From a virus (lineage: Duplodnaviria; Caudoviricetes), in the IMG/VR virus record IMGVR_UViG_3300028886_000035, positions 32,001-96,000 of that record: a DNA stretch of 64,000 nt. The stretch is one strand, 5' to 3'. Made by a program: the position numbers and the translations under genes. Below, one piece after another: positions 1-64,000 of the stretch (within the stretch, counting starts at the first letter, position 1; every line of letters begins with the position of its first letter). Under the pieces are notes generated by a model. That model was not told where the DNA came from and did not search any database. It saw only the letters and a list, made by a program, of their open reading frames with translations.

Positions 1-290
1 TAATTATATTTATTATCTTCTGTATTTACCCCTAAACAAAATACAGTATTATTATTTCCATCCATTAATCCATGAGTATTTTCTTTATACTGAAAATACT
101 TTAATACATTTTGATTTAACTTTAAATCATATACAGTATGATTTAAAAAAAATGTTAAATTTTTATTAATACCACAGTAAATATTATCGTCTGTAAAATA
201 AGCAGTTTTTATTTCTTTTGGGTCATTAATAAAAATATTATTATTTTCTTTTAATAACAAACCATTATTTGTTATTATTTCCCAATGCAT
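1..290 (-). CDS. Hypothetical protein, partial (runs off the window start)
   Basis: ATG at 290 just after the stop of the 292..795 ORF; reading frame MHWEIITNNGLLLKE... stays open to base 1 (own translation). Confidence 0.7.
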   Translation of the reverse strand, partial: MHWEIITNNGLLLKENNNIFINDPKEIKTAYFTDDNIYCGINKNLTFFLNHTVYDLKLNQNVLKYFQYKENTHGLMDGNNNTVFCLGVNTEDNKYN

Positions 291-291
291 A

Positions 292-795
292 TTATTCATA
301 ATTATACAAAAAATCTAATGTAAAGAAATATTTATACTTCTTTACCATAGAATTTTCCTTTAACTTTATTTTTGTTTGAATTGTAGCATGGTCTGATACA
401 CCTAGAATTGCTCCATATTCATCAGAAGCATTTCCTTGAATATCTTTTAACTCTCTATGAGACATATCTACTGGTTGAAATTCAGATTTCATATCATACG
501 TAGTACAACGTGCATATAAAAATGGATTCAAATCTCTACTTTCAGGAGGAATAGTAATACGTAACCTGCAATTGTTTGCATTTTGACAAATCATTTGTGG
601 CGTACCACCATCCCATGCAGGTTCATTATTCCAAATATCAAATTCAACAATAAATTCAGATTCTCCACCTGTTAAACCATTACATTTACCATAATAAATT
701 TTTTTATTCTGAGCGGTACTAGCTAATCCTAATACTTGTTCACCTGTAGCATTATCAACTACTCTAGTATAATAAGTCATTCTAGGATAAATCAT
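292..795 (-). CDS. Hypothetical phage protein, possibly structural (beta-rich)
   Basis: 167-aa ORF with GAGGTG RBS; no recognised motif. Confidence 0.6.
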   Translation of the reverse strand: MIYPRMTYYTRVVDNATGEQVLGLASTAQNKKIYYGKCNGLTGGESEFIVEFDIWNNEPAWDGGTPQMICQNANNCRLRITIPPESRDLNPFLYARCTTYDMKSEFQPVDMSHRELKDIQGNASDEYGAILGVSDHATIQTKIKLKENSMVKKYKYFFTLDFLYNYE

Positions 796-808
796 TTGTT
801 ATACCACC

Positions 809-1045
809 TCATTGAACCACATATACAACATCATCAAATATTTTATATGCAGTACCACAATTTTTACATACCAAATATCCTTCTTTTTCTGTCAAAGGAG
901 AATATTTACATTCCGGACAACGATAATTTTTTACATCAGCAGAATCTAATTCTTTTAAAGGTATCATATCTTCCCCATCTAGCGGATTAATTTCTACATC
1001 AATGTATTCCAAATCTCCATTTGTAATAGCAACTAAGCGTTTCAT
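809..1045 (-). CDS. Small zinc-ribbon protein with N-terminal MKRLVA motif
   Basis: CPEC...CKNCG; GAGGTG RBS. Confidence 0.7.
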   Translation of the reverse strand: MKRLVAITNGDLEYIDVEINPLDGEDMIPLKELDSADVKNYRCPECKYSPLTEKEGYLVCKNCGTAYKIFDDVVYVVQ

Positions 1046-1060
1046 TTAAACACCTCGTTA

Positions 1061-1459
1061 TTATTCTTCTTCTATTTCTTTGTTTTCTTCAAGAATTTCA
1101 CTTAATTCAGGAGGATAATCTGTACTATCTCCATATTCAATTACATCATCTGACAAAGTATCAATATCAATATATCCTTTTATATAATCTTCGTCACATG
1201 AACGCAAATTACCATATCCATCAATTAATACAAAATCATCTGAAAAATTAAAATCAGAAAAACAACCAAGTCTAAAACATTCTTCTTTATCCTTAGTCTC
1301 TAAAAATTCGTCTAATTCATCCATTGGAAAAAAATCTATATATTGAAATACATATGAATTACATGCATCTGATACAGACATTAATTCATATACACCCATA
1401 TCATTTAAACAATTCATTACATCATCTTTTAAACTAGCAATAACTTTACGATTTTTCAT
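1061..1459 (-). CDS. Acidic hypothetical protein
   Basis: 132 aa, very D/E-rich, FSDDFVLIDGYGNL motif; basic N-terminus MKNRKVIAS. Confidence 0.65.
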   Translation of the reverse strand: MKNRKVIASLKDDVMNCLNDMGVYELMSVSDACNSYVFQYIDFFPMDELDEFLETKDKEECFRLGCFSDFNFSDDFVLIDGYGNLRSCDEDYIKGYIDIDTLSDDVIEYGDSTDYPPELSEILEENKEIEEE

Positions 1460-1510
1460 AATATAATCATTCCTTTACTATTTTTTAGCATCTAATAAAA
1501 ATATAAAAAT

Positions 1511-2620
1511 TTACACATCTATTATTTGATTATTCTGCATAAACCCATCACAATCTACAACTAATTTATATTTCCCATGATTTAAATTTAATTCAAATTG
1601 TCCTTCTAAAGTAGTTGTATCTTGACATTCTAATTCATACATATCTTTTTCTATATTATATTTATATGCTTTAACGATAGCATTTTCAATTCCATTACCA
1701 TGAGCATCTAATATAAAATCAATTAATTTTTCTGTACCATGACCATTATCAACTTTAGTTTCTGTAATTTGTGTATTATTAATTTTAATTTCCTCTATTG
1801 ATTTTGAACCATCATTATACACATTCATTTGAAATTTTTTCTTTACACCTGATGGCAGTTGTATCTGCATAATATATGAACCATTATCTAAAAACGCTTT
1901 CCACTTACCTTTTTGATTTGTTTTTGTTTCTATAAGCGGATGTTCCAAATCATTTGTATCATATATCACAATATTTATACCTGATACACCCATTTTGTTT
2001 TTTGCAGTAAATTCATCTTCAATTTTAAACAATCCATTACCTAAACTTACATCAGATAACTTTTCTATACCTATATTATTAAATTGAATTTCTTCTTTTG
2101 AATCTCCAATTTGTGCTCTAATAGAACGAGTTTCATAACCATCTAGCGCGAATTTAAATTCATAATCACTAGGGAAAATTTTTGCTTCCCATTTACCATC
2201 TTCATCTGTTGTTGTTTGATATACTATATTATTATTCTCTAAATCTATAATTTGCACTTTTACATCTTTTATAATTCTATTACTATTTATATCATTTACA
2301 TATCCATATAAATAAACTGTATTATTATCATCTATATTTTTTGGCACAATATTAAAAGAATCTAATGAATTTAATTTTTCTCCATTATATTCTCCTTGAT
2401 AAACAATTACATATTTCCCATAATTTTCACATACATTTGTATCAAAATTATATATATAACCATTATCAAACTGTTCCATTGCTTGCCAAGGTAAATCTTC
2501 ATATACTTTGTCTTTATATTCATGTAATATTCTAACTTTTGGATTTTTTACATTAACAATATTATTATCTTTCTTAAATTCATAATATAATGTTTTTGTA
2601 TCTCCTTTATATAAATCCAT
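1511..2620 (-). CDS. Protein with tandem carboxypeptidase-regulatory/CnaB-like beta-sandwich domains, probably virion-associated
   Basis: Three repeats of the TTTDEDGKW / TKTNQKGKW / TTTLEGQF pattern, each followed by Y-x-hydrophobic strands; probable start MDLY at 2620 after GGTGGTG. Confidence 0.6.
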   Translation of the reverse strand: MDLYKGDTKTLYYEFKKDNNIVNVKNPKVRILHEYKDKVYEDLPWQAMEQFDNGYIYNFDTNVCENYGKYVIVYQGEYNGEKLNSLDSFNIVPKNIDDNNTVYLYGYVNDINSNRIIKDVKVQIIDLENNNIVYQTTTDEDGKWEAKIFPSDYEFKFALDGYETRSIRAQIGDSKEEIQFNNIGIEKLSDVSLGNGLFKIEDEFTAKNKMGVSGINIVIYDTNDLEHPLIETKTNQKGKWKAFLDNGSYIMQIQLPSGVKKKFQMNVYNDGSKSIEEIKINNTQITETKVDNGHGTEKLIDFILDAHGNGIENAIVKAYKYNIEKDMYELECQDTTTLEGQFELNLNHGKYKLVVDCDGFMQNNQIIDV

Positions 2621-2653
2621 TGTATCACCACCATTCATACTCTATAAATAAAA

Positions 2654-2690
2654 TAAAGCGTAATTAGTGTTATATACTAATTACGCTTTT
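2654..2690 (-). terminator. Rho-independent terminator
   Basis: AAAGCGTAATTAGT-7nt-ACTAATTACGCTTT inverted repeat downstream of the 2709 gene. Confidence 0.8.
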
Positions 2691-2708
2691 ATTATAAATT
2701 AAATTTTA

Positions 2709-3281
2709 TCAAAACTTAAAGTTAAGACCTGTTTCCTTCATCTTTGCTTCAACCTGCTTGCAAATTGAATGTGTGGAAGAAACACGATGTTTTGGAAAAT
2801 GCTTCTTTGCAACATTACGAATAGCAGAATGGCAAGCGTCAAGAGTTTCCTCTGTTGCGTCAACCGTAGCCTTTGTAATCTTTTCAATAGCTTCTTTGCA
2901 CTCATCTGGTGTAATATCGCTCTTTGCAGTCTTAATACGAGCTTGCTTAGAAACTCTCTTATCAAAACGGGAAGAAATACCTTCTTGAAGAAGGTTCTTC
3001 TGTAAACGTGTAAGTGAAGCACTTACATACTTCGCAGGAAAATACTGCTTAACAAGTGTCTCTGCGTCAAGAAGAATCTTCTCCATACGAGCATCAAGTT
3101 TCTTTGCAAAACGGTCTGCAAGAATACTTGTCTGCTTTGCAATCTTCTTACGCTCTGCAATAGCTTCCTTCATAGCAATCTTCTTATTATCAACTTTCTT
3201 AGCAACAGTCTTACGTTGCTCTGCACGTTTCTTATCCATAGCATGTTTCTTAATAATTCTACGCATTTGTTCCTTTGTCAT
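2709..3281 (-). CDS. Basic (K/R/A-rich) protein, candidate internal head or DNA-binding protein
   Basis: Probable start MTKEQ at 3281 after AGGAG; internal repeat VKQYFPAKYVSAS / AKKHFPKHRVSST; raised GC like the capsid genes. Confidence 0.6.
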   Translation of the reverse strand: MTKEQMRRIIKKHAMDKKRAEQRKTVAKKVDNKKIAMKEAIAERKKIAKQTSILADRFAKKLDARMEKILLDAETLVKQYFPAKYVSASLTRLQKNLLQEGISSRFDKRVSKQARIKTAKSDITPDECKEAIEKITKATVDATEETLDACHSAIRNVAKKHFPKHRVSSTHSICKQVEAKMKETGLNFKF

Positions 3282-3304
3282 TATACAATAATCTCCTTTT
3301 ATAA

Positions 3305-4123
3305 TCAATGCTTTAACATAGCCATAAGAATTGGGTTCTTACGTTTCTTAGCAACCTTCTTGCTTGCAGCAACAGGTTTCTTATCTTCTGTGTCCGTATC
3401 TTCTTCTACAGGAGCTTCATCTTCAGAATGAACTTCATCTACATCTTCTGTATCTTCAGAAACTTCTTTTTCATCAAAAGGTTCTTCGTCTACATCATCA
3501 AATGTAAAATCATCTTCTGGTTCATCATCAACAGGCATTTTGTCCTCTACAGGAGTTTCTTCTGTATCTTCTTCAACAACAGGGACATCTTCATCAGAAG
3601 GAACTTCATCTGTTACTTCTGCATCAGGTACAAGTTCCTCTGTTTCAACAGGAGCACTTTCTTCCATAAGAACAGGATTCTGATAACGTGCTTGTGGTGT
3701 TGTATCATGGTCTACAGTATCTTCCTTAGCGATTTGTTCTTCTGTCTTACGAGCAGCTTCTTCAAAATCAGAAATTTCTGATGTTTCACGAACATTATAA
3801 TCATAAACTGCACCTGGGTCTGTATAAGCGCGTGTTTCAGGGCTTGTAAGTGGCTTTGTATCAATACCTGCAACCTTCTTCATAACGATACCTTCGCCTT
3901 TGGCATCTTTATAAGAAGCGTTTACTACCTTCCACTTAACATTCTGATATTTAACTGTATTACCGTTAACTGCCTTTGGAAGCATTGACTTAGCAATAAT
4001 AATCATATCAGCACTGGCAATACTTTTCTTCGCAACCTTCTTACTAGCAACTGTTGTCTTTTGTTTAGTTGCACTCTTTTTACGAGATTCAGCAAAATCT
4101 TCTAACCATGAGATTTTCTTCAT
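3305..4123 (-). CDS. Candidate scaffold or internal head protein (basic termini, acidic core); paralog of 59954..61969
   Basis: KKVA repeats at both ends, D/E/P-rich core; SWLEDF and AYTDP..YDYN motifs shared with the 671-aa ORF. Confidence 0.6.
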   Translation of the reverse strand: MKKISWLEDFAESRKKSATKQKTTVASKKVAKKSIASADMIIIAKSMLPKAVNGNTVKYQNVKWKVVNASYKDAKGEGIVMKKVAGIDTKPLTSPETRAYTDPGAVYDYNVRETSEISDFEEAARKTEEQIAKEDTVDHDTTPQARYQNPVLMEESAPVETEELVPDAEVTDEVPSDEDVPVVEEDTEETPVEDKMPVDDEPEDDFTFDDVDEEPFDEKEVSEDTEDVDEVHSEDEAPVEEDTDTEDKKPVAASKKVAKKRKNPILMAMLKH

Positions 4124-4167
4124 TTATATACACATCCTTAAATTTGCAAATTTAAAAATATTTGTTA

Positions 4168-4719
4168 TTATTTTGAACTTTTACGAGTTGTTGTTTTTTT
4201 TGTCGTAGAAGTTGTTTTTTTAGTTGATGCTTTATTTGTTTTCGTTGTACTTTTAGCACCTGTTTTAGAAGCACCATCAGCAACAACAACATCTGATTTT
4301 ACATCAGATTTAGTTTCTTTTGAAGAAGTACTTGACGCACCTGTAGCATCTACCACATCATCGTCTTTTTCTCCATTTTTTTCTTCAACCAAAGTCTTTT
4401 TATTTTCCTTTAGCTTATCAGCAGAAGAAGTCTTTGAAGCATTTGTTGCATTAATTACAGTAGTTTCTTCTTCTACATTCTTTGTTTTTACAGGAACTTC
4501 TTTAACATCAGAAGAAACCTTCTTTTCAGCAACTTTTTTAGCTTGCTTTTCGTTCCCAACCTTTGTTGCCGTAAGATATTCGCCTAGAAAAACTTTTATA
4601 TCTGTTGAATTTTCAAATTCTTCATCGGAAAATGTTTTTACAGTTTTAATAGGAGTGAACTCAAAGTTAAGGTCTTTGACATATATATTATAGTTGCCAT
4701 TTAAAGTAACCTTATACAA
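4168..4719 (-). CDS. Hypothetical protein with K/T/S-rich low-complexity C-terminus
   Basis: TTG start after AGGATG; ends STKKTTSTTKKTTTRKSSK. Confidence 0.65.
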   Translation of the reverse strand: MYKVTLNGNYNIYVKDLNFEFTPIKTVKTFSDEEFENSTDIKVFLGEYLTATKVGNEKQAKKVAEKKVSSDVKEVPVKTKNVEEETTVINATNASKTSSADKLKENKKTLVEEKNGEKDDDVVDATGASSTSSKETKSDVKSDVVVADGASKTGAKSTTKTNKASTKKTTSTTKKTTTRKSSK

Positions 4720-4799
4720 AGAACATCATCCTTTTCTTTTTATAATTAAAATTCCTATCTAAAGAGAAAATATAAATTAAATGATAAAATATAACTCAA

Positions 4800-5243
4800 T
4801 TACAACGAATATTCATATACCTCTATACCTTTATCGTTTGCCATTTGAAATTCTTTTATTGATTGTTTCCCTCCACCTATTTTATATAAAATATCTAGCC
4901 GATTAATAAATTCTTCACTTTCATCACCAAAATTTTCTCCATATGAATATATTTCATCACATGGATATAATTCATATTGATAACCTTCTTTTGCCATCAC
5001 ACCAACTAGCGTAAACCATTTCCCATATTTAATGTTTTCATTGTTAGCAATTTCATATACAATAGCAGGAATACCTAAATTAGTAGCACCTGTAATAATA
5101 TTAATTTTTGTATTTAAATTATCATCTGTACAATATTTCCTTTCGATAATTTGGAAAATATCATATATAATTTGTTTTGCTATTTTTTTATCAAATTTAG
5201 TATCACTATAACCAATAAATCCAATATTAATTTCTTTATCCAT
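4800..5243 (-). CDS. SLOG (Smf/DprA-LOG) superfamily protein
   Basis: IGFIG, ITGATNLGIP, GENFGDES, IGGGKQSIKE motifs of a SLOG Rossmannoid fold. Confidence 0.6.
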   Translation of the reverse strand: MDKEINIGFIGYSDTKFDKKIAKQIIYDIFQIIERKYCTDDNLNTKINIITGATNLGIPAIVYEIANNENIKYGKWFTLVGVMAKEGYQYELYPCDEIYSYGENFGDESEEFINRLDILYKIGGGKQSIKEFQMANDKGIEVYEYSL

Positions 5244-5289
5244 ATATTTTCACTACTTTCTATAAAACATTTTTCTGTTTATATTATAA

Positions 5290-5325
5290 AAAATACTCCA
5301 TAGTTTTATACTATGGAGTGTTTTT
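5290..5325 (-). terminator. Rho-independent terminator
   Basis: AAAATACTCCATAG-7nt-CTATGGAGTGTTTT. Confidence 0.75.
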
Positions 5326-5642
5326 TATTCGCCATTATAATATTTATAAATTTTCAAATTCTTAATAGTGTAATCCAAATTATCTAATTTATCAGATATA
5401 TTTTCACAAGATGTTTTTAAATCTTCTATATCATTTGTATTGTTATTTGACATAATCATACTATCCCCTGTGTTACGCAGAATAACTTGCTGATTATGTT
5501 CTAATTTATCAATACGATTAGATAATTTTTCTCCTTGTTGCTTGATTTCATCAATTTGTCTCATCAAAGTAATGATTCCTTCTAAAATTGAATCAATTTT
5601 AGCACCATTATTATTTGAATAACTGTCAAACTTTGTATCCAT
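5325..5642 (-). CDS. Coiled-coil hypothetical protein
   Basis: Heptad pattern throughout 105 aa. Confidence 0.6.
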   Translation of the reverse strand: MDTKFDSYSNNNGAKIDSILEGIITLMRQIDEIKQQGEKLSNRIDKLEHNQQVILRNTGDSMIMSNNNTNDIEDLKTSCENISDKLDNLDYTIKNLKIYKYYNGE

Positions 5643-5643
5643 C

Positions 5644-5868
5644 TTACATCAACTCTGTCGTTGTATAAGAAACATTATATTCACCCTTGGAAGTGAACTT
5701 AACCGTTGCCTTTTTCCCTGCACCATCATCAACTGTAATTTTTACAAGACCATGTGATACAAGAAAATTGAGTAGGTCGCCTTTTGCAAATTTTTCCCAT
5801 TGAAGATTATCCATTACTGCCGTTGTTGAATCTACTGCCTGTTCATTTGTTTTTAGTTCATCTGACAT
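5644..5868 (-). CDS. Small hypothetical protein
   Basis: Probable start MSDELK at 5868 after GAGG. Confidence 0.6.
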   Translation of the reverse strand: MSDELKTNEQAVDSTTAVMDNLQWEKFAKGDLLNFLVSHGLVKITVDDGAGKKATVKFTSKGEYNVSYTTTELM

Positions 5869-5928
5869 AATAAATACCTCTTTCAAAAAAACAATTTAAA
5901 CATTTATATTTATATTATACATATACAA

Positions 5929-7719
5929 TTAAATAATGTCAACACATTTATCTATTTTTTTTATTAGACCATCATCTTGACACAACATGCTTTTCAAAAA
6001 TTCATAATCATTTTTATTCAAATGACCACAAATCATTGAATATTTATATAATGCCCATATACCGATTTCTTTTTTAGTTTTATAAATTCTATAAAGTTCT
6101 TCAATATCATTTGTACATAATATATTATATAATTCAGATATATAATTTAAATCATTATCAACATCAACAACAACATTAAATTTATTTAGAATATTGTTGT
6201 TTTCTTTTTCAATATGCTTCTCTAATATATTTAATATGTTACTTCTATTAATATTTTTTTTAGGAATCAATTTATAATCAATTATATATTTAATACAATC
6301 ATCAGGAATTAATCCGTACAATTCATTATATTTTTGCAATTTTATCAATTTTCTTACGAATGTTCCATTTATATCAAAATTTTTATTTTTTAGTTTTTTT
6401 CTTGGTATACATATTACATTAATATCATATTGCCAAAACATAGTTTTAAGAAGATTGATATGTTGTGATGTTACATTATCATTTGTTTCTATTCCACATA
6501 AAAAATGTTTTATATTAAATTTTATAAAAATATTCCTTACTATATCCAACAAAGTATATGTATTGCTACCAATATAATTTTTATTTTTCCTTATGCATAA
6601 ATTGTTATATTCCTTCCAAAATGTTTGATAAGAAAAAATATCTGGTAGTGTAATTACAACAACGTTATTATATTTCTTAGTCCCAATTTTAACTAAACTC
6701 TCACAATTTTTTTTATCAAAAATTAAGTCTATACCACTTTGCATTAAAAATACAATGAATTTATCAAACAACTTTGACCCAACTGATACCAAATAATCAT
6801 GTCCTAATGTATATGGATTACAACTCATAACTGTTGCTCCTACATTTTCATAAGCATACAAATTCATATTATTTAATTCATTATATAACGTTTGTATTTT
6901 GGTATTATTTATTTTATTATTATTAATAAAATCATATACTTTTAATTTTAAATAAATTAAATTAGAAATTTCTTCATATGCAAATGATGTATAGTGTGCA
7001 AAATCAATAAATTTATTATATGTTGTATTAGAATTAAAATAATCGTTTAAATAAATTGTTGCATAGTTATTAACAAAATCATTAAAATATATTTTTGGTA
7101 TACAACATATTACAATATCATTATTTAATATTTTTGTGTTTATTACTCTATGAAACATATTTTCTATAGTTTCACCATTTGTAGCGAAATTATGAACACA
7201 AAAACTTTTAACTTTTTTCTGCAAATAGCTTGCCATCGTTTCTTCATCAGAAACATAATATCCTAATATAGTTGAATTACCAAACAAAAAAATGTTTTTA
7301 TTCACATTTTTTTGATTTACAGTTCTTCGTTCTCCGTTTTTTATATTCATTGTTTTAGATTGATAATCTTCAACACAAAAAAATGATGAGTGTTGTACGT
7401 TATCAGGATTATCATTTGATATTGACAATAAATATTCTTCATCATATTCACGAAAACAATTATAATATAATTTTTTATTATGTTGAACAACATCTATAAA
7501 TTTATCTTTTGAAAAATTCTTTAACACAACATTAAATTCATTGTTATATGAATATTTATTATTGTATACATCGTCAGAAAATATATTACTAATACACCTT
7601 TCAAAATTATTTTTATTTATTACGTCTTTAACACACGGTTGTTCTAATAAAAATAATTTCCCACCCCTTATAGAAACATATTTATCTATATCTTTTAAAA
7701 TTGTATTTATATTTCCCAT
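5929..7719 (-). CDS. Fusion of an SGNH/GDSL-like domain and a citrate-lyase-ligase (CitC)-like HIGH nucleotidyltransferase domain
   Basis: LFGNST and DFAH (SGNH blocks); GATVMSCNPYTLGHDYLV and INGTFVRK (CitC C-terminal signatures). Confidence 0.6.
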   Translation of the reverse strand: MGNINTILKDIDKYVSIRGGKLFLLEQPCVKDVINKNNFERCISNIFSDDVYNNKYSYNNEFNVVLKNFSKDKFIDVVQHNKKLYYNCFREYDEEYLLSISNDNPDNVQHSSFFCVEDYQSKTMNIKNGERRTVNQKNVNKNIFLFGNSTILGYYVSDEETMASYLQKKVKSFCVHNFATNGETIENMFHRVINTKILNNDIVICCIPKIYFNDFVNNYATIYLNDYFNSNTTYNKFIDFAHYTSFAYEEISNLIYLKLKVYDFINNNKINNTKIQTLYNELNNMNLYAYENVGATVMSCNPYTLGHDYLVSVGSKLFDKFIVFLMQSGIDLIFDKKNCESLVKIGTKKYNNVVVITLPDIFSYQTFWKEYNNLCIRKNKNYIGSNTYTLLDIVRNIFIKFNIKHFLCGIETNDNVTSQHINLLKTMFWQYDINVICIPRKKLKNKNFDINGTFVRKLIKLQKYNELYGLIPDDCIKYIIDYKLIPKKNINRSNILNILEKHIEKENNNILNKFNVVVDVDNDLNYISELYNILCTNDIEELYRIYKTKKEIGIWALYKYSMICGHLNKNDYEFLKSMLCQDDGLIKKIDKCVDII

Positions 7720-8540
7720 TCTTTTTCCTCCATTGAACTAATTTTCCAATCAACCAAGGAATGTTTATGGCAATATTTACAAAAATTTATTCCTTCATCT
7801 TTATTATTTAATTCTATTATCTTATCTAAATTATTTATATTAAAAATATTAACATAATCTTTTCCATAGACCACTTTATATTTTTTATAAAAATAAACAT
7901 TGTACTTATCAATATTAGCAGGAATAATACAGGGGAAATAATCTCCGTTCCAATTTAATTGAGCACATGGAAATACATTATAAAATTCATAATTATTTTT
8001 ATCTTCATTTTGCTTAATTATGTCAATATCACAAGTATAATTATTACAACATTTGTATTTATTATTCCCATCAATATTTAAATTTGTTTTATAAAATTTT
8101 TTGCCAACATAATATTTTGAACACAAAATTTCAATATTATGACAAAAACAGTAGTCCTTAATTCTATCATTTAATAATATTCCATTTGTTACAATTTTCA
8201 AATTAATATTTGGAAAAATTCTTTTTGAAATGTCTAGTATTTCAAAAAGTTTGCTATGTAATAATGGTTCTCCACCCATTAAACTAATTCCATAAAATTT
8301 TTTATCTTTAATAATAAACTTAATCCTATTTAATAAATTTTCAAAAACCTGAACACCTATTTCTTTGTGTTTATAAACTAATGGGGCAAAATGGTCGCAG
8401 TAAGCACAATTTAAATTACAATCTTCAACAATAGATATATCTATTTTTCCTAATCCATTTTTTCGATATGATAATTCATCTATATATTTTTTTATTGTAT
8501 GCATATCTTTTTTTACTAATAAATCTATCATACCAATCAA
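7707..8540 (-). CDS. Radical SAM protein (polysaccharide-locus type)
   Basis: CNLNCAYCDHFAPL, MGGEPLLH, VTNG, C-terminal FCKYC. Confidence 0.85.
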   Translation of the reverse strand: MIGMIDLLVKKDMHTIKKYIDELSYRKNGLGKIDISIVEDCNLNCAYCDHFAPLVYKHKEIGVQVFENLLNRIKFIIKDKKFYGISLMGGEPLLHSKLFEILDISKRIFPNINLKIVTNGILLNDRIKDYCFCHNIEILCSKYYVGKKFYKTNLNIDGNNKYKCCNNYTCDIDIIKQNEDKNNYEFYNVFPCAQLNWNGDYFPCIIPANIDKYNVYFYKKYKVVYGKDYVNIFNINNLDKIIELNNKDEGINFCKYCHKHSLVDWKISSMEEKEWEI

Positions 8541-8541
8541 C

Positions 8542-9405
8542 TCACCCCATGATTAATTTAAGAATTAAGTCATCTTTTTTCATAAATAATTTATTTTCTA
8601 TTTCATTTTTTGTTATATTTAAATTTTGCTCTACATTATCATCAATATTAAATAACGAAAGATAATCAGTTAAACCATCATCTTGTGACTTATTTTTCGG
8701 AGAATAATGTACTTTTTTACCTAACCACAAAAATTCAAATATCATTTTCCCTATATTTTCAGAATATATTCCTTTTGTTATTTCTCTCCACCGTTGATAT
8801 TCTAATTTATTATACATCATATATTTAAATTTAATTTCATCTGTATCTTCAGTATTTCTTACGCTTTCATTAAATACCTGATTTATTACTGGAAATTTAT
8901 TTTTTATAAATTCTAACCTTTCATTTGAAAATTTATGATAATATAAATAATAATTATTCCTATAAAAATTCATATTAATTCGATTACCTAAAACAAAAAC
9001 ATTTTCCATCTGTTCAATATAATTATTTTTTATATTGTTATTTGTAATGTAATCATAAAACATTAAGCCTGAATCCAAAACAATTATTTTATTATAACAA
9101 AATTTCAAACAAGATAAATATTTTGTAATAGAAAATGAAACAATTAAAACATTAAATTTATTATTTTTATAAAATTTATCAATATTATTTATATCTATAA
9201 ATTCACAATTTACTTTATTAAGAGGTAAAGATTTATATATAGTTTTTATGTATAACATTTGTTCTTGTAGCTTCAAGCAATCAATAAAAATATAACATTT
9301 TAAATTAACTACACCATATTTTTTTAAATTGAAATATAAATCAAACAAAGATGTGGTTATTCCATTCATTTGTGGATAAAACAATATAATCCCAACATTA
9401 TCCAT
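8542..9405 (-). CDS. Putative divergent GT-B glycosyltransferase (EX7E family member 1)
   Basis: ENIGKMIFE = E-x7-E; paralog of 13998 and 41406; lies in the glycosyltransferase cluster. Confidence 0.45.
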   Translation of the reverse strand: MDNVGIILFYPQMNGITTSLFDLYFNLKKYGVVNLKCYIFIDCLKLQEQMLYIKTIYKSLPLNKVNCEFIDINNIDKFYKNNKFNVLIVSFSITKYLSCLKFCYNKIIVLDSGLMFYDYITNNNIKNNYIEQMENVFVLGNRINMNFYRNNYYLYYHKFSNERLEFIKNKFPVINQVFNESVRNTEDTDEIKFKYMMYNKLEYQRWREITKGIYSENIGKMIFEFLWLGKKVHYSPKNKSQDDGLTDYLSLFNIDDNVEQNLNITKNEIENKLFMKKDDLILKLIMG

Positions 9406-10388
9406 TATTCTATCATACCTTTTATAATATTCTTTAAATTGTTTTCATCTTTTATTTTTAATATAATATTTCCTTTTTTTGTGACATAATTGTTATTTTT
9501 GATTTTAAAAAATAAATCATTTAAACATTCATCATATAAATTATTTATTATTACTAAATAGTTATAATTATAATATTTTTGTATTGCTTTTAAAACATTA
9601 ATCTTCTTTTCTATATCAAAATCAATAAAATACGATATATCAAAATGTAATTGGTTTACATCAATTTTTAAATCGGTTAAAACAATAGCTTTTCCTTTAT
9701 ACAACTGATAAAACTCATTATATAACATTCTCATATATTGAATTTGTGGATAAACATTCATTATTCTCTTAATATTTTTTCTAATAAAAAATTTTGCTAT
9801 TGGATAATCACAAAATTTATAATTTTTTGTTTTTGAAACATATCTAAAAATAATTTCATCATCTGCCATACGTTTATATCTTAAATCCCACCCACCAAAT
9901 TTATCATAACAAATTCTTTTATGAGCAAAAGAACAAGTGTCAACTTGATTATTTTCAAATATATCAACTTTAGAACAATCTAATCCTTTTTCTTCTATTT
10001 TACCATTATCATATACAATTAAATATTTTGTTGTAATAACTTCTGTATTTTTATCAATATAATTTAATAATTTTTCACAACAATATTTATCAACCTGGTC
10101 ATCATCATCAGGATAAATTACCCATTCACCGGTTGAATGTTCAACACCATAATTTCTTGCATAACAATGTCCATGATTTTTATCAAACCTATATAAAAAT
10201 ACTCTATCATCATTTAATTTATCAATAAAATTTTTCTTTAATTTATATTGATTTTTTTCGGAACAATCATCTACAACAATTAGTTCTATATTTTTATATG
10301 TTTGATTTACAATTGCTTGCACAGATAGCTTGAAATATTCATACCTATTAAAAGTTGGCATTATAAAAGAAAATTTTATTCCATCCAT
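9405..10388 (-). CDS. Glycosyltransferase family 2
   Basis: FSFIMPTFNR, VVDDCS, ARNYG, PDDDD, MADDE. Confidence 0.9.
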   Translation of the reverse strand: MDGIKFSFIMPTFNRYEYFKLSVQAIVNQTYKNIELIVVDDCSEKNQYKLKKNFIDKLNDDRVFLYRFDKNHGHCYARNYGVEHSTGEWVIYPDDDDQVDKYCCEKLLNYIDKNTEVITTKYLIVYDNGKIEEKGLDCSKVDIFENNQVDTCSFAHKRICYDKFGGWDLRYKRMADDEIIFRYVSKTKNYKFCDYPIAKFFIRKNIKRIMNVYPQIQYMRMLYNEFYQLYKGKAIVLTDLKIDVNQLHFDISYFIDFDIEKKINVLKAIQKYYNYNYLVIINNLYDECLNDLFFKIKNNNYVTKKGNIILKIKDENNLKNIIKGMIE

Positions 10389-11140
10389 TCGTTCTTATCC
10401 TTTTTAGATTTTTCCCACTCTATATTTTCAATTGGTTTTCTACAATATTTACAAAAATCGTTCTTGTGAGTATAAAAATTACAGATTGTCTCATCTGTAA
10501 CTGAATCATCATATATATCTAATATGTCACCATCTTTTACTACAAAATTTTCATTAAAATAGTCATTAAATATATCTATATATGCTTGTATTGGGCATAA
10601 AAACAATTTCCCATCTTTTAGTTGTATACTTTCCCAATGTATCATACAACAATCAAATTCTGTTTGTTTTGCTTCATGTGTTAATATATGTTTTCTTAAA
10701 ATTTTTGTATATTGTTTTTTATTAAAATCTTTTGTTCTAATTCCTTCTATTTCTAACAATTTGAATATACCTTTATAATCAATGTTTACAGGATATTTAG
10801 TTATTTCAACTAAAATATCATATTTTTTTATATACGGTAATAACTCATGTAATCTTTGTAACAAAAGTAATCCATTAGTCAAAAAAGAAATATTTGTATT
10901 AGGGCTAATCTCTTTTATAGCATCAAAAAATAAACATATATTTTTATGTAATAATGGCTCCCCACCAAATATCCTAACATTATCCACATTAATTTTATTA
11001 GTTAATTGTTTAAAATCTTTTTTAAATTCTTCAACATTAGCAAACCATGATTTTGACAATGGGGCAAAATGAGCACACCCTTTACAATTTAAATTACAAT
11101 GGTTTGTAATATGATATTCTATCATTCTAAGATGTTTCAT
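10376..11140 (-). CDS. Radical SAM protein (polysaccharide-locus type), paralog of 7707
   Basis: CNLNCKGCAHFAPL, FGGEPLLH, LTNG, FCKYC. Confidence 0.85.
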   Translation of the reverse strand: MKHLRMIEYHITNHCNLNCKGCAHFAPLSKSWFANVEEFKKDFKQLTNKINVDNVRIFGGEPLLHKNICLFFDAIKEISPNTNISFLTNGLLLLQRLHELLPYIKKYDILVEITKYPVNIDYKGIFKLLEIEGIRTKDFNKKQYTKILRKHILTHEAKQTEFDCCMIHWESIQLKDGKLFLCPIQAYIDIFNDYFNENFVVKDGDILDIYDDSVTDETICNFYTHKNDFCKYCRKPIENIEWEKSKKDKNEWME

Positions 11141-11145
11141 AAAAT

Positions 11146-12387
11146 TTAGACTCCCTTATCTAATATTTTTTTTATTAACGATATTTTACTTAAATTCTGC
11201 CAAGTTGTATCGTCTGTTCTAAAAATATTAATTTTTACATTTTCAATATTTACAATTTTATCTAATGGAAAATACATCCATATATTTTTAACTAATTCTT
11301 TATCAGCAATTGAATTTGCATTTTTATTAATAGCATATGAATTTTTATAAACATATAAGCAACCTGGATTTAATACACAATCTTTAATTTTATTTAAAAT
11401 TATTTTGCTATCTTCTCCAACGATAAGCCAATCAAAAGCATTTTTTATATCAAATATACTAGTTCCAATAGTAAACTGTTTTGGATTTATATTTTTATTA
11501 TTAGTTGATATACAAACCTCATCAACTTTTTTTAATTGCTCCATTTTTAATTCATTCCATTTATAATTATTTTTTTTATAATCTTCTTTAGTAATAAGTT
11601 TTACGTTGTTTAATTTAATATTATCATTTTTTAATAACATATTAAATACTGTTTTACTCATATATGTAATATTTTCATTATCCATCGCCATTGGCAATCC
11701 TAATCTTGCTCCACAAAATTGACACCAATACATTTGTTTTTGATAACTAGTTTCTTTCCACCAATCTTTTTGAACTTTGAATCCTGTATTACCATCATAT
11801 AGCATGTCCATAGCTCCAGCCATTTCACAAAAAAAAGCACCATGATTATTAATTACTGCTCCACAATCATTATTTACCCAACAATTTTTACTTTGCTTAA
11901 TAAATTCTTCATCAGATATTCCAAGGTCTTTATAATAAACCATAGTTGTAAAATGATTAGTATAATTACTATGGTCATTACATCTTAAAGAATGAAATGT
12001 ATCATCAATATCTTCAAAATAATCATAAAACTGCTTTGGAACACTTGTAAATAATCTTAGTTTACCATTATTATCAGGCATAGTATTTAAAGCATAATCA
12101 TATATATCACTAATTGGATAACGAAAAAATCCATACTTTTTTTTGTATTTCGTTTGTAAATATTTCATTATTTCTTTAAAAAATGGATGTAATAATGGTT
12201 CTCCACCCATAATTGATATTTGCCCATTCCAATTATCCAATGAATCTATTGCATTTTTTACATCATGCAAATTCATAAAATATGGATTATTATTCAATTG
12301 ACAAAATCTCATACAATTAGCACATTTATTTACACATGAATTTGTAATATCTATCAAAATAGATTTTTTATCTTTAATTAATTTCAT
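11146..12387 (-). CDS. Radical SAM protein
   Basis: CVNKCANC, MGGEPLLHP, CW...FFCE...WCQFCG auxiliary cysteines. Confidence 0.85.
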   Translation of the reverse strand: MKLIKDKKSILIDITNSCVNKCANCMRFCQLNNNPYFMNLHDVKNAIDSLDNWNGQISIMGGEPLLHPFFKEIMKYLQTKYKKKYGFFRYPISDIYDYALNTMPDNNGKLRLFTSVPKQFYDYFEDIDDTFHSLRCNDHSNYTNHFTTMVYYKDLGISDEEFIKQSKNCWVNNDCGAVINNHGAFFCEMAGAMDMLYDGNTGFKVQKDWWKETSYQKQMYWCQFCGARLGLPMAMDNENITYMSKTVFNMLLKNDNIKLNNVKLITKEDYKKNNYKWNELKMEQLKKVDEVCISTNNKNINPKQFTIGTSIFDIKNAFDWLIVGEDSKIILNKIKDCVLNPGCLYVYKNSYAINKNANSIADKELVKNIWMYFPLDKIVNIENVKINIFRTDDTTWQNLSKISLIKKILDKGV

Positions 12388-12392
12388 TATAA

Positions 12393-13982
12393 TTATTCCT
12401 TATACGAAACTTTATTTTCAATAATTAACCCATCTAATTTTTCTTGATACATTCTATACATATCACTAAAATAATTAAAAATTGGTAATCCACTATCATT
12501 AAACGATGTATTAATTAAAATTGCAACTCCTGTTTTGTTGCCAAACGCATATAACAAATTATATAACCATTTATCATCTTTTTCACTAACTGTTTGTATA
12601 CGAATTGTTCCATCTTTATGTATAGCACCTAACAAATTATCAATTTTAGGTTTAGCTAAAATATTCATATATGGAACTTGAATATTAATGTCAAAATATT
12701 CACTTATTTTATCATCAGGTACAATAATTCCGTATGGTCTATACCATTCTCTACCTTTAATGGTATTTAATCTATCATGCATTTCTTTATGAAATGGAGA
12801 AGCCAATATACTACGTCTACCTAACGCCCTAGCTCCCATTTCTATGTTACCACGACAAACGCCAACAATTTTATCATCATTTAATTTATCAACAAGCTCA
12901 TCTATATCGAATGTTTTAAATTTATTTTGTTTTCTCTCAAAAATTTCTTTTTCTTCCATATTATTCGTACAAGAATAATTATTTGATGAAATATATTTCA
13001 ATTCATCAGGTTTATAATGCAATAAATAATTTAAAACTGCACCGTATGACTGTCCTGTATCTGCAACTATAGGAGTATAATATACATGGTTAAACCAATT
13101 GGTTTTTTCAATCATATAATTTAGCATACAATTCATAGCGCAACCGCCCGAAAATACTAAATTATCACTTTCATGACGATATTGAGCCAATTCTCTCATT
13201 ATCCAATCAATCCATAATTTTTGCATTGTATATGCTAAATCATACTTATCAAATTCTTTACTTTGTTCATCCAAAAAATTATAAATATATGTTTCAATCG
13301 CTTCTTTATCTTCCCATATATTCCAATTTACATCTTTTATTGCTTTTTCAAAATCATCAATATTTTTAATCTGAACAAAATTATTAGATAAACCTGCATA
13401 AGCCATAAATTTTCCTTCTAAACCTTGTTCGTACTTATGACGCTTATCTAAAAAATAACAAGAAAGAACTTCATAATACATACCATAAGAAAATTTCTGT
13501 TCTTGATATAATTTTGTTAATTTATTATTTTGCCAATGATAGAAAGCATGATTTCCATCACCTTTACCATCTATAGATAAGCAAAGTGCGTCCTTTAAAT
13601 TATTTTCAATTATAGCAGGTAACACATGGTTTTCTTGATGATGGAATTTAATTACATCACAACGTTCCAACATTTTAACAAAATCATATGATTCTTTTTT
13701 CAAATACCCATCTTTAAATGTTTTATAATTCCAACAAACTACATCAAAATGGTCTACACCAAATTGTTCTTTGATAATTTTTTGACATTTATATAAATTA
13801 TTACGAAGTTTATCGTTATAAATTCTATCTATTTCAGGCATATAATCAATTATATCTGAATGAAAAGAAAAATGCTTCTTTTTTAAGAATTTTTCTAATT
13901 CAATATATTTTAATTCTTTTGTATCTGTATTATAATATGTAACATTATAGTCTTGATAACATTGTATTCCTAGAATTTTCAT
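12393..13982 (-). CDS. Carbamoyltransferase (NodU/CmcH/TobZ family)
   Basis: HHQENH, IDGKG, SGGCAMN, EMGARALGRRSIL, KGREWYRP, HKDGTIRIQTV, INTSFN. Confidence 0.92.
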   Translation of the reverse strand: MKILGIQCYQDYNVTYYNTDTKELKYIELEKFLKKKHFSFHSDIIDYMPEIDRIYNDKLRNNLYKCQKIIKEQFGVDHFDVVCWNYKTFKDGYLKKESYDFVKMLERCDVIKFHHQENHVLPAIIENNLKDALCLSIDGKGDGNHAFYHWQNNKLTKLYQEQKFSYGMYYEVLSCYFLDKRHKYEQGLEGKFMAYAGLSNNFVQIKNIDDFEKAIKDVNWNIWEDKEAIETYIYNFLDEQSKEFDKYDLAYTMQKLWIDWIMRELAQYRHESDNLVFSGGCAMNCMLNYMIEKTNWFNHVYYTPIVADTGQSYGAVLNYLLHYKPDELKYISSNNYSCTNNMEEKEIFERKQNKFKTFDIDELVDKLNDDKIVGVCRGNIEMGARALGRRSILASPFHKEMHDRLNTIKGREWYRPYGIIVPDDKISEYFDINIQVPYMNILAKPKIDNLLGAIHKDGTIRIQTVSEKDDKWLYNLLYAFGNKTGVAILINTSFNDSGLPIFNYFSDMYRMYQEKLDGLIIENKVSYKE

Positions 13983-13997
13983 ATATCCAACTTCTTT

Positions 13998-14909
13998 CTA
14001 AAACAATGATAAAAATTCATCATTTGATTGCATAAATAATTTTTCTTCAAAATATTGTTTTTCTTTGTTTGTAAAAATATATGTATTATTATCATCTAAA
14101 TCCAAATAATTCATATATTCACTTAAACCATCATAAAACTTTTTGTTTTTTGGTAAATACTGTGATTCTTTCCCCAATAAAATAAATTCAAACATTAATT
14201 TACCAATATTTTCGTAATATCTCGCACCATCATCTGTGTATAAATTATCATTATTTTTTTTATCATATCTATAATATAAATATTTTTTATAATCAAACGG
14301 TTTAATATTATTACCATTTATTTTATTTTTATAATAATCTTCTGCAATTAAAATATCATTTTTTGTTGTAGATAACTTCTTTAATTTTTCTATTCGTTCT
14401 TTAGAAAATTTCATATACCAAATAAAATTATCTTCCACAAATTTAGAATTATATTGATTGCAAACTGTCAAAACTTTGTGTTCCTTTATATAATTTATTT
14501 CATCATTGTATATTGTTAAATCTTTTTGTTGTTTTTTATATATAAATGCAGGATATAATAAAATCTCTTGTTTTGCAGATTGTTTAAAACGATTATTTTT
14601 TTGCAATTTGATTATTTCTGAACTTATGATATTTATATCACCTTTTATATTATAAGTCATTTTTTTATGTTTAATGATACTTGTATTTCCATACGTATCC
14701 ATGTATTTTCCAACCCATAAAGGCAAATAACAAATACCATCACCAAATGCTAAATATTCCCTAAATCGTCTTAACAAATTTTTATCTTCGTATAAAATAA
14801 TAAATCTTACATCATGATTTGTAAACTTTCTTAAATTATAAAATGTATCTTCAAATGATGTATAAGCTCCATTTAATTCATAAAACAAATAAATTAAGTT
14901 AATTTTCAT
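13998..14909 (-). CDS. Putative divergent GT-B glycosyltransferase (EX7E family member 2)
   Basis: ENIGKLMFE; NGAYTS, KFSKER and DGLSEY shared with 8542 and 41406. Confidence 0.45.
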   Translation of the reverse strand: MKINLIYLFYELNGAYTSFEDTFYNLRKFTNHDVRFIILYEDKNLLRRFREYLAFGDGICYLPLWVGKYMDTYGNTSIIKHKKMTYNIKGDINIISSEIIKLQKNNRFKQSAKQEILLYPAFIYKKQQKDLTIYNDEINYIKEHKVLTVCNQYNSKFVEDNFIWYMKFSKERIEKLKKLSTTKNDILIAEDYYKNKINGNNIKPFDYKKYLYYRYDKKNNDNLYTDDGARYYENIGKLMFEFILLGKESQYLPKNKKFYDGLSEYMNYLDLDDNNTYIFTNKEKQYFEEKLFMQSNDEFLSLF

Positions 14910-16044
14910 CGTCTACACTCTCAATACATTCATTGATTTTTTTCATAATATTATTTATATCATATTTTTTTGCTTCGTCTAAACAATTTTGTCTCATATT
15001 AGATTTGCCAATCTTCATAATTTTATCCATATTTTCATCAAAATTATTATCGATTAACCATCCATTATATCCATCTTTAATAAGGTAATTCATTACTTTA
15101 CATTCTTTAAACCCAACTATGGGTACACCATACGATAATGCTTCTATAATAACTGTCGGCAATCCTTCATATTTTGATGGAACAACCAAAACATCTGCAT
15201 TTTTGTAAAATGCACTTACATTTTCTTGATAACCGTAATAATGTATATTTGGATAATTATATTTATCCATATCTATATATCCAAAACCTTTATAACTATA
15301 TCCGACTACATCACATTCATAATCTGTATTTTTAACCCAATCTAACAATATATGTGTTCTTTTTGTATCACTATTAATACGCCCAACATATAATATTTTA
15401 TTTCTATTAGATTTAATATCAATATTATTCGGGATATCTATGCAATTATAAAAGACAACCGACTTTTCTTTATATTTTTCACTTATATATTGCGGTAATA
15501 AAAAAGCCAATATATCACAATTTTTTAATACTAATTCATATAAACTTTTTTCATCTTTTAAAATTTCTTGTTTACGAATATAATCCATAGCACGAATATG
15601 AGTAATAGTATCCATCATAAACTGCGGTTCATTATGAAAAAACATAATAATTGGTATTTTAGAAACTTTTGATATAATTGTCCAAAATAATGCATCTTGT
15701 CCACAACTAGCATTACAAAATATACATTTAGGTTTTATATTTCTAATTTTAACTACATAATCATTAATTAGTCCACGAGATAAATATGTATTTATATTTG
15801 TATGTATTGTAACATTATCAATATCAACACATTTTTCTCCTGAAATAAATAAATGGACATTATATTTTTTGCTCAATTCATTGCAAATTTTTAATGTATA
15901 TCTTTCTGCTCCCCACAAATAATTATGTGTTTCTCTTTTACCCATACTATTTGTAACGACTACTGTATTATTGTCACCTATATATGTATCAAATTTATTT
16001 CCTATCATAAATTGCAATAGAAACATATCATTTTTTGTATTCAC
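14899..16044 (-). CDS. Glycosyltransferase family 4 (GT-B)
   Basis: WGAER, LYVGRI, PSKYEGLPTVIIEALSYGVP, IKDGYNG. Confidence 0.9.
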   Translation of the reverse strand: MNTKNDMFLLQFMIGNKFDTYIGDNNTVVVTNSMGKRETHNYLWGAERYTLKICNELSKKYNVHLFISGEKCVDIDNVTIHTNINTYLSRGLINDYVVKIRNIKPKCIFCNASCGQDALFWTIISKVSKIPIIMFFHNEPQFMMDTITHIRAMDYIRKQEILKDEKSLYELVLKNCDILAFLLPQYISEKYKEKSVVFYNCIDIPNNIDIKSNRNKILYVGRINSDTKRTHILLDWVKNTDYECDVVGYSYKGFGYIDMDKYNYPNIHYYGYQENVSAFYKNADVLVVPSKYEGLPTVIIEALSYGVPIVGFKECKVMNYLIKDGYNGWLIDNNFDENMDKIMKIGKSNMRQNCLDEAKKYDINNIMKKINECIESVDDEN

Positions 16045-16867
16045 GGCAAGCCATCCTCAAAAGTTTAGTTTCGTATTCTTTATTTATTCTATCTTCTGCA
16101 TACATCTTCCAAATTTCACCAAATAAAGAACTTTTCTTCCACGGTTTAGGATTACTAGCAAAATGTAAAATTCGTATATTATCAGATTTTATTTTTTCAC
16201 CATAAATACGAATTAATTCATTAAACCTATATTTGCTATATGTATTAGCTAAAAAATTATATCCATAACTAATATATTTTATTTTCCCTAAAAATGCTTT
16301 ATTTAAAACATCTTGCTCCCATAAAAAACCTTTATTTTCTTTTAGTTCTTTATTCAATTCGTCATAATAAACATACATTGTTTTATCTTTATCTATTATA
16401 CTTTCTCTAATCTTTTTTAAATTAAAATACACATTACCTGCATTAAAATATGAAAATCCATTTATTTTGTCTCTTACTGCTCCACAAAAATAATCTGATA
16501 TATTGATATTAAATATATCAGATATATCTTTTATAACAATAGTATCTGAATCAATATGAAATACTGTATCACAATCTAATAAATTATGTAACAATAATTT
16601 GTAATATACAACACCTGCATTATCATCTGATACAAAAATATTTTTATCTATATAAATTGGTATTATATGAAAATCATCACTATCTAAACTTTTAATATCC
16701 TGTATATCTTTAAATTCTATACATAATAAATAAACATCGTAACAAATGTCACGATGTTTATTGAATTTCAATGATTTCATTGAAATATATGTTTGAAATA
16801 GATAAGATTGATTTGTCATATAAACTATATTAAAACAGTTTTCCTGACAACTCATAATAAGCCTCAC
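16028..16867 (-). CDS. Glycosyltransferase family 8
   Basis: HIDSDTIV, YFNAG, EQDVLN, LHFASNPKPW. Confidence 0.88.
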   Translation of the reverse strand: MRLIMSCQENCFNIVYMTNQSYLFQTYISMKSLKFNKHRDICYDVYLLCIEFKDIQDIKSLDSDDFHIIPIYIDKNIFVSDDNAGVVYYKLLLHNLLDCDTVFHIDSDTIVIKDISDIFNINISDYFCGAVRDKINGFSYFNAGNVYFNLKKIRESIIDKDKTMYVYYDELNKELKENKGFLWEQDVLNKAFLGKIKYISYGYNFLANTYSKYRFNELIRIYGEKIKSDNIRILHFASNPKPWKKSSLFGEIWKMYAEDRINKEYETKLLRMACREYKK

Positions 16868-17465
16868 TAATTTCTTGTTTTGTCTTTGCAGCTTTAATCT
16901 TTTCTTTATATTCTTTATATTTCATATAAACTGCATCAATAGCATTAAAATCATCAAGAGAATCAAGATATTCTGAAAGTTTTTCTAGTGTTTCTGTATC
17001 GCCACTATTAATTACTTCCAAATATTTTTCTTCCCTATTTTCATCTGTAATAAAGAAACCTTTAGCTTCAAGATAATGGTTTAATTTAAAGAAATGATAT
17101 AATTCAAAATTAGAAATCATTAATTGATTACTAATTAATTCATTAATCATTCTTAATGTTTTTTCTTTATAAGCATCTAAAACATCTTCGTCTGTTTCTT
17201 CTTGTAATTGTTCTACCTTAATTAAATCAGATACATCATATACTTTACTAGCATCTATTTCTCCATCAATATAAATAAGCATACGTGGTTCACGATGTTC
17301 CAAATCTAATTCTTGAACAACATAAGTATATGCTTCTGGTGTTAACCAAACATATTCTTTATTACTTAGCAAAACTTGTTCCATATCTAATTTCTGAAAT
17401 GGTTCAATTAAAAAATTTTTACCATCTTGTTCAAGAGTTTTACAAAAAAAATTCATTGTCGCCAT
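16830..17465 (-). CDS. Hypothetical protein coupled to the Cys-rich/rSAM module
   Basis: 211 aa, helical C-terminus FFITDENREEKYLEVI; overlaps both neighbours. Confidence 0.65.
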   Translation of the reverse strand: MATMNFFCKTLEQDGKNFLIEPFQKLDMEQVLLSNKEYVWLTPEAYTYVVQELDLEHREPRMLIYIDGEIDASKVYDVSDLIKVEQLQEETDEDVLDAYKEKTLRMINELISNQLMISNFELYHFFKLNHYLEAKGFFITDENREEKYLEVINSGDTETLEKLSEYLDSLDDFNAIDAVYMKYKEYKEKIKAAKTKQEISEAYYELSGKLF

Positions 17466-17731
17466 TATTCTGTCTCCTTATTAATTTCTTCAATAATACT
17501 ATCAATATTTTTTTCTTCTTTTTCTTCTTTTAATTGTACGTTTTCATCATAGTCTAATCCATATTTTCTTCCCATACTTATCATAGACATAGATATAATA
17601 CTATTAATAGCTTGATATGCAACCTTATCTAACGGATAAATCATTTGACGAGCCATTTCTAAAAAATTTCGTTCCGTCAACATAAATTCCAAAATTTTCT
17701 GTTTTTCTTCTTTTGTTTGTTCTTTTATCAA
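17465..17731 (-). CDS. Small hypothetical protein
   Basis: 88 aa, TTG start after AGGA. Confidence 0.55.
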   Translation of the reverse strand: MIKEQTKEEKQKILEFMLTERNFLEMARQMIYPLDKVAYQAINSIISMSMISMGRKYGLDYDENVQLKEEKEEKNIDSIIEEINKETE

Positions 17732-17752
17732 AATACTATATCCTTTCTTATA

Positions 17753-19138
17753 TTATACAATATATTGATATGAATAGCACCAACCACGAACTTTAACAAC
17801 ATAACAAGCACAGGAAGCTTCATGTCCAAAACAAGAGCAATAATTACAATTGCAAACACATAAACTAGAAATTAAATTGATAGCTTTCATAAAATATGTT
17901 GCTACATTCGTACCTGCAATATTTAATGTATATTCACCTCTTGTAATTCCTAAAGGATTCATACAAAATCTTGCTACTGTAATATTTGATTCTTGTGAAA
18001 AATTCCTTGTTTCTATCTGTTTTATTGGATTACCATTAACATCTTTCATAATGTTACCGTTTTTATCTTTAACCACGGTTTCTCTTGTACCAATACAATT
18101 TTGAACAAACATTGGGTCAATATCACCTGCTTCAGATATTCCACCTAATAAAGCAGTTCTCCATCTGTACACATAAGTATATAGGTCTGAAGGTATATAT
18201 CCAAATACATCAAATGCAGGTTTTCTAATGCCATCATCATAAGTTACATACTTAACATAATCTATATTGCCATATGGTCTGCGTTTAGGTTGATATATAA
18301 CACCCCCACCTAAATTATATATTGGTTGCGTTGAATATCCATAAATATCACTTGTTAGTAGATTGTCTGGTTCATGTGCAGAAACAACAGTATTGCCTTC
18401 AATATTGTTTATTTCATCTTGCTGTATTCCTGAATGTCGATATACATATTCTCTCATATCTGAACCTGTAAACCAGTTATTCCCTTTATGTGAACCAACA
18501 TTTATTTCAGAAGCATTAGGATTATAATCTAATTGAGCGAAATCAGGTTCATTCTTTGCAGATGTATTAACGGTAGTTGAAGAACCACCACTACTATAAG
18601 TTATAATACTGTCACTTTTATCTACTGACAATGGGAACGTTTGTATAGGCAATCTATCATTAACAGAACTTGATGCTTTAGCTGGTAACTCAATTTTAAA
18701 TAATGTCAATATATCAGAAAAAATTTTTTCTATATCACTTTGGCGTATTTTGTCACCACTAGCCATATATCCACTATGCCCATTTTGGGAATCCAATTGA
18801 GCACTCATTGGTTGCAAAGTTCCTGGTCCATTCATAAAATTATTTCTTAACATAAATTCTTGGCGAATTTTAATTAGCAAAGCATTCCATTCATCATTTG
18901 TAATTGGATTATCATCAAAATTTTCTCTCAATCTAGTTGAACGCCTTTGATAGCTATGATTTGCTAAATATGATTGTGAACTACTATCGAATGTTGACCA
19001 CAAACTAGTGGAAAATTCATAGTCTTTATCACCACCTGGTGTACCATATGGTTTGCATATAGGAAATTTTCCTGTTGGGTCAGGAACATATTGATAAAAT
19101 CCGTCGCCTTTAAATCTATTTGCTATTTGTACTGACAT
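17753..19138 (-). CDS. Large protein with Cys-rich C-terminus (CVCNCNYCSC...SCAC...WC); candidate rSAM/SPASM substrate, possibly a virion fibre
   Basis: 8 Cys in the last ~35 residues; G/S/N-rich body; directly downstream of two SPASM rSAMs. Confidence 0.6.
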   Translation of the reverse strand: MSVQIANRFKGDGFYQYVPDPTGKFPICKPYGTPGGDKDYEFSTSLWSTFDSSSQSYLANHSYQRRSTRLRENFDDNPITNDEWNALLIKIRQEFMLRNNFMNGPGTLQPMSAQLDSQNGHSGYMASGDKIRQSDIEKIFSDILTLFKIELPAKASSSVNDRLPIQTFPLSVDKSDSIITYSSGGSSTTVNTSAKNEPDFAQLDYNPNASEINVGSHKGNNWFTGSDMREYVYRHSGIQQDEINNIEGNTVVSAHEPDNLLTSDIYGYSTQPIYNLGGGVIYQPKRRPYGNIDYVKYVTYDDGIRKPAFDVFGYIPSDLYTYVYRWRTALLGGISEAGDIDPMFVQNCIGTRETVVKDKNGNIMKDVNGNPIKQIETRNFSQESNITVARFCMNPLGITRGEYTLNIAGTNVATYFMKAINLISSLCVCNCNYCSCFGHEASCACYVVKVRGWCYSYQYIV

Positions 19139-19198
19139 ATCTATATCAACTCCATTATATATTTATTTTCAAAAAATTGATTATCTATTTAATAAATA

Positions 19199-20275
19199 TT
19201 AATGAGTCAATTTATAATATGCTTTAATATAATCAGAGATTTTATTATATAATTTACAAACATCTTCTTTATTTGAATTATTCCATTGTTCTTTTTTACC
19301 ATTGCTATTTAAAGCATTACATCTAAAACAAAATATAGATTCACAATTAGAACATTTTTCATTTTTTTTAAACATATTGTTTGCAACTAAATAATTACAA
19401 TCTACCTTATGCAAAAAATTATCTTCAAAAATATTCGTATATACTAAATCTTGTTTCCCATACAAACAACCGTGACAATAAGATACATCACCATTCAAAT
19501 CTATTTGAAATGAATTATATCCACCTGAACAATCCGCATTACTATTTGGCTGGTCAAACCATAAAAATCCTGTTTGACCAAACTCTTTATTTTTCAAGAA
19601 ATAACGGATTAATTTAATAAACTGATTATTCATTTTATTATAATCCACATTGCCTACATTTAATGTATCTGGTGTTAACGCAAATGGAATTTTTTTCTTT
19701 AATTCTTTATTTAATTTCTCAAAATTCAAATATTGTTCAAATAAATGTTCTTCTAAATCATTAATTGTACACGTAGATTTTGTGCCAACATAAAAATCAT
19801 TTTCATCAAACCATTTTATTGCTTCTCGTACCATTTTATCTGTTTCTTCCGCACTATGATTTAATTGTATACGTTGATTATTTTCTATATTATGATAATC
19901 ATATGATACTTGAATCTGTAATCTTCTTCCTACGTGTTCTTTTATTTCTAATAAATCATTTTTATATGCTTGCACTAACGAACCATTTGTATACATGAAA
20001 AAGCTAACATCTTTATTATCATAAAATTCTGATATTATTTTTTTAATTTTATCAAAATAAACTGTTGGTTCTCCACCCCAAAATTCAATTCTTAGTTCAT
20101 TAACTTCTGCTAATTCATGTAATACTTCTATAATTCTGTCAAAAACATTTTGTGGAATACTTTCGTTTTTTTCAACTGCTCCATTTTTAACCTCAAAGCA
20201 ATATTTACAACGGAAATTACAACCGCTCCCCATATTAATAGAAACTGACATAGGTGTTTTCATAATTATTATCAT
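19199..20275 (-). CDS. Radical SAM/SPASM-domain protein
   Basis: CNFRCKYC, FWGGEP, YTNG; CSGG...YCHGC...CSNCESIFCFRC. Confidence 0.88.
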   Translation of the reverse strand: MIIIMKTPMSVSINMGSGCNFRCKYCFEVKNGAVEKNESIPQNVFDRIIEVLHELAEVNELRIEFWGGEPTVYFDKIKKIISEFYDNKDVSFFMYTNGSLVQAYKNDLLEIKEHVGRRLQIQVSYDYHNIENNQRIQLNHSAEETDKMVREAIKWFDENDFYVGTKSTCTINDLEEHLFEQYLNFEKLNKELKKKIPFALTPDTLNVGNVDYNKMNNQFIKLIRYFLKNKEFGQTGFLWFDQPNSNADCSGGYNSFQIDLNGDVSYCHGCLYGKQDLVYTNIFEDNFLHKVDCNYLVANNMFKKNEKCSNCESIFCFRCNALNSNGKKEQWNNSNKEDVCKLYNKISDYIKAYYKLTH

Positions 20276-21315
20276 TCCTTATTTAATATATTAATATTAT
20301 ATTTATTTTTCATATATTGATATAATTTTGTAACCATATGAAAACATATTTTCAAAACTTCACAATATCCATCTATAATACCATTATTCTGTATTTGTGA
20401 ATATAAACACCCTTGATTACAAAAATTATTCAAAATACATTTATTACATTTATCATTATATGTATTATTAATAGATTTTATATATGATATATTATCTTCA
20501 AAATATGTATCGTTATTACTGTCATACAATGGATATTGATGATTTGTATAAAATCTTGAACAAGGATAAATTATACCTTCAGGAGTTATACTAAATCCAC
20601 TACTACCTGCAAAACATATAAAATTTCTTTTTCCATTTAACAAATTTTGTAATATCTTTTCAACAAATCCTATATAAATCCATCTATTATAATTGTCATA
20701 ATTCATTACCATAAAATCATATAAATTGTTTACCTGATTTTTTAATTCATTTAAACTATTTTTGTCCCATATATTATCCTTGACAAAAGATACATCTATA
20801 TAAAAATTATCTATATCATTCTTCATAGCTAATTTATAAAAATAAACGATGTTTTTCATCATATTATAAACATTATGATTATCTATCATCATTTTTGGTT
20901 GCATTTCTACAATTTTATTTTTGTATAATTGTTCTATATATTTATGATTATTGTCATTACAACCATCACAACTAATTCCTATATGAATATTTCTTGTGTC
21001 AAATTCATTTTTAATTTTATCATTCAATAATATACCATTCGTTTGCATAAAACTATGCACTACATTTAAATTAGTTTTTAAGTACTCGTCAAATAATAAA
21101 ATATTTTCATATTCTAATAAAGGTTCTCCACCAAAATATGTTACATCATATTCTCCGTCAAAACTATCATCTATTTTTTTAGATAAATATTGTATATTTT
21201 TGATTTGTTTTTTTAATACATCAAATGTTAATTTTTTTGAATTTTGATTTATATAACAATACTCACATTTTAAATTACAAGCATTCGTCATATGAATTTG
21301 TATAACATGCTTCAT
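20272..21315 (-). CDS. Radical SAM/SPASM-domain protein
   Basis: CNLKCEYC, FGGEP, QTNG; CFAG...YPC...CNKCILNNFCNQGC. Confidence 0.9.
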   Translation of the reverse strand: MKHVIQIHMTNACNLKCEYCYINQNSKKLTFDVLKKQIKNIQYLSKKIDDSFDGEYDVTYFGGEPLLEYENILLFDEYLKTNLNVVHSFMQTNGILLNDKIKNEFDTRNIHIGISCDGCNDNNHKYIEQLYKNKIVEMQPKMMIDNHNVYNMMKNIVYFYKLAMKNDIDNFYIDVSFVKDNIWDKNSLNELKNQVNNLYDFMVMNYDNYNRWIYIGFVEKILQNLLNGKRNFICFAGSSGFSITPEGIIYPCSRFYTNHQYPLYDSNNDTYFEDNISYIKSINNTYNDKCNKCILNNFCNQGCLYSQIQNNGIIDGYCEVLKICFHMVTKLYQYMKNKYNINILNKE

Positions 21316-21327
21316 TTTTCTCTCCTA

Positions 21328-21362
21328 AAAAAAGAAGTATATGTATATTATACTTCTTTTTT
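21328..21362 (-). terminator. Rho-independent terminator
   Basis: AAAGAAGTATA-7nt-TATACTTCTTT. Confidence 0.7.
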
Positions 21363-21365
21363 TAC

Positions 21366-24098
21366 TTATTCTCCTTTTTCATTAATTACCATATCGTTCA
21401 TATACGTATTCCTATTTTTTATATTCAATGGATATTGATAAGAATATTTTGCCATATAACCATACCTATTATCATTTGGTATACCACTAATACTTGTTAT
21501 ATTTTTCATTTCATGATAAATGTTATCATATCCACCATAATATAATTTATTAAAATCACTTATTGAAAATACATACATATCTCTTTCTATTGTATCATAC
21601 AAATATGATTTACTTAATAATACACTAAATGATGTTAGTTGTTGTTGTGCATAACTATAAATATCATTAAAATGTATATCTGTTTCAATAATTTCTTGAC
21701 CTATTTGTTTCTTTAAAATAATATTTATAGTCGTTTTTATCAATTTACCTTTTAACCAATTTAAAATTACATATGTATTTTCGTCCATTTCATAAATTCT
21801 TGCTCTACACAAATCTTTATATACAAAATGCTCTCTTGTATCATCATTCCCATAAAAATCTTGTGGCTTTGCAGAATATAAGTTAATTCCACCATAATAT
21901 ATATTGCAATTTCTAAAAATTGCATAATCATCAATGTTTTTTGTTTTAAATGGTTTTGATACTTTGATAAAATATTTATTATTTAGACTTTCATATCCTA
22001 TCTGTGGTATTAAATTCAATCCATCGTCTATATAATGATAATTCAAATTAATATTGTCTATATCTATATCATATCTAGGATTTCCTTCAGAAATATTATC
22101 ATCATATATTAGAAAATCTTCTCTACAAGTTACATCTATATTCGCATTAAATTTAATATTTACATTCGTTGTTTTATTTTGAAATTTAACAATTACAGGA
22201 ATAGTAATTTTATAGAAAAACATTTGAGCAGAAAATTTTAAATTATAGTCAGTATAACCCATATCTTTATAATAATAATCTTTCGTCTTATACGAAGATG
22301 TAGTATTATTATACTTTAATTCATATTCTACTCCATCTTTTGTTATCGTAGGTAAATTTTGTATATAAGACATTAATTTTGATTTTAATTCTCCATATAT
22401 ATTCGTTATCATATCATTACAATTAATTACAGTCAATTCATAATTCTCTATAATTACTTTTTGAAAAATATTTCTACCATCAAAATTAATAAATTTAATT
22501 AGTAAATTATCTTTTTTATCAAAACAACAAATATCATGCTCTTTTACATAATTTATTGTATTTTGCGTTAATCTCACATTAAAATCATATTTTTCATAAT
22601 TAATTCCATCATATTGAATAATGTGTACACCAAATTCATCAAAATTAACAAAGAAAAAATATTTATCATTATATGTAATATAATCACAATCAAAATATTT
22701 TTCTTGACTTTCTGTAATTGGTAATTTTACTTTTTTAGGTACTGTAATCGTAGATGATGCTAAACTTGTTCCTACAGGAATAAAATTTAAATCATAATTT
22801 TTCTTATTTAAAGTAAAATATCCATCTAATGCATTTTCGTCTACTGTATTATCTACATAAGTAGAATCAAATTCAATATTAATTTTGTTTTTACTATATT
22901 TAACAATCTTATTACCTGTTTTACTTGTACTTAAAGCAAGTGAATTATCATGTTGTGGTGTAATCACAAAAGAAGTAAAAATATCATCACCACAAGATAA
23001 TAATATATTAAAAGAACAGGTATCTTTATGGATTATTTTTCTATCTTTATCTATAACTTTTGTTATAATACCTTTTCCTGTAAATTCAAATTTGTTTGGG
23101 TCTTTATTTGTTGCATGTTTTTTATATTTCTTCCTTAAATATTGAGTGGAAAATTTTTCTGCGTGAAACAAATAGTCACCAATCTTAATCTCAACAAATC
23201 CATTATACTTTTCTCTTTTATCAATTACCATTTCAAATACTTTACCATCATATTCAGGATTTACAATGTCTTTAGATGTATCATCAATAGTATTGTTAAT
23301 AACCCCAACAATTCCACCATAAATACCATATTCTTTATCTGTATCTTCATGCAAGTATGAAATTGTATTCAAAGAAAGAGAATTTGGATAGATTAACGTG
23401 GATAATATAATAGGTTTCGTGATTCCATTTGTTGTAATAATAACTGCTTTATATAAAACTGTCCTTGTTTCTTTTAATGTGGTATCAAATGAAAAATGTG
23501 TATAATAATATTGATGGTCTTTTATTTCCATTTGACCTAGATAACTCCATTTTATATCTCTAGTATCATAATGATTATTATAATCAGATTCTTCTGATAT
23601 ACGACTATGTTCATCTATTTCAGTTAATGGAGCTATATGATTATATAGTAAAACCTTATCTATTTGATATTCTGTTTCTAAATTCAATATTATATCTAAA
23701 TAAGAATAGTTTTCATGTAATCCATAAGTAGAAAAACTTCTTATTTTTATTTTATCTTCTACATTTGAATATACAATTTTAAAATAAAAATCATTCTTAA
23801 ATATTTTTCCACCTTCAAGAATTAATTCTACTGCATAATTGTAATTACCAAAACCTAACCAATTATCATCTTTAATTTCATATTTTGTACTTGAACGTTG
23901 ATTAATTTTATAATCGTTATATACTTCTCCGTTTTTATAAATAATGATATGATTAATTGGTGATTCCAAATGATTTACAGCAAAATTAAAAGCAAAATTA
24001 TATATATATTCTCTTGCAAAAAACACATCTTTAGTATCTTCTAATATATGTTCATATTTATTATCTGCAAATGAAAATACTATATCACGATTTATCAT
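21366..24098 (-). CDS. Large hypothetical protein (910 aa, beta-rich, Y/N/I/K-biased)
   Basis: Long intact ORF with GGTG RBS; no recognised motif. Confidence 0.7.
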   Translation of the reverse strand: MINRDIVFSFADNKYEHILEDTKDVFFAREYIYNFAFNFAVNHLESPINHIIIYKNGEVYNDYKINQRSSTKYEIKDDNWLGFGNYNYAVELILEGGKIFKNDFYFKIVYSNVEDKIKIRSFSTYGLHENYSYLDIILNLETEYQIDKVLLYNHIAPLTEIDEHSRISEESDYNNHYDTRDIKWSYLGQMEIKDHQYYYTHFSFDTTLKETRTVLYKAVIITTNGITKPIILSTLIYPNSLSLNTISYLHEDTDKEYGIYGGIVGVINNTIDDTSKDIVNPEYDGKVFEMVIDKREKYNGFVEIKIGDYLFHAEKFSTQYLRKKYKKHATNKDPNKFEFTGKGIITKVIDKDRKIIHKDTCSFNILLSCGDDIFTSFVITPQHDNSLALSTSKTGNKIVKYSKNKINIEFDSTYVDNTVDENALDGYFTLNKKNYDLNFIPVGTSLASSTITVPKKVKLPITESQEKYFDCDYITYNDKYFFFVNFDEFGVHIIQYDGINYEKYDFNVRLTQNTINYVKEHDICCFDKKDNLLIKFINFDGRNIFQKVIIENYELTVINCNDMITNIYGELKSKLMSYIQNLPTITKDGVEYELKYNNTTSSYKTKDYYYKDMGYTDYNLKFSAQMFFYKITIPVIVKFQNKTTNVNIKFNANIDVTCREDFLIYDDNISEGNPRYDIDIDNINLNYHYIDDGLNLIPQIGYESLNNKYFIKVSKPFKTKNIDDYAIFRNCNIYYGGINLYSAKPQDFYGNDDTREHFVYKDLCRARIYEMDENTYVILNWLKGKLIKTTINIILKKQIGQEIIETDIHFNDIYSYAQQQLTSFSVLLSKSYLYDTIERDMYVFSISDFNKLYYGGYDNIYHEMKNITSISGIPNDNRYGYMAKYSYQYPLNIKNRNTYMNDMVINEKGE

Positions 24099-24108
24099 TT
24101 CATCACCA

Positions 24109-24402
24109 TCATTCTGCTAAAAATAAATTTCCTGTTTTTATAGCCTTTGGTATTAAATCTCTTAATCCTTCCATACAATCTATCGCCAAATCATAATCTT
24201 TAAAATGCATCCTATCATTTTTTGATTTTTCCTCTGAATGATATTCGTTAATGATAAAATATTTTAAATCTTCAGGATTTAAATTTAATGTCATAGCTAA
24301 AGTTTTATTTGTATTAAATTGTATTTCCACTCCACCTACAAGACGATATGCAACTACATAGTATCCATATTCATCTTCTTCTACTTTAAAGTCTATAAGC
24401 AT
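24109..24402 (-). CDS. Hypothetical protein
   Basis: Probable start MLIDFK at 24402 after AGGAGG. Confidence 0.7.
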   Translation of the reverse strand: MLIDFKVEEDEYGYYVVAYRLVGGVEIQFNTNKTLAMTLNLNPEDLKYFIINEYHSEEKSKNDRMHFKDYDLAIDCMEGLRDLIPKAIKTGNLFLAE

Positions 24403-24532
24403 AATTATTCCTCCTTCTAAAAACATATACAAATGTGTACAAAAGTGTATTTTACGCACGTTTGAACACACTTGCGTATGCTTTTGGATGCTTAACGATT
24501 AGTCCTATGTAATATATCTCTAATTAATAAAT

Positions 24533-24564
24533 AAAAGGACGTACAATTTAATATACGTCCTTTT
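24533..24564 (-). terminator. Rho-independent terminator
   Basis: AAAAGGACGTA-10nt-TACGTCCTTTT. Confidence 0.75.
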
Positions 24565-24567
24565 AAC

Positions 24568-24801
24568 TTAATTTATATGTAATAACAACCATCGAAACAC
24601 AAAATCATCATTCAACAGATTTATTTGTTTATCTTGTAATTGAAATTGTCCATTAATCATTTTATTACAATAACAATTCCAAACCGGACCAGACATCATT
24701 ACTGATAAACGTGTATCTCCTTTATCAAAATAATGACCTAATGGGTCTTTAAAATATCTATATCCTAATTTTTTCATATGACCTATAATTTTTCCTGTCA
24801 T
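24568..24801 (-). CDS. Small hypothetical protein
   Basis: 77 aa, GGTG RBS. Confidence 0.6.
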   Translation of the reverse strand: MTGKIIGHMKKLGYRYFKDPLGHYFDKGDTRLSVMMSGPVWNCYCNKMINGQFQLQDKQINLLNDDFVFRWLLLHIN

Positions 24802-24805
24802 ATCA

Positions 24806-25348
24806 TCACCACAAATCTAATTCATCTGTGATTAACATTTTAATAAATGGAGTAATCATTTTTTTAGGGAACATAATATCTGTCTGCTTACGAATTTTTG
24901 CAGTAGCAGAATTATGTGAATCTCCATTCATACGACAACTATCATAAAAATCACATAAATGTAACATAATCGCATATAGATGAATATTATTTACATCCAG
25001 TCCGCTAGGATAACCGCTACCATCTAAATTTTCCATATGTTGTGATACAATATCTGCAATTCTATCATAATCGCCTAAATTACAAATAACTGCTTTTGAA
25101 AATAATGGATATACATTATCTAAAGAAACTATATCTTTCCCAATTTTAATTTCTTTATCAAAATTACATTTGCCAACTTCATGTAAAAATCCTGCAATAT
25201 ATAATGTTTCTCTATCCACACTATCTATATCAAACTTTTTTCCAAATTCATAGCACATCATAGCTACACGTTCAGAATGTTTATAGATTTCAGGATATTT
25301 TTGTTCCATTATATCTAAAAGTTTATTTACTTTTTCCATTCGCTTCAA
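24806..25348 (-). CDS. HD-GYP domain protein (degenerate cyclic-dinucleotide phosphodiesterase)
   Basis: HSERVA, LHEVGK (HD changed to HE), QHMENLDGSGYP, CDFYD. Confidence 0.8.
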   Translation of the reverse strand: MKRMEKVNKLLDIMEQKYPEIYKHSERVAMMCYEFGKKFDIDSVDRETLYIAGFLHEVGKCNFDKEIKIGKDIVSLDNVYPLFSKAVICNLGDYDRIADIVSQHMENLDGSGYPSGLDVNNIHLYAIMLHLCDFYDSCRMNGDSHNSATAKIRKQTDIMFPKKMITPFIKMLITDELDLW

Positions 25349-25480
25349 TGGAAATCACATCCTTCTAAATATTTAAATCGAATATAATTTTATTTAATTA
25401 ATAGATAAAAATATTTTTATAATCATCTATTAAAAAAATAATAATCTTGATTAAAATAATAACGATTTTCTATAATATTT

Positions 25481-26230
25481 ATGAAAATTTTTCAGAAAGG
25501 TAAAAATAGTATGGAAAAACAAATGGATATAGAATATACAGAATTAGATAGTTCATATAATACATTGGCAAAAGCTCTAGCTAATTTAATTAAACAACAT
25601 ACAAAAACACAAAAAAAAATTCAAGAAATAAAGCAACAATTAGAAGTTATATATAACAGGTTAGAAATTTATATTAAAAATGAATTTTATGATACATATT
25701 GTTATAAAAAACAAGTATTTATTTTAGATAAAGATAAAATCATATTCTATAAACAATCTGATATGGACAAAGCAAAAGAAGCATATGAGGATTATATAGA
25801 TGAAGAAGATGATTTTGACAAAGAATTTGAAGATATGTATAATTTAGATTTTATGGATATAGACCAAATCGAAGAAGAAGATAGTAATACATATCGCAAA
25901 ATGGTAGATTTTCTAAAAAAAGAATTAAAAAAACCTTTATATGAAAAAGATATAAACCCTAGACAAATTAAAACTATGAATAAAATCATTTCTTCTAGTT
26001 TACATATAAAAGAAAAATATAATTATGCACAACAAAAACTATCAGATTTAGAAGCAGATTATACAGATTGTTTAAATGAAATTCTTCAACAATTAACTGA
26101 AGATGAAAAATATAATTTTAATTATGATAAAGACGAATTAGTATCTGTAAGGGACGAGAAAACAATGACTTGGCATTTAATCTTTTATCCACGAGCTAAC
26201 ACAGATACTTTAAATAAATTATTAAATTAA
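25481..26230 (+). CDS. Hypothetical coiled-coil/acidic protein, the only credible plus-strand gene
   Basis: 249 aa in a gap with no minus-strand ORF (probable start MEKQM at 25511); ends at a shared terminator. Confidence 0.75.
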   Translation: MKIFQKGKNSMEKQMDIEYTELDSSYNTLAKALANLIKQHTKTQKKIQEIKQQLEVIYNRLEIYIKNEFYDTYCYKKQVFILDKDKIIFYKQSDMDKAKEAYEDYIDEEDDFDKEFEDMYNLDFMDIDQIEEEDSNTYRKMVDFLKKELKKPLYEKDINPRQIKTMNKIISSSLHIKEKYNYAQQKLSDLEADYTDCLNEILQQLTEDEKYNFNYDKDELVSVRDEKTMTWHLIFYPRANTDTLNKLLN

Positions 26231-26262
26231 AAAGGCTTTAGGAAAATTCCTAAAGCCTTTTT
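26229..26262. terminator. Bidirectional terminator between convergent genes
   Basis: AAAAAGGCTTTAGGAA-AA-TTCCTAAAGCCTTTTT perfect inverted repeat. Confidence 0.88.
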
Positions 26263-26264
26263 AA

Positions 26265-27806
26265 TTATTCTTCTTTATCTCCTAAAGATAATACATTTTC
26301 AAATTGCTTTTGTAATTCATCGGCAGTTATAGAAACATATCCATTAACTGTTGGGAGAACACCTGCAAAATAGCAAGACATATAAACACCTGCTGCTTTA
26401 TCCGTTCCTCTAAGTGATTTTTTAACCGTATCTGTCAAAGATAAATCATTTATTTTGTTATTTTTATTATATCTCTTAAATAATTCTAATGAATTAAATG
26501 CTTCTACAACACCTGGAGCATACCATTTAATTTTATGACTCTTTAATCCATCAAAAATTCTATCAATAATATTTTCTATTTGTTCTGTTTTTTCTACTGC
26601 CTTTTGTTGCAATTCATCTGCTGAAGAAAATCCATTTTTTATAGCGAACATATATGCTTGAACATCCCTATCAAATTCTTTGTTCTTAAACATATCTACG
26701 ATAGTATTATACATTTTATTGTATTCGTCACTACCATTTTCGATTTCTTTGTCATTCTTTAATTCATTTAATAAGAATTGTTTTGTTGCATCGTTTACCT
26801 TAGCATTTATTTGATTTCGTTTCATACCATCAACAAAACCCCATATCTTAGAGACAGGGAAACACTCATCTATATTCTTAGGTATATCTGCAACGTATTT
26901 ACATTTTTCAACTAATGCTTCAAATTTCTTATCTGCCGTTTGATTTAAATATGGATTACCTTGCTTATCTCCATTCCCACCAAATACTTTTCTTAATACG
27001 CCTTGGAAATTACCATCACCAACTTTGGGAACATTGTTACGACTTACATTGAATCCACGTTCTTTTTGTAATTTATCTTCTTCAATATCTAAATCTTCTT
27101 TATATTGTGGGTCAACTTTTAATTGTAAACTCTGATTGTCTACTATTTTAACAGTTTCATTTGTAGGCTTTAAATGCTTATCATTGGTAGTTCCTTCGTT
27201 ATTCAGTTTTTGAAATGTATATACTTTTACATCACCATAAACAAAAATATCTTTATAATCATCTTGAATATCTAAATTACTACGATAATATTTTTTTTCT
27301 TCCCCTTTTTCATCAGTTGCCTTATCAACATATTGAATATGGAATCCAATACCTTTTTTCGGATTATTAACATCTAATGGAACTAAATTTTTCTCTACTA
27401 TTTCCCAATTACTCCATCTTTTATGTTTTGATAATACATTTTGTACTTGTTCTATGGTGTTTGCTGTTAATTGCGGTAAACTTTTAACTTGACTCAAAAA
27501 TGGTTGTATATCATCCATACCTAATAATTGTGGTAAATTTCTAATGTCTACTTTTTCTATAGAAATTGGTTTAGAAGCCAAATATGTACTTCCAAAGTTT
27601 CCAGATAATGGTGTAAATCCTCCTTGCGAGACAATTGTATTTAACGCAATATAATCAGTTACATCATTATCTCCTTGTATCATAGGCATTGTTGATGTTT
27701 CAGACCATCTTCCCAATCTTTGAATCATAGCTAACACAACATTTTTCTGACGTTTTGGAAACATTGTATTAAGTTGTTTTAAAACAATATTCATACACTT
27801 ACACAA
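26265..27806 (-). CDS. Hypothetical protein (513 aa)
   Basis: Long intact ORF; no recognised motif. Confidence 0.7.
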   Translation of the reverse strand: MCKCMNIVLKQLNTMFPKRQKNVVLAMIQRLGRWSETSTMPMIQGDNDVTDYIALNTIVSQGGFTPLSGNFGSTYLASKPISIEKVDIRNLPQLLGMDDIQPFLSQVKSLPQLTANTIEQVQNVLSKHKRWSNWEIVEKNLVPLDVNNPKKGIGFHIQYVDKATDEKGEEKKYYRSNLDIQDDYKDIFVYGDVKVYTFQKLNNEGTTNDKHLKPTNETVKIVDNQSLQLKVDPQYKEDLDIEEDKLQKERGFNVSRNNVPKVGDGNFQGVLRKVFGGNGDKQGNPYLNQTADKKFEALVEKCKYVADIPKNIDECFPVSKIWGFVDGMKRNQINAKVNDATKQFLLNELKNDKEIENGSDEYNKMYNTIVDMFKNKEFDRDVQAYMFAIKNGFSSADELQQKAVEKTEQIENIIDRIFDGLKSHKIKWYAPGVVEAFNSLELFKRYNKNNKINDLSLTDTVKKSLRGTDKAAGVYMSCYFAGVLPTVNGYVSITADELQKQFENVLSLGDKEE

Positions 27807-27884
27807 CCTTTTTATATATAAAATGATATTTTTTCTATTTGTTCTAAATAAAAAATACGATAATACGTTTAAAACATTACCATA

Positions 27885-28191
27885 AAATAAAATCGTAGTA
27901 AATAGGGGTATACGAAATCCCTGACGATTTCAGGCGTTACTGTACACCAAATTATTTCAAGCACATCAATTCGTTTCTCTTGGCAAGCCAAGTATCACAA
28001 CTCCTATCAACAGTTGCGTCTATTTTATATCCCAAACTAGGTTGGAGAGCAACAATCTCTTGGAAGTTGTTCTCTCCTAGTTGGAGGTTTTTGTTTATGC
28101 TAATTTTTTGGTTTTTCTTTTCTTGGGTTTGATGTATTTGTCTATATAGCCTTGTCCCTTACGAGCAAATCACAAAACACTCTCCTTTTTT
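27885..28191 (-). ncRNA. Candidate structured non-coding RNA
   Basis: GC-enriched, four hairpins and a possible pseudoknot, extended -10 promoter directly upstream, no ORF of 60 aa or more. Confidence 0.5.
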
Positions 28192-28197
28192 TCTTTC

Positions 28198-28206
28198 ATT
28201 ATATCA
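28198..28206 (-). promoter_or_regulatory. Extended -10 promoter (TGATATAAT)
   Basis: TGnTATAAT just downstream of the terminator at 28228-28251. Confidence 0.5.
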
Positions 28207-28227
28207 AACAAAACTTCAACAAAAACG

Positions 28228-28251
28228 AAAAACCACCAGAAGGTGGCTTTT
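28228..28251 (-). terminator. Rho-independent terminator
   Basis: AAAACCACC-AGAA-GGTGGCTTTT directly after the nucleotidyltransferase stop. Confidence 0.65.
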
Positions 28252-28252
28252 G

Positions 28253-29278
28253 TTAGAAAATAGATTTAATATTTTTTGCCATAGTATTCATAAAGAAATT
28301 ATTAATCTCCGTATAATTCGGTTCGTCTGGCAACGTGCTTTCTTTATAAGCACTTTTAAATTCTTTTTCTAATTCTTTCTGCAAAGCAAAAATTTCTTTA
28401 AAAGATTTCTCACCATTACGAATAGACATAAGTAACTCGTGTTCTGGTCGATAAGTTACAACCTCATGTTTTTTGAGAATGTCAATTCCCATAAGGTACA
28501 GCCTAATCAAGTGCATAGCGTGTTTTAAAAGATGTGGCTCATCTTTTTTACTATTACGCTTGTTTAATTTGCCATAGTTGCGTAACATATTGTTCATGCC
28601 AGCATTAATTCGTAAAAAATCTCTTAAAGGAATATGAGCAAGATTTATATCCAAGAAGATTTCTGTATCTAAATCTTCTTTTTTACTTTCATCGACAAAT
28701 AGATGGAGCTTATTATCTTCGCCATATCCTTTAAACAAATCTTTTGCCATAAACATTTCTGCTTCTAAAGATTTAAGAATATGTTTTTCTTTTTCAGCTT
28801 GTGGATATGAATCCCGTGCAAGCGCATTTTCAAGCCGTCTAAGTTGAGCCGTAGCATAGCCACCAAAAGTAGCATATGCCTTTTTAGAAAGAAATAACTC
28901 AAAATTATCCCTAAGATATTTAGAAGTTTCTGTTTGGAGAATAACATCTTCTTCTCTTGTACCTAACATTTCAATAACATTAGGATTACAATTCATCAAA
29001 AGAGAAAGAAACTTTTTTAAAGAATAAACAACAGTATCCGTTTCTTTGTTTTCAACTTCTTCTTTCTTTTCTTCTTTCAAAGAAAGAATGTCATCTGGTT
29101 TATTAAAATAAAAACCTCGAATATCTACATCGGAAGTTGGGGTGTTTGTACCATAAGCACGAGAACCTCCCAAAGTCAAATAACCGATATTGTTATTTAA
29201 ATTTTCATCCTCTCTTAGAAAACGATATTCTTTATGCTGAAATAAATCTTTATATTTCTTTTTAATTGTTTGCTCCAT
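28253..29278 (-). CDS. Pol-beta superfamily nucleotidyltransferase (RlaP/Nuc-transf type)
   Basis: GGSRAYGTNTPTSDVDIRG, NPNVIEML, KHAMHLIRL. Confidence 0.85.
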   Translation of the reverse strand: MEQTIKKKYKDLFQHKEYRFLREDENLNNNIGYLTLGGSRAYGTNTPTSDVDIRGFYFNKPDDILSLKEEKKEEVENKETDTVVYSLKKFLSLLMNCNPNVIEMLGTREEDVILQTETSKYLRDNFELFLSKKAYATFGGYATAQLRRLENALARDSYPQAEKEKHILKSLEAEMFMAKDLFKGYGEDNKLHLFVDESKKEDLDTEIFLDINLAHIPLRDFLRINAGMNNMLRNYGKLNKRNSKKDEPHLLKHAMHLIRLYLMGIDILKKHEVVTYRPEHELLMSIRNGEKSFKEIFALQKELEKEFKSAYKESTLPDEPNYTEINNFFMNTMAKNIKSIF

Positions 29279-29465
29279 AAATTAATCAAACTCCTTTCAA
29301 AAAAACAATTACGAAGCGTTGACAAGAATTTCAAATACATGAGATTATAAAGAATTATTAACAGAAAGAACTTCCAGATTCTCACTAGGAGTATTTTCAA
29401 TTTCCTCCATGTCTTTATTCAGAAAAAAAAATAGTATCTCCCGTTGCAACCGTGTTTATCCATTT

Positions 29466-29726
29466 TTAATCAAAATACACTCGTTCATAATTACGATATA
29501 ACTTGTTCAATTCATCATAATTATTACAGAAAATTTTTGGCTTATTTAATTCATATTCAAAATAATGTTCAATTTGTTTTTTCTCCCATGAAATATTATC
29601 ACCTTTCAAAGTAATATTTAATTCATGATTTGAATTAATACCTGTTAAATAATCAAATTCTTTTATTGATATATTCATTTTACCATCTAGCTGATTAATT
29701 GAACAAAAGAATATTTTATCTAGCAT
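29466..29726 (-). CDS. Small hypothetical protein
   Basis: 86 aa, overlaps the helicase stop. Confidence 0.55.
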   Translation of the reverse strand: MLDKIFFCSINQLDGKMNISIKEFDYLTGINSNHELNITLKGDNISWEKKQIEHYFEYELNKPKIFCNNYDELNKLYRNYERVYFD

Positions 29727-31449
29727 TCTTCATCCTGCTTTCATATTCTTCTACATCAAAATTGTTTACATTAACGATACGATTCTGAAACGATTTTGGT
29801 AACATATTTTTGTTATATCTCACAGTCGTTTCAAAAGCATTATCTAAAATATAAGTTACAGACCAATCTTTATCATTTCTTGTACTACGTCCACATTCCT
29901 GAATAAGATTACGTAGCATTTTGCACGTATACCATTTTTTATTTTTCTGCATTTTACGTTTTACACGTTCATCTGCAAGAGAAATGTATGGCAATTTAAC
30001 AATAATCTGAAATCTACTCAAATCATCATGCAAATCGACTCCTGCCATCAAAGAAGGACTAACCAAAACAGTTGGTTTATCAGAAGTGACATGATATTTA
30101 AGCAACGACTCATTAGATTCTCCCACTTCACGCACAACAAACCTATCACTATCAATAGCTTCTGTCAACTGTTTAGCAATATTATACGTAGAAGTATGAA
30201 TAATTCCTTTCTCATTTGGATGCATATCCATAATACGTTTTACTTCTTCAATTACATATGGCATAGTAGTTCCAATATTTTTATAATTCATAGAGCCAAT
30301 CGGGTCATATACAATTGGAGAATTTGCAGAAGAAAATGTACCGTCACGAGTAATAAAAGCCGTTTCGTTTGGAGTAATACCCATATCTTTACAGAAACCT
30401 ACTTTATCCAAAATAGTAGCAGACATAAAAACAACTTTTCTTTCTGCCCAACCATTAATCAACTTTTGAAATAAACCATCTACGTCAATTGGTTTAATAG
30501 ATAAAGTATTTTCTTTCACAGACATAATCCAATTATCTTTATTTTCGGAAAGAAAATACCCTTGAATTTTTTCATGCAAACGAAGAAGTTCTTCTTTTTT
30601 ATTTGCAAGTTTCATCAAATCCATATCTTCCAATTCGCTTAACTCATCTGCGGTCATTGTTGCACGATTCCCTGTTTTTACACATTGAATTTGCTTATCA
30701 ATAACCATCATTTTACGCATAATAATGCTATCAACCAAATGAACCCATTCAATATTCTTTTCATCTTCTCCATCTTTTAATTTTCTATTATAAAGACAAA
30801 GTTCTTTAAATCCTAATCCATGATTCGTTTTATAACGGTCATTCATTTTTTTAGAAGAAAGAGAAAAACCTGCACAATTAAGAAGCTGGTCCTCTAACAT
30901 ATGGCATTCATCAACAATAATCGCATTTCTCTTTGCAAATTTACCATGATAGTCTCCACCAGGCTGAAATTTACGAGAAATACGCAGAAAATAAGCATAC
31001 GATGTCACATACATTTCAGAACCTTCTGCTTCTTTTTTTGCATTATAATAAGGACATTCACCTGCCAAAGTACATTGCGTATAAATTCCTTTTGTAAATT
31101 TACATTCACCATTAGAACAAGGCATACCTTCATCACGAGAACACTCATAATTTACAGAACCTTTTACTGCCTTTGCTCCCATATTACCAAAGTCTTTAAT
31201 ATATTGGTCTTGAAGCTGTTTTGTTGCAGTAAGAAGATAACAATTCCCTTCCTTTTCAGAAATTGCTTTAGCAATAGCCGATTTTCCAATCCCTGTACCA
31301 GCTTCAATAACGATATAACGATACTTATTACCAAACGCATATATTTTATCCAATGACGAAAGAATATCCTTCTGCGCCGTTCTCACAGAGTTATATGGGA
31401 AATGTTCTGAAACAGTACCACCCTGCAACGTTTTATATGTTCCTGACAT
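29716..31449 (-). CDS. DinG/Rad3-family SF2 helicase
   Basis: EAGTGIGKS, Fe-S cysteines (C...C...C...CPY), VDECH, MSAT, GVDL, QECGRSTR. Confidence 0.9.
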   Translation of the reverse strand: MSGTYKTLQGGTVSEHFPYNSVRTAQKDILSSLDKIYAFGNKYRYIVIEAGTGIGKSAIAKAISEKEGNCYLLTATKQLQDQYIKDFGNMGAKAVKGSVNYECSRDEGMPCSNGECKFTKGIYTQCTLAGECPYYNAKKEAEGSEMYVTSYAYFLRISRKFQPGGDYHGKFAKRNAIIVDECHMLEDQLLNCAGFSLSSKKMNDRYKTNHGLGFKELCLYNRKLKDGEDEKNIEWVHLVDSIIMRKMMVIDKQIQCVKTGNRATMTADELSELEDMDLMKLANKKEELLRLHEKIQGYFLSENKDNWIMSVKENTLSIKPIDVDGLFQKLINGWAERKVVFMSATILDKVGFCKDMGITPNETAFITRDGTFSSANSPIVYDPIGSMNYKNIGTTMPYVIEEVKRIMDMHPNEKGIIHTSTYNIAKQLTEAIDSDRFVVREVGESNESLLKYHVTSDKPTVLVSPSLMAGVDLHDDLSRFQIIVKLPYISLADERVKRKMQKNKKWYTCKMLRNLIQECGRSTRNDKDWSVTYILDNAFETTVRYNKNMLPKSFQNRIVNVNNFDVEEYESRMKNAR

Positions 31450-31495
31450 AATATGAACCTCTTTCTTTTATCTCTACACGATTTTCTATACTCTT

Positions 31496-31523
31496 ATTAT
31501 ATCATTTACATAAATTTTGTCAA
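31496..31523 (-). promoter_or_regulatory. Consensus sigma-A/sigma-70 promoter upstream of the helicase
   Basis: TTGACA-16nt-TATAAT with extended TG. Confidence 0.8.
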
Positions 31524-31540
31524 CACTTTTTTTAAATTTT

Positions 31541-32344
31541 TTAATATCCATATTTCTGTCTCAAAATATTTTCCACATTTTTATTTACATAAATTGTTCT
31601 AATTTCTTTTTCGTCCATTGTTAAAACACACAAATTAATAAATTCATGAAATACTACTGCATAAGCATCATATAATTTTTCATAATTAATAGTATCACTA
31701 GGTTTTTTCCAATGTTTCCATGAAATTTGCTGACGAACTAACGCACAAGCATCAGACAAACGGCAACTAGCCTTTAAAACAGTAATATCATGTGTTCTAT
31801 CAACAAATGAATTTAAATATTTTGGTAATGTAATAGATTGTCTATCATACGCTTCTTCAAACAAATCTACATTACTATATGTCCACCCAACATTATACAT
31901 ATCATTATAATGTTTCTTAATAATATTTTTATCTGCATTACCAACAATAAATAATTCCATCATAAAATGAAGAATATCAATTACTTCTTTCTTTAATTCT
32001 AAATTTTTATCTACTTCAGAATCATATTTAGGTGTTTCTCCATATAAATCCAAATGTTCTCTTACTTCTCTTATTTCATCTTCAATACAAACTAAATATT
32101 GGTCTATCCATTTATCAATTTCTTGTTTTGTTAAACCTTCCATTTTTCTCATTCTACTAGCAAATGATTTTTGCATAGAATAAATTAATTCAAAATCAGG
32201 TAAATTAACATCAAAATGATTATCTAACATTACCTGTTGAAAAATTTCAGGATTTTTAGCATCTACATATGCTTTATACTTTGCACAATCACATTTTAAA
32301 TTGGCACATTGTATTTCTAAATAAGGACATTTGTTATTCATCAA
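31541..32344 (-). CDS. All-alpha dNTP pyrophosphatase (dUTPase_2 / T4 dCTPase-like) with internal duplication
   Basis: EDEIRE, KKEVIDILHF, SWKHWK, YVNKNVENILRQKYGY. Confidence 0.75.
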   Translation of the reverse strand: MMNNKCPYLEIQCANLKCDCAKYKAYVDAKNPEIFQQVMLDNHFDVNLPDFELIYSMQKSFASRMRKMEGLTKQEIDKWIDQYLVCIEDEIREVREHLDLYGETPKYDSEVDKNLELKKEVIDILHFMMELFIVGNADKNIIKKHYNDMYNVGWTYSNVDLFEEAYDRQSITLPKYLNSFVDRTHDITVLKASCRLSDACALVRQQISWKHWKKPSDTINYEKLYDAYAVVFHEFINLCVLTMDEKEIRTIYVNKNVENILRQKYGY

Positions 32345-32403
32345 TAAACCTTCTTCTTATAAAAAAATTAAAGGGAATATAAAAATTCCCTTAGAATTCA
32401 ATT

Positions 32404-32739
32404 TTACTTTTTTTCTTCTCTGTTCATAGGAGCGGGTGATTGAGCGTTTCTTAACATTTGACCCAATTTATTATTTCCACCTACTACACTATTAACTGCA
32501 TTAATACCTGCTACTGCAAAAATTAATGTTTCAACTATATCTGCCCATACTTGACTTAAAGCACCTGTGGATAAATACATATATCCACCAAATATCAATG
32601 ATACTACAAATCCTATCATTAATACTGATACTCTAGTTTCATCAACGGACATTATATTATGAAAGAAATTTGATACCTTTGAACGTTGTTGCGGTTGTTG
32701 TTCAATAGTTTGTATATCTTGTTCCATTTTTTCTGTCAC
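32404..32739 (-). CDS. Two-TM membrane protein, holin-like
   Basis: Hydrophobic segments VSVLMIGFVVSLIFGGYMYL and IVETLIFAVAGINAV. Confidence 0.5.
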   Translation of the reverse strand: MTEKMEQDIQTIEQQPQQRSKVSNFFHNIMSVDETRVSVLMIGFVVSLIFGGYMYLSTGALSQVWADIVETLIFAVAGINAVNSVVGGNNKLGQMLRNAQSPAPMNREEKK

Positions 32740-32786
32740 CTCTTACAAGAATGACATATTATAAAAAACAAGATTTTATCTTTGTC

Positions 32787-33680
32787 TTACGATGGTAAAT
32801 CTTTTCCATCTGTAATATATGCCTGACAAGAAATATTTTCACAATCTTGACAAGTTTGACAACTACATTGTGATTGACACGTTACTTGTTGGCAACAATT
32901 ATTATACATATTGTGGTTTTGACAAATTTGACATGATTGACATTTACATTGAGTTTCACAGGTTTGGCACACTTGACATGGTAACACAGATTGACAGGTT
33001 TGGCAAGCGGTATTTCTTTGACATAAAACTAATTGACAAGTTGTTACCTGACAAGATACTTTTTCGCAGGTTAAAATTGAATAATCACCATTTATTTTTT
33101 GACACGCTTTCCAACTTTTAGTAGAAACACTTATTTTATAATCCCTATCCTTAATATATTGATACACATACGCTTGTATACCATCAGATGGCTTACCTGT
33201 AAATGGGTCATAAGGATATTTAAGCAATTCATAATTCACTTCATATTCATAATTATTGTATTTCGGAGGAAAATTCGTTGGAAGTCTTGCATTACTTGGT
33301 ATTTTTTTAAAATTTTTAAATGCTTTTTTCTTATCTGGGGGGTCATACATATCACGTTTTATATTTAATCCATAATAATTGTTTTCCCATTTGTCATAAT
33401 GAGTTTTGTCATAATATAATTTGTTATCATCATATTCGTCTACGAATTTTTGTTGGCAACGTATTGTTTGACATTCTACTATAGGTGTACAATTACAATT
33501 TTGTACATGTTTTTTATATTCCTCTAATCTTGTTAAAGCATTTGATATATCTATCAAATCTTGACGTTTCATTGTCTTATTTTCTTTTGTTTCTCCACTT
33601 ATATCTCTAAATTTTGTTGGAGTAATAATACCATTAGGAGTATTTGTTATTTCACATTTAAATTTTAAATCATCACTCAT
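32787..33680 (-). CDS. Protein with a CQx-repeat Cys-rich C-terminus; candidate rSAM/SPASM substrate
   Basis: 22 Cys in the last ~105 aa, 16 as CQ; probable ATG at 33680 overlaps the rSAM stop. Confidence 0.7.
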   Translation of the reverse strand: MSDDLKFKCEITNTPNGIITPTKFRDISGETKENKTMKRQDLIDISNALTRLEEYKKHVQNCNCTPIVECQTIRCQQKFVDEYDDNKLYYDKTHYDKWENNYYGLNIKRDMYDPPDKKKAFKNFKKIPSNARLPTNFPPKYNNYEYEVNYELLKYPYDPFTGKPSDGIQAYVYQYIKDRDYKISVSTKSWKACQKINGDYSILTCEKVSCQVTTCQLVLCQRNTACQTCQSVLPCQVCQTCETQCKCQSCQICQNHNMYNNCCQQVTCQSQCSCQTCQDCENISCQAYITDGKDLPS

Positions 33681-34761
33681 ATACTGCACCACCCAATATT
33701 TTAATTAACTGCATAATCGGATAGTTCATCTGATATGACATTTTACAATAATATTCTCCCCTAGCTTTATCATTTACTAACGGACAACCATTTCTACAAA
33801 TAATCTGTACAAGACATTCGTTACATTTTTTTGATGTATCTTTTGTTTTATCTAAATCAAATACGTTTTTCATTATATCAAAATAGTTATCTCTAATATA
33901 TCCAATTTTTGTATCTGTATTGTGACATTTATATAAATTACCTTGTAAATCCATATTTAATACTTCGCAACCATTCCCACATCTATCTCTATTTGGTACA
34001 AATGATTTCTGATTAATGGCATTACGAATATAACCAATTTTTTCTTCAATAAATTTTTTACGAATAACACTAATCGGTTTATTTTCTTGAAAATGTAATC
34101 TATATTCTTCACATAATTGCGTCATTTGTTCTTGTACTTTATCATAATCAAATTGTTTTAAATCCTGATTTTGCATATTAACATCTAATAGTTCATCAAC
34201 ATTAAAATACAATGTATGACCATGATAATTTTCTACATAATCTCGATTAACTTCTTCACAATCTTCTAAATAATCAAGAATATAATTATATGTACTTAAT
34301 ACACCCGAAAATGAAAAATTATTTAATTTAAAAATATTTTCTTTATTTTCTTTTACCACATCATATCCACGAGTAATTTCACTATTTCTCCCATCCCAAC
34401 TAATTGTTACATGAGAAAAATTTTTATTTAAATATTCAACTTTTTCCTCGTCTAACAATTTACCATTTGTTATCATGGTGAAATATACATTATTTGGCAT
34501 ATTATGTTCTTTTAATCCATTAATAAATTCTTTTATTTTTTCAAAAAATACAAGTGGTTCTCCACCATAAAATTGCAATCCCAAATTTTCATTCTGATTG
34601 CGTGCTATATCATTGATAAAATTATATATATCAGGATTAATATCTTTCCCTAATGCAACATTTACCACGTCATGTTGTAAACAATACTTACAATTCATAT
34701 TACATTCATGACCTAACATAATAAAAATTGTAGATATATTTGTTTGTAAATAATTACGCAT
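33673..34761 (-). CDS. Radical SAM/SPASM-domain protein
   Basis: CNMNCKYC, YGGEP, ITNG; CGNG...YKCH...CNECLVQIICRNGC. Confidence 0.9.
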   Translation of the reverse strand: MRNYLQTNISTIFIMLGHECNMNCKYCLQHDVVNVALGKDINPDIYNFINDIARNQNENLGLQFYGGEPLVFFEKIKEFINGLKEHNMPNNVYFTMITNGKLLDEEKVEYLNKNFSHVTISWDGRNSEITRGYDVVKENKENIFKLNNFSFSGVLSTYNYILDYLEDCEEVNRDYVENYHGHTLYFNVDELLDVNMQNQDLKQFDYDKVQEQMTQLCEEYRLHFQENKPISVIRKKFIEEKIGYIRNAINQKSFVPNRDRCGNGCEVLNMDLQGNLYKCHNTDTKIGYIRDNYFDIMKNVFDLDKTKDTSKKCNECLVQIICRNGCPLVNDKARGEYYCKMSYQMNYPIMQLIKILGGAVYE

Positions 34762-34803
34762 ACATTACTATCCTTTCATAATTGTATATTATATATATTA
34801 TAT

Positions 34804-34841
34804 AAAAAAAGAGAAGTGTTTTTTAACTTCTCTTTTTTTTT
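34804..34841 (-). terminator. Rho-independent terminator
   Basis: AAAAAAAGAGAAGT...ACTTCTCTTTTTTT. Confidence 0.7.
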
Positions 34842-34845
34842 AACA

Positions 34846-35439
34846 TTATTTAAATAAATCTTTTGATACTTCATACATAGTGTCTCGTGAATGTAAGGCA
34901 TCTTGATAATCTTCTTCAACTAGCTTATCCCATTCTTCATCTGTATACTTTACAGAACCATCGTCATGTTGAGAATCATATTCGCTAACAGATTGATATA
35001 AATCATCCATAATTTTATCCACTTTTTCAATCATATAATCTATATCATCTTCTAAATAACTCAAACATTTATCATCATGTTTAATACCATTAATCAAATA
35101 TTTAATTACTTCTTCAGAAGCATTAATATCATCACCCGTTCCTAATACTTCAGGTAAGCCAACTTGTTCAATAGCATCTTTTACATAACCATAATTTTCA
35201 CTATTAGAAAGAAGAAAATCAACAAATCCATTAGCAGTTGCTTCATCATGAAAATTATCTAATCCATCAAATGTCATAAACCAATCCTGTAAAGCACTAT
35301 TTGCACGCCATGTATCATCAATGTAATCCATCAATTCATCTTCTGTCCAATCTTTATCAGACAAAACTTGTTTTAACTGTTCAACAGTATTAATTGATTT
35401 AAATTCTTCTGCTACTTTTTTAAGCATTATATATATCAC
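34846..35439 (-). CDS. Acidic hypothetical protein with N-terminal LKKVA motif
   Basis: D/E-rich; sits between two paralogous rSAMs; probable start MLKKVA. Confidence 0.65.
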   Translation of the reverse strand: MIYIMLKKVAEEFKSINTVEQLKQVLSDKDWTEDELMDYIDDTWRANSALQDWFMTFDGLDNFHDEATANGFVDFLLSNSENYGYVKDAIEQVGLPEVLGTGDDINASEEVIKYLINGIKHDDKCLSYLEDDIDYMIEKVDKIMDDLYQSVSEYDSQHDDGSVKYTDEEWDKLVEEDYQDALHSRDTMYEVSKDLFK

Positions 35440-35441
35440 CT

Positions 35442-36554
35442 TTATCCTTTAAAATTCAACATAAATTCATATTCTTCTTTTTGTTTTTCATTTTTTATTA
35501 TATCTAATTCGTATTTTAATTTTAAAATCGGATAATATCTTAATGTAGCCATTCTACAATAAAATTCATCACGAGAAGTTTGTGGTATCTTTGGACAAGC
35601 ATTTCTACAAAGAGACTGTACAGGACAATCATTACAACCATTTAAACCGTGTTCAATCGTTTTATCATGGTCATTAATATTTTTCAATACATCAAAATAA
35701 TTATCATGTATTGTTCCCATCACTTCGGAATCGCCGTGACAACAGTAAAGATTCCCTTGTAAATCTAAATTGATATTTTCTCCACCGTTTCCACAAAATA
35801 ATCTAGTCGGTGTTTTATCACAACCACAATTACAATCTTCTATAAATTTAATATACATTGGATTACTTATAATTTTATCATTTTTGATACAATATAAATA
35901 TTCTTCACAAATTTCTTCCATTTGCTGATAAAATTTATTTTCATCAAACTTCTTTAATTGTGGATTTGGCAATTCTGTATCGTACTGCATTAAATTTTCT
36001 ATATGTACAGATATTTCATGACCAAATTCTTTTTGTACTTCATAACAATCATCTAAATAGTCTTTTGGGTAACAATAAGAAGAAAATACTCCGTCAAAAC
36101 CCCAAAACCCTTCTTTATCTAATTTAAATAAATTTTCTTTATTTTGCGCTATAACATCATAACTACGAGTTATTTTACTGTTTCTCCCATCCCACGATAA
36201 ACCAAATCCTTTTAAATTTTCTTTTATCCACGGAATCGTTTTATCGTTTAATAGCTTACCATTTGTTACCATACTAAAAGTAATATTTTCATTTCCTTCT
36301 TTAGATTTTACCATATCTACTACTTTTTGCATAGTATCAAAATATACTAAAGGTTCTCCACCCCAAAATAATATATTAATCGGATGAATATTATTAGCTA
36401 TATCCAATAACCAATCTATTATCATAGGGTCAATTTCTTTCGCCATAGCATGATTTACTACATCATGTTCAATACAATATCTACAACTTAAATTGCATTT
36501 AAAGCCCATCATTAAATACACTTGATGTATTGGCAAATTTAATACATTTAGCAT
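35442..36554 (-). CDS. Radical SAM/SPASM-domain protein, paralog of 33673
   Basis: CNLSCRYC, WGGEP, SWDGRNS, CGNG, DLQGNLY, CNDCPVQSLCRNAC. Confidence 0.9.
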   Translation of the reverse strand: MLNVLNLPIHQVYLMMGFKCNLSCRYCIEHDVVNHAMAKEIDPMIIDWLLDIANNIHPINILFWGGEPLVYFDTMQKVVDMVKSKEGNENITFSMVTNGKLLNDKTIPWIKENLKGFGLSWDGRNSKITRSYDVIAQNKENLFKLDKEGFWGFDGVFSSYCYPKDYLDDCYEVQKEFGHEISVHIENLMQYDTELPNPQLKKFDENKFYQQMEEICEEYLYCIKNDKIISNPMYIKFIEDCNCGCDKTPTRLFCGNGGENINLDLQGNLYCCHGDSEVMGTIHDNYFDVLKNINDHDKTIEHGLNGCNDCPVQSLCRNACPKIPQTSRDEFYCRMATLRYYPILKLKYELDIIKNEKQKEEYEFMLNFKG

Positions 36555-36558
36555 AACC

Positions 36559-37788
36559 TCAATCCTTTATTCCTTGTAATATCATACCTGTATTTGTCCA
36601 ATCTGCTTTATCAATTGCTTCTTTTACAGTCATAACATGAAGATGTATTCTTTCCGTATCTTCAATAACACCATGTACTTGATTATCATTTTTAACTTTA
36701 TTTATTTCTTCTTCTGATAATTCAACTGTGAACAAAGCTATCTTATGAGAACATAATGTAGCAGCAGACTGTTTCATATCTAATTGTTTAAATCTATTTT
36801 TATTTAATTTTAATCCAGTTTCTTCTTCTAATTCTTTTGAAGCGGTTAACAACATATCATCTAATGGATTTAGTGAACTTCCACCAGGCAACTCATATAC
36901 CATTTCCGTTTCATTATTAATTGGTGTTCTAAATTCTTCACATAAAACAATTTCCGTATCGAGCAAATTATCTTTTTTACAATAAGCTAAGATATAACTC
37001 ATATCTGTTCGTGCAACAACAAATTCATTATCTTTAACCCTATCTTCTTTTGCAATATATACAGAAGGATGAAAAATCTCTAAAAACATTTGTTTTGCTT
37101 TTGGCATAACAAATTCATATTCCATATTAAAATCAGTTAAATAATTTCCAACATTTAACTGTTGTTTATACCAATTTTGAAACTGCTTTGTTTTATATAT
37201 ATGCATTGGTATTTTAACTTCCGTATCTTCACGATAAACACCTTGCCCTAAATATTCTACTGTAGCTTTTAATGTATCCTTTAATGTATTATGCCACTCA
37301 TACTTATCTCTTGAAATTAATTTCAAATATTCCATTCTTGGTGCTTCATCAGGACAACCACAAAACAGTTTGTTTGAATTTAAAAATCGACCAAATTCTA
37401 CATTTGTTGTTAAGCCAATCATTTCAAAATCCGAACGCATTTCTCTAGGAATCCAAAATACAATAGCATCACAAGCGCACATACAACTATATTCCCAATC
37501 TAATTGAGCTTTTAACGTAAATGTACGCTTCATTTCTTCACCTTTGATATTGTTATCATCATAAGGTACTTTTGCTCTATCTTCAGGAATATATACAACA
37601 CCATTATATCCCATTTCTTCTAAAATTTGTAATGCTTCTTTTTTCCACGATAATTCATATTCCTTTCGTGGAACTGGTCCAGCTAAGAACATGGACTTTG
37701 TTTCATCTTTTGGCATATCTTCTCGTGAATATACAACTGTCATTTTATTCATTCCTAAACGTTTCATTAAATCTTTCCTTTCATACAC
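36559..37788 (-). CDS. Nucleoside 2-deoxyribosyltransferase-like domain fused to a Nudix hydrolase
   Basis: FLAGP, DWE, VFWIPR, TTNVEFG (NDT-like); ELPGG...ASKELEEETGL (Nudix box). Confidence 0.8.
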   Translation of the reverse strand: MYERKDLMKRLGMNKMTVVYSREDMPKDETKSMFLAGPVPRKEYELSWKKEALQILEEMGYNGVVYIPEDRAKVPYDDNNIKGEEMKRTFTLKAQLDWEYSCMCACDAIVFWIPREMRSDFEMIGLTTNVEFGRFLNSNKLFCGCPDEAPRMEYLKLISRDKYEWHNTLKDTLKATVEYLGQGVYREDTEVKIPMHIYKTKQFQNWYKQQLNVGNYLTDFNMEYEFVMPKAKQMFLEIFHPSVYIAKEDRVKDNEFVVARTDMSYILAYCKKDNLLDTEIVLCEEFRTPINNETEMVYELPGGSSLNPLDDMLLTASKELEEETGLKLNKNRFKQLDMKQSAATLCSHKIALFTVELSEEEINKVKNDNQVHGVIEDTERIHLHVMTVKEAIDKADWTNTGMILQGIKD

Positions 37789-38572
37789 TTTTTAATTTAG
37801 CAAGTCGCGTAACTTGTTTATCATGGCAATCATAATAATATACTTTATTTACATTTGTCTGTGATTTTATTGCATCTGCTACTTCTTCTCGTGTACAATT
37901 TGATAAATTATCATCTATAAATGCCATATTCATAGCTATATGTCCAAAAGCAAATACATCAGAACCTACATCTTTTTCCATTGTATCATTATCTATACGT
38001 TGTATATCTTTATCATTATCATATCCTTGTTTTAAAAATACACGTTTGATTAATTGCGTATGTGTTTCAAAATTTTTTCCTATATATATTTTACCATCTA
38101 CATATACAAATGGATTTTCACGATTATTATAATCCAATTTATACGTTAAAAATGTACTATCTCCTACATTGTCTTTCTTATTTTTTAAGTCCTCCATATA
38201 TTCTATTGTATCAGGATAATATTTGTCTTTATATTTTAAATAATTTTGATAATATCCTTTTCTATCTGATAATTCCGTTAATATATCTTCAGGTAAATTT
38301 TCAGATACTTCAAAATCCTCTATATATACTCCTATATTTTCTTCACAAGTAAATAAAAAATCTGTATCTTCTATCAAATTATACACATATAAATCTATAT
38401 CTGCATCTTCATTATTTTCATCTTTTTTACTAAAATAATTTTTCAAATATTCTTCACTAAAATATTTTGATATATCTGAATCTTTGTCTATTCCTTCTAA
38501 ACATTTATCAAAATTATTCCCTAACAAATCTTTTAATTCATATATATCATCTATATATATTTCTTCATCCAT
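37781..38572 (-). CDS. Acidic tandem-paralog family member 1
   Basis: Probable start MDEEIY at 38572; LDYNNR-FVYVDG-ETH-AFGHI-MAFI-KVYY-RLAK. Confidence 0.75.
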   Translation of the reverse strand: MDEEIYIDDIYELKDLLGNNFDKCLEGIDKDSDISKYFSEEYLKNYFSKKDENNEDADIDLYVYNLIEDTDFLFTCEENIGVYIEDFEVSENLPEDILTELSDRKGYYQNYLKYKDKYYPDTIEYMEDLKNKKDNVGDSTFLTYKLDYNNRENPFVYVDGKIYIGKNFETHTQLIKRVFLKQGYDNDKDIQRIDNDTMEKDVGSDVFAFGHIAMNMAFIDDNLSNCTREEVADAIKSQTNVNKVYYYDCHDKQVTRLAKLKSV

Positions 38573-38612
38573 ATTTTCACAACCCTGTATATTATCTATA
38601 AAAAAAATAAAT

Positions 38613-38641
38613 AAAGACAAGTTTTTTACAACTTGTCTTTT
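38613..38641 (-). terminator. Rho-independent terminator
   Basis: AAAGACAAGTT...AACTTGTCTTT. Confidence 0.7.
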
Positions 38642-38645
38642 CATT

Positions 38646-39575
38646 TTATTTTGTATAGCATCTGAATTTAGCAAGGCGTTGAACCAAATAATTATTCGTA
38701 TCATAAAAATATGCTTTGTCTACGCCCAATTGTTTAATACAAGCCTTTGCTACATCATCTTCACTTGCACCTGATTCAAGTACTTCAATAAATGCCATAT
38801 TATCAACAATATGTCCAAATGCAATATCTTTTGTACCTGTTAAACGTTCCATTCTTGCTTGGCTAGGTCTACTTCCTCCAATATCACCATCACCTTCAAA
38901 ATCTTTTGGAATCCTATCTCCTTTTCCTACATCTTCCAAATATTTTTCTAAAATTTGTGCATGGGTTTCTCCCTTATCACCTTTGATACAATCACCTGCT
39001 ATATAAATGAACGCTGCGTCTCTTGTATCATAATCTAAATTTTCTGTAGATTCTACTTCTATTGTATCACCAATATTGTCATCTAATTCATTTAAATCAG
39101 ACCACTCATCTACACTTGCAGATTTTTCATCATAATCTAATTCTAGTGTTTCGTCTTGATTTTCTTCCCCAAATCCATACGAACGTTCATTATCTTCCAT
39201 ATACATATCTTTTGCTCTATCAAATTCTTCTTCAAAATCTGTATCACTAGGAATATCATCTGCTATTTCCGATACACAATTATCCGTTATGGATAATTCA
39301 TCTTCTGAATTATAATCACCTAACCATGAATTGTATTCGCTTACTAATACATCAGAATTAATGATACCATCTAAATATTCTTCTGAATTAATGTTTTTTA
39401 CTCCCTCATATGCCGTTTGATTCATATCACAATCGAAATCAGCCGTTGGGAATAATTCTGCAAGTGTATCATATATTCCATCTTCTGTAATACTATAAGC
39501 AGAATTAATAAAATCTTTATAATCAGAATCTAAATAATCTTTTAAATCATTTGCATTATCAAAAACTATTTCCAT
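38646..39575 (-). CDS. Acidic tandem-paralog family member 2
   Basis: LDYDTR-FIYIAG-ETH-AFGHIVDNMAFI-RLAK. Confidence 0.8.
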   Translation of the reverse strand: MEIVFDNANDLKDYLDSDYKDFINSAYSITEDGIYDTLAELFPTADFDCDMNQTAYEGVKNINSEEYLDGIINSDVLVSEYNSWLGDYNSEDELSITDNCVSEIADDIPSDTDFEEEFDRAKDMYMEDNERSYGFGEENQDETLELDYDEKSASVDEWSDLNELDDNIGDTIEVESTENLDYDTRDAAFIYIAGDCIKGDKGETHAQILEKYLEDVGKGDRIPKDFEGDGDIGGSRPSQARMERLTGTKDIAFGHIVDNMAFIEVLESGASEDDVAKACIKQLGVDKAYFYDTNNYLVQRLAKFRCYTK

Positions 39576-39682
39576 TATACATCCATCCTTATTATCTTTG
39601 CTAATCTTTTTACTACATCTGTTTTAGAATTTCTACTTACCATATATACTTTGTCTACTTTTAATTGCTTCTTACAAACATT
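39575..39682 (-). pseudogene. C-terminal remnant of a further paralog
   Basis: Own translation NVCKKQLKVDKVYMVSRNSKTDVVKRLAKIIRMDV*; no start codon. Confidence 0.7.
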
Positions 39683-39714
39683 CTACTATTCCTTTTCTTA
39701 AAATATTATCTTTT

Positions 39715-40647
39715 TTATTTCGTATAAACTTTCCATTTAGCCAAACGTTTAACTACACCGCTGTAATTATCTAAGAAATAAACCTTATCTACTTTTAATT
39801 GTTTCTTACAAGCCTTGGCTACATCATCTTCATTTGCTCCTGTTTCCAAAACTTCAACAAACGCCATATTATCTACAATATGCCCAAACGCTACATTATC
39901 TGTATCTACCAAACGTCTCATACGTGACTGCGTTGGTCTACTTCTTGCTATATCATCACCTTTTAAATCCTCTGGTATCATATCTTCATTTCCAAGTTCT
40001 TCCATGTAATCCGCTAAAATCTGCCCATGTGTTTTTCCTTCTTCGCCATAGGCTACATCACCATCTATATATACAAACGCACCATCGCGATTATCATAAT
40101 CTAATGACCTTCCATCTTCAATGTTTGTTTGTTCCCCTATTTTATCATCTACTTCTGCTAAATCTGACCAATCATCAACAGAATTATCTTCTTCATTATA
40201 CTCTAAATCTAGGGTTATATCATCATCTTCTTCACCAAAACCTGAACAATTACGCTCACAATAAGATACATAACTATTCAATGCTTTATCAAAATTTTCC
40301 TCAATATCCGTTTTGCTTGTTAGTTCCCCTGCCATTTCAGAAACACAGTCGCTAGAAACATCTAATTCATCTTCTGTATTATAATCAGATAGCCAATTTT
40401 CGTATTCATCTAATAACAAGTCATTATTTGTAATATCATCAATATAATCATTGACATCTAAATTACTTAACCCTTCATAAGCAGTTTCGTTCATTTCATC
40501 GTCACCGTTACGTGTTGGATAAAATGCTTCTAATTCATCACGAATACCTCCTTCTGTAATGCAATAAGGTGAATTTAAAAATTCATTAAAATCTGAATCT
40601 AAATAATCTTTCGCTTCGCTTATTGTATTAAAAACAATCTTTGCCAT
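39715..40647 (-). CDS. Acidic tandem-paralog family member 3
   Basis: Colinear with 38646 over its full length; ends CKKQLKVDKVY...VVKRLAKWKVYTK. Confidence 0.8.
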   Translation of the reverse strand: MAKIVFNTISEAKDYLDSDFNEFLNSPYCITEGGIRDELEAFYPTRNGDDEMNETAYEGLSNLDVNDYIDDITNNDLLLDEYENWLSDYNTEDELDVSSDCVSEMAGELTSKTDIEENFDKALNSYVSYCERNCSGFGEEDDDITLDLEYNEEDNSVDDWSDLAEVDDKIGEQTNIEDGRSLDYDNRDGAFVYIDGDVAYGEEGKTHGQILADYMEELGNEDMIPEDLKGDDIARSRPTQSRMRRLVDTDNVAFGHIVDNMAFVEVLETGANEDDVAKACKKQLKVDKVYFLDNYSGVVKRLAKWKVYTK

Positions 40648-40770
40648 TTAAACATCCTCCTTTGTATATAAAACCACTTTTGCCAATCTCTTGACTACAT
40701 TATTATTATGATTTACATAATATACTTTATCTATTATATATCTATCCTTTATTTTATTTCGTGTATTATA
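40648..40770 (-). pseudogene. C-terminal remnant of a further paralog
   Basis: Own translation ...KIKDRYIIDKVYYVNHNNNVVKRLAKVVLYTKEDV*; preceded by an in-frame stop. Confidence 0.65.
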
Positions 40771-40950
40771 TTATCCTCTTTTGGCTTTCATATATTCATA
40801 CCAATAATATATGTTTTTATCTCCATTTACCGAACTAATAAAAAACCACACTATCAATACTGTAACTATAATCGAACCTATTGTATTAACAACTACCTGT
40901 AATATATAAGAAAAAATTAGTACCATTAAAAACGCCGTCAAACTATTCAT
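40771..40950 (-). CDS. Small membrane protein (59 aa, not in the ORF track)
   Basis: MNSLTAFLMVLIFSYILQVVVNTIGSIIVTVLIVWFFISSVNGDKNIYYWYEYMKAKRG; start overlaps the stop of 40943..41398. Confidence 0.6.
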   Translation of the reverse strand: MNSLTAFLMVLIFSYILQVVVNTIGSIIVTVLIVWFFISSVNGDKNIYYWYEYMKAKRG

Positions 40951-41398
40951 TACTATCTTCCCTTTCTATACGATTATTATATTTCTCTATTAAATAGTTT
41001 TTAATTGATGTCCTCATATTAGATAAAAATTCGTGATATTCTGTATATTGACAATTTAATTTTATCTGCAATATTTCTACATCATTGAAATTCGTCTTTA
41101 CAAAATTGTTTAGACTACCATATTCACACGTTATATCATTTATCCCTTTATCATTCAAAAGTAATGTGAACATAATTAATCTCGTATTCTTACGATATGT
41201 TTTTAACCTGATTACATGACGTGTATTTATCTTTGCATACTCATTCATATATTCCGTTATTTCATCTACTATCGTCTTTAAATAAGGAAAATCCATAGAT
41301 TTATATATATAAAATGATAGATTGTTAATATGGATAAAATCTATCGCTTTATCCATTACTCTCTTGACTCTATCATTTAATCTTACATTGTCTACCAA
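40943..41398 (-). CDS. Hypothetical protein
   Basis: 151 aa, TTG start after GGTGAG. Confidence 0.55.
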   Translation of the reverse strand: MVDNVRLNDRVKRVMDKAIDFIHINNLSFYIYKSMDFPYLKTIVDEITEYMNEYAKINTRHVIRLKTYRKNTRLIMFTLLLNDKGINDITCEYGSLNNFVKTNFNDVEILQIKLNCQYTEYHEFLSNMRTSIKNYLIEKYNNRIEREDSNE

Positions 41399-41405
41399 TT
41401 ATATC

Positions 41406-42560
41406 TCACCTACTTTTTATACTATCATTTAATATATCTTTTAATAATACATCATTATCTTTCATGCCTAATATATCAAATAATCTTTTTTCATTTATAT
41501 GTATCTCTTGACTTATATTATCATCTATATCAAATAGTTTTAGATAGTATGTTAATCCATCATTATGCGTTTTGTTTTCATTACTATAATAGACTTTTTT
41601 ATCTAATGCAGAAAATTCAAATATCATTTTCCCTATATTCTCTGCATATACATTATCTATTACTTTTCTCCAACGTTGATAATATAATTCTGTAGCTTTT
41701 AAATATTTAAAGTCTATATTACCTGTCCTTTCTCTTTTATCTTCTGTTACTATTCCATTTATACGATTTAATCGTTTTAAATGATTGAATCTTTCATGAC
41801 TAAACTTGTGATAATATATCTTATATCTTTTATCTAGTTCTTTTTGTATAAAAAGATTATTTTGTATATGGTTATTTGTATTCTTAAATAGATTTTGTTG
41901 AAATAAATTTTGTTGAAATAGATTTTGTTGTATATTATATCGATTATCTATATTAATGTTTTTACTATCTATCACAAATTTTTCTTTATGATTATTTGTG
42001 GTATTTTTTATAAAAAGGTTTTGTTGCATAATATATTGATTTGTTATTTCATTTTGATATTGTATCTGATTGGTTTTAACAAGATAACTGTTAAGTGAAT
42101 ATTTTTGTAATAAATATTGTGAGCGATATAGTATAAGATATTGTTGCATAATATATTGATTGGCAGGATTACCATATATAGTACAATTATTTAAATTCCA
42201 AATATAACCAATATATTTACAATTATCTATAAAATAATCATATATGATTCTTCCTGCATCTAACAAATACAATTTATTATAATTTGGTATTTTATCTAAA
42301 AATCTAAATACACCGAATGACATAATAAGCTGGTCAAATTTATAATCATATAGTTTATTTAATGGAATAATATTGTATTCAAAATTATCAGGAACACTTT
42401 TTTTTAGTTGCATAAAATATTTTACATTTTGTTTTATGTTTTTTGTATCTACAACTATATTACATTTTACATTAATATAATGATTTAAATTAAACCATAA
42501 ATCAACCAAAGAAGTGGTTGTTCCATCCAAATAAGGATAATAAATTACTATATCTATCAT
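41406..42560 (-). CDS. Putative divergent GT-B glycosyltransferase (EX7E family member 3) with an internal Q/N repeat insertion
   Basis: DGTTTSLVDL, YHKFSHER, ENIGKMIFE, DGLTYYL; insert with QQNLF and NQYIMQQ repeats. Confidence 0.5.
   Translation of the reverse strand: MIDIVIYYPYLDGTTTSLVDLWFNLNHYINVKCNIVVDTKNIKQNVKYFMQLKKSVPDNFEYNIIPLNKLYDYKFDQLIMSFGVFRFLDKIPNYNKLYLLDAGRIIYDYFIDNCKYIGYIWNLNNCTIYGNPANQYIMQQYLILYRSQYLLQKYSLNSYLVKTNQIQYQNEITNQYIMQQNLFIKNTTNNHKEKFVIDSKNINIDNRYNIQQNLFQQNLFQQNLFKNTNNHIQNNLFIQKELDKRYKIYYHKFSHERFNHLKRLNRINGIVTEDKRERTGNIDFKYLKATELYYQRWRKVIDNVYAENIGKMIFEFSALDKKVYYSNENKTHNDGLTYYLKLFDIDDNISQEIHINEKRLFDILGMKDNDVLLKDILNDSIKSR
41881..41930. repeat. 15-bp tandem repeat encoding QQNLF x3
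   Basis: AATAGATTTTGTTG-AAATAAATTTTGTTG-AAATAGATTTTGTTG. Confidence 0.8.
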
Positions 42561-42626
42561 ATCAAAATCTCCTATTAAAAAAATATAAAAAAAAAGACTA
42601 AATATAGCTTTAGTCTTTAAATATAG

Positions 42627-43166
42627 TCAACGATAAATCCACATCCGCTGAGCATAGCTACGAATCCGAACTGGTGCAGGATTACTCTTGATACCTCTAG
42701 CAGAAGGACGCATAGCTTTTTTAATATTCGTTTTTTGTTGTTGATATGCACCTTGCATAGCTTGTGCAATAGATTGATACCCTGCTGCTTGATTTATATT
42801 TAACGAAATACCATTATCAGAATAACTAAATGCTTCACCGTTTTGTACAATTGCTTCCCCAAGGAGGGACATGATGAATGCTCCTGCTAAAACACAACCT
42901 TCCCAACTAACAGGAACATCATATAATGTGTATACTGTAAATGGTGGTTCTGCATTAATATCTGCCATAGCTATTTGTAAATAAATCAAAAGTAATTCAT
43001 CTGACCACCTTTGACCTCTTTGTTTTTCTACTAATGTATTTAAACTACGAAACTGTTCATCAGGAATATCTTTTAACATAGCACGTAATTTATGTACTAA
43101 ATCTCTTTCTCTATCTGTTAAAGGAGAAATTGAATTATCATCTGATGATTGTAAAATAATGGGCAT
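42627..43166 (-). CDS. Head-tail connector / neck protein
   Basis: LRAMLKD, WSDELLLIYL, FSYSDNGISL pattern typical of gp15/gp6-like adaptors; downstream of the capsid gene. Confidence 0.6.
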   Translation of the reverse strand: MPIILQSSDDNSISPLTDRERDLVHKLRAMLKDIPDEQFRSLNTLVEKQRGQRWSDELLLIYLQIAMADINAEPPFTVYTLYDVPVSWEGCVLAGAFIMSLLGEAIVQNGEAFSYSDNGISLNINQAAGYQSIAQAMQGAYQQQKTNIKKAMRPSARGIKSNPAPVRIRSYAQRMWIYR

Positions 43167-43247
43167 AAGTTATTCACCACCTTAATTTATTCTCTCTAAT
43201 TAAAATATAGTGAAAACTCATGCCTATTATAGTCAAGATATTCAATT

Positions 43248-44546
43248 TTATAAAGTAATAATCCTATCAAATGGAATTTTATTTTTATCTATTAAATTGT
43301 TATTTGCTATATCATCTAAATAATCTTTAAATAATCCCTTATAATCAAAAATAAATCCATCGTCATATAATTTACTTTCTATATCATGTGGAATTAAATC
43401 AGGTTCATTTAAAGCGACAAAAATACAATCATTTCCGATAAGTATTTCATCTAACAAATCTATATCATATTGTTCTTTAACTAATTTTTTATTACATTTG
43501 TTATCAACAATATAAACTTCCGCACCTGCATCAGTTAAACATTTATACAAATCATAAATTTTAGTATTACGAATATCGTTACAATTTTCTTTAAATGAAA
43601 AACCTAATATTGTAATACGTGGATGTTCTTTATTAATACGGTTTAAAATATTATTTGCTAAAAAGAACGGAACGACTTCATTAACAGTTCTAGCAGAATC
43701 TATTAATCCATACCATTCTTTATTATATTCATTTTCATAATTGATAAAGTAATAAGGGTCTACACCTATACAATGTCCTCCAACCATACCAGGACGATAA
43801 GTGGCACTATTAAAATTAAATTTTGTTTCTGCTGATTCAAGTACATCATGAAAATTAATTCCTGTGTCAGAACAAATCATTTGAAATTCATTTAATAGAG
43901 CAATATTCACATCACGTTTAATATTTTCAAGTAATTTAGACGTTTCTGCTACTTCAAGTGAAGAACATTTATGGAGTCTGTTCTTGGGTAAAATTAAATG
44001 ATATATATCATATACTTTTTCTAATGCATTATCACTTGAACCGGAAATTAACTTAGTTATTTGTTTTATTTTTTTACCATTTTTACCTGGTTGTAATCTT
44101 TCAGGAGAAAAACCAACATAAAAATCTTCATTACATTTTAACAAAGAAATTTTTTCTAATGTGGGAATGCAAATTTCTCTAGTTGTTTTTGGGGCTACAG
44201 TAGATTCAATAATTACTGTGTCTCCTTTTTTTAGATAAAAAGCTACATTAGTAATTGCTTTCGTTAACATTGTAATATCAGGTTTTTTATTTTTATCAAT
44301 TGGAGTTGGAACACAAATAATCCACACATTAGGATTATATATATCTATATCACTTAATTCATTTATATATATAATATCATCTAATAATGTTGTATCAATT
44401 GATTGTGTATTGTCTATACCATTTTTATATTGCTGAATTTTTTCTTTATTCGTATCATATCCATATACAGGAACTTTTTTAACAAATTCACAAGCCAATT
44501 GTATACCAACATATCCTAGACCAACTATACAAATTTTATAATCCAT
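43248..44546 (-). CDS. UDP-N-acetylhexosamine 6-dehydrogenase (WecC/TviB/WbpO family)
   Basis: VGLGYVG, CVPTP, ESTV, SPERLQPG, KLLENIKRDVNIA, GGHCIGVDP, GFSFKENCNDIRN. Confidence 0.92.
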   Translation of the reverse strand: MDYKICIVGLGYVGIQLACEFVKKVPVYGYDTNKEKIQQYKNGIDNTQSIDTTLLDDIIYINELSDIDIYNPNVWIICVPTPIDKNKKPDITMLTKAITNVAFYLKKGDTVIIESTVAPKTTREICIPTLEKISLLKCNEDFYVGFSPERLQPGKNGKKIKQITKLISGSSDNALEKVYDIYHLILPKNRLHKCSSLEVAETSKLLENIKRDVNIALLNEFQMICSDTGINFHDVLESAETKFNFNSATYRPGMVGGHCIGVDPYYFINYENEYNKEWYGLIDSARTVNEVVPFFLANNILNRINKEHPRITILGFSFKENCNDIRNTKIYDLYKCLTDAGAEVYIVDNKCNKKLVKEQYDIDLLDEILIGNDCIFVALNEPDLIPHDIESKLYDDGFIFDYKGLFKDYLDDIANNNLIDKNKIPFDRIITL

Positions 44547-44559
44547 ATTTTATACTCCT

Positions 44560-45249
44560 TCATATAAATTTGTTGGATAAATAATCATCAATTTTCTTAC
44601 CTAATCTATGATTATTATATTTTATAAAATATTGATTAATATAGTATATTATTAAATGTCTTTTTTTCATTTTCGCGCAACAATCTATGTCAATAATTGT
44701 AAATTTTTTATTTTTATATATGATATTTAAATCATCTAAATCAATAATATTAATATTTTTTATAAAAATCAAATATAAAACAAATATAAATTTTAAAATT
44801 TTATAATTATATTGTTTTTTATAAAAAATCCTTTCTTCTATTAACATGGTATTGCTAAAATAAAATATTTTTGGTAATAAATAGTCCAATCCTTTCTTAT
44901 TAAAATGTTTTAGATTAAAAGGTATAGTTTGTTTTTGATACCTTGTAATAAATCTGATTGCATATTTATTGGTTAATATTTTACTTCTTCCTCTAGTTCT
45001 ATTTGCTACTATAATTTGTTGTTTTTTATAATTAATTAAAACATATTCATTTGAAACTAAGAAACCTTGATTTGTAATTTGAACAACATTATATATTTTA
45101 ATTAATTCTTCATATTTATTTATATTAAATTTATTTCCCAAAATATAATAAAAATCATATTTACCTGTTTTATAATCATTTTTTGTAAAACAACAATTAT
45201 ATTTATTTTTTGCTTCTAATATATCTAAATTAAAATATTCACATATCAT
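44560..45249 (-). CDS. Protein-kinase-like (small-molecule/sugar kinase) protein
   Basis: PKIFY, LIEERI, IDLDDLNII, IIDID. Confidence 0.5.
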   Translation of the reverse strand: MICEYFNLDILEAKNKYNCCFTKNDYKTGKYDFYYILGNKFNINKYEELIKIYNVVQITNQGFLVSNEYVLINYKKQQIIVANRTRGRSKILTNKYAIRFITRYQKQTIPFNLKHFNKKGLDYLLPKIFYFSNTMLIEERIFYKKQYNYKILKFIFVLYLIFIKNINIIDLDDLNIIYKNKKFTIIDIDCCAKMKKRHLIIYYINQYFIKYNNHRLGKKIDDYLSNKFI

Positions 45250-45978
45250 TCAATCGTCTCTTTTCAATCTATCATAATATTTTTTGGATATTTTATCTGA
45301 AATATCAGAACAAAAAAAATCAATTATATATATATTAATATAAAATATCAACAGTTCAAATTTATTAAAAATATTTTTATCTTCTAAATCAACAATATAA
45401 AATTTAAAATCTTTACTAATTATAATATTATCTCCTGATAAATCAAATATCATTATGTTTTTTATAAATAGTAAGTATAATGAAAATATAAATTTAAATA
45501 TATCGAAATCATTAAATGATGATGATTCAATATATTCTTCTATTAATAAATTTTCATATATTTTATATATTTTTGGACAATTACAATTATTTAAAGCACT
45601 TATATTTTCCAATATATTATGCAAATATTTTTTATTATCAATATATCTAAATACATATTTATTATTAATAAGAATTTTGCTAGTTGTATTAATATCATTA
45701 AGTCTTTTACATTTATATATTTTATTATTATAAATTGCATATTTATTTGATAAAAGAAGTTTATTACCAATATAACATATAAAATTATATTTTTTATATA
45801 CATTATAATTTAATTTTTTATTTATTAAACAAAAATCATAATTTTTATTAAATTTTATTTCATCAAAACATATGGAATAATTAGATAAAATATATGGAAA
45901 CATGCTTTTTTGTATATAATATAATTTTTTAATCATAATTTCACCATTTAAACAAAAAGAAGGATGAATTTTTATCAT
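45250..45978 (-). CDS. Protein-kinase-like protein, tandem paralog of 44560
   Basis: PKIYK, LIEEYI, FDLSGDNII, IVDLE; true start may be downstream (MIKKLY). Confidence 0.5.
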   Translation of the reverse strand: MIKIHPSFCLNGEIMIKKLYYIQKSMFPYILSNYSICFDEIKFNKNYDFCLINKKLNYNVYKKYNFICYIGNKLLLSNKYAIYNNKIYKCKRLNDINTTSKILINNKYVFRYIDNKKYLHNILENISALNNCNCPKIYKIYENLLIEEYIESSSFNDFDIFKFIFSLYLLFIKNIMIFDLSGDNIIISKDFKFYIVDLEDKNIFNKFELLIFYINIYIIDFFCSDISDKISKKYYDRLKRDD

Positions 45979-46004
45979 CCTTCTTTTCTTTATCTATATT
46001 AAAA

Positions 46005-46850
46005 TTACTTAATTGTAATCTTAGCAACGGACATACCATTGACAACGGACATACCGATTTCTTCATAGACAACCCAACCAATACGGAGACGTTCAGGAAT
46101 ATCGGCTGGAATGACTTGGATATCCTGACGAATTGGCATAACACCAACAAACTCTGGGTCAGCAAGTACATAAACTGTATTGAGTGGAACTTTCTTAGAA
46201 ATGAGAATTTCAGCAGTCCACAGATGACCAAATGTACCTGTCTGAAGAACTTCGTGCTGTGTTACTGGGTCGAACTCATTCTGTCCCCACTTACGAATAT
46301 CAGCAAAAGCCTGTGCATTCATGACAATCTTTGTAACGGCGAGGTCATGCTTTTCAACTTCACGGAAAGCAGTAGCAAGAGCATCGCGTGTAAGTCCACC
46401 AGCGGAAATCGTTTCAGGATTTACAGATGTTGCAGCTGCATCGAGAAGTGAGAAGCAAGTTTCATCTTCGACTGCCATAATATCAGACTTAGCACGTTGC
46501 TGGGCACGGTCGATAATATTGAAACGACGTTCCTTAATCTGGGAGAAACGAACCTGTGGATAAGCAACAACTTCAAAAGTTGGAACCTGGATACGTTCAC
46601 CCTCAACGAGCTGGTCTGGAGCCTGTCCACGCTTAGAAACGACAAATGCCTTAGCATCAACATCACGGTCGTAAACAGGAAGTGCGCCCTGTGGAAGTGG
46701 GTCAACAACGAGTAACTTACGTCCAATACCCTGATAATCAAGGGAAGTACGAATTGGGTTAGCCATAGCGGAAGCAAGAGCGGCGCGTCCTTCACTTGTT
46801 TCAAGAGCATTGGAGATTAAATATTCTTTTTCTTCTTGTGTCATAGACAT
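46005..46850 (-). CDS. Major capsid protein (HK97 fold, phage G-like)
   Basis: 281 aa, GGAGG RBS, strong codon bias; LDYQGIGRKLLVVDPLPQGALP, recalled as similar to the ~280-aa phage G-type capsid protein. Confidence 0.85.
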   Translation of the reverse strand: MSMTQEEKEYLISNALETSEGRAALASAMANPIRTSLDYQGIGRKLLVVDPLPQGALPVYDRDVDAKAFVVSKRGQAPDQLVEGERIQVPTFEVVAYPQVRFSQIKERRFNIIDRAQQRAKSDIMAVEDETCFSLLDAAATSVNPETISAGGLTRDALATAFREVEKHDLAVTKIVMNAQAFADIRKWGQNEFDPVTQHEVLQTGTFGHLWTAEILISKKVPLNTVYVLADPEFVGVMPIRQDIQVIPADIPERLRIGWVVYEEIGMSVVNGMSVAKITIK

Positions 46851-46867
46851 AACTAATCAACCTCCAA

Positions 46868-47386
46868 TTAAACGTGCATAATAAAGCCGAGGAACTTGCC
46901 ACCATTAGCAGCTTCGCCAGCCCATTCATACATATTGCCCTGACGGAACTCACCGATAGAAACAACTGTACCGAGAACCTTATCACCATCAGCAGCAGGA
47001 ACAATAGCACCATTAGCATCAGTTGTAATTGTCTTACCAACTGTGAAAGCACTAATTTCCTTACCAAGACGGCTTTCTGCAACGTGATATTCTCCACCCA
47101 TGCCAAGCATATAGAATGAAGCCTTACCACTAGCGTTAATCATATCCTTCAAATCTTCGCGGATAAGACCAACTGCACCTTCGCCCTTTGCACCTGCTGG
47201 AACAACCTTTCCATCAGCGGAGATAGCAGCAAAGTGACCTGCCAACTTTCCATCAAGAGCTTCTGCCTTTTCTGCATCAACGTCATAAAAACCGTTGATA
47301 GCACCTTCGATAGCTGCACGCACATACTGCGTAGAGTTAAATGTAGGACCAAAAACAAAATGTCCACCTGCATTATTCATAGCCAT
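46868..47386 (-). CDS. Capsid decoration protein
   Basis: G/A-rich 172 aa immediately upstream of the capsid gene with the same codon bias. Confidence 0.7.
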   Translation of the reverse strand: MAMNNAGGHFVFGPTFNSTQYVRAAIEGAINGFYDVDAEKAEALDGKLAGHFAAISADGKVVPAGAKGEGAVGLIREDLKDMINASGKASFYMLGMGGEYHVAESRLGKEISAFTVGKTITTDANGAIVPAADGDKVLGTVVSIGEFRQGNMYEWAGEAANGGKFLGFIMHV

Positions 47387-47435
47387 CGAAACAACACCTC
47401 CAAATAATTATTACAAATTTATTAGTTATTATTAA

Positions 47436-47556
47436 GAGTGTGTTTGTTTATAAAACGTGATAATAGCGTGTTTGCAAACTATACATATTTGCGAATATGA
47501 TTTATTCTAAGATAAATCGAATTATAAAAATTTTGTTTTATCAAACAAACACATTC
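47436..47556 (-). promoter_or_regulatory. Structured 5' leader of the decoration/capsid operon
   Basis: GAGTGTGTTTGTTT...AAACAAACACATTC closing stem around internal hairpins. Confidence 0.45.
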
Positions 47557-47702
47557 CTTTTTTTACTTTTACATTAAAAAAATATACATTTTTTCAATAT
47601 TTATAACCCCATTTTTAAATTCATAAATTTTATTTATATAAAAATGGATAGCTATTACTATCCATTAAATATATTTTAAAAATATTATTATTCCTTAAAT
47701 AC

Positions 47703-48452
47703 TTATACTCTTTCAATTTCTTTGGTTGTATTGTATTTCGTTTTTAATCCGCAGGTATTAAAGAACACATCATTATCAAAAACATAATTTGAATCGTTTG
47801 GATTTGTCTTTGCTTCATCTGCGACCCAATTAGTAATTTTTTCAAACCAATTACTACTAAGTAAATTATCCGAACTTTGTTTATATTGTTCAATAGCATT
47901 TTTTACTTGGTCAATACCATTTGATTTATCGACTGTAAATTCTTTATGGAACTGATAAGGTGAATCCATATCAAATATACCTATTATGTTCATATTAATA
48001 TCTTTCAAATCTTCAAAACCAGACTCTGAATTAATATAAACTTCCACTTTTAATTTACCTGTTGTAGTTTCTTCATCTTTTTTATCCATATTATCATTAT
48101 CAAATGGATTTGCCCCTTGCGGGAAATCTGATGATAAATATGGTAAAACAATAGTGTCACTAGTGTTTGTATCTCCAACTCTATTTGTCAAACAAAAATG
48201 TTTTGGACTATAAACTGTATATGTATCACACACACTAATATGTTGTGTTGTCTGACCATCCGGAATATCAATTACTTTTTTCCAATTATTAGGTAGCTGA
48301 TTAATAAAATCTTTTATTGCTTGATTGGAATCTTTTTCTTCATCTTTGTTTTTATTAAAAAGATTTTTTACCTTATTCTTTAAATCACCAAAACCAAAAG
48401 CATATCTATTCTGATACTCATTTTGACGAATCTTATTAAGAACAATGTTCAT
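47703..48452 (-). CDS. Hypothetical protein
   Basis: 249-aa ORF with AGGA RBS. Confidence 0.65.
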   Translation of the reverse strand: MNIVLNKIRQNEYQNRYAFGFGDLKNKVKNLFNKNKDEEKDSNQAIKDFINQLPNNWKKVIDIPDGQTTQHISVCDTYTVYSPKHFCLTNRVGDTNTSDTIVLPYLSSDFPQGANPFDNDNMDKKDEETTTGKLKVEVYINSESGFEDLKDINMNIIGIFDMDSPYQFHKEFTVDKSNGIDQVKNAIEQYKQSSDNLLSSNWFEKITNWVADEAKTNPNDSNYVFDNDVFFNTCGLKTKYNTTKEIERV

Positions 48453-48498
48453 CTATATCATATCCTTTATAAAAATAATATCTATAAATTATATAATT

Positions 48499-49569
48499 TT
48501 AAACCAATGAATTATAATCATTGACTGCGTTCTGTAGTTCTTTAATATTCATATATGTATATATTGGGAAACTAATTGAATTATGTGTTATATATTCTGA
48601 ATTTGGTGTATTTTGACGATATTGTTTATACAATGTATTATCACAAACATCTTTATTATACAAATCATCTGTTTCAAACAATTGATTAATTATTTCTATA
48701 GATTTACTATCTGTAACAATACCTTGCATTCTTGCCCATGCACTTATGGCATCTGGTTCTTGTTTTTGCCATATAACATTTTTCATTTGTTTATATGTAT
48801 TAGCAATTTCATTACGTTTTTGCAATATATGACCAATATATTTCATTTTAGTATCTAAAAATACACCATGTAACATATCAAATCCACCATTTGTACCGAT
48901 TCTAATACAATTATCATTATCATCTGAACCGTGGTCTAATATTGATTTTGATAATTTATATACTTTTTCATTATTTGTAAATATAGCTCCACCTTCACCA
49001 AAACCTCCAAATGGTTTTGTCGGATAAAATGAAGTACAAGATACATCACAGATACTACCTAATTTTTTATTATCATATATGGATGTCATAGCTTGACACA
49101 TATCATCAATAACAGGTATATTATGTTTTTTAGCTATTTCACAAATCTTTTTATAATTGCATGGATTTCCAAAAATGTCAACAGACATAATAGCTTTAAC
49201 TGTATCATCTATTTTTTCTTCTATTTTATTTTCGTCTATATTCCATGTATCTTTTTTTACATCAACAAAAATTGGTTCTGCTCCTACCAAACGAATAGCA
49301 TTAATCGTAGCAATAAAAGTTAATGGTGTCGTAACAACTTTATCTCCTGTACCAATCCCATAGCATTTTAATGCAACTGCCAATGCTTGTGTACCTGATT
49401 TTGCTAAAACTACATATTTAACATTTAAAAAATCTTTTAATTTATTAGCAAAACTATCTAAAGATTTACCCCAAATAAAATCTCTCGTTTTACTTTGTTC
49501 ATCTATAGTTTTAACTGCATCTCTTTTTGTTATTAACCAATCTGCTTCATTTGAAAAATATTTTATCAT
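48499..49569 (-). CDS. DegT/DnrJ/EryC1/StrS PLP-dependent sugar aminotransferase
   Basis: SGTQAL, TFIAT, VIDDMCQA, SFYPTKPFGGFGEGG. Confidence 0.92.
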   Translation of the reverse strand: MIKYFSNEADWLITKRDAVKTIDEQSKTRDFIWGKSLDSFANKLKDFLNVKYVVLAKSGTQALAVALKCYGIGTGDKVVTTPLTFIATINAIRLVGAEPIFVDVKKDTWNIDENKIEEKIDDTVKAIMSVDIFGNPCNYKKICEIAKKHNIPVIDDMCQAMTSIYDNKKLGSICDVSCTSFYPTKPFGGFGEGGAIFTNNEKVYKLSKSILDHGSDDNDNCIRIGTNGGFDMLHGVFLDTKMKYIGHILQKRNEIANTYKQMKNVIWQKQEPDAISAWARMQGIVTDSKSIEIINQLFETDDLYNKDVCDNTLYKQYRQNTPNSEYITHNSISFPIYTYMNIKELQNAVNDYNSLV

Positions 49570-49955
49570 GAATGTATCTCCTTAAAATATTGAATTGTTT
49601 TTCTAAGCCCATTTCTAACATCATATTTTGGTTTCCAATTTAATATTTTATTTGCTTTTGTTATATCAGGTTTACGTTGTAAAGGGTCATCTTCAGGTAA
49701 ATCACAATATACATATTTTTGATTTACTTTCATTTCATCACATATTATATTAGCCAATTGTAATATTGTATATTCTTCATTATTACCAATATTAACAGGA
49801 AAATGATAATCTGATTTCATTAATTTTAATAACCCATCAATCAAATCATCTATATAACAAATACTCCTCGTTTGACTACCATCACCATATATAGTAATTG
49901 GTTTATTATCCAAAATTTGATTAATAAAATTAGATACTACACGACCATTTGTATA
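49566..49955 (-). pseudogene. C-terminal half of a UDP-glucuronate decarboxylase / NDP-sugar epimerase
   Basis: GRVVSNFI, YGDGSQTRSICYIDDL, PVNIGN, DDPLQRKPDI; Rossmann and YxxxK half missing. Confidence 0.8.
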
Positions 49956-50241
49956 ATAATACAACTTTTGTATCTGTATTCTTATATATTTCAGAAGCAT
50001 AGTCAACATATTTCATTATATCTTTATTCAAAAGCGGTTCCCCACCCATAATTTCAAAATATTTAGTATGACATACTTCTTTAATTATTTTTATATTCTT
50101 TTTAAATTTATCAAAATTAGACATAAATGGATTTTTATAATTAGCAATAGGAGCACAATTATTACATGATTTACAATTAAGATTACATATATCATTCGTC
50201 ATATATGCAATAAATTCAAGTTGTTGCACATTATCTCCCAC
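49930..50241 (-). pseudogene. N-terminal fragment of a radical SAM protein
   Basis: CNLNCKSC...API, MGGEPLL; breaks at the YTNG motif. Confidence 0.8.
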
Positions 50242-50950
50242 CCATTGTCCAATCTAAATTACTAAATATATCATTTAAACTCTTGTTAAATGGAGTACTT
50301 TCATGTACAATTGGCTTTGTCAAACCTTTTAAATTAGACATCGGTTTTTTATCTGCTACAATTTCTTTTTTCACATTATTTCTTGATTTTAATTTATTGC
50401 TTAAATCCATCATAGCATTATCCATAAATGTTTCTTCATTGTAGGAAGAAATATCTAAATCTCTATTAGCTTTTATATCACTTAATGACCTACTATCTCC
50501 ACCATCAAAACTAGTTGTTTTAGTTGTAGTAGGAATTTCTTTCGAAAAATCACCAATAATCGGTCCAGATTGCTTAATTTTTCTTAATGCTTTCTCTGCT
50601 TCTGTTAAGTTTTCATCTTCAGAATCATTTTCTTTTGCAATATTAGTAATTTCCATACTTACTTCAGAATGTACTTCATTAGCATAATCGTCAAATTCTT
50701 TATCTGATAAACTTTTTAATTCTAACAGTTTCGTTTCTCTATCAGATTCATCAATTAAATGTTTCTGTATAGCTTCATCAACGATTTTATCATATTTATC
50801 TGCAAATTGTGTCTTGCTAATAGTTTGTTTTGGTTCTTCAGAAATAACTTTATTTTCCTCTTTTATAAACAAATTATCTAACATAGCGTACTTAATACGA
50901 TAAAATTTTGGTCTTGGTTTAACTATTTTCAGTTTCAAAAAGTTTACCAC
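50231..50950 (-). CDS. Hypothetical head-module protein (scaffold-like)
   Basis: Charged helical protein between protease and capsid genes. Confidence 0.5.
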   Translation of the reverse strand: MVNFLKLKIVKPRPKFYRIKYAMLDNLFIKEENKVISEEPKQTISKTQFADKYDKIVDEAIQKHLIDESDRETKLLELKSLSDKEFDDYANEVHSEVSMEITNIAKENDSEDENLTEAEKALRKIKQSGPIIGDFSKEIPTTTKTTSFDGGDSRSLSDIKANRDLDISSYNEETFMDNAMMDLSNKLKSRNNVKKEIVADKKPMSNLKGLTKPIVHESTPFNKSLNDIFSNLDWTMGGR

Positions 50951-50957
50951 CTTTCAA

Positions 50958-51437
50958 TTATTCTTCAGGTTCAGGTTCTTCTGTTTTTTCTTCATTATTT
51001 TCACTATCTAAGTCGAAGTCTGTATCTTCATCAGAATCTTCTTCATTTTCTTCTTCTGATGTATCTTCTGTATTTTCATCTTTTTCAGGCATAGTATCAG
51101 CAGGAATTTCATCATTCAAGTTATAATCACTATTATCAGAATCTGGATTATCTTGATTACTCATATCAATTTGGTCTACATCATATTGTGGAACTAAATT
51201 AAAGTTTTCTAAATCATAACATACGCTAAATAGTCCATCCATAATTTTATCAACCATATCATATTGTTGATGGATTTTATCCCTTAATTCACTATTCGCA
51301 GAAACATTTGTACATTGTTCCATTTTAAATTTAAAATTTTCTAACTCTTTTAAAATTTTACGACCATCTCGTGCGACCCCTTTAACAACGCTTTCAATAG
51401 CTTCGGAATTATCTGCTTTAATTAATCTTTTATTCAT
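50958..51437 (-). CDS. Coiled-coil/acidic protein with N-terminal KRLIKA motif
   Basis: MNKRLIKAD, very acidic C-terminus. Confidence 0.65.
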   Translation of the reverse strand: MNKRLIKADNSEAIESVVKGVARDGRKILKELENFKFKMEQCTNVSANSELRDKIHQQYDMVDKIMDGLFSVCYDLENFNLVPQYDVDQIDMSNQDNPDSDNSDYNLNDEIPADTMPEKDENTEDTSEEENEEDSDEDTDFDLDSENNEEKTEEPEPEE

Positions 51438-51540
51438 AATTTATATTTCAACTCACTTTTATATTAAAACGATTTCATCTTCTATTTTAAAAATAAAAGT
51501 TTAATCACGTTATATATTATTATATTTATTTTATCACCAT

Positions 51541-51573
51541 AAAAAAGAAGTGGAGTATATTCCACTTCTTTTT
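51541..51573 (-). terminator. Rho-independent terminator
   Basis: AAAAAGAAGTGGA-GTATAT-TCCACTTCTTTT. Confidence 0.8.
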
Positions 51574-52471
51574 ATGACCAAGGAAGATTACTTAATTTAT
51601 CACTTAATGATTGTATTTTCCCATTAAACGTTCTTTGATTTTTCTCATTCCTATAAACATTATCTTCTTTATGATAATATTTTGGTACAAAAACATTAGA
51701 ACGGTTTTGTTTACTTGCAACTCTTTCTAATATTTTCGCATCTGGGTCTGCACCTTCAGTTACCAAACTATCTTCAAAAAATTCTACACCACGGTTATCT
51801 TCAAAAACAGGTAAACCATTATATGTTAAACCTTTATAATTTAAAATATGTTCACAAACATCATCGTTCGTTCTAGCTTCATGTCCACAAATTGAACAAA
51901 TTGCATATTCACAATGACAACCCATAGATGTATCTGTTACATATCTTTTTTCAATACCTGAAGCTAACTGTGGGAAAGCCTTTTTATCAATAGCTTCTAA
52001 TAATTCAACAAAATATCCATTTGTATTATAAATAGCATCTAATATAATACCACGAGCATCTTCTACATTTTCATCAACATGGTCAACAAATACTGATTTA
52101 CCAATAAATGTTTTATATGTTTTTAATAATTCTTCATGCGAGAAAAAATCTCCATTTAAATTAGCATTTCTGCAAACCTGTGAATATTTCGCAAAATCGT
52201 TATAATATTCTTCGATAGGAACTAATTCTACCGAACCACCTTTGTGTTCAATAACATTTCCTGCCGAAACTGCACGGTTTCTAATATATAAAAAATCTTT
52301 TTCTTTTGGAACAATCTTAACTACTTTGGCAGTCTTAGTTATATTATTCAAAGTTTTACTATCTTTTAATAAAGATAAATTTGCTTTATTGTTACCAAAT
52401 AATGTAACATTACCATTTTTTTCTAAAGTATAATCTTCTATACGACCTCTCGTATTATTAATAACAATCAT
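51572..52471 (-). CDS. Prohead (capsid maturation) protease with Zn-finger insert
   Basis: NANLNGDFF, VFVDH (His), GIILDA, TSMGC (Ser), CSICG...CEH, FEDSLVTEGAD. Confidence 0.75.
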   Translation of the reverse strand: MIVINNTRGRIEDYTLEKNGNVTLFGNNKANLSLLKDSKTLNNITKTAKVVKIVPKEKDFLYIRNRAVSAGNVIEHKGGSVELVPIEEYYNDFAKYSQVCRNANLNGDFFSHEELLKTYKTFIGKSVFVDHVDENVEDARGIILDAIYNTNGYFVELLEAIDKKAFPQLASGIEKRYVTDTSMGCHCEYAICSICGHEARTNDDVCEHILNYKGLTYNGLPVFEDNRGVEFFEDSLVTEGADPDAKILERVASKQNRSNVFVPKYYHKEDNVYRNEKNQRTFNGKIQSLSDKLSNLPWS

Positions 52472-52488
52472 TTATTTCACCACACTTG

Positions 52489-52788
52489 TTAAAGAGTTTC
52501 CCATATTTTAATTTCATGTAAATATCTACTTGCTACATCTAAACATTCTTGCCAATGTTTATCAACTTCTTCAATTGGACAAACTTCATCTAACAAACCA
52601 AATTGAATGGATTGAGCTAAATTATATGTTAATCCACCTGTGGGAACAAGTGGTAAATCTGCAAGAATTTTTTTTGCAATTAAAAACGCATTATTCGCGT
52701 TCATTTTATCTGTAGCTTGCTTTTTAACAAGAGTTGTGACAACATCATGCGTATACGGAGATACATGATTACTTAATCTTTTAAACAT
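52489..52788 (-). CDS. Small protein with N-terminal KRL motif
   Basis: MFKRLS; AGGAG RBS. Confidence 0.65.
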   Translation of the reverse strand: MFKRLSNHVSPYTHDVVTTLVKKQATDKMNANNAFLIAKKILADLPLVPTGGLTYNLAQSIQFGLLDEVCPIEEVDKHWQECLDVASRYLHEIKIWETL

Positions 52789-52827
52789 TTAATTTTCTCT
52801 CCTTTATATATATAAACGGAGATAATA

Positions 52828-53145
52828 TTAGTTTTCATCTAACGCTTGTTTAATTGTTTTATTTTCAATTTTCTTTACAGGTGAAAAATCATAATCTGAT
52901 AATTGCGATTTTAATACATCATAAAATCTTTCATCTTTTAATGTTATTTTTTCTTTCATCTGTACATAGGATGAACCAACCTTATCCCCTGTTCTTGTTG
53001 TTAAATAAGGAATATCGGTCAAAATATTCAATATATTGTTTAAATTAACATCTTCATTATTGACAAATCCTATATTTTCATTTTGTTCATCAATAACTAT
53101 TTTTGCTAACGCTTTTGTATTTTTATAAATATCAAATGTATACAT
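52828..53145 (-). CDS. Hypothetical protein
   Basis: 105 aa, AGGTG RBS. Confidence 0.6.
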   Translation of the reverse strand: MYTFDIYKNTKALAKIVIDEQNENIGFVNNEDVNLNNILNILTDIPYLTTRTGDKVGSSYVQMKEKITLKDERFYDVLKSQLSDYDFSPVKKIENKTIKQALDEN

Positions 53146-53151
53146 ATTTTA

Positions 53152-54168
53152 TCACCTTTCAATTTCATTAGCCCAATAATCAAACATTTTCTTATCTAGT
53201 TGCTTCAGTTTATCAGGAGATAAAATATATGCTATAAAAGTTTCAACATAATAATATTCAGGACTCTGTCCTGCTAAATAATTAATAAATTTGTCCTTTG
53301 AAAAAATCACGTCTTTGTGTAGTTTATCATAATAATAATTTTTCACTTCATCAGGAACTTCTTGTAAATCATTTAACGCTTTTAATATATAGTATTGAAA
53401 CGATTTTATATCAAATTTTATATAATATGTGTTTTCATTATTATCATATAAATATTCAATTAAATCTGTTATATCTTTGTATTTTTCTTCCAAATCAAAT
53501 TCTTGTACAAATTTAATTTTAATTTTATCTTTTATATATCGTGAATATCTTAAAGATACCAATTTATAAAATGAAGATACTTGTCGCTTATATTTTTTCG
53601 GTACATTATAAAAATGTATTCCATTTGAAATAAGATTATCTGTTTCAATCGTATCTACTTTTTTCACGAAATAAGAATCGCAATCATCTTGTTCAATAAA
53701 ATCTTTTGTAATCAATCCATTTTCCGATACAAATTTACATACAGGGCAAGAAGATTCATGACAAACAAATTCAGTATCTAAATTATTTTCTTGAATAATG
53801 ATATATTGTAAATTTTTATACAAATATTGGATTTCTTTATTTACAATTTGTTCAAATGAATTTAAAAAATTTATATTAAATTCATGATAAACATTATTGA
53901 TTTTTTCTAATACTAAATATACTTCCATTTTCCAATCTTCTAATGATAAAGTATATTTTTCTATAAAATCTTTATACTGATTAGATGGTATATAATCTTC
54001 ATATACAGATTTTATTGCGCATTGACTAATTACATTAACATTATGTTGTAATTCTTGTTTAATCGATTCCGCTTTATCATATAATGGAGCGTTTAAATAA
54101 TCGTTATTTAGTATTTCATTTATTTGTAATATCAAATCTTTAGAAATGTTTCTAATAGTATGTTCCAT
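53152..54168 (-). CDS. MuF/SPP1-gp7-like minor head protein with C-terminal extension
   Basis: Directly after the portal; helical N-terminus then CHESSCPVC. Confidence 0.45.
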   Translation of the reverse strand: MEHTIRNISKDLILQINEILNNDYLNAPLYDKAESIKQELQHNVNVISQCAIKSVYEDYIPSNQYKDFIEKYTLSLEDWKMEVYLVLEKINNVYHEFNINFLNSFEQIVNKEIQYLYKNLQYIIIQENNLDTEFVCHESSCPVCKFVSENGLITKDFIEQDDCDSYFVKKVDTIETDNLISNGIHFYNVPKKYKRQVSSFYKLVSLRYSRYIKDKIKIKFVQEFDLEEKYKDITDLIEYLYDNNENTYYIKFDIKSFQYYILKALNDLQEVPDEVKNYYYDKLHKDVIFSKDKFINYLAGQSPEYYYVETFIAYILSPDKLKQLDKKMFDYWANEIER

Positions 54169-54181
54169 TATATTTTACCTC

Positions 54182-55924
54182 TTATTCATCTTTTATTTTT
54201 TTATTTGTAAAAGTTTTTCCCCTTCTATTAAAGAATTTATCTAAATCTAACGAAGTTTTTACATCATGAGTTTGTAAACCAAAATCTTCAGGATTGTTAC
54301 CTATACTTGGCGTATTTGATGGAGAACTAGGTCTATTAAACGAATTTTCTTCTTCATTTTCTTCACGAGACGGCTTGTTTTCTCTAATTGTATCGCCTGT
54401 CTCATATTCATTAACAATAGGTTTACCTTCATTTGGAAGCGGACCAGTTTTTGGAGCATTCTCGTCGAAAACGCTACCCCTTTCTCTTTCAAGATTGCGT
54501 TTTTCTGTTTCAGGGTCAAGACTAAGTAAAGGCAATACGGTTGTCATTGAAACTAAACCTTTATCACGTAAACTTTGAATAAATGACATTACTGTTTGAT
54601 TTGACGTTAAATCCTGATGTTGCCATAATAATTTTGGTACAATCAATTCCATCTCTTTATTCGCAGCAGCACGTTTAATTTCTTTTGGAGACATATATCT
54701 ACGAGCAATAGAACCATTAATAGGTTTATAAAAACCTTGTGTTTCTGCAATAGGTTTATACACTTTATTTCTAATCCATGATTCCAAACGTAATCTATAA
54801 GCCATATATCTTCTTGCTAATGCTTCTGCGCCAACATTTGCAGCTGAATAAGCAGAACCATCACCATTTAACATAGCTTGTGTAATACCTAATCCTGTCA
54901 TTAATTCATTTTGAATAAAATCAAACTCTGTATTTAATGGAAGGATTTTACCTGTAGAACCAACATACTCAAATGATAATCCATAATGATATACTAAGAA
55001 GAAGTTTGGGTCATCCTCACCTTCCATTAATATATCACGAAAACTATCAATATCATCCTGTGTAGGCATTGGTTCACCAGGCGTACCTATTTTAGCTACA
55101 CGTAAAGGCATAATATGTCTATTAGCTATTGCATCCTGTGCTTGTCTTAATTTATCTTTATAAATTAAAGTTTTAAAACAACGCATCATTAAAGGTGTTC
55201 CCCATGTTTCATAAGGACTTGCTTTGTGTGCAATATGAGAAATCAAACGATTATCTAATGATATATTTTTACCCATTTTTACTTGTGTAATTATATCATC
55301 AGGGAATTGTCTATATAATTCTCCAAATTCTCCTGATGGACCACCTGAAATTATATTTGTAATTTGGTCATCAGGAATCAATTCAATTTGTTGTTCGCCT
55401 GCAAAAATAGAAGCGGTTACATTTACATAATCAGGATTTAATAATGTAAAGTTTTCCCAAATTCCTTCAGATTCATTAAATTGACCGAAAGGAAATACGT
55501 CTCCTATTTTCCAATATTCTAATCCAATTTCCAATAATAAATTAATTAAATCAAGTTTATCAAACGCCATATAATCAAAAAAACGTTTAATATATGGGTC
55601 ACTACAAACATTACTTAAATCAGAAATTGGAAATTCTGTATGTAAATCTAATGCCGTAGCAATTATCGGTTCAGTTCTATAAAAATGTCTGCACCACTCA
55701 TTACGTTCACGTCTATCACGAGGCAACAACATATTTGTTGTCTGAAATAATGGCTGATAGAATGTTGGATTACCCATTCTAACAACACCACTAGAAGCGT
55801 GTACAGTTTTCCCACGTTTCATTCTTGATTGTATTCTTTTTGGTAAATCTGATTTATTTACAATACTATTTTTTGCAAGATTACCATCATATCCTGCGGT
55901 AACAGTTTTATGATTTTTTCTCAA
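54182..55924 (-). CDS. Portal protein
   Basis: WCRHFYRTEPIIATALDLHTEFP, HIAHKASPYETWGTPL, TGLGITQAMLNG; upstream of protease and capsid genes. Confidence 0.82.
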   Translation of the reverse strand: MRKNHKTVTAGYDGNLAKNSIVNKSDLPKRIQSRMKRGKTVHASSGVVRMGNPTFYQPLFQTTNMLLPRDRRERNEWCRHFYRTEPIIATALDLHTEFPISDLSNVCSDPYIKRFFDYMAFDKLDLINLLLEIGLEYWKIGDVFPFGQFNESEGIWENFTLLNPDYVNVTASIFAGEQQIELIPDDQITNIISGGPSGEFGELYRQFPDDIITQVKMGKNISLDNRLISHIAHKASPYETWGTPLMMRCFKTLIYKDKLRQAQDAIANRHIMPLRVAKIGTPGEPMPTQDDIDSFRDILMEGEDDPNFFLVYHYGLSFEYVGSTGKILPLNTEFDFIQNELMTGLGITQAMLNGDGSAYSAANVGAEALARRYMAYRLRLESWIRNKVYKPIAETQGFYKPINGSIARRYMSPKEIKRAAANKEMELIVPKLLWQHQDLTSNQTVMSFIQSLRDKGLVSMTTVLPLLSLDPETEKRNLERERGSVFDENAPKTGPLPNEGKPIVNEYETGDTIRENKPSREENEEENSFNRPSSPSNTPSIGNNPEDFGLQTHDVKTSLDLDKFFNRRGKTFTNKKIKDE

Positions 55925-56094
55925 ATTGTTTCACCTAACTTCCTATTAAAAGAAAGAATTATCTACAAAAAATATATATAGCACAATACATTTTATGTCT
56001 TATTTTATCTCTATCATTTATTATACAAAAACAAATAATAAAATTATAATTATTTGTATACATTTGTTAATAAATTTAATATAATAAATAAGAA

Positions 56095-56336
56095 TTATTA
56101 TGTATGGATAGCAATAAGATGTTCTTTAATTCTATTCGTGGTCGATATACATAATCAGTCTTAAAGAATGTGACTGTAATTACATTCTCGTACTAATAAA
56201 TATTAGTACATATATTTAATTTTATATTTTTAAAATACCATGTTTCATTTGACCTCTGGTGAGCATAGTAACGGTGCTCAGAGTTTAGAATTCTAAACAA
56301 AAATATACATTCTTTTACCTATGAATATATATTTTT
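56095..56336. ncRNA. Candidate structured RNA or cis-element upstream of the portal
   Basis: Six consecutive inverted repeats in a 470-bp ORF-free gap. Confidence 0.35.
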
Positions 56337-56346
56337 GACGTTATAC

Positions 56347-56379
56347 AAAAAAAGTCATTCATTTAAGAATGACTTTTTT
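56347..56379 (-). terminator. Rho-independent terminator
   Basis: AAAAAAGTCATTC-6nt-GAATGACTTTTTT. Confidence 0.8.
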
Positions 56380-56394
56380 CTTTATATTTAAAAT

Positions 56395-58779
56395 TTATTC
56401 AACTTTAGATGTAGAAATTGTACCATCATCGGCTACTACCAAACGATATTTTGTACCATTAGCAGAACTTAATACAACAGAAGTTGCATTATCAGTTTTC
56501 TTTGCATAATTAGCTAATTCTGTCTTTGTAGCAAATGAAGATTGAGCACTTTGTAAATCTGCAACATCTGTAGCTTTTGCATAATCAACAAGCGTATTTG
56601 TAAGAGTTGCTTTTGAAACCACGTCTGCCGTTTTTGCATAAGAAGCAAGTTTCATATCAACAGAACTTTTAAGAGCTACATTTGTATCAATAAAGTCTTT
56701 ATCATAAACATCTGCTACATTTGCTTTAGAATCAATTAATGTAGATTTAGCATATTTACTTAATTTTGTATCTAAATCTGTCTTAGTAACATAAGCATCT
56801 AAATCTGTATCATCTGCTTTTGTAGAAAGTAAATTAATTAATTCTGCTTTGTTACCTTTATCTGCTAATTTAGCATCAATATCATCTTTTGTATATACAT
56901 CGGCAACTTTAACTGCTTGTGTTTGAAGTACATTAAAATCTGCTTTTGTAACATAGTTACTTAATTTACTATCAATAACTGCGGAAGAATAATATTGTGC
57001 TTTATCTGCTTTTTCATTTAAAGCTGTATTAACTGCGGTTGTATCAGCTTTAGAACTTAACAATGTATCAACAGAAGTCTTTGTATATACATTATTAGAT
57101 TTTGCATAGTTGTTCAATGTAGCAACAACATCATCTGATTTTGCATAGGGTAATAACTGACTAGCTATTTCCACTTTAGTATATACTTTATTCAAATCAG
57201 CTTTATTTGTTAATTTAATATCAACATCATCTTTTGTATATACATCTGCTACATTTGCTTTCGTTGCAAATAATCCATCTGCACTAGTCTTATCATATAC
57301 ATCTGCTACATTTGCCTTATCGTTAAGAGCAGTATCTACTTCATCTTTCTTATACGTATTTAAAGCAAGAGCGAATTTACCATCTGCTTCTGTCTTTGTA
57401 TAAGTCGTAGCTACATCTGCTTTTAATGTTAAGAAACCATCAACATCTATTTTATTATATACATCTAATGTATTGGCTTTTAGTGCAAGAGCATTATCTA
57501 CTTCTGACTGTGTGTAAACAGTAGAAATATCTGCTTTATTCAATAAAAGACCATCTACTTCAGATTTTGTATAAGTAGTTGCCTTATCTGCTTTATCAGC
57601 TAATAAAGTATCTGCTTGTGTTTTATCATAAACGGAAGTAATATCTGCTTTATTATTTAATAAGGCATCAGCGTCAACTTTACTATATACATCTGCAACA
57701 TTGGCTTTTTTTAACATTGACATATCGGTTTCTGCTTTTGTATAAGCGTCGCCAACATTAGCTTTACCCATCAACTTAGCGTCAATCTGTGCTTCTGTAT
57801 ACAGTACATTAATGTCCATTTTTCCTGCAAGCATTTCATCAATTGACTTACGAGAATAAGTAAACTTATCATCAATCTTATTCTTTAACATATCGTCAAT
57901 ATCTGCTTTGTTGTATACATCATCAGAATTTGCTTTTAATGCAATTGCAGAAATACGTGGGTCATTATCACCAATAGCAATTGGGTCAAATGCATTAGCT
58001 GGTTCAACAGAAAGTTTTACAACACCTTTAGCAGAAGCCGTAGCATCTTTTAAAGTACCATCAATATTGACATAGGAAACAAATTCATTCCATGTAGAAC
58101 CATCATTAGTAAATTCCCAAGAACCTTTCTTTTCGTTATAACGTAATCCTACAGAATTTTCGTCACCACGGTTTACAGAAATTCCAACATTTGCAGTTGG
58201 TTCACCTGTTTGTGCTTGATTTAAAATAAATGTTGCCGTATTTGTACCTTTAATATTATCAAGTTTTAAATCAAGTTTATCCAAATCTGCATAAGTAGCT
58301 TTATCTGCTAATGTTTCTTTTAAATTAGTAATAGCAGAAATTGGATGGCAATTTGGTAAATCTGTATTCTCTAATAAACTATGGTCACCAGGATATGAGC
58401 CACTAGACATAAATGGACGAATATCAAAAATCATATCATTTGTGATTTTTGCAGTCGTAGCTTTTAAATAAATAGCAGCTAATGGTAAATAATCTTTTGG
58501 AACGACAGGTACTTCAGGTTTTGAATCTGGTTTACCTTCTACAACAGATAATGTACCTTGCTTATTTAAACAAATAACAACCCATTCATTATTTGTTGCA
58601 GGAGCTTTAATAACAGGAGAAGTACCACCTTCATATTCAACAATCTTCATACCTTCGGTATAAAAAGAACCTTCGTTAATAGCAACTGTCATATTTGGGT
58701 CTGCTTGTGCATAAACACGTAATTCTTCTGTAAAAGCACCTATTTTACGATAATTGCTACCTGAAACTGGTTTATTCAT
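56395..58779 (-). CDS. Virion fibre protein with ~19-aa KAD/YTK repeats
   Basis: Many copies of KA(D/N)xxxVY(T/D)Kx(E/D)xDxxL; ATASAKGVVKLS fibre motif; C-terminal LSSANGTKYRLVVADDG. Confidence 0.7.
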   Translation of the reverse strand: MNKPVSGSNYRKIGAFTEELRVYAQADPNMTVAINEGSFYTEGMKIVEYEGGTSPVIKAPATNNEWVVICLNKQGTLSVVEGKPDSKPEVPVVPKDYLPLAAIYLKATTAKITNDMIFDIRPFMSSGSYPGDHSLLENTDLPNCHPISAITNLKETLADKATYADLDKLDLKLDNIKGTNTATFILNQAQTGEPTANVGISVNRGDENSVGLRYNEKKGSWEFTNDGSTWNEFVSYVNIDGTLKDATASAKGVVKLSVEPANAFDPIAIGDNDPRISAIALKANSDDVYNKADIDDMLKNKIDDKFTYSRKSIDEMLAGKMDINVLYTEAQIDAKLMGKANVGDAYTKAETDMSMLKKANVADVYSKVDADALLNNKADITSVYDKTQADTLLADKADKATTYTKSEVDGLLLNKADISTVYTQSEVDNALALKANTLDVYNKIDVDGFLTLKADVATTYTKTEADGKFALALNTYKKDEVDTALNDKANVADVYDKTSADGLFATKANVADVYTKDDVDIKLTNKADLNKVYTKVEIASQLLPYAKSDDVVATLNNYAKSNNVYTKTSVDTLLSSKADTTAVNTALNEKADKAQYYSSAVIDSKLSNYVTKADFNVLQTQAVKVADVYTKDDIDAKLADKGNKAELINLLSTKADDTDLDAYVTKTDLDTKLSKYAKSTLIDSKANVADVYDKDFIDTNVALKSSVDMKLASYAKTADVVSKATLTNTLVDYAKATDVADLQSAQSSFATKTELANYAKKTDNATSVVLSSANGTKYRLVVADDGTISTSKVE

Positions 58780-58967
58780 AGTATTGTTTCACCTCTACTT
58801 ATATATCTATAAATGATTTCTTTGTCTATGAAAATATCATAGAAGATAATTCCTTACGAATAAAATGAACGGTATTCACCGTATTTTTCATTCCTACAAA
58901 GTATATATATCTTTTTATTTTTATAATTTTTATATTTATACGCATAATAATTATCATTGAATATAAA

Positions 58968-58998
58968 AAACGATATTACATTTTTACGTAATATCGTT
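58968..58998 (-). terminator. Rho-independent terminator
   Basis: AACGATATTAC...GTAATATCGTT. Confidence 0.7.
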
Positions 58999-59006
58999 AA
59001 AAATAT

Positions 59007-59369
59007 TTATTGTTTTTTTATAGAATCTGAAATAGCACTTACAACACTACCATCTTCCATTTGTAATTCATAAACTTGTTTATAATTTTTTTCAAATGGT
59101 CCAAAAACAACAGTAGCTTGTTTTTTACGATAAATAACAATATCTCCAATATCAAATAATTTAATTGGCTTTTTTTTCTTCTTCATCGTTGTGGCTTTTG
59201 CTTTTATTTGTTTAGATGGCATTTGATTATTATCTAAATTATTTAAAATATCATCGTCATTGAAATTAAATGAATTGTTATTTTTTTCTTCTTCATCATA
59301 TTCATATGAATAATTTTCGTTATTTGAATATACATCTTCTTTATTATAATTGTCATTTTGTAGAAACAT
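59007..59369 (-). CDS. Hypothetical protein with a C-terminal SH3/KOW-like barrel
   Basis: FDIGDIVIY...ATVV...YELQMEDG; GGAG RBS. Confidence 0.55.
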   Translation of the reverse strand: MFLQNDNYNKEDVYSNNENYSYEYDEEEKNNNSFNFNDDDILNNLDNNQMPSKQIKAKATTMKKKKKPIKLFDIGDIVIYRKKQATVVFGPFEKNYKQVYELQMEDGSVVSAISDSIKKQ

Positions 59370-59451
59370 TCTATTTCCTCCATATTATTATCATATATAT
59401 TGTATCACCACAAAAATATATTTTCATATAGTATTTTATAACAGATATATA

Positions 59452-59633
59452 AAAATACCAACAAATAAATTTATTTGTTGGTATTTTAGAATATTATAAC
59501 AAAGAAAGAGGTACAAAACTCTTTATATGGAGTATAGAAAGCTCTTCTTTAAAATAGGAATGATGTTCTGTGTCAACATCATATGGATAACATCATGGAC
59601 AATATGAATTGTTACCTACTTCCCATTTGTTAT
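59452..59633 (-). ncRNA. Candidate small RNA with its own promoter and terminator
   Basis: Promoter at 59638-59666, three stem-loops, 36-bp perfect palindrome terminator at 59452-59487. Confidence 0.55.
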
Positions 59634-59637
59634 CCAT

Positions 59638-59666
59638 ATTATACAATAAAAATAAAAACTCGTCAA
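59638..59666 (-). promoter_or_regulatory. Sigma-A-type promoter
   Basis: TTGACG-17nt-TATAAT; the -35 lies within a terminator arm. Confidence 0.7.
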
Positions 59667-59688
59667 GCATTTTTTTGCTTGACGAGTT
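59657..59688 (-). terminator. Rho-independent terminator
   Basis: AACTCGTCAAGC-8nt-GCTTGACGAGTT. Confidence 0.8.
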
Positions 59689-59693
59689 AATTA

Positions 59694-59936
59694 TCAACGA
59701 ACGTCTGCTACACTAGCAACCTTCTGATTATCTGTAAGAATATCTTTTTCTTTAAGGAAGTCATAAAGTGATTCCATTGTGATATTATCACCATTTAAAG
59801 CAAAATAATTAATAGCATCATTTACCATTTCATCTGTTGGGTCAACACCCATCATCTGTAGCATTTCCTTTACAGAAGTGTTATCATTTACCATAGCACA
59901 AATACTGCGACCATGAATTAAATTCATATCATTCAT
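59694..59936 (-). CDS. Small protein with an EF-hand-like segment
   Basis: MLQMMGVDPTDEMVNDAINYFALNGDNITMESLYDFL; ends QKVASVADVR. Confidence 0.55.
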   Translation of the reverse strand: MNDMNLIHGRSICAMVNDNTSVKEMLQMMGVDPTDEMVNDAINYFALNGDNITMESLYDFLKEKDILTDNQKVASVADVR

Positions 59937-59953
59937 TTATAATTCACCATTCC

Positions 59954-61969
59954 TTATTTCTTTAAATAAATATGGTCATTCCCGACTGCATATTCTTGAC
60001 CACAATGTTTACAAACAACACCAGTTAAACTAGCAACCTTTTGTATACCTTGTAATGATTTTTTAGCATTGCAAATTGGACATTGTTGATTTACAAATTT
60101 ATCTACATCATCAGGACTATCCAATGTAACAATTACAGGCATATCTGTTGGTTCTTCTTCAACCACTACTGCTTTTTCATCATCAGGAAGTTCTTCAACA
60201 ACTTCTTCAACAGGTGCATCAGTTTCAATTTCCACTTCATCTGTTGGAGTTTCGTCATCTACTTTAATGACTTCATCTTCTACTTCAGGAGTATCAATTT
60301 CTTCTTCTCCTGCTCCTTGTGGGTCTTGTTCAACCATATCCACAAGTTCATCATGCGAAGGAACATCGTTTAAAGCTTCATCAACAACGTCCATTTCCTT
60401 ATCAATATCATCTAAGAAATATTCATTTAATTTAGCTCTATCAGACATTTTAGAAAGGTCTAATTCATGTTCTCTATCAATTACTTTTTGAGTAGCTTTT
60501 TCAGATTCATTAAAATGTTTTACTTCTTCATCTTGACTATTTAAATCATAAGCATCATTTTCAGGAGAAGTATATGCGTGTTGTGCTTCTGTATATGCTT
60601 TTCTCTTTTTCTTACCAAAGATTCCACCAAACTGCTCTGCATTATTTAAATCACGGCTATCTGCATCATTTGACGGTGGTTCGGATGGCATTATACGCAT
60701 ATTAGACATATCATCACCTGCAACAGATTCATCATATCCAGGTAAATCTGTCATATTTATTCCACCTTCAGGAATATCTGCAATCAAACGATGTTTGCAT
60801 TTTACATCTTTCTTAGAATTCCTAGAATCAAATGTTCCATTTTCTCCCTGTGATTGTTGTTGCGCCCAATCAAAAGCATTGCCAATAGCATCTCCAACTG
60901 CTCCAACTCCATCAGAAATTGCATTACCAATATCTTGGAAACCTGTTGAACCAGTATCTCCTGACCAATCATCAGCTTTTTTATCCATAGCAGAAATTTT
61001 CTTTTCCAATTTCTTAACTTTTGCTAAGAGACGATTATAACTAGCTTTAGATACAAAATTATCTGTATCAAAAGGAACTTCTTCAGGAGCAACGTCTCCA
61101 TCATTAGCATTATGTTGATACTTATCCGTTCCTGCTTCCTCAATTGTTTCATGTGGTTCACCTGAAATATCATCAATTCCTTCATGTGGTTCGCCTGAAA
61201 CATCTTCTATACCTTCGTTAATAGAAGCAGTAGTAGATTGTTCTTGTTGATTTTCTCCACTATTTGTAGTATCTGTAGAGGTATTTTCTTGTCCTTCTTC
61301 AGTAGCTTGTGGCTGACCATCTTCTAAATCTGCTACTTTAGCTAACTCATTTTCAAATTCTACATCATTAGAACCTGCATTATTTTGATATTTATCTGTG
61401 CCTGCTTCTTCAATTCCTGTATGTGGTCTACCAACAATATCCTGTATACCTTCATGTGGTTCGCCTGAAATATCTTCTACACCTTTATTAATTGAATCAC
61501 TAACATCTTGTATCTGGTCAGTTGGAACACCAAATCCACCAATTTCGCTTTCCATACCGTCATTATCAGTAGGCATATCTTCATTTTCAGCAGTTTTATC
61601 CAAATCAAAATAATTTGATTTACTTGCTTCAACATCACCACTACCATCATCTTCTGTAATAGTTTGTGAATCTGTTGAATCGTTACCATCGTCTGCTAAT
61701 TTTGTTTTACTAGCCACAACGGAATCTTTATTTAATTCATCATTAACCTGCTCAATAGATTTAACGCCATCCATTGACATAACTTCATTAGCTTGGTCAT
61801 TATATAAAACTGCACCATCATCTGTAAGATTTACATAATATGTTTCATTCTTCCATGTAACTGTTGGAAGATTTTTAACATTTTTTGTGGCAACTTTTTT
61901 GTTTTGAATCTTATTAACAAAACTGTCCAACCAAGAAGGAAGTGTACCACTATTTTTTTCAATCCTCAA
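59954..61969 (-). CDS. Large acidic internal head/scaffold-like protein with internal repeats and a C-terminal zinc ribbon
   Basis: Duplicated block EGIEDVSGEPH...EEAGTDKYQ; CPIC...CKHCG; many K/R-x-x-A motifs. Confidence 0.6.
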   Translation of the reverse strand: MRIEKNSGTLPSWLDSFVNKIQNKKVATKNVKNLPTVTWKNETYYVNLTDDGAVLYNDQANEVMSMDGVKSIEQVNDELNKDSVVASKTKLADDGNDSTDSQTITEDDGSGDVEASKSNYFDLDKTAENEDMPTDNDGMESEIGGFGVPTDQIQDVSDSINKGVEDISGEPHEGIQDIVGRPHTGIEEAGTDKYQNNAGSNDVEFENELAKVADLEDGQPQATEEGQENTSTDTTNSGENQQEQSTTASINEGIEDVSGEPHEGIDDISGEPHETIEEAGTDKYQHNANDGDVAPEEVPFDTDNFVSKASYNRLLAKVKKLEKKISAMDKKADDWSGDTGSTGFQDIGNAISDGVGAVGDAIGNAFDWAQQQSQGENGTFDSRNSKKDVKCKHRLIADIPEGGINMTDLPGYDESVAGDDMSNMRIMPSEPPSNDADSRDLNNAEQFGGIFGKKKRKAYTEAQHAYTSPENDAYDLNSQDEEVKHFNESEKATQKVIDREHELDLSKMSDRAKLNEYFLDDIDKEMDVVDEALNDVPSHDELVDMVEQDPQGAGEEEIDTPEVEDEVIKVDDETPTDEVEIETDAPVEEVVEELPDDEKAVVVEEEPTDMPVIVTLDSPDDVDKFVNQQCPICNAKKSLQGIQKVASLTGVVCKHCGQEYAVGNDHIYLKK

Positions 61970-62078
61970 TTTACATTCACAACCTTTTATTATAAAATTA
62001 TCAGTATATTTACAGTATTATTTTATTATTTTTTCTTAATTACCTAAAAAAGAAATAGATTAATTTTTTTAAATTATA

Positions 62079-62267
62079 TTATTTTTCGCTTAACAATCTC
62101 CATTCATTATTATCTATTGGTTCTTCAAATTTATATTCAGGAGTATATTTACTATTTTCTATTTCTTCATTATTAAGTATCATATCTTCATAAGTATTAT
62201 TTTCTAGCCCTATTTGCATAGGAATTTCTCTATGAGTAATTGGTTTTGATATTAGTCTTTTTTTCAT
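62079..62267 (-). CDS. Small protein with N-terminal KRL motif
   Basis: MKKRLISK; GGGTG RBS. Confidence 0.6.
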   Translation of the reverse strand: MKKRLISKPITHREIPMQIGLENNTYEDMILNNEEIENSKYTPEYKFEEPIDNNEWRLLSEK

Positions 62268-62273
62268 TAAATA

Positions 62274-62636
62274 TCACCCATTTATAAATTCAGAATCTCC
62301 CAGTGATAATGGTTTCATTTTTAATGTCATATCTTGTGATTTTTCTTTTAATAAGTCTATTTTACTAAGTACCAATTGTTTTTCCCTTGCAAAGTCTTCT
62401 GCATAATTAACGCCTTTTAATGCAATCGCCAATTCACAAAAAAATTCAAATGATTCTTCAAATGATGTTCCATCATATAAAGAAGATGTATCATATGTAT
62501 CTATTGCAACAATAGAATACATTGGCTTATTATTTAAAAGACGAACGGAATACTGATAATATATTCCTCCTTCAGTCATAAAACCATTTAATTCCATTAT
62601 TGGTTTAGAATACATATTTTTTGCTAAACGTTTCAT
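62274..62636 (-). CDS. Small protein with N-terminal KRLAK motif
   Basis: MKRLAK; abuts the rSAM stop. Confidence 0.65.
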   Translation of the reverse strand: MKRLAKNMYSKPIMELNGFMTEGGIYYQYSVRLLNNKPMYSIVAIDTYDTSSLYDGTSFEESFEFFCELAIALKGVNYAEDFAREKQLVLSKIDLLKEKSQDMTLKMKPLSLGDSEFING

Positions 62637-63614
62637 TTATTTCCATTCATCCCCCATCTGAAATAGCCCATGCACATGATAACAAGTTCCATTGTTCGAT
62701 TGATGTTGTAAATTACATACTATGTTATGTTTTTGTTCTTTCTTTAAATCAAAATCTTTATCAAATATTGATTTTTTCGTAGTAATCGCTTGTTCACAAG
62801 AACATGATGTTAATCTACCGTCTAATTCAATATAACAATAATTTTGGAAAATTGGACATTTTTCACCACAATATTCATTGTGTTGTAAAAAACTTAATCT
62901 TTCCCCTTTTATATTATCTATCAAAAACTTAGATAGTTCTTTATCAAAATATAAACAGGAAGCTACATTTTTAACTGTTTCTTCTGCATTATAATCTCTA
63001 CGAACATAAGATATAACTAGATTATTGCCATACTTTTTATGTATTTTATAATATAAATGTTCTATTAACTGTTTATAATCTTTTGTTTTTTGTTTGTCTA
63101 ACAAAAGATTAAATTCCAATTCAACAAATTTATAAGAATTAGCCATTCTAACTAATCTATCAATATGTTCAATATACTTTCTTGGATTACGTAAAAATGT
63201 TTCATAATGTGCAGAACAACATATTAATATTGGCATATGTAATGTAGCAATTTCACAACATTCTTTAAAAAACTTTTCATCATTTCCATTTGTCATAATA
63301 TTAACTAAACATTTTGGTTTTAAATAATCTAATGCGAAAAACAAGTCTTTATAACATGAAGGTTCTCCACCTATAAATGTTAATTGTTGTAATCCATGAA
63401 TTTGGTTTTTTATAAAATCACAAACTTTTTTTGTTTCCTCATGTGTCATATTTCTATAATATTCTTTATAAGTATGACGATTCAAACAGTAAGAGCATCT
63501 TTCATTACACACATTGCCAAAATACCATTCTACTTGATATTTTTTATACCTAGAATGATAAACAACATTATAACTTTTAAAATGAATTTTTTTTATTTTT
63601 CTATAACGTTTCAT
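62637..63614 (-). CDS. Radical SAM protein
   Basis: CNERCSYC, IGGEP, MTNG, C-terminal twitch-like cysteines. Confidence 0.85.
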   Translation of the reverse strand: MKRYRKIKKIHFKSYNVVYHSRYKKYQVEWYFGNVCNERCSYCLNRHTYKEYYRNMTHEETKKVCDFIKNQIHGLQQLTFIGGEPSCYKDLFFALDYLKPKCLVNIMTNGNDEKFFKECCEIATLHMPILICCSAHYETFLRNPRKYIEHIDRLVRMANSYKFVELEFNLLLDKQKTKDYKQLIEHLYYKIHKKYGNNLVISYVRRDYNAEETVKNVASCLYFDKELSKFLIDNIKGERLSFLQHNEYCGEKCPIFQNYCYIELDGRLTSCSCEQAITTKKSIFDKDFDLKKEQKHNIVCNLQHQSNNGTCYHVHGLFQMGDEWK

Positions 63615-63615
63615 T

Positions 63616-63879
63616 TTATCTTCCTATCCAACGCAAAGAAGAAGCCCACGGACCAGGAATACCAGGACGTGGGCTTGTATCTCTTTGGTCATTATCATAA
63701 TCAACCAAATTGGTAGGATTTATAAGAAACGTCTTAGCATCATTATTTGTATGTTCTTTTAACTCATAATTTTTATGTCCTTTGTCATAAAAATCTTTTT
63801 CATTATCTTCTATAATACGGCGATATTCTTTTTCAAGTTCGTCCATATCCAATTCAGATAATTTGACTAAACGTTTCAT
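63616..63879 (-). CDS. Small protein with N-terminal KRL motif
   Basis: MKRLVK; AGGGG RBS. Confidence 0.65.
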   Translation of the reverse strand: MKRLVKLSELDMDELEKEYRRIIEDNEKDFYDKGHKNYELKEHTNNDAKTFLINPTNLVDYDNDQRDTSPRPGIPGPWASSLRWIGR

Positions 63880-63901
63880 AACAAAACCCCTTATTTAATT
63901 T

Positions 63902-64000
63902 TTAATAACGATTTAATTTTTTATTAAATTCATCTAATTGTTCAAAATTATCCACTTGATTTAATTCCTTCTGTAACAAATCGACTCTAGTTTTGGAAAT
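63902..64000 (-). CDS. 3' end of a CDS entering from beyond the window
   Basis: ISKTRVDLLQKELNQVDNFEQLDEFNKKLNRY*. Confidence 0.5.
   Translation of the reverse strand: MSKTRVDLLQKELNQVDNFEQLDEFNKKLNRY

Follow-up and report, generated by a model that had tools for sequence, protein, structure and literature searches.

A conserved gene cluster in a relative of Bacillus phage G, predicted to build a carbamoylated, radical-SAM-edited sugar chain, and a candidate protein acceptor encoded beside it

The ten-gene cluster and its enzymes

The 281 kb genome of a cattle-rumen phage related to Bacillus phage G, whose 98% completeness is the basis for the genome-wide absences given below, carries ten open reading frames on the minus strand at 5929-16867 of the analysed window (a stretch of 64,000 nucleotides, to which coordinates refer unless the genome is named). 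The original prediction had described ten abutting, extremely AT-rich genes here. Their coordinates were recovered unchanged, with junctions of -38 to +15 nt, that is, abutting or overlapping, and a GC content of 20-25% as against 28% genome-wide. The enzyme families that it had proposed, namely GT8, GT4, carbamoyltransferase, three radical SAM (rSAM) enzymes and GT2, are borne out by Pfam matches, counted only above curated cut-offs; an SGNH-like/nucleotidyltransferase fusion and two compact GT-B paralogues complete the set. We found no published description of this cluster.

The first enzyme gene encodes a retaining GT-A glycosyltransferase of the GT8 family (16028..16867, 279 aa; PF01501, 73 bits), with 3tzt, GlyE (5gvv), LgtC and the Skp1 galactosyltransferase as relatives in the PDB, and sequence reading places a DSD motif at residues 106-108 and H..NPKPW near its C-terminus. 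It is followed by a retaining GT-B glycosyltransferase of the GT4 family (14899..16044, 381 aa; Glycos_transf_1, 86 bits), with E293..E301 as its EX7E motif, by the first compact GT-B protein (13998..14909, 303 aa) and by an O-carbamoyltransferase of the NodU/CmcH/TobZ type (12393..13982, 529 aa; Carbam_trans_N and Carbam_trans_C, 55 and 159 bits). The latter has NovN, GdmN and TobZ as its PDB relatives (E 1e-27 to 1e-20), and displays HHxxxH at 113-118 together with GARALGRRS. Further along the run, the inverting GT-A glycosyltransferase of the GT2 family (9405..10388, 327 aa; PF00535, 108 bits) shows DD and DDD motifs, and occurs in all relatives with an identity of only 31-54%.

All three rSAM proteins were matched by Pfam Radical_SAM and carry the CxxxCxxC motif. 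The 413-aa member (11146..12387; C18xxxC22xxC25) belongs to the variable set, being found in the relatives L004, L008 and L019 and missing in L003. The 254-aa member (10376..11140; also Fer4_12; C15xxxC19xxC22) is part of the core; it has an additional CxxC at the C-terminus, its gene adjoins or lies near that of the carbamoyltransferase in all relatives, and its bacterial or other homologues sit in sugar loci (L013, L014, L020). The 277-aa member (7707..8540; C41xxxC45xxC48) is paired, across a 1-nt gap, with the second compact GT-B paralogue (8542..9405), and the pair is likewise adjacent in L004. The last gene (5929..7719, 596 aa) had been predicted to encode an SGNH-nucleotidyltransferase fusion. 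Its HIGH-type nucleotidyltransferase domain is secure (residues 294-479, of the citrate-lyase-ligase kind; Citrate_ly_lig, PF08218, 76 bits), and the assignment of its N-terminal SGNH/GDSL-like half is weaker (NCBIfam SGNH match, E 4e-6; an Atlas lead of 0.90 to SGNH clusters). The motifs GNS and NPYTLGH stand at 147 and 301, and a distant homologue lies in a polysaccharide locus of a MAG.

None of the ten proteins has a hydrophobic or membrane segment (maximum KD19 1.58), and no priming transferase (PF02397 or PF00953) was matched anywhere in the genome. From the gene content, the orphan GT-B proteins and the bacterial homologues in sugar loci, the cluster is well supported as a conserved set of soluble enzymes predicted to build a carbamoylated, rSAM-edited sugar chain, the product that the original prediction had proposed.

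A small family of compact GT-B proteins

The products of 13998-14909 and 8542-9405, previously recognized only as EX7E proteins, have no match in Pfam or NCBIfam. They are paralogues of ~27% identity that align over their full length and have an invariant EX7E block in common; the second, of 287 aa, is a member of the variable set, and the family HMM matches it with 289 bits. The AF2 model of the 303-aa protein (pLDDT 90.8) was used in a VIA search, in which the top rows were all GT-B, with Z 14.4-12 to the GT4 type. It aligns with 6eji (Z 14.4, rmsd 4.9 A, 255 residues), BshA 6n1x (rmsd 4.2 A, 252 residues), the T4 alpha-glucosyltransferase (Z 12.9, rmsd 4.3 A, 249 aligned) and AviGT4 (Z 12.7, rmsd 4.0 A, 233 aligned); the T4 beta-glucosyltransferase is among the nearest named Atlas clusters, as a lead only, with a score below 0.9. 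By model and alignment, both Pfam-less paralogues are thus compact, GT4-like glycosyltransferases of the GT-B fold and constitute a small new family.

Among 1.84 billion proteins this family has 144 representatives. An alignment of 69 members shows D21, R214, E241, Y251, D260 and G261 to be invariant, and E233 to be nearly so (at least 90%). A third member in the window (41406..42560, minus strand, 384 aa; family HMM, 243 bits) is encoded downstream of the major capsid gene. In all four foreign contexts sampled (L010, L012, L021, L022), genes of the family adjoin rSAM genes, and DegT or epimerase genes are often near.

The Cys-tailed module, the hairpin and the sugar-supply genes

As had been noted, the cluster follows the gene of a Cys-tailed protein (17753..19138, minus strand, 461 aa), and two small reading frames intervene. 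The C-terminal Cys-rich tail of this protein is near-invariant and is preserved in 11 homologues, with a variable middle region that accommodates indels; its structural model is poor (pLDDT 55), and no relatives were detected among 50,697 phage records. The intervening frames, p88 and p211 (16830..17731, minus strand), encode acidic proteins that bridge the Cys-tailed gene and GT8. They abut one another (-1 nt), p211 shares 38 nt with the start of GT8, and both are kept in all relatives at 32-83% identity; p211 matches phrog_25260, which has no assigned function. Upstream of the Cys-tailed gene lie two overlapping rSAM genes (19199..21315, minus strand; phrog_1802, E 1e-33), also kept in relatives, whose products have Cys-rich C-terminal halves and are presumed to be protein maturases.

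The order rSAM-rSAM-Cys-tailed protein-p88-p211-GT8-GT4-GT-B-carbamoyltransferase-rSAM is common to six distinct related jumbo phages (this phage, L003, L004/6, L005, L008/9 and L019, a 400-kb scaffold), with the Cys-tailed gene upstream of the enzymes in all relatives. The distal tailoring genes have been exchanged among these phages, which have two to six rSAMs. In comparison with the closest relative, L003, the carbamoyltransferase and p80 are 87% and 99% identical, whereas the rSAM and GT2 are only 51% and 31% identical, and four genes are missing.

A terminator scan revealed a hairpin of 15-16 bp followed by a U-rich tract (16729..16762, minus strand) ~105 nt inside the GT8 reading frame (MFE -18 kcal/mol, z -3.58). 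It is kept in the six phages, and five of its 16 pairs show compensatory changes on both sides, although they lie within coding sequence. It is a putative attenuator separating the Cys-tail module from the genes of the enzymes. Assembled contigs of RNA libraries from four studies give a weak signal in the same direction, depths being 25-56 in long contigs over 17091-20227, which take in the Cys-tailed gene, versus 3-8 over the enzyme genes and dropping 2- to 9-fold across the hairpin bin in four rumen libraries, values in which DNA carry-over may have a part. At the other end, a perfect TTGACA-17-TATAAT promoter (5914..5942, minus strand; 12/12 matches), one of only four strong ones of its type within the genome's first 100 kb, opens the next unit (p80-p105) and delimits the operon at its downstream end; a terminator follows it (5319-5295, minus strand; terminator scan).

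Additional sugar genes are embedded, along with the third GT-B member, beside the capsid gene (46005-46850, 80% identical to phage G gp27) and decoration genes. One encodes a TviB-like NDP-sugar 6-dehydrogenase (43248..44546, minus strand; three Pfam domains; NCBIfam NDP-sugDHase 308 bits, TviB 280 bits), which likely supplies a uronic-acid donor. The other, within the head-gene module, encodes a sugar aminotransferase of the DegT/PseC/DesI type (48499..49569, minus strand; Pfam 252 bits; NCBIfam PseC 168 and DesI 104 bits).

The acceptor of the sugar chain

Virion proteins had been proposed as the target because of a structural-gene context and the lack of base hydroxymethylase genes in the window. 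The latter observation now applies to the entire 98%-complete genome, which has no match to the thymidylate-synthase-type hydroxymethylase (PF00303). The former holds only loosely: the cluster is flanked by ORFans, it is separated from the capsid gene by ~29 kb that include a replicative helicase, and the sheath gene lies ~9 kb downstream. The virion-protein target thus stands as a candidate with a weaker contextual argument than was stated, on account of these flanks and distances, of published DNA-glycosylating clusters that are likewise found among structural genes (bioRxiv 10.1101/2023.12.21.572611), and of a C5 DNA methyltransferase and CmoA-like gene pair (genome 19579-21187, the methyltransferase at 19579-20442) ~17 kb downstream of the cluster, which starts at genome 37929. 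We bring three new arguments, namely the invariant coupling to the Cys-tailed module, the conserved attenuator-like hairpin, and the absence of the DNA-handle enzymes from an 86%-complete relative in which the cluster is entire; because of these, decoration of a phage protein rather than DNA appears most likely.

Were DNA the substrate, which we consider quite unlikely, the glycosyltransferases would act on a modified base, and the carbamoyltransferase and rSAMs would tailor the DNA-bound sugar, conferring protection from nucleases. Phage glycosyltransferase clusters do place mono- to trisaccharides on 5hmC (bioRxiv 10.1101/2023.12.21.572611), arabinosylated 5-hydroxycytosine exists (PMC13326640), and a phage carbamoyltransferase uses 5hmC as a substrate (PMC8670742). 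However, in the MetaGPA study the carbamoyltransferases with group-1 glycosyltransferases as neighbours came from contigs whose cytosines were unmodified (PMC8670742). The methyltransferase is distant, and neither it nor a thymidylate-synthase homologue was found in the 86%-complete relative; the latter was also not found in three other cluster-bearing records (35%, 35% and 6% complete). The 98%-complete genome has no TGT/DpdA and no detected hydroxylase, the Tet_JBP search being without a match, as was its positive control. The alignment of the compact GT-B model with the T4 alpha-glucosyltransferase might favour a DNA substrate, but reflects the general GT-B fold; BshA, PimA and HepE outscore the T4 enzyme.

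Editing of the host envelope is an unlikely though slightly more probable reading, under which the enzymes would modify undecaprenyl- or lipid-linked precursors of capsule, teichoic acid or S-layer glycan at the inner membrane face, for export by a host flippase and ligase, so as to block superinfection or keep progeny off debris. In LPS and capsule synthesis, too, peripheral GT4, GT8 and GT2 enzymes lack membrane segments, so a host lipid-linked acceptor is conceivable. The closest characterized relatives of the GT4, GT2 and GT8 proteins are LPS, capsule and teichuronic-acid enzymes, the rSAM and the fusion have bacterial homologues in surface-polysaccharide loci, the cassette-type variability resembles that of O-antigen loci, and a jumbo-phage survey so interpreted polymorphic glycosyltransferase and carbamoyltransferase clusters of jumbo cyanophages (PMC7824862). 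Against this, there is neither a priming transferase in the genome nor a membrane protein in the cluster; no PHROGs lysogeny match occurs among the scanned genes around it, and seroconversion would be unusual for such phages. The invariant, overlapping linkage to the Cys-tailed module, the attenuator and the sugar genes beside the capsid gene would also be left unexplained. In our view it is improbable that the cluster makes a free, carbamoylated small molecule, be it an oligosaccharide or a nucleoside-sugar metabolite, that acts on host or competitors and resembles in its chemistry the aminoglycosides, orthosomycins or Nod factors. The rSAM editing of sugars is best known from antibiotic pathways (DesII, BtrN, AprD4, AviX12), which offers a precedent, as do the closest solved carbamoyltransferases, all tailoring secondary metabolites, and the structural match to AviGT4; a sugar-derived secondary metabolite has been proposed for a cyanophage carbamoyltransferase cluster (PMC7824862). 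But five transferases stand here without an aglycone pathway, and neither the cluster nor the genes next to it include a scaffold-forming enzyme (cyclitol synthase, PKS/NRPS), an exporter or a resistance gene; this reading, too, leaves the link to the Cys-tailed protein unexplained.

We return to the reading in which we place about even confidence, an operon that combines a precursor with its tailoring enzymes and serves to glycosylate a phage protein, for which the Cys-tailed protein is the first candidate. The ten genes would specify a cytoplasmic, membrane-independent assembly line, in which the GT8, GT4, GT2 and two compact GT-B enzymes transfer sugars to a soluble acceptor from nucleotide-sugar donors, supplied partly by the host and partly by the TviB-like dehydrogenase and PseC/DesI-like aminotransferase of the phage. 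The TobZ/NodU-type enzyme would O-carbamoylate a hydroxyl group of a sugar at the expense of carbamoyl phosphate and ATP, and the three rSAMs, enzymes of a kind that travels paired with the compact GT-B family, could edit the sugars by deoxygenation, epimerization, C-methylation or oxidation, probably one rSAM per added sugar; the fusion may add an acyl or phospho-linked substituent. The co-transcribed Cys-tailed protein would be the acceptor, presumably cross-linked by the two upstream rSAMs and located in the virion, and exchange of the distal cassettes among related phages would give it a serotype-like diversity. The hairpin terminator inside the start of GT8 would, after the manner of RiPP operons, permit bulk synthesis of the precursor alongside a small supply of the enzymes.

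The phage and its ten-gene cluster

The record (281,186 bp, 98% complete, 28% GC), of which the window covers bases 32001-96000, represents a phage from bovine gut or rumen samples, which recurs in at least 13 studies and is nearly complete in several bovine runs. Its kinship lies with Bacillus phage G (497 kb), with which this smaller rumen phage (281 kb) shares a collinear gene order: the portal (54182-55924), major head (46005-46850) and decoration (46868-47386) proteins are 67.5%, 80% and 48% identical to gp14, gp27 and gp26 of phage G, respectively, and the terminase, the helicase and others also match phage G. The capsid genes (46005-47386, minus strand) form a 38% GC island in the 28% GC genome. 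Nothing in the first 84 kb of phage G corresponds to window bases 1-24,100, and megablast of the 11-kb cluster region against 50,697 phage records gave no match. Searches of the same records with tblastn were equally negative for a 910-aa protein encoded upstream of the cluster, for the 461-aa Cys-tailed protein (17753-19138, minus strand) and for the compact GT-B protein of the cluster; no cultured relative carries any of these.

The minus strand from 16867 to 5929 encodes ten consecutive ORFs with junctions of -38 to +15 nt, as expected from the original prediction of ten abutting genes. In order of transcription these specify a GT8 glycosyltransferase, a GT4 glycosyltransferase (Glycos_transf_1), a 303-aa protein without a match, a carbamoyltransferase of the NodU/CmcH/TobZ type, radical SAM enzymes of 413 and 254 aa, a GT2 glycosyltransferase, a 287-aa protein without a match, a 277-aa radical SAM enzyme and a 596-aa fusion protein; eight of the ten exceed curated Pfam cut-offs. 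The GT8 protein scores 73 bits with PF01501 (cut-off 24.3, profile positions 1-251), contains a D106-S-D108 (DxD) motif and a C-terminal H..NPKPW motif, and has GT8 matches in the PDB too. The GT4 protein (14899-16044) scores 86 bits with Glycos_transf_1 (cut-off 26.4) and displays an EX7E motif, E293-x7-E301, while the DD/DDD motifs of the GT2 protein are intact. The Kae1-like N-terminal and YrdC-like C-terminal domains of the carbamoyltransferase are recovered with 55 and 159 bits (cut-offs 24 and 27), along with the motifs HHQENH at residues 113-118 (HHxxxH), DGKGD at 138-142 and GARALGRRS. The roles of the HHQENH and DGKGD residues, including the metal-binding histidines, we presume to be those in the TobZ literature. 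The protein falls outside NodU proper, with 119 bits against the 1000-bit cut-off of the NF041651 equivalog. The three radical SAM enzymes score 30.5, 49.4 and 43.7 bits with PF04055 (cut-off 29.5) and have CxxxCxxC at residues 18, 15 and 41; none reaches an NCBIfam equivalog cut-off. Residues 294-479 of the fusion protein constitute a citrate-lyase-ligase nucleotidyltransferase domain (PF08218, 76 bits) with an intact NPYTLGH motif, and its N-terminal half is SGNH-like at the level of a lead only (NCBIfam E 4e-6; Atlas 0.90). It falls short of citrate lyase ligase itself, a full-length equivalog (TIGR00124) with an acetyltransferase-like N-terminal part and an adenylyltransferase domain at the C-terminus: this model gives 49 bits against a cut-off of 262, and the C-terminal domain alone matches. 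Thus, assignment from sequence is firm for the families and not for the exact reactions, the NCBIfam matches of the cluster proteins being only generic and all far under equivalog cut-offs.

The two proteins without a match (13998-14909 and 8542-9405) are paralogues with a common invariant E-NIGK-x-FEF block. As neither has a Pfam or NCBIfam match at E 0.01, and as a PDB sequence search with a 69-sequence profile found none either (its rows, such as RFC subunits, were at chance level and were dismissed), they constitute a separate small family, of which a profile search of 1.84 billion representatives recovered only 144 members, nearly all of 250-330 aa. An AlphaFold2 model from the 69-sequence alignment (pLDDT 90.8) gave only weak GT-B rows in Foldseek (E at least 0.002), and a wide search with VIA-align decided the fold, the best 40 rows being all GT-B transferases. 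These include 6eji (Z 14.4, rmsd 4.9 Å, 255 aligned), BshA 6n1x (Z 14.4, rmsd 4.2 Å, 252 aligned), HepE (Z 14.1, rmsd 5.0 Å, 246 aligned) and PimA (Z 13.8). The EX7E block by which both proteins had originally been singled out lies in the C-terminal domain and is kept across the 69 sequences, E241 being invariant and E233 nearly so (at least 90%). On this model, both are GT-B, GT4-like glycosyltransferases, which brings the transferases of the cluster to five. With five glycosyltransferases, a carbamoyltransferase and three radical SAM enzymes, and with homologues in sugar loci, the expectation of a carbamoylated, radical SAM-modified glycan was sustained, and we consider it very probable that the cluster is an operon of soluble enzymes that assemble and tailor a glycan.

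A third member of the compact GT-B family (41406-42560) is inserted beside the capsid and decoration genes, together with a TviB-like NDP-sugar dehydrogenase and a PseC/DesI-like aminotransferase. At 49566-50241 (minus strand), immediately upstream of the DegT/PseC-like aminotransferase gene, two ORFs overlap: one of 103 aa that contains just the N-terminal radical SAM motif region, and one of 147 aa whose match is confined to the C-terminal third of NAD-dependent 4,6-dehydratases/epimerases. They resemble gene fragments, the outcome of a frameshift, or a dehydratase-aminotransferase-radical SAM trio in decay. Another gene (36559-37788, minus strand) encodes a 409-aa protein in which a nucleoside 2-deoxyribosyltransferase-like domain is fused to a Nudix-like region and which may manipulate a nucleotide pool or a signalling nucleotide.

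Cassette exchange and the radical SAM-GT-B pairing

A common gene order is seen in six distinct related phages, namely this one, L003, L004/L006, L005, L008/L009 and L019 (a 400-kb scaffold): two radical SAM genes, the Cys-tailed gene, the small linking genes p88 and p211, GT8, GT4, a compact GT-B, the carbamoyltransferase and a small radical SAM gene. The genes p80-p105-p147 and onward follow the cluster in each, and the content between the carbamoyltransferase and p80 differs. This interval holds only two radical SAM genes and one GT2 in L003, and five and six radical SAM genes in L008 and L019, respectively, along with the fusion gene and GT2; the second GT-B paralogue is confined to this phage and L004/L006. 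Relative to L003, the closest relative, the carbamoyltransferase and p80 are 87% and 99% identical, whereas between them a radical SAM protein is 51% and the GT2 31% identical and four genes are absent, a difference that indicates exchange of a cassette flanked by conserved anchors. With about 20% GC, the swapped segment is also where AT-richness peaks. The anchor formed by p80 and p105 (5295-5942, minus strand) is a mini-operon with a perfect TTGACA-17-TATAAT promoter (5942-5914) and a clean terminator (5319-5295), and p80 is far closer to its L003 counterpart than are its neighbours (70-87%). In L019, a fragment of an IS605 OrfB/TnpB-like gene (18727-19335) lies between the p105 and p147 homologues, just past the cluster.

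In every foreign context sampled (L010, L012, L022 and L021, the last from a bacterial MAG), the compact GT-B adjoins small radical SAM genes, often with DegT aminotransferase or epimerase/dehydratase genes beside it. L010 has about ten radical SAM genes and two compact GT-B members inside 15 kb. The uncultured contigs L010 (1-15013) and L022 (1-12877) carry arrays of about five to ten small radical SAM genes each, interleaved with compact GT-B members, a methyltransferase and DegT, as in a much larger version of the module in the cluster. Likewise, homologues of the 254-aa radical SAM enzyme occur in three sugar loci (L013, L014 and L020), the last of which also encodes a carbamoyltransferase, DegT, an epimerase and a GFO/IDH/MocA oxidoreductase, and a distant homologue of the fusion protein is found in a MAG polysaccharide locus. 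These contexts support radical chemistry directed at sugars. The placement of DegT beside radical SAM genes can be likened to DesI/DesII, the deoxygenation pair of desosamine synthesis. The recurrent pairing of the new compact GT-B family with small radical SAM enzymes points to an uncharacterised glycan chemistry, for which deoxygenation, epimerisation or methylation by radical enzymes acting on oligosaccharides or nucleotide sugars are candidates.

Transcriptional layout and the acceptor of the glycan

The Cys-tailed protein combines a near-invariant 35-residue Cys/Tyr-rich tail with a variable, indel-rich middle rich in Ser, Thr, Asn and Gly. Between the two closest phages it is 57% identical, compared with 74-87% for its neighbours, which fits an exposed protein under diversifying pressure. 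Its structure model is poor (pLDDT 55, 11 sequences), and its matches in BFVD and the PDB stayed at chance level (best Z 6.8, rmsd 4.5 Å, 159 aligned, helical), lending no support to its being a fibre, decoration or other virion protein. Of the other proteins encoded nearby, p183 (4168-4719, minus strand; 26% Ser+Thr, pI 9.3) has a long C-terminal Ser/Thr/Lys-rich low-complexity tail and p272 (3305-4123, minus strand) is very acidic and of low complexity with KKVAKK ends; these are possible internal, scaffold or DNA-binding proteins of the virion, or possible additional glycosylation substrates.

No strong host-type promoter was found in the run 21315-5929, in which p211 and GT8 share 38 nt. 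Looking for a common late-promoter motif by k-mers recovered only the host-type TTGACA class and an early-cassette motif, and nothing that dates expression of the operon. About 105 nt inside GT8 (16729-16762) lies a hairpin of 15-16 bp with a U-rich tract behind it (MFE -18 kcal/mol, z -3.58). It is kept in all six phages, with both-sided changes preserving 5 of 16 pairs, three of them consecutive in L008, in a coding stretch whose encoded residues vary. Four bovine metatranscriptome libraries, each from a different study, have long contigs of depth 25-56 over about 17091-20227, an interval that runs from part of p211 through p88 and the Cys-tailed gene to the second upstream radical SAM gene (19199-20275); depth is 3-10 over the enzyme genes and the 910-aa gene, and binned depth drops 2- to 9-fold across the hairpin. 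Such uneven depth is not expected from DNA carry-over. Because these data are assembled contigs, which lack strand, ends and true levels and in which missing long contigs do not equate to silence, they are a weak hint of attenuation. By analogy, the layout would be that of many RiPP operons: an abundant substrate gene, a leaky terminator and the modifying enzymes.

The best-supported reading, to which we give an even chance, is that the acceptor is a phage protein, in the first place the Cys-tailed protein and in the second capsid-associated proteins. The original prediction had favoured virion proteins, in part from a structural-gene context. That description is loosely right, the downstream genes encoding small ORFans, two proteins with CarboxypepD_reg/Ig-like domains and a 721-aa protein that weakly matches a tail-sheath C-domain. 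As a strong argument for a protein target it fails, as the flanks are ORFans, the sheath match is about 9 kb away, and DNA-modifying glycosyltransferase clusters have also been reported among structural genes (bioRxiv 10.1101/2023.12.21.572611). The other ground, absence of a base hydroxymethylase from the window, extends to the whole 98%-complete genome as far as thymidylate-synthase homologues are concerned: PF00303 is found neither there nor in the records of four relatives (control positive in 10 of 14 genomes), so that the co-occurring dCMP hydroxymethylase that marks a 5-hydroxymethylcytosine carbamoyltransferase system is lacking. The recommended look for base-modification genes elsewhere likewise recovered no TGT/DpdA in the genome, a single sub-threshold match (12 bits) inside a radical SAM gene being treated as spurious, but did uncover a C5 DNA methyltransferase gene (PF00145, 221 bits) directly beside a CmoA-like carboxy-SAM synthase gene (TIGR00740, E 4e-44, below cut-off) at G000:C1:19579-21187, some 10.8 kb ahead of the window. 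In systems of the methyltransferase-5mYOX(TET)-glycosyltransferase type, a C5 methyltransferase and a TET/JBP dioxygenase cluster with the transferases. Here the methyltransferase lies about 17 kb downstream of the cluster, and a relative that is 86% complete and carries the whole cluster lacks both it and a thymidylate-synthase homologue. A Tet_JBP search of the genome gave zero matches and is uninformative, the control genomes being equally silent. In the MetaGPA survey, carbamoyltransferases lie next to thymidylate synthases on cytosine-modified contigs and next to group-1 glycosyltransferases on unmodified ones (PMC8670742). Together these points lower, without removing, the case for DNA hypermodification, which we regard as improbable.

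Editing of the host envelope, the reading given to glycosyltransferase clusters of jumbo phages (PMC7824862), appears unlikely here. Membrane segments are absent from all ten cluster proteins, in which no 19-residue stretch exceeds a hydrophobicity of 1.6, and the genome encodes no priming phosphoglycosyl transferase of PF02397 or PF00953 (controls positive), which together argue against a self-contained, undecaprenyl-phosphate-linked envelope-polysaccharide system. That the product is a free metabolite we consider very improbable.

If the acceptor is indeed a phage protein, we tentatively put forward a fuller scheme, on balance doubtful as a whole, of a "glyco-RiPP-like" phage system acting on a full-size protein. 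Two SPASM-type radical SAM enzymes would first cross-link the abundant 461-aa Cys-tailed protein, on which an oligosaccharide would then be placed, possibly in the variable middle or even on the tail cysteines or tyrosines. A compact GT-B would add each sugar and its own small radical SAM partner would edit that sugar; the attenuator would fix the substrate-to-enzyme ratio, and exchange of radical SAM/glycosyltransferase cassettes would generate serotype-like variation of the virion surface. Were this true, the radical SAM-compact GT-B pair would be a general, undescribed module for radical glycan editing, deployed in other uncultured phages as arrays of about ten radical SAM genes (L010, L022).

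Significance and comparison with known systems

A full-text literature search found no paper on a phage cluster joining glycosyltransferases, a carbamoyltransferase and radical SAM enzymes, and the combination of five of the first with one of the second and several of the third is found in none of the described systems. The known targets of glycosylation by phage enzymes are DNA bases and, more recently, virion proteins too. If a virion protein bears the glycan, these jumbo phages, which are common in rumen and gut, have a variable coat of sugars that could affect host recognition, adherence to mucus or fibre, and immune or protease exposure. The cluster is also a defined, clonable enzyme set, and its conserved coding-region hairpin offers a testable case of putative attenuation in a phage, placed between the gene of a substrate and those of the enzymes that modify it.

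Virion protein glycosylation in mycobacteriophages is credited to Freeman et al. (Cell Host Microbe 31:1216, 2023; cited in PMC12582341). In these phages, soluble phage-encoded glycosyltransferases reportedly decorate phage proteins in the cytoplasm, with capsid and tail-tube C-termini as acceptors and with virion-surface glycans that vary between phages. The present system likewise has soluble, phage-encoded glycosyltransferases that vary between phages, but its acceptor is inferred and its host clade and lineage, that of the Bacillus phage G relatives, differ. To our knowledge, the mycobacteriophage systems have two to a few transferases and no radical SAM enzyme, carbamoyltransferase or nucleotidyltransferase fusion. 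Giant viruses of the Mimivirus lineages decorate a virion surface protein by means of fibril glycosylation clusters with their own nucleotide-sugar enzymes. Like the present cluster, these are virus-encoded, lineage-variable multi-gene glycan pathways; they differ in belonging to eukaryotic viruses and in their enzyme families, and we know of no radical SAM enzymes among them.

In RiPP operons such as nisA-nisB, the precursor gene is followed by a leaky terminator. The likeness lies in the succession of a substrate gene that is highly represented, then a conserved hairpin with a U-tract, then modification enzymes and, as with radical SAM/SPASM maturases, in radical SAM enzymes that adjoin a Cys-rich C-terminal tail. 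In contrast, the substrate here is a 461-aa protein rather than a short peptide, leader, protease and exporter are lacking, ten sugar-pathway genes follow, and the hairpin sits inside the reading frame of the first enzyme. The carbamoyltransferase shares with TobZ, NodU, NovN and GdmN both Pfam domains and the HHxxxH and GxRALGxRS motifs (best PDB matches E 1e-27 to 1e-20), but is only about 25-30% identical to them.

Phage DNA glycosylation encompasses the T4 alpha- and beta-glucosyltransferases, the methyltransferase-5mYOX-glycosyltransferase clusters (bioRxiv 10.1101/2023.12.21.572611) and arabinosyl-5-hydroxycytosine in RB69/DLP3 (PMC13326640). As would be the case here, several soluble, envelope-derived glycosyltransferases build oligosaccharides on a soluble macromolecule, and these polymorphic clusters are sometimes placed among structural genes. 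They are defined by a hydroxyl-handle enzyme, either a thymidylate-synthase homologue or a methyltransferase with a TET-like dioxygenase, and no such enzyme was found in or beside our cluster (the Tet_JBP controls being silent). Finally, the 5-hydroxymethylcytosine carbamoyltransferase of uncultured phages (PMC8670742) belongs to the same two-domain NodU/TobZ-type family and is likewise phage-borne, but whereas that enzyme co-occurs with a thymidylate-synthase homologue, the partners of the carbamoyltransferase here are glycosyltransferases.

Follow-up and report, generated by a model that had tools for sequence, protein, structure and literature searches.

A phage gene cassette with two radical-SAM/SPASM enzymes and a cysteine-tailed protein as their putative cross-linking substrate

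Why should a phage carry a pair of overlapping genes for radical-SAM/SPASM enzymes beside the gene for a large protein with a cysteine-rich tail? The question is raised by a 64,000-nucleotide stretch of DNA (the window) from an uncultured 281-kb rumen phage, kin of Bacillus phage G. Thioether stapling by radical-SAM enzymes is known for small peptide natural products and, to our knowledge, the QhpC subunit was the sole known protein-sized substrate before the 2026 work on CrpC/CrpA. The original prediction proposed that phages recurrently use such enzymes to cross-link the tips of fibre-like proteins, perhaps in combination with glycosylation. If phages do staple their own structural proteins, this would count as a new kind of virion maturation and a new route to adhesin tips that withstand the proteases and the reducing conditions of guts and sediments. 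It would also account for the many 'orphan' radical-SAM (rSAM) genes of large phage genomes.

The cassette genes, the downstream cluster and the upstream part of the block all lie on the minus strand. The gene for rSAM1 (347 residues; 20272–21315), the type A enzyme, is followed by that for rSAM2 (358 residues; 19199–20275), the type B enzyme; both are complete and overlap by 4 nt, at the coordinates first assigned to them. After a 60-nt gap comes the gene for the 461-residue Cys-tailed protein (17753–19138), the probable substrate, and then those for a small conserved protein of 88 residues (17465–17731) and a 211-residue partner protein (16830–17465). These last two abut or overlap, and the 211-residue gene overlaps by 38 nt the GT8 gene that opens a coupled downstream cluster (5929–16867), the glycosyltransferase cluster that had been noted after the two coupled genes. 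Pfam and NCBIfam matches give the order of this cluster as GT8, GT4, a 303-residue protein, a carbamoyltransferase, two rSAMs, GT2, a 287-residue protein, a further rSAM and a CitC-like/SGNH protein. Nor is there an evident terminator, as had been noted: a scan returned 3 sites, 1.4 ± 1.5 being expected, and the site at 16729–16762 is inside the GT8 open reading frame. Four RNA libraries of the bovine gut gave contigs free of errors that span the rSAM2, 461-residue, 88-residue and 211-residue genes; such contigs are no proof of transcription and carry no expression levels.

This arrangement is not peculiar to the window. All eight informative contexts preserve the order rSAM1, rSAM2, tail protein, a protein of about 85 residues and one of about 211 residues, which survives even with an inserted methyltransferase gene. 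The order of the downstream cluster is likewise kept after the module in five contexts (L002, L003, L007, L008 and L009).

Analysis of the two enzymes revealed CxxxCxxC and GGEP motifs in both, matches to the Pfam Radical_SAM family (E 9.5e-12 for rSAM1 and 7e-12 for rSAM2) and alignments with SPASM maturase models over the full length; rSAM1 in addition reaches the SPASM domain model TIGR04085 at 39.7 bits (cut-off 27). Among rSAM1 orthologues, which are 56–78% identical, C13, C17 and C20 and seven SPASM cysteines are invariant, as are C19, C23 and C26 together with C249, C267, C270, C308, C311, C316, C319 and C340 among those of rSAM2 (57–83% identical). The best full-length matches of both enzymes are the thioether maturases PapB, SCIFF/CteB and QhpD. 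PapB (NF047865) is the top NCBIfam family for each, at 121.5 bits for rSAM1 and 69.3 bits for rSAM2, short of the cut-off of 340, and rSAM1 scores 69.9 bits with the SCIFF maturase model TIGR03974, below its cut-off of 425. Since both enzymes fall far under every curated family cut-off, homology does not by itself specify the type of reaction. The best match of rSAM1 in the PDB is CteB (5WGG); alignment of either enzyme to this structure begins at CteB residue 99, from which we take the N-terminal RRE to be absent from both.

A second module in the window, at 32787, also contains a pair of rSAMs. These are 42% identical to one another and match rSAM1 and rSAM2 weakly, in accord with the proposal that the modules are independent and their enzymes non-paralogous. 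They give a weak match to TIGR04463, the CrpC-type model (33–39 bits, cut-off 525), which does not appear among the best 25 of 52 family matches for rSAM1 or the best 25 of 42 for rSAM2.

The proximity of the glycosyltransferase cluster raises the question of whether the rSAM pair serves its sugar or nucleotide pathway, or makes formylglycine in the manner of the anaerobic sulfatase maturases (anSMEs), the Cys-tailed protein then either carrying electrons for the many rSAMs of the phage or being a neighbour without any relation to them. The module is translationally coupled to the glycosyltransferase, carbamoyltransferase and rSAM cluster, the genome holds many rSAM genes, and anSME is among the weaker full-length matches. 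However, the sugar-linked rSAMs further downstream are of a different, non-SPASM kind, the Cys protein is in every case accompanied by flanking types A and B, and the cysteine spacing of the tail is unlike that of ferredoxin motifs. Affiliation with the anSMEs had been named at the outset as evidence that would count against cross-linking; the score of rSAM1 with the anSME model TIGR03942 is 66.5 bits (cut-off 349, not reached), against the 121.5 bits with PapB, which places the enzymes closer to the PapB/CteB thioether maturases than to the anSMEs. Furthermore, no sulfatase is encoded among the scanned neighbour genes, and a search of the 461-residue protein for the [CS]x[PA]xR target motif found none. 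We consider a role in sugar metabolism or formylglycine formation quite improbable.

The 461-residue protein ends as originally quoted, with eight cysteines in its last 35 residues (427–461, encoded by 17756–17860), which comprise one CxCNCNYC unit, a CX3E site, a CxC and a GWCYxYxY terminus. At the genome's cysteine frequency of 1.74%, a cluster of at least eight cysteines in 28 residues is expected some 1.5e-3 times per whole proteome. The protein had been described as rich in Gly, Ser and Asn; the enrichment is modest, at 25% versus 19% genome-wide, and reaches 30% in the variable middle. The helical segment that had been pointed out, DEWNALLIKIRQEF, is a confident helix (H81–98) in the AF2 model, whose mean pLDDT is 58.5. 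The modelled body is helix-rich, resembles no recognised fold and is not fibre-like in its fold; the tail, at pLDDT <30, is unmodelled. Searches of Pfam, NCBIfam and PHROG gave no match. The family is small, with 10 clusters among 1.8 billion representatives, and is found in Bacillus phage G relatives from animal guts. It has long forms of 426–525 residues and short forms of 255–256 residues, all of which share an N-terminal FPIC(K/R)PYG, a central helix, an RPYGN motif, a pre-tail helix and the tail.

Conservation in this family is concentrated in the tail, which is about 78% identical among relatives versus about 29% for the body. Across 16 family sequences, 17 tail positions are invariant: the eight cysteines (C427, C429, C431, C434, C436, C443, C445 and C454) and nine others (N430, N432, G438, E440, V448, G452, W453, Y455 and Y457). 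The single CX3E, C436–E440, is thus invariant. A variable body with an invariant C-terminal core resembles the leader and core of a RiPP precursor, and the enzymes are similar to ranthipeptide/SCIFF maturases, so that the protein could be imagined as a giant precursor from which the modified tail of some 35 residues is released as a diffusible bioactive peptide, acting for example on competing bacteria or on the host. We regard this as very improbable: the conserved block contains no protease or exporter, the body has conserved motifs and a confident helical core, some family members have extra residues after the tail, and the relatives described below carry a fused fibre chaperone domain, with virion-type genes around them.

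Three known systems bear on what the enzymes might do to such a tail. In the maturation of the quinohemoprotein amine dehydrogenase γ-subunit, QhpC, the SPASM rSAM QhpD makes Cys-to-Asp/Glu thioethers. Here, as would be the case for the tail protein, the substrate does not end up as a free natural product but stays in a larger assembly; the QhpD model TIGR03906 is among the full-length matches but is weak (67.9 bits versus a cut-off of 453), and the window has no dehydrogenase context and no sign of a quinone cofactor. PapB and CteB are the best sequence matches of both enzymes, over the whole of the rSAM core and SPASM domain, and the invariant CX3E of the tail fits the CX3(D/E) rule of PapB. 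The PapB precursor is, however, a short leader–core peptide with CX3(D/E) motifs, whereas the candidate substrate is 255–525 residues long with one CX3E, and, unlike PapB or CteB, the cassette has two non-paralogous RRE-less enzymes for one putative substrate. An experimental precedent for a Cys-rich protein is provided by CrpC/CrpA of Methanococcus voltae, in which a SPASM rSAM introduces ranthionine thioethers into the C-terminal Cys-repeat region of CrpA, the N-terminal parts aiding engagement (PMC13692751). The likeness lies in an rSAM gene placed beside a Cys-rich protein and not a short peptide. CrpC, in contrast, has an RRE, belongs to TIGR04463 and comes from a cellular, archaeal host, whereas the phage enzymes are of other lineages; and CrpA has C-x-x-Q/D in 17-residue repeats where the phage tail has one CxCNCNYC unit and a unique extension.

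Further evidence comes from five distant phage cassettes (L014–L018), in which a 211-like gene lies directly downstream of a Cys-repeat gene (E 8e-10 to 9e-26). The Cys-repeat protein in these cassettes is small, consists of CxCxC(N/D)Y heptads and often carries a fused Peptidase_S74 fibre chaperone, with type A and type B rSAMs encoded ahead of it. The best full-length match of rSAM1 is one rSAM in each of L014, L015, L017 and L018, and that of rSAM2 is the other (E 1e-22 to 6e-35, coverage 92–98%). Both are much nearer to these orthologues than to each other or to the rSAMs of the 32787 module. A and B are probably two ancient, distinct types. Comparison of the tail module with the repeat class by hhalign gave a probability of 95.4% and E 1.8e-8 over 59 columns, a score that Cys-rich composition may inflate. 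At least one heptad unit is present in 108 of 120 repeat-class relatives and SDxxLK in 87 of the 120; for the three members examined with Pfam, the SDxxLK serine is the exact start of the Peptidase_S74 match. In the distant cassettes, neighbouring genes have matches to virion, baseplate or tail-fibre PHROGs. We found no paper describing this heptad/S74 class.

Besides the two rSAM types and the 211-like gene, the window shares with this class a pre-repeat helix leading into a CVC(N/D)CNY unit, and further rSAM and sugar genes beyond. It differs in that a single canonical heptad (CVCNCNY) gives way to a different cysteine pattern, the invariant extension FG.E..C.C...GWCY.Y.Y, in its much larger body and in its N-terminus, which is FPICKPYG rather than of the MAC..H..C type; moreover, neither a Peptidase_S74 domain nor an SDxxLK/SDxRLK stub occurs in any of the 16 family members. 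The window cassette would seem to be a diverged version of a phage cassette that is widespread and unpublished, and the joint presence of the two rSAM types, a 211-like protein and a Cys-repeat protein in the five distant cassettes supports the idea of a recurring phage strategy. The description 'fibre-like' fares less evenly: the relatives' repeats run into Peptidase_S74 and their neighbours are of virion type, but the modelled body of the 461-residue protein lends it no support. With one canonical heptad and neither S74 nor its stub, the fibre assignment of this protein is second-hand; by analogy with the relatives whose repeats are fused to the S74 fibre chaperone, its product is probably a virion component of the tail or fibre.

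The same relatives bear on the main alternative, in which the tail is a metal-binding module, its CxC motifs ligating Zn, Fe or Fe–S, and not an rSAM substrate at all. Eight invariant cysteines at tight CxC spacing, with conserved aromatic or hydrophobic residues between them, are what a small folded metal domain would be expected to show, and the tip of the T4 long tail fibre binds iron through HxH motifs. The tie to trimer-forming S74 chaperones is also in keeping with metal binding; in a trimer, the metal could run along the axis. With a metal-binding tail, the rSAMs would act elsewhere or only help to insert the metal or cluster. Nevertheless, His439 is not conserved (H/N/D), simple metal binding does not explain why phages so far apart have inherited two dedicated SPASM maturase types together with the Cys protein, and Cys-rich peptides and proteins are known targets of SPASM enzymes of this clade (PMC13692751). 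We think a metal-binding role, in either form, unlikely.

The 211-residue protein has an N-terminal β domain and a helical bundle, and is modelled by AF2 with a pLDDT of 88. Its orthologues are 45–82% identical, it has about 100 homologues, and it matches phrog_25260 (E 1.3e-7); in Campylobacter phage CP220, a 211-like gene comes after tail assembly and baseplate hub genes. We regard the protein as a candidate assembly chaperone. Its gene directly follows a putative fibre-type gene, an arrangement typical of fibre chaperone genes. The nearest known chaperones are those of the DUF4376/TfaMu type and the intramolecular Peptidase_S74 chaperones; the window contains no S74 domain. DUF4376 has been named a fibre chaperone (PMC10579305, PMC7882524), and a weak likeness to it is seen in language-model features (0.92) and with Foldseek; assignment to this family was rejected, as the Pfam model (PF14301) gave no match at E up to 5 with seven orthologues, nor any in a six-frame search of the whole genome at E up to 10. 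The 88-residue protein, with no family match in Pfam, NCBIfam or PHROG, has orthologues of 79–95 residues in the equivalent position in all contexts.

Taking gene content, catalytic motifs, conservation, synteny and homology links together, we infer an enzyme–substrate relation, a chemistry and a virion role. The cassette probably cross-links a fibre-type virion protein. On balance, we favour the more specific reading that the 461-residue protein is an enlarged, S74-less member of the repeat class whose tail is cross-linked by the two rSAMs, most likely through thioethers. rSAM1 and rSAM2 would bind the tail without an RRE and cross-link it by 5'-deoxyadenosyl radical chemistry, the links most likely being Cys-to-carbon thioethers of the ranthionine or sactionine kind and possibly beginning at the invariant CX3E site. 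The product would be a covalently stapled C-terminal knot resistant to proteases and redox conditions, with the 211-residue protein, and perhaps the 88-residue protein too, serving the tail protein as dedicated partners in its folding, presentation or assembly. More tentatively, and with rather less conviction, we suggest that diverse tailed phages (T4-like, giant and G-like jumbo) use a RiPP-type radical-SAM virion maturation, in which two conserved SPASM enzymes covalently staple the Cys-rich C-terminal tip of a fibre-type protein, possibly along with glycosylation by the coupled sugar cluster, and that in the window family the self-cleaving S74 chaperone has given way to a separate 211-residue partner. 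In this cassette there is a defined and testable putative enzyme–substrate pair, an invariant core of about 35 residues with two RRE-less enzymes; such enzymes could also be useful for peptide stapling.

The conserved block extends upstream of the rSAM pair. Between rSAM1 and the preceding gene, an AT-rich hairpin and, after it, a T run can be read at 21327–21363; it received no call in the consensus terminator scan and is a possible attenuator or terminator. Directly upstream, in a conserved position, lies the gene for a 910-residue protein (21366–24098), for which searches of Pfam, PHROG and phage databases gave no match; its orthologues, of 898–911 residues, occupy the equivalent position in L002, L003, L007 and L008. 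The block is headed by a 120-residue open reading frame (24109–24471), with no match in family searches, whose orthologues are of 97 residues and are encoded upstream of the gene for the protein of about 900 residues in the same four contexts.

Coordinates bear out the gene layout of the original prediction, in which a radical-SAM (rSAM) pair is followed by a 461-aa protein, two coupled ORFs and a glycosyltransferase cluster. The genes of the two radical-SAM/SPASM enzymes, rSAM1 (20272-21315, 347 aa) and rSAM2 (19199-20275, 358 aa), overlap by 4 nt; a 60-nt gap separates rSAM2 from the 461-aa gene (17753-19138), and genes for proteins of 88 aa and then 211 aa come next. Beyond the 211-aa gene lies a run of overlapping genes for GT8, GT4, a 303-aa unknown, a carbamoyltransferase, two rSAMs, GT2, a 287-aa unknown, a further rSAM and a CitC-like/SGNH protein. 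The 281,186-bp IMG/VR record to which the window belongs is judged 98% complete; the window has about 25% G+C and the minus strand carries almost all of its genes. Because the portal protein (54182-55924, minus strand) shares 67.5% identity with its counterpart in Bacillus phage G, we place this rumen phage among the G-like jumbo phages. Searches of the phage G genome with the 461-aa protein and with rSAM1 gave no match for either. Twelve metagenome studies of bovine and pig gut contain near-identical DNA, and the anoxic gut is a habitat that suits oxygen-sensitive radical-SAM enzymes.

The 461-aa protein ends in a tail (residues 427-461) whose 35 residues include 8 Cys; given the composition, at least 8 Cys in 28 residues would be expected some 1.5e-3 times per proteome. 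Its family is small and entirely unannotated, with 8 matches in a word-indexed search and 10 in a profile search of 1.8 billion representatives, and a scan of viral contigs yielded four further loci. No match was found in a phage database by tblastn and blastn with the 461-aa protein, a 910-aa protein and the locus DNA. The family comprises long forms of 426-525 aa and short forms of 255-256 aa, the latter having no counterpart of the G/S/N-enriched middle, which is also unstructured in the AlphaFold2 model of the 461-aa protein. Common to the family are an N-terminal FPIC(K/R)PYG motif, a helix, an RPYGN motif, a pre-tail helix and the tail; the helix is the DEWNALL... segment already picked out in the original prediction. 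For pairs whose bodies share less than 50% identity, the mean is 29% for the body and 78% for the tail. Of the tail positions, 17 are the same in all 16 sequences compared, among them all 8 Cys, Asn430, Asn432 and a CX3E unit (C436-E440), within which His439 is variable. On this comparison, the tail is the sole part of the family under near-absolute constraint.

The order rSAM1, rSAM2, tail protein, ~85-aa protein, ~211-aa protein, GT8, GT4 is kept in all eight informative contexts. In four relatives, an N6/N4 DNA methyltransferase gene (L002:8122-8859, L009:4095-5297, L010:4098-5300 and L005:1186-2388) lies inside the module, either separating the two rSAM genes or standing between those for rSAM2 and the tail protein; the rest of the set is intact. 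An 86-aa ORF from the profile search, P0014, is chimeric: its first ~45 residues resemble an IS200/IS605-type transposase and its last 33 are the tail of a P0011-type protein. Such an ORF could have arisen by insertion into the stretch that codes for the tail, or by misassembly. The mediocre model of the 461-aa protein (pLDDT 58.5) led to no fold assignment; Foldseek against the PDB returned nothing at E <= 0.001, the best VIA-align matches were to helical bundles (Z 6.4), and TM values against the ESM Atlas were <= 0.29.

Both enzymes have the CxxxCxxC and GGEP motifs and a full set of SPASM cysteines, invariant among orthologues. Their best curated family is the PapB ranthipeptide maturase, at 121.5 bits for rSAM1 and 69.3 bits for rSAM2, scores far under the 340-bit cut-off; for rSAM1, the next families are SCIFF, QhpD and anSME. 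There is little chance that the pair has an anSME-like or a sugar-pathway role, since the anSME target motif is missing and the sugar genes come with distinct, non-SPASM rSAMs. The closest PDB relative of both is the SCIFF maturase CteB (5WGG), with alignments starting only at CteB residue 99; rSAM1 and rSAM2 therefore have no N-terminal recognition (RRE) domain, so recognition may depend on the tail together with the helix before it, on the body, or on the partner proteins of 88 and 211 aa. The 88-aa protein was compared with two sequences from distant cassettes, a small helical ORF in L014 and the N-terminal extension of an L015 rSAM; the probabilities were <1%, and no RRE/PqqD likeness was found. 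Across the genomes in which the 461-aa body was compared, orthologues of rSAM1 and of rSAM2 are 56-83% identical, so conservation of the enzymes is far above that of the tail protein's body.

The connection of this module to a larger protein class emerged from five distant cassettes, L014-L018. In L014-L016, the gene immediately 5' of a homologue of the 211-aa gene encodes a protein of 164-198 aa with a Cys motif at the N-terminus, a helix in the middle and, at the C-terminus, a series of CxCxC(N/D)Y-type units, and rSAM genes lie immediately 5' of this Cys-repeat gene. L017 and L018 have the same arrangement with members fused to Peptidase_S74. An all-rSAM BLAST identified a full-length orthologue of rSAM1 (E 1e-22 to 2e-37, coverage 92-96%) and a different full-length orthologue of rSAM2 (E 8e-27 to 6e-35, coverage 92-98%) in L014, L015, L017 and L018. 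These cross-locus matches are far closer than those of rSAM1 to rSAM2, or of either to the enzymes of module 2, the other rSAM/Cys-protein module of the same genome. A new point is that rSAM1 and rSAM2 represent two separately conserved orthologous types. Profile comparison of the 461-aa family with 20 members of the repeat class aligned the pre-tail helix and Cys region at a probability of 95.4% (E 1.8e-8), a score that Cys-rich composition may flatter.

A search with the three Cys-repeat proteins of L014-L016 found 125 relatives. Among the best 120 of these, 108 contain at least one heptad unit and 87 have SDxxLK right after the last repeat; in the three members scanned with Pfam, the Peptidase_S74 match begins exactly at the Ser of this motif. 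Peptidase_S74 serves trimeric tail fibres and spikes as an intramolecular chaperone that cleaves itself off, so the mature protein would be expected to end in the Cys repeats, the state that the 461-aa protein has natively. The latter appears to be a variant that has no S74, only one heptad unit and a large body; its occurrence in G-like jumbo phages of animal guts is a further new point. Neighbouring genes in the distant cassettes have matches among the PHROGs for virion, baseplate and tail-fibre proteins. A fibre or virion role for the 461-aa protein itself is probable at second hand, from its S74-bearing relatives and gene context and not from its own model. The Cys-repeat protein of L014 (L014:7229-8017) stops 12 residues after SDKQLK and the remaining Peptidase_S74 (profile positions 16-55) is a separate 91-aa ORF beginning 15 nt later, so that S74 is split; in 61 of the 87 SDxxLK-bearing relatives listed, the protein also stops no more than 16 residues from the motif.

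With an HMM of the 211-aa family, each of the five distant cassettes proved to have a homologue as the next gene after the one for the Cys-repeat protein; that such a gene is a constant neighbour in every cassette examined is also new. The 211-aa protein has ~100 homologues and a confident AlphaFold2 model (pLDDT 88) with a small beta domain and a helical bundle. Fold searches with the model returned generic helical matches only (Z <= 9.8 over 70 residues) and weak BFVD matches. The protein bears a weak likeness to the DUF4376 fibre chaperones (PMC10579305, PMC7882524), which together with its gene position suggests a role in assembly; we do not file it in DUF4376, because the Pfam model gives no match. 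In the cultured Campylobacter phage CP220 (NC_027997.1, 11829-17450), the 211-like gp015 comes after tail assembly and baseplate hub genes and is followed by a QueE-like rSAM, a UDP-glucose dehydrogenase and a SPASM rSAM, gp023, with 24% identity to rSAM1. No Cys-repeat gene was found next to gp015, gp014 being an ordinary baseplate hub.

The simplest reading of these comparisons is that the tail of the 461-aa protein would be the substrate of both rSAM1 and rSAM2. Two old and distinct SPASM lineages have been inherited along with a Cys-rich C-terminus in phages that differ greatly from one another. Cys-to-carbon thioethers are the products of the SPASM enzymes PapB, CteB and QhpD, and the invariant CX3E of the tail fits the PapB rule. 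The other Cys, Asn and aromatic positions of the tail could serve a second type of link, made by the second enzyme. The main alternative is a metal-thiolate tail analogous to the HxH iron sites in the T4 fibre tip; the Cys motif would be compatible with metal binding, which nevertheless leaves two dedicated maturases unexplained. It is very improbable that the tail is released as a free RiPP, as the block contains no protease or exporter and the body and context of the 461-aa protein look structural. In favour of modification at the tail, CrpC/CrpA shows that a substrate of protein size with Cys repeats is within reach of such SPASM enzymes (PMC13692751). A complex prediction for rSAM1, rSAM2 and residues 396-461 scored 0.00 with controls absent and has no bearing either way. 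Our literature search found no paper linking rSAM enzymes to phage Cys-repeat or fibre proteins; one cyanophage paper only includes a 'radical SAM maturase' among antibiotic genes.

Window positions 12000-25000 are covered by error-free contigs in four bovine-gut metatranscriptome libraries (X6, X8, X17 and X18). Per-contig RNA depth is 5-10 times that of neighbours over ~16.8-20.2 kb and 24.2-25.0 kb, but contig depth cannot rank genes and was therefore set aside as evidence. The sequence 5' of the 461-aa gene is unique in the genome, and a search for a promoter motif that the block would share with the phage's tail genes did not reveal one. Enrichment among upstream sequences was confined to early promoters of sigma-70-like type: TTGACAAA precedes 39 genes, for example that at 29716-31449, and a conserved start region, ATAACCATAGAGATAA, often comes after the -10 box. 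Neither motif occurs within the 5.9-24.5 kb block.

UDP-glucose dehydrogenase-like and aminotransferase-like genes are present elsewhere in the window (43248-44546 and 48499-49569, minus strand), and in L017 and L018 UDP-glucose dehydrogenase genes lie immediately 5' of the rSAMs. The genome also encodes a third Cys-dense protein of 224 aa, outside the window (positions 275772-276446 of the whole record, minus strand), in which 8 Cys fall within 35 residues and follow a CQxCQ pattern resembling that of the module-2 substrate (window 32787-33692).

Follow-up and report, generated by a model that had tools for sequence, protein, structure and literature searches.

A radical SAM/SPASM enzyme and a Cys-Gln-rich protein as a conserved gene pair in gut phages: a candidate system for modifying a whole protein

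The module described here belongs to a 281-kb jumbo phage from the bovine and pig gut, and was analyzed in a stretch of 64,000 nucleotides (the window). All features that a first-pass annotation had placed at positions 32787-36554 were present when the sequence was re-read. They include the genes for two radical SAM (rSAM)/SPASM enzymes, rSAM-A and rSAM-B, and for a Cys-Gln-rich protein (CQ protein), which are listed with the adjoining features in Table 1. The surrounding genes are those of nucleotide metabolism, with a deoxyribosyltransferase-like/Nudix fusion, a dUTPase_2 protein and a DinG-like helicase flanking the module and no fibre operon, and at least seven genes with a radical SAM domain occur within the 64-kb window.

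Table 1. Features of the rSAM-CQ module (positions in the window)
Feature	Position	Strand	Remarks
Terminator-like hairpin and T-run	32371..32392	-	8-pair stem, T-rich tail; consensus scan only
111-aa conserved protein, two hydrophobic segments	32404..32739	-	follows the CQ gene at all loci of the jumbo clade
CQ protein	32787-33680	-	297 aa, 27 Cys
CQ residues 190-297 and stop, C[Q/E] array	32787..33113	-	22 Cys; invariant columns
CQ residues 77-189, insert of ~110 aa	33114..33452	-	Cys-free, Tyr/Lys/Pro-rich, lineage-specific
CQ residues 61-76, NCNC..CQ..CQ cluster	33453..33500	-	invariant N61, C62, C64, C70, Q71, C75, Q76
CQ residues 1-60, leader-like N-terminal domain	33501..33680	-	NGIITPTKF, then helix ..DLIDISNALTRLEEY..
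rSAM/SPASM-A, 362 aa	33673..34761	-	CX3CX2C at C20/C24/C27, seven-Cys SPASM motif
197-aa ORF, very acidic	34846..35439	-	between the two rSAM genes
rSAM/SPASM-B, 370 aa	35442..36554	-	paralogue of rSAM-A; Pfam Radical_SAM 1.1e-10

The rSAM-A gene, with its TGA stop at 33675-33673, overlaps the CQ gene, as had been noted, the overlap being 8 nt, and the ATG at 33680 falls within ATGAGTGA. This start is supported by homologues that share the same Met (e.g. P0001, 297 aa). Stop-free frames of at least 100 aa with at least 7 Cys per 40 residues numbered only three on the coding (minus) strand of the 281-kb genome, and a single Cys-dense frame, probably a shadow frame, was found on the other strand; the CQ protein reached a peak density of 12 Cys per 40 residues. 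The rarity of such frames, together with the conservation of the C[Q/E] array in other contigs (40-97% protein identity), excludes a chance origin of the Cys array.

Homologues of the CQ protein consist of four modules, i.e. a helix-containing N-terminal domain, a small Cys cluster, a lineage-specific insert and the C[Q/E] array. The N-terminal domain is nearly free of Cys (one Cys at residue 9 that is not conserved, and no other up to residue 61) and is conserved in both homologue alignments (A1 and A4), and residues 15-72 matched the CQ1 family of small phages with an hhalign probability of 98.4% (E 1.1e-14). The AF2 model of the whole protein was uninformative (pLDDT 34), and the helix it predicts at residues 35-59, ahead of the NCNC..CQ..CQ cluster where a helical segment had been proposed, is of low confidence. 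The suggestion that a domain of about 110 aa was inserted into the Cys array is borne out by homologues without it, namely five of 188-202 aa, P0009 and P0010 (181 and 192 aa) and the protein of locus L018 (170 aa). Since the Tyr/Lys/Pro-rich stretch is missing from these short forms while the Cys and Cys-Gln columns are invariant, it represents a true insertion; P0011 has a 53-aa insert of unrelated sequence at another site.

The Cys count of the first-pass annotation was correct: in the last 105 residues 16 of the 22 Cys are followed by Gln and three by Glu, at spacings of mostly 3 and 5. A period-5 block is succeeded by a period-3 block and then by the conserved tail CENISCQAY..DGKDL. Across the CQ family Q or E follows 198 of 241 array Cys (82%), and Gln and Glu swap at the same columns. 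No Pfam, NCBIfam or PHROG family was matched by the CQ protein. With E-values of up to 10 allowed, NCBIfam and Pfam gave no family for the CQ protein of the window or its C-terminal 105 residues, and for six related CQ proteins nothing except a few weak matches far under threshold, these being matches of four of them to unrelated families, bearing in mind that HMMER filters may discard weak matches in such searches. The repeat families of these databases, including the CXXX-repeat peptide system, were unmatched, as were the precursor models of SCIFF (TIGR03973) and CXXX-repeat peptides (TIGR04114/04117) at E up to 10.

Both enzymes matched Radical_SAM (PF04055) with 42.4 bits (cut-off 29.5) and Fer4_12 above its cut-off, and rSAM-A matched the SPASM domain TIGR04085 with 34.1 bits (cut-off 27). 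They are paralogues, as had been proposed, with 42% identity across 359 residues, and the orthologues of rSAM-A are 63-85% identical. All ten cluster Cys, i.e. the three of CX3CX2C and the seven of the SPASM motif (C261, C279, C313, C316, C322, C326 and C339), were invariant in an alignment (A2) of eight sequences including rSAM-B.

The top NCBIfam matches were PapB, the SCIFF maturase, CcpM and QhpD. With PapB (NF047865) the E-values were 4.7e-32 for rSAM-A and 1e-29 for rSAM-B, at scores (111.5 and 103.8 bits) far under the cut-off of 340, and the scores with the SCIFF maturase (TIGR03974; 80.9 and 95.6 bits, E 3e-27 for rSAM-B) were likewise far under the cut-off of 425. Further scores were 68-83 bits for QhpD (cut-off 453) and 58.2 and 53.9 bits for anSME (TIGR03942; cut-off 349), and the YhhB cyclophane family was also matched. 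Among PDB entries CteB (5WGG) was closest to rSAM-A (E 1.9e-19, and 3.6e-30 with a profile), residues 9-328 aligning to chain residues 96-418. The AF2 model of rSAM-A (pLDDT 76.5) gave CteB (E 4.8e-12, TM 0.60), anSME and ChlB as top Foldseek matches; anSME nearly equaled CteB in fold and profile scores, and the epimerase EpeE and SuiB were also fold matches. QueE, viperin and MoaA scored far lower than peptide/protein SPASM maturases. The NCBIfam matches and CteB as best structure thus confirm the earlier assignment to SPASM rSAMs of the peptide- or protein-modifying kind. An N-terminal RRE (PqqD-like) is absent, since the alignments begin near the N-terminus, at phage residue 6-10 (93-97 in the SCIFF-maturase model and in CteB), and 362 aa leave no room for it.

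The co-occurrence of CQ-rich ORFs with these rSAMs, proposed earlier as a check, was examined in 33 viral loci whose rSAM had 34% identity or more, and an array was counted if it shared the strand of the rSAM and followed it within 1.5 kb. It was present in 25 of the 33, against one of 46 control loci (376 kb in all), whose rSAMs were more distantly related. Two of the remaining test loci had the array upstream, and two were cut by the contig end; the rSAM relatives of L041-L043 (34-36% identity) had no array nearby. In L002, L006, L010, L012, L014, L018 and 11 prophages the stop of the rSAM gene either overlaps the CQ start or lies right against it, so that the CQ protein is indeed a conserved, translationally coupled neighbour of the rSAM across many phages.

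A cassette of rSAM, CQ1 and CQ2 was found in 11 Negativicutes prophages, the cultured hosts of which include Acidaminococcus and Megasphaera. In the viral relatives examined, the CQ1/CQ2 cassette immediately follows Baseplate_J, Mu gp48-like and tail-fibre genes. The pair is therefore conserved in two contexts, the baseplate/tail-fibre genes of small phages and the nucleotide-metabolism genes of the jumbo clade, where synteny is maintained. The enzymes of the two groups are 37% identical, and the homology of the CQ N-terminal domain in spite of this divergence fits a docking domain co-evolving with the enzyme.

The first-pass annotation had coupled both rSAMs to the CQ protein. This holds for rSAM-A, the universal partner, but not for rSAM-B, a lineage-specific duplicate with orthologues in L001, L012 and L014 only, each with an insert-bearing CQ protein. 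The acidic ORF was found in the window, L001 and L014 only (72% identity) and had no Pfam, NCBIfam or PHROG match; in L012, which does not have it, rSAM-B directly abuts rSAM-A. The 111-aa protein is 47-95% identical in L001, L002-4, L006/7, L012, L014-16 and L018, and its gene overlaps the CQ gene in L018. It belongs to no Pfam or PHROG family, and its apparent transmembrane nature was judged by eye. The terminator-like hairpin 3' of its gene is the probable end of the transcription unit. Neighbours were checked against Pfam, NCBIfam and PHROG, and no exporter or RiPP peptidase lies beside the module, in line with the earlier reading; leader peptidase, ABC exporter and signal peptide were all absent from the locus.

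Proteins with Cys tracts recur in this phage. A second array protein, of the CQ2 type, is encoded 210 kb from the module, preceded by an ORF with a weak tail-fibre match (phrog_6722, 1.1e-4), and a second rSAM pair adjoins the gene of a 461-aa protein, the final 35 residues of which include 8 Cys.

Because the genes form one operon and the pairing is found again in dozens of gut phages, the rSAM enzymes very probably modify the CQ protein chemically. On balance we lean towards the view that rSAM-A has the CQ protein, a ribosomal product of full protein size, as its substrate, and that the whole protein is stapled by thioethers as in ranthipeptides. The N-terminal domain of the CQ protein, which is poor in Cys and has a helix that ends in ..Y/F..N-C-x-C, would dock the protein on rSAM-A and would be the counterpart of a RiPP leader, although rSAM-A has no RRE. 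The array Cys may then be offered one by one to an auxiliary [4Fe-4S] cluster, and the 5'-deoxyadenosyl radical would take a hydrogen atom off a nearby residue. The likeliest acceptor would be the conserved Gln/Glu, at the methylene beside the side-chain carbonyl, comparable to the action of PapB on Asp/Glu. Closure of a sulfur-to-carbon thioether, repeated about twenty times, would yield a densely stapled, redox-insensitive rod. The diverged duplicate rSAM-B probably serves a second site or substrate, either the insert-bearing form or the distant CQ2-type protein.

CteB/CteA of Clostridium thermocellum (PDB 5WGG/5WHY) includes the nearest solved relative of rSAM-A by sequence and fold. CteB, like the phage rSAMs, combines an rSAM core with a SPASM domain for two auxiliary clusters, and the gene of its Cys-rich substrate is adjacent. 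The first ~95 residues of CteB, the RRE, have no counterpart in the phage enzymes, and the phage substrate has 170-300 aa and ~22-31 Cys, compared to ~45 aa and 6 Cys in the SCIFF peptide. CQ and CE dipeptides are present in the SCIFF core, too. At this larger product size, the layout is that of ranthipeptides and sactipeptides, in that the adjoining precursor-like gene encodes a Cys array preceded by an N-terminal domain almost without Cys.

The closest analogue of the repeated C[Q/E] motif is PapB/PapA (freyrasin), PapB being the best NCBIfam match of both rSAMs. PapB forms repeated thioethers in a repetitive core, from Cys to a C-terminal Asp or Glu at i+1 to i+7, accepts acidic side chains only, and docks the leader on its RRE (PMC12373016). 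In the phage system, by contrast, the candidate acceptor is in most cases Gln, the enzymes have no RRE, a protein takes the place of the peptide substrate, and the genes are phage-borne. Several points count against the stapling of the CQ protein by rSAM-A: Gln is no known acceptor of PapB, the phage rSAMs stay far under all NCBIfam maturase cut-offs and have no RRE, the domain with which ranthipeptide and sactipeptide maturases bind the leader, the three rSAM relatives of L041-L043 have no array, and invariant Cys would be equally expected in a metal-binding domain.

SPASM enzymes without an RRE are known to act on whole proteins, namely anSME on sulfatases and QhpD on QhpC, and the modified protein stays in a larger assembly, with no leader-cleaved peptide. 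QhpD is among the top NCBIfam matches, but the QhpC-type context of dehydrogenase subunits is missing in the phage. anSME is similar in size to the phage rSAMs and also has no RRE, but its target motif C/S-x-P/A-x-R is missing from the CQ protein, in which neither CxPxR nor CxAxR could be read. Neither of the two substrates has an array of about 20 sites.

The same enzyme-substrate pair could use other radical chemistry, such as formylglycine-like Cys oxidation (as by anSME), epimerisation, or C-C or C-O crosslinks, which we regard as unlikely. The phage rSAMs resemble anSME in length (~360 aa) and in having no RRE, and the fold matches to anSME (close to CteB in score), EpeE and SuiB would agree with such chemistry, as would the match to the YhhB cyclophane family and the association of rSAM-B with Cys-free, aromatic- and Lys-rich inserts, which fits a cyclophane- or Lys-Trp-type reaction. 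The best sequence matches, however, are thioether formers, the anSME motif is missing, and the conserved pair of Cys and Gln/Glu resembles a donor-acceptor thioether motif.

Equally unlikely, in our judgment, is that the Cys array undergoes no covalent change and binds metal or iron-sulfur, in the manner of a metallothionein or polyferredoxin, as cluster, sulfur or electron donor of the rSAM or as a metal store. The invariance of the 22 Cys and their CxxC and CxxCxxC spacings would suit this role, the phage is rich in Fe-S enzymes, and in L010 the pair adjoins a PLP enzyme of Cys/Met metabolism and an SDF transporter. A near-invariant Gln/Glu after Cys, however, is a known feature of neither metallothioneins nor ferredoxins. 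Moreover, no metal-binding family of Pfam or NCBIfam was matched at E up to 10, the rSAM clade is peptide- and protein-modifying, and a metal store would have no need of a conserved, leader-like domain in co-evolution with the rSAM.

Rather than an exported bacteriocin, the CQ product would more probably be a protein with a structural or virion-associated role (tail or fibre accessory), or one that this phage of anaerobes uses inside the cell. The structural role is favoured because the cassettes of relatives lie behind tail-fibre genes, and it rests on these relatives because the jumbo-phage module lies amid nucleotide-metabolism, not virion, genes. A RiPP-like toxin or bacteriocin freed at lysis, with the 111-aa membrane protein as immunity or export factor, appears improbable. 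Small membrane immunity proteins are frequent in RiPP clusters, and the constant position of the 111-aa gene 3' of the CQ gene in the jumbo clade, the overlap in L018 and the terminator-like site behind it, which would put both genes in one unit, speak for such a partner; but the small phages, with the cassette following tail fibres, have no such protein, leader peptidase, ABC exporter and signal peptide are missing, and a product of 170-300 aa with lineage-specific inserts does not fit. That the rSAMs act on nucleotides or DNA beside an unrelated Cys-rich gene, as the syntenic nucleotide-metabolism neighbours in the jumbo clade might suggest, is very improbable, since the pair is constant while its neighbours vary and persists in phages without nucleotide genes nearby, and the rSAMs group with peptide/protein SPASM maturases.

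Known examples of thioether formation by radical SAM enzymes come mainly from small peptides that are secreted (sactipeptides and ranthipeptides) and from one bacterial enzyme subunit, and no publication was found on radical SAM enzymes used to modify such a phage Cys-Gln protein. The phage rSAMs are of the same enzyme class and appear hard-wired to protein-sized substrates, with a new Cys-Gln/Glu repeat and a new RRE-free docking domain, in viruses that range from rumen jumbo phages to prophages of cultured Negativicutes (Acidaminococcus, Megasphaera). These cultured hosts make the module directly testable, and the enzyme-tag pair is a possible protein-stapling tool. More tentatively, phages of strict gut and rumen anaerobes may staple whole structural, tail- or fibre-associated proteins through about twenty Cys-to-Gln/Glu thioethers, using a portable helix-N-C-x-C docking segment that needs no RRE; in the jumbo phage, the two paralogues would serve the adjoining CQ1-type and the distant CQ2-type protein. 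Such staples would be an oxygen-independent, reduction-proof stand-in for disulfides. If the crosslinks are real, Gln would join the acceptor residues, the CQ protein would be a natural case of multi-site stapling of a whole protein, and the module would hint at how phages of reducing, anoxic habitats harden their extracellular proteins.

The two enzymes of the module, rSAM-A and rSAM-B (362 and 370 aa), are 42% identical to each other, and by sequence-based membership tests both are radical SAM/SPASM proteins. The CX3CX2C motif and the seven SPASM cysteines are present in both and invariant in an alignment of eight sequences, and the score against the SPASM domain model lay over its cut-off. 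The best NCBIfam matches were thioether-forming maturases (PapB, 4.7e-32; SCIFF maturase; CcpM; QhpD), all far below their curated cut-offs. The nearest solved structure was that of the SCIFF thioether synthase CteB (E 1.9e-19; profile 3.6e-30), followed by TigE and anSME, and the AF2 model of rSAM-A (pLDDT 76.5, pTM 0.80) matched CteB, anSME and ChlB at TM ~0.6. Alignments started at residues 6-10 of the phage enzymes, opposite residues 93-97 of CteB and of the SCIFF-maturase model, indicating that, unlike CteB, they lack the RRE, the N-terminal leader-binding domain of ranthipeptide and sactipeptide maturases. Because of the sub-threshold scores and the missing RRE, they were not assigned to the PapB, SCIFF-maturase, QhpD or anSME families. 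The rSAMs present in INPHARED phages did not exceed 26% full-length identity.

All figures that the first-pass annotation had given for the neighbouring Cys-Gln-rich product (CQ protein) were reproduced. The rSAM-A TGA (33675-33673) and the CQ ATG (33680) produce an 8-nt overlap, and 22 of the 27 Cys in the 297-aa protein lie in its last 105 residues (16 as Cys-Gln, 3 as Cys-Glu), spaced mostly by 5 in a first block and then mostly by 3 in a second. Eight relatives were found among 5.8 billion proteins by word-indexed searching. Three were of ~290-297 aa (60-97% identity); five (188-202 aa) aligned at both ends without residues ~77-189, bearing out the insertion that had been proposed. The homologue P0011 (244 aa) carries an unrelated 53-aa insert at another site, and the form at locus L018 (170 aa) has none. 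The architecture comprises an N-terminal domain that contains a helix and hardly any Cys, an NCxC..CQ..CQ mini-cluster, a variable linker or insert, and an invariant run of Cys-Gln/Cys-Glu (C[QE] array) terminating in CENxxCQA..DG(K/R)DL. Across the family, the residue after an array Cys is Gln or Glu in 198 of 241 cases, and the two swap at the same columns.

When 1.84 billion representative sequences were searched exhaustively by profile, only four matched with E < 1e-30, so the CQ subfamily is narrow; two weak matches were to peptides (67 and 83 aa) having the N-terminal domain in common with the CQ protein. Pfam, NCBIfam and PHROG held no family for this protein or its relatives at E values up to 10, apart from weak sub-threshold, unrelated matches of four relatives; by these comparisons, CQ proteins fall in no described family. 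An ESM Atlas look-up yielded no usable match, and in the AF2 model (nine-sequence alignment, mean pLDDT 33.9) helix 35-59 alone was modelled, weakly.

The gene pair was followed across IMG/VR, where a scan with the rSAM alignment gave 79 loci; an array was scored when a stop-free frame held at least six C[QE] in 60 residues. Co-occurrence, which the first-pass annotation had set as the check on its proposal, was found for the closer enzymes. Within 1.5 kb downstream and on the same strand, an array was present at 25 of the 33 loci whose rSAM was at least 34% identical, whereas more distant rSAMs had one at a single locus of 46 (376 kb). Elsewhere among the 33, two loci had an array 2-3 kb upstream, two were ended by the contig end, and three (L041-43) were truly without one.

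In relatives of the window phage (the jumbo clade; L001, L002-4, L006, L012, L014-16, L018), the gene order was constant: (deoxyribosyltransferase-like/Nudix), rSAM, overlapping CQ gene, a 100-126-aa hydrophobic protein, dUTPase_2 and a DinG-like helicase. The deoxyribosyltransferase-like/Nudix fusion is kept upstream of the rSAM in L001, L006 and L018. Beyond it, in the window, lie three tandem paralogous ORFs with an acidic N-terminal half, a conserved C-terminal ..FGHI.DNMAF.. and no family; a very acidic 197-aa ORF between rSAM-A and rSAM-B resembles them in composition.

The array-positive loci were mostly on contigs of 10-60 kb, a few being larger than 200 kb, with a GC content of 32-56%, and carried two array proteins, CQ1 and CQ2. 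Over residues 15-72, which contain no Cys as far as residue 61, hhalign showed the window N-terminal domain to be homologous to that of CQ1 (98.4% probability, E 1.1e-14). An alignment-based scan of genome contigs detected 11 Negativicutes prophage loci with a cassette, complete wherever the contig reaches far enough (three are cut by the contig end). Its order is rSAM1 (4-5 nt overlap), CQ1, CQ2, Hint-like protein, 280-aa protein and rSAM2, and it occurs in the cultured strains Acidaminococcus fermentans WCA-389-WT-5B, A. massiliensis Marseille-P2828 and Megasphaera sueciensis TMW 2.2488 (loci L103, L104 and L106) as well as in Succiniclasticum and Dialister MAGs. Baseplate_J, Mu gp48-like and tail-fibre genes were directly followed by the cassette in the two viral-contig relatives examined (L030 and L025), and also in L010. 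For the CQ protein of the window, for CQ1 and for the small-phage rSAM1, INPHARED phages yielded no match. The best evidence for an action of the enzyme on the CQ protein is that the rSAM-CQ pair persists where all its surroundings change.

Three other arrangements were observed. The variant at L010 is a distant one, its rSAM gene overlapping that of a 67-aa peptide with the leader domain and only a single short NCGNC..CQTC cluster; a PLP enzyme of Cys/Met metabolism and an SDF-family transporter follow the peptide, and tail-fibre-like genes precede the rSAM. L049, an AT-rich viral contig of 95 kb that shares its source metagenome with L001, has four tandem rSAM homologues with two C[QE]-array frames upstream. 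At L081, a distant rSAM (24% identity) is followed by a 241-aa protein and a 526-aa fibre-like protein; the former consists in its N-terminal half of a Cys array with 27 Cys, 13 of them as Cys-Gln, while its C-terminal part aligns with the end of phrog_37329.

Features of the phage genome and of related loci (window positions unless a contig is named)
Feature	Position	Strand	Remarks
CQ protein	32787-33680	minus	
rSAM-A	33673-34761	minus	
rSAM-B	35442-36554	minus	
Terminator-like site	32392-32371		after 111-aa gene
Nucleoside 2-deoxyribosyltransferase-like/Nudix-like fusion	36559-37788	minus	Pfam 1.1e-9; weak C-terminal half, PHROG ~2e-4
Three tandem paralogous ORFs	37781-40647	minus	~308 aa each
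Major head protein	46005-46850		phrog_2522, 1e-100
Mu-type portal	54182-55924		
Radical-SAM-domain gene	62637-63614		Pfam Radical_SAM 5.7e-11
Further radical-SAM-domain genes	7707-8540, 10376-12387		tblastn hints near 8151-8468 and 10871-11146
Carbamoyltransferase	12393-13982		sugar-modification cluster
Second rSAM module	17753-24098	minus	first gene, 910-aa protein conserved in L002
Second rSAM pair	20272-21315, 19199-20275	minus	overlapping, phrog_1802
461-aa Cys-tailed protein	17753-19138	minus	after second rSAM pair
CQ2-type array protein	G000:C1:275775-276446 (whole record) = L107:3773-4447	minus	224 aa, 23 Cys; outside window
Six-gene cassette	L030:45-8576, L096-L106		Negativicutes prophages, small viral contigs
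Cassette Hint-like protein			~135 aa; Pfam Hint_2, weak
Cassette ~280-aa protein			C-terminal end ..KIKLGRKWYEVWN..
Distant variant	L010:1022-4472		
Tandem rSAM homologues	L049:984-6125		
Distant rSAM and fibre-like protein	L081:3899-7546		

The first-pass annotation had coupled both paralogues to the CQ protein; the conserved pairing upholds this for rSAM-A, but rSAM-B proved lineage-restricted, with orthologues, among the loci, in L001, L014 and L012 only. At 40-45% identity to rSAM-A versus 33% or less to any other rSAM, rSAM-B goes back to a duplication within the jumbo clade. The lineages with rSAM-B (including the window phage) are exactly those with a CQ insert, the two inserts being unrelated and at different sites, and L002-4, L006 and L018 have a single rSAM and no insert; since the lineages are nested, this correlation is suggestive only.

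The CQ2-type protein of the jumbo phage contains the motif ..LQQAINYLENRFSKNCNC.. followed by the CQ array. Its gene lies between an upstream 240-aa ORF (weak tail-fibre PHROG match) and an NrdG-like activase, an order kept in relatives (31-70% identity). With it, the jumbo phage equals the small phages in having two array proteins and a pair of paralogous enzymes, although rSAM-B is not the rSAM2 orthologue. No CQ2-type protein was found in records L001, L018, L036 and L049, but three of these are incomplete (35-86%, CheckV), the sole complete one being the more distant L036, and the absence carries no weight. In the 461-aa protein of the second rSAM module, the C-terminal end (..KAINLISSLCVCNC..) has 8 Cys in the last 35 residues, with ..KAINLISSL.. 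ahead of them. In a six-frame translation of the whole genome, a simple 'helix then xCxC' pattern, picked post hoc and hence purely descriptive, matched these Cys-tract proteins only.

The virus record, of which the window covers bases 32001-96000, is a single one of 281,186 bp; GC content is ~26%, and the minus strand carries nearly all ORFs. Sequencing runs of bovine and pig gut (13 studies) contain near-identical DNA, so this is a jumbo phage whose habitat is the anaerobic rumen and gut. Contigs from RNA libraries (four rumen metatranscriptome runs) span the whole 18-kb stretch, one of them covering 32401-34134, but this was not counted as expression because uniform cover is indistinguishable from DNA carry-over. 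Enzymes of the rSAM type are unusually numerous in this phage. Further radical-SAM-domain genes are listed in the table, and the tblastn hints lie inside the sugar-modification cluster.

Whole proteins are substrates of the SPASM enzymes anSME and QhpD, and the streptococcal NxxC system forms Cys-to-Asn beta-thioethers. That the Cys array would undergo multi-site sulfur-to-carbon crosslinking of a ranthipeptide-like kind is suggested by the class of the enzymes, by the gene coupled to them and by the recurring unit of Cys plus Gln or Glu. PapB uses an acceptor at i+1 to i+7 on the C-terminal side of the Cys, which is bound to auxiliary cluster 1, and only acidic acceptors are known for it (PMC12373016). 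A C[Q/E] unit of period 3 or 5 would offer acceptors at i+1, i+4 and i+6. Docking without an RRE would have to differ from the RRE model, with the conserved helix domain as a candidate docking element. The predicted complex of rSAM-A with CQ residues 1-80, clusters and SAM scored 0.06 (mark 0.32) and speaks neither for nor against binding. We consider it likely that the rSAM enzyme covalently modifies the CQ protein. The full explanation, thioether stapling of a product that is not a bacteriocin, is the best one, and we judge it somewhat likelier to be right than wrong.

A structural or fibre-accessory role for the product is suggested by its relatives, which lie in the tail module, and by the fibre-like ORF that adjoins the CQ2-type gene. 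The lack of an adjacent exporter or peptidase, pointed out earlier and confirmed here, fits such a role. A toxin/immunity reading of the module is kept alive by the conserved hydrophobic 111-aa protein downstream, whose gene, followed by the terminator-like site, probably shares a transcription unit with the CQ gene. A reading of the TGTCAA repeats as a plus-strand array of TTGACA -35 boxes was rejected, because the 12 TTGACA copies within the CQ gene follow from the genome's preferred codons (TGT 22/27, CAA 24/26) and it is the amino-acid sequence of the protein that is conserved; the 51 promoter-like sites did not exceed the shuffled expectation (44 +/- 7).

No description of phage rSAM enzymes with Cys-Gln proteins was found in the literature; a cyanophage paper merely lists an rSAM maturase (PMC12801897). 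The putative chemistry type is common to ranthipeptide systems and the phage module, which would differ from them in substrate size, motif and docking mode. From sequence evidence, we rate the module as probable ranthipeptide-type chemistry on protein-sized, phage-encoded substrates, with a motif and docking mode that would be new. If this is true, Gln would be a new acceptor, and an oxygen-independent, reduction-resistant stapling would suit virions in the rumen.
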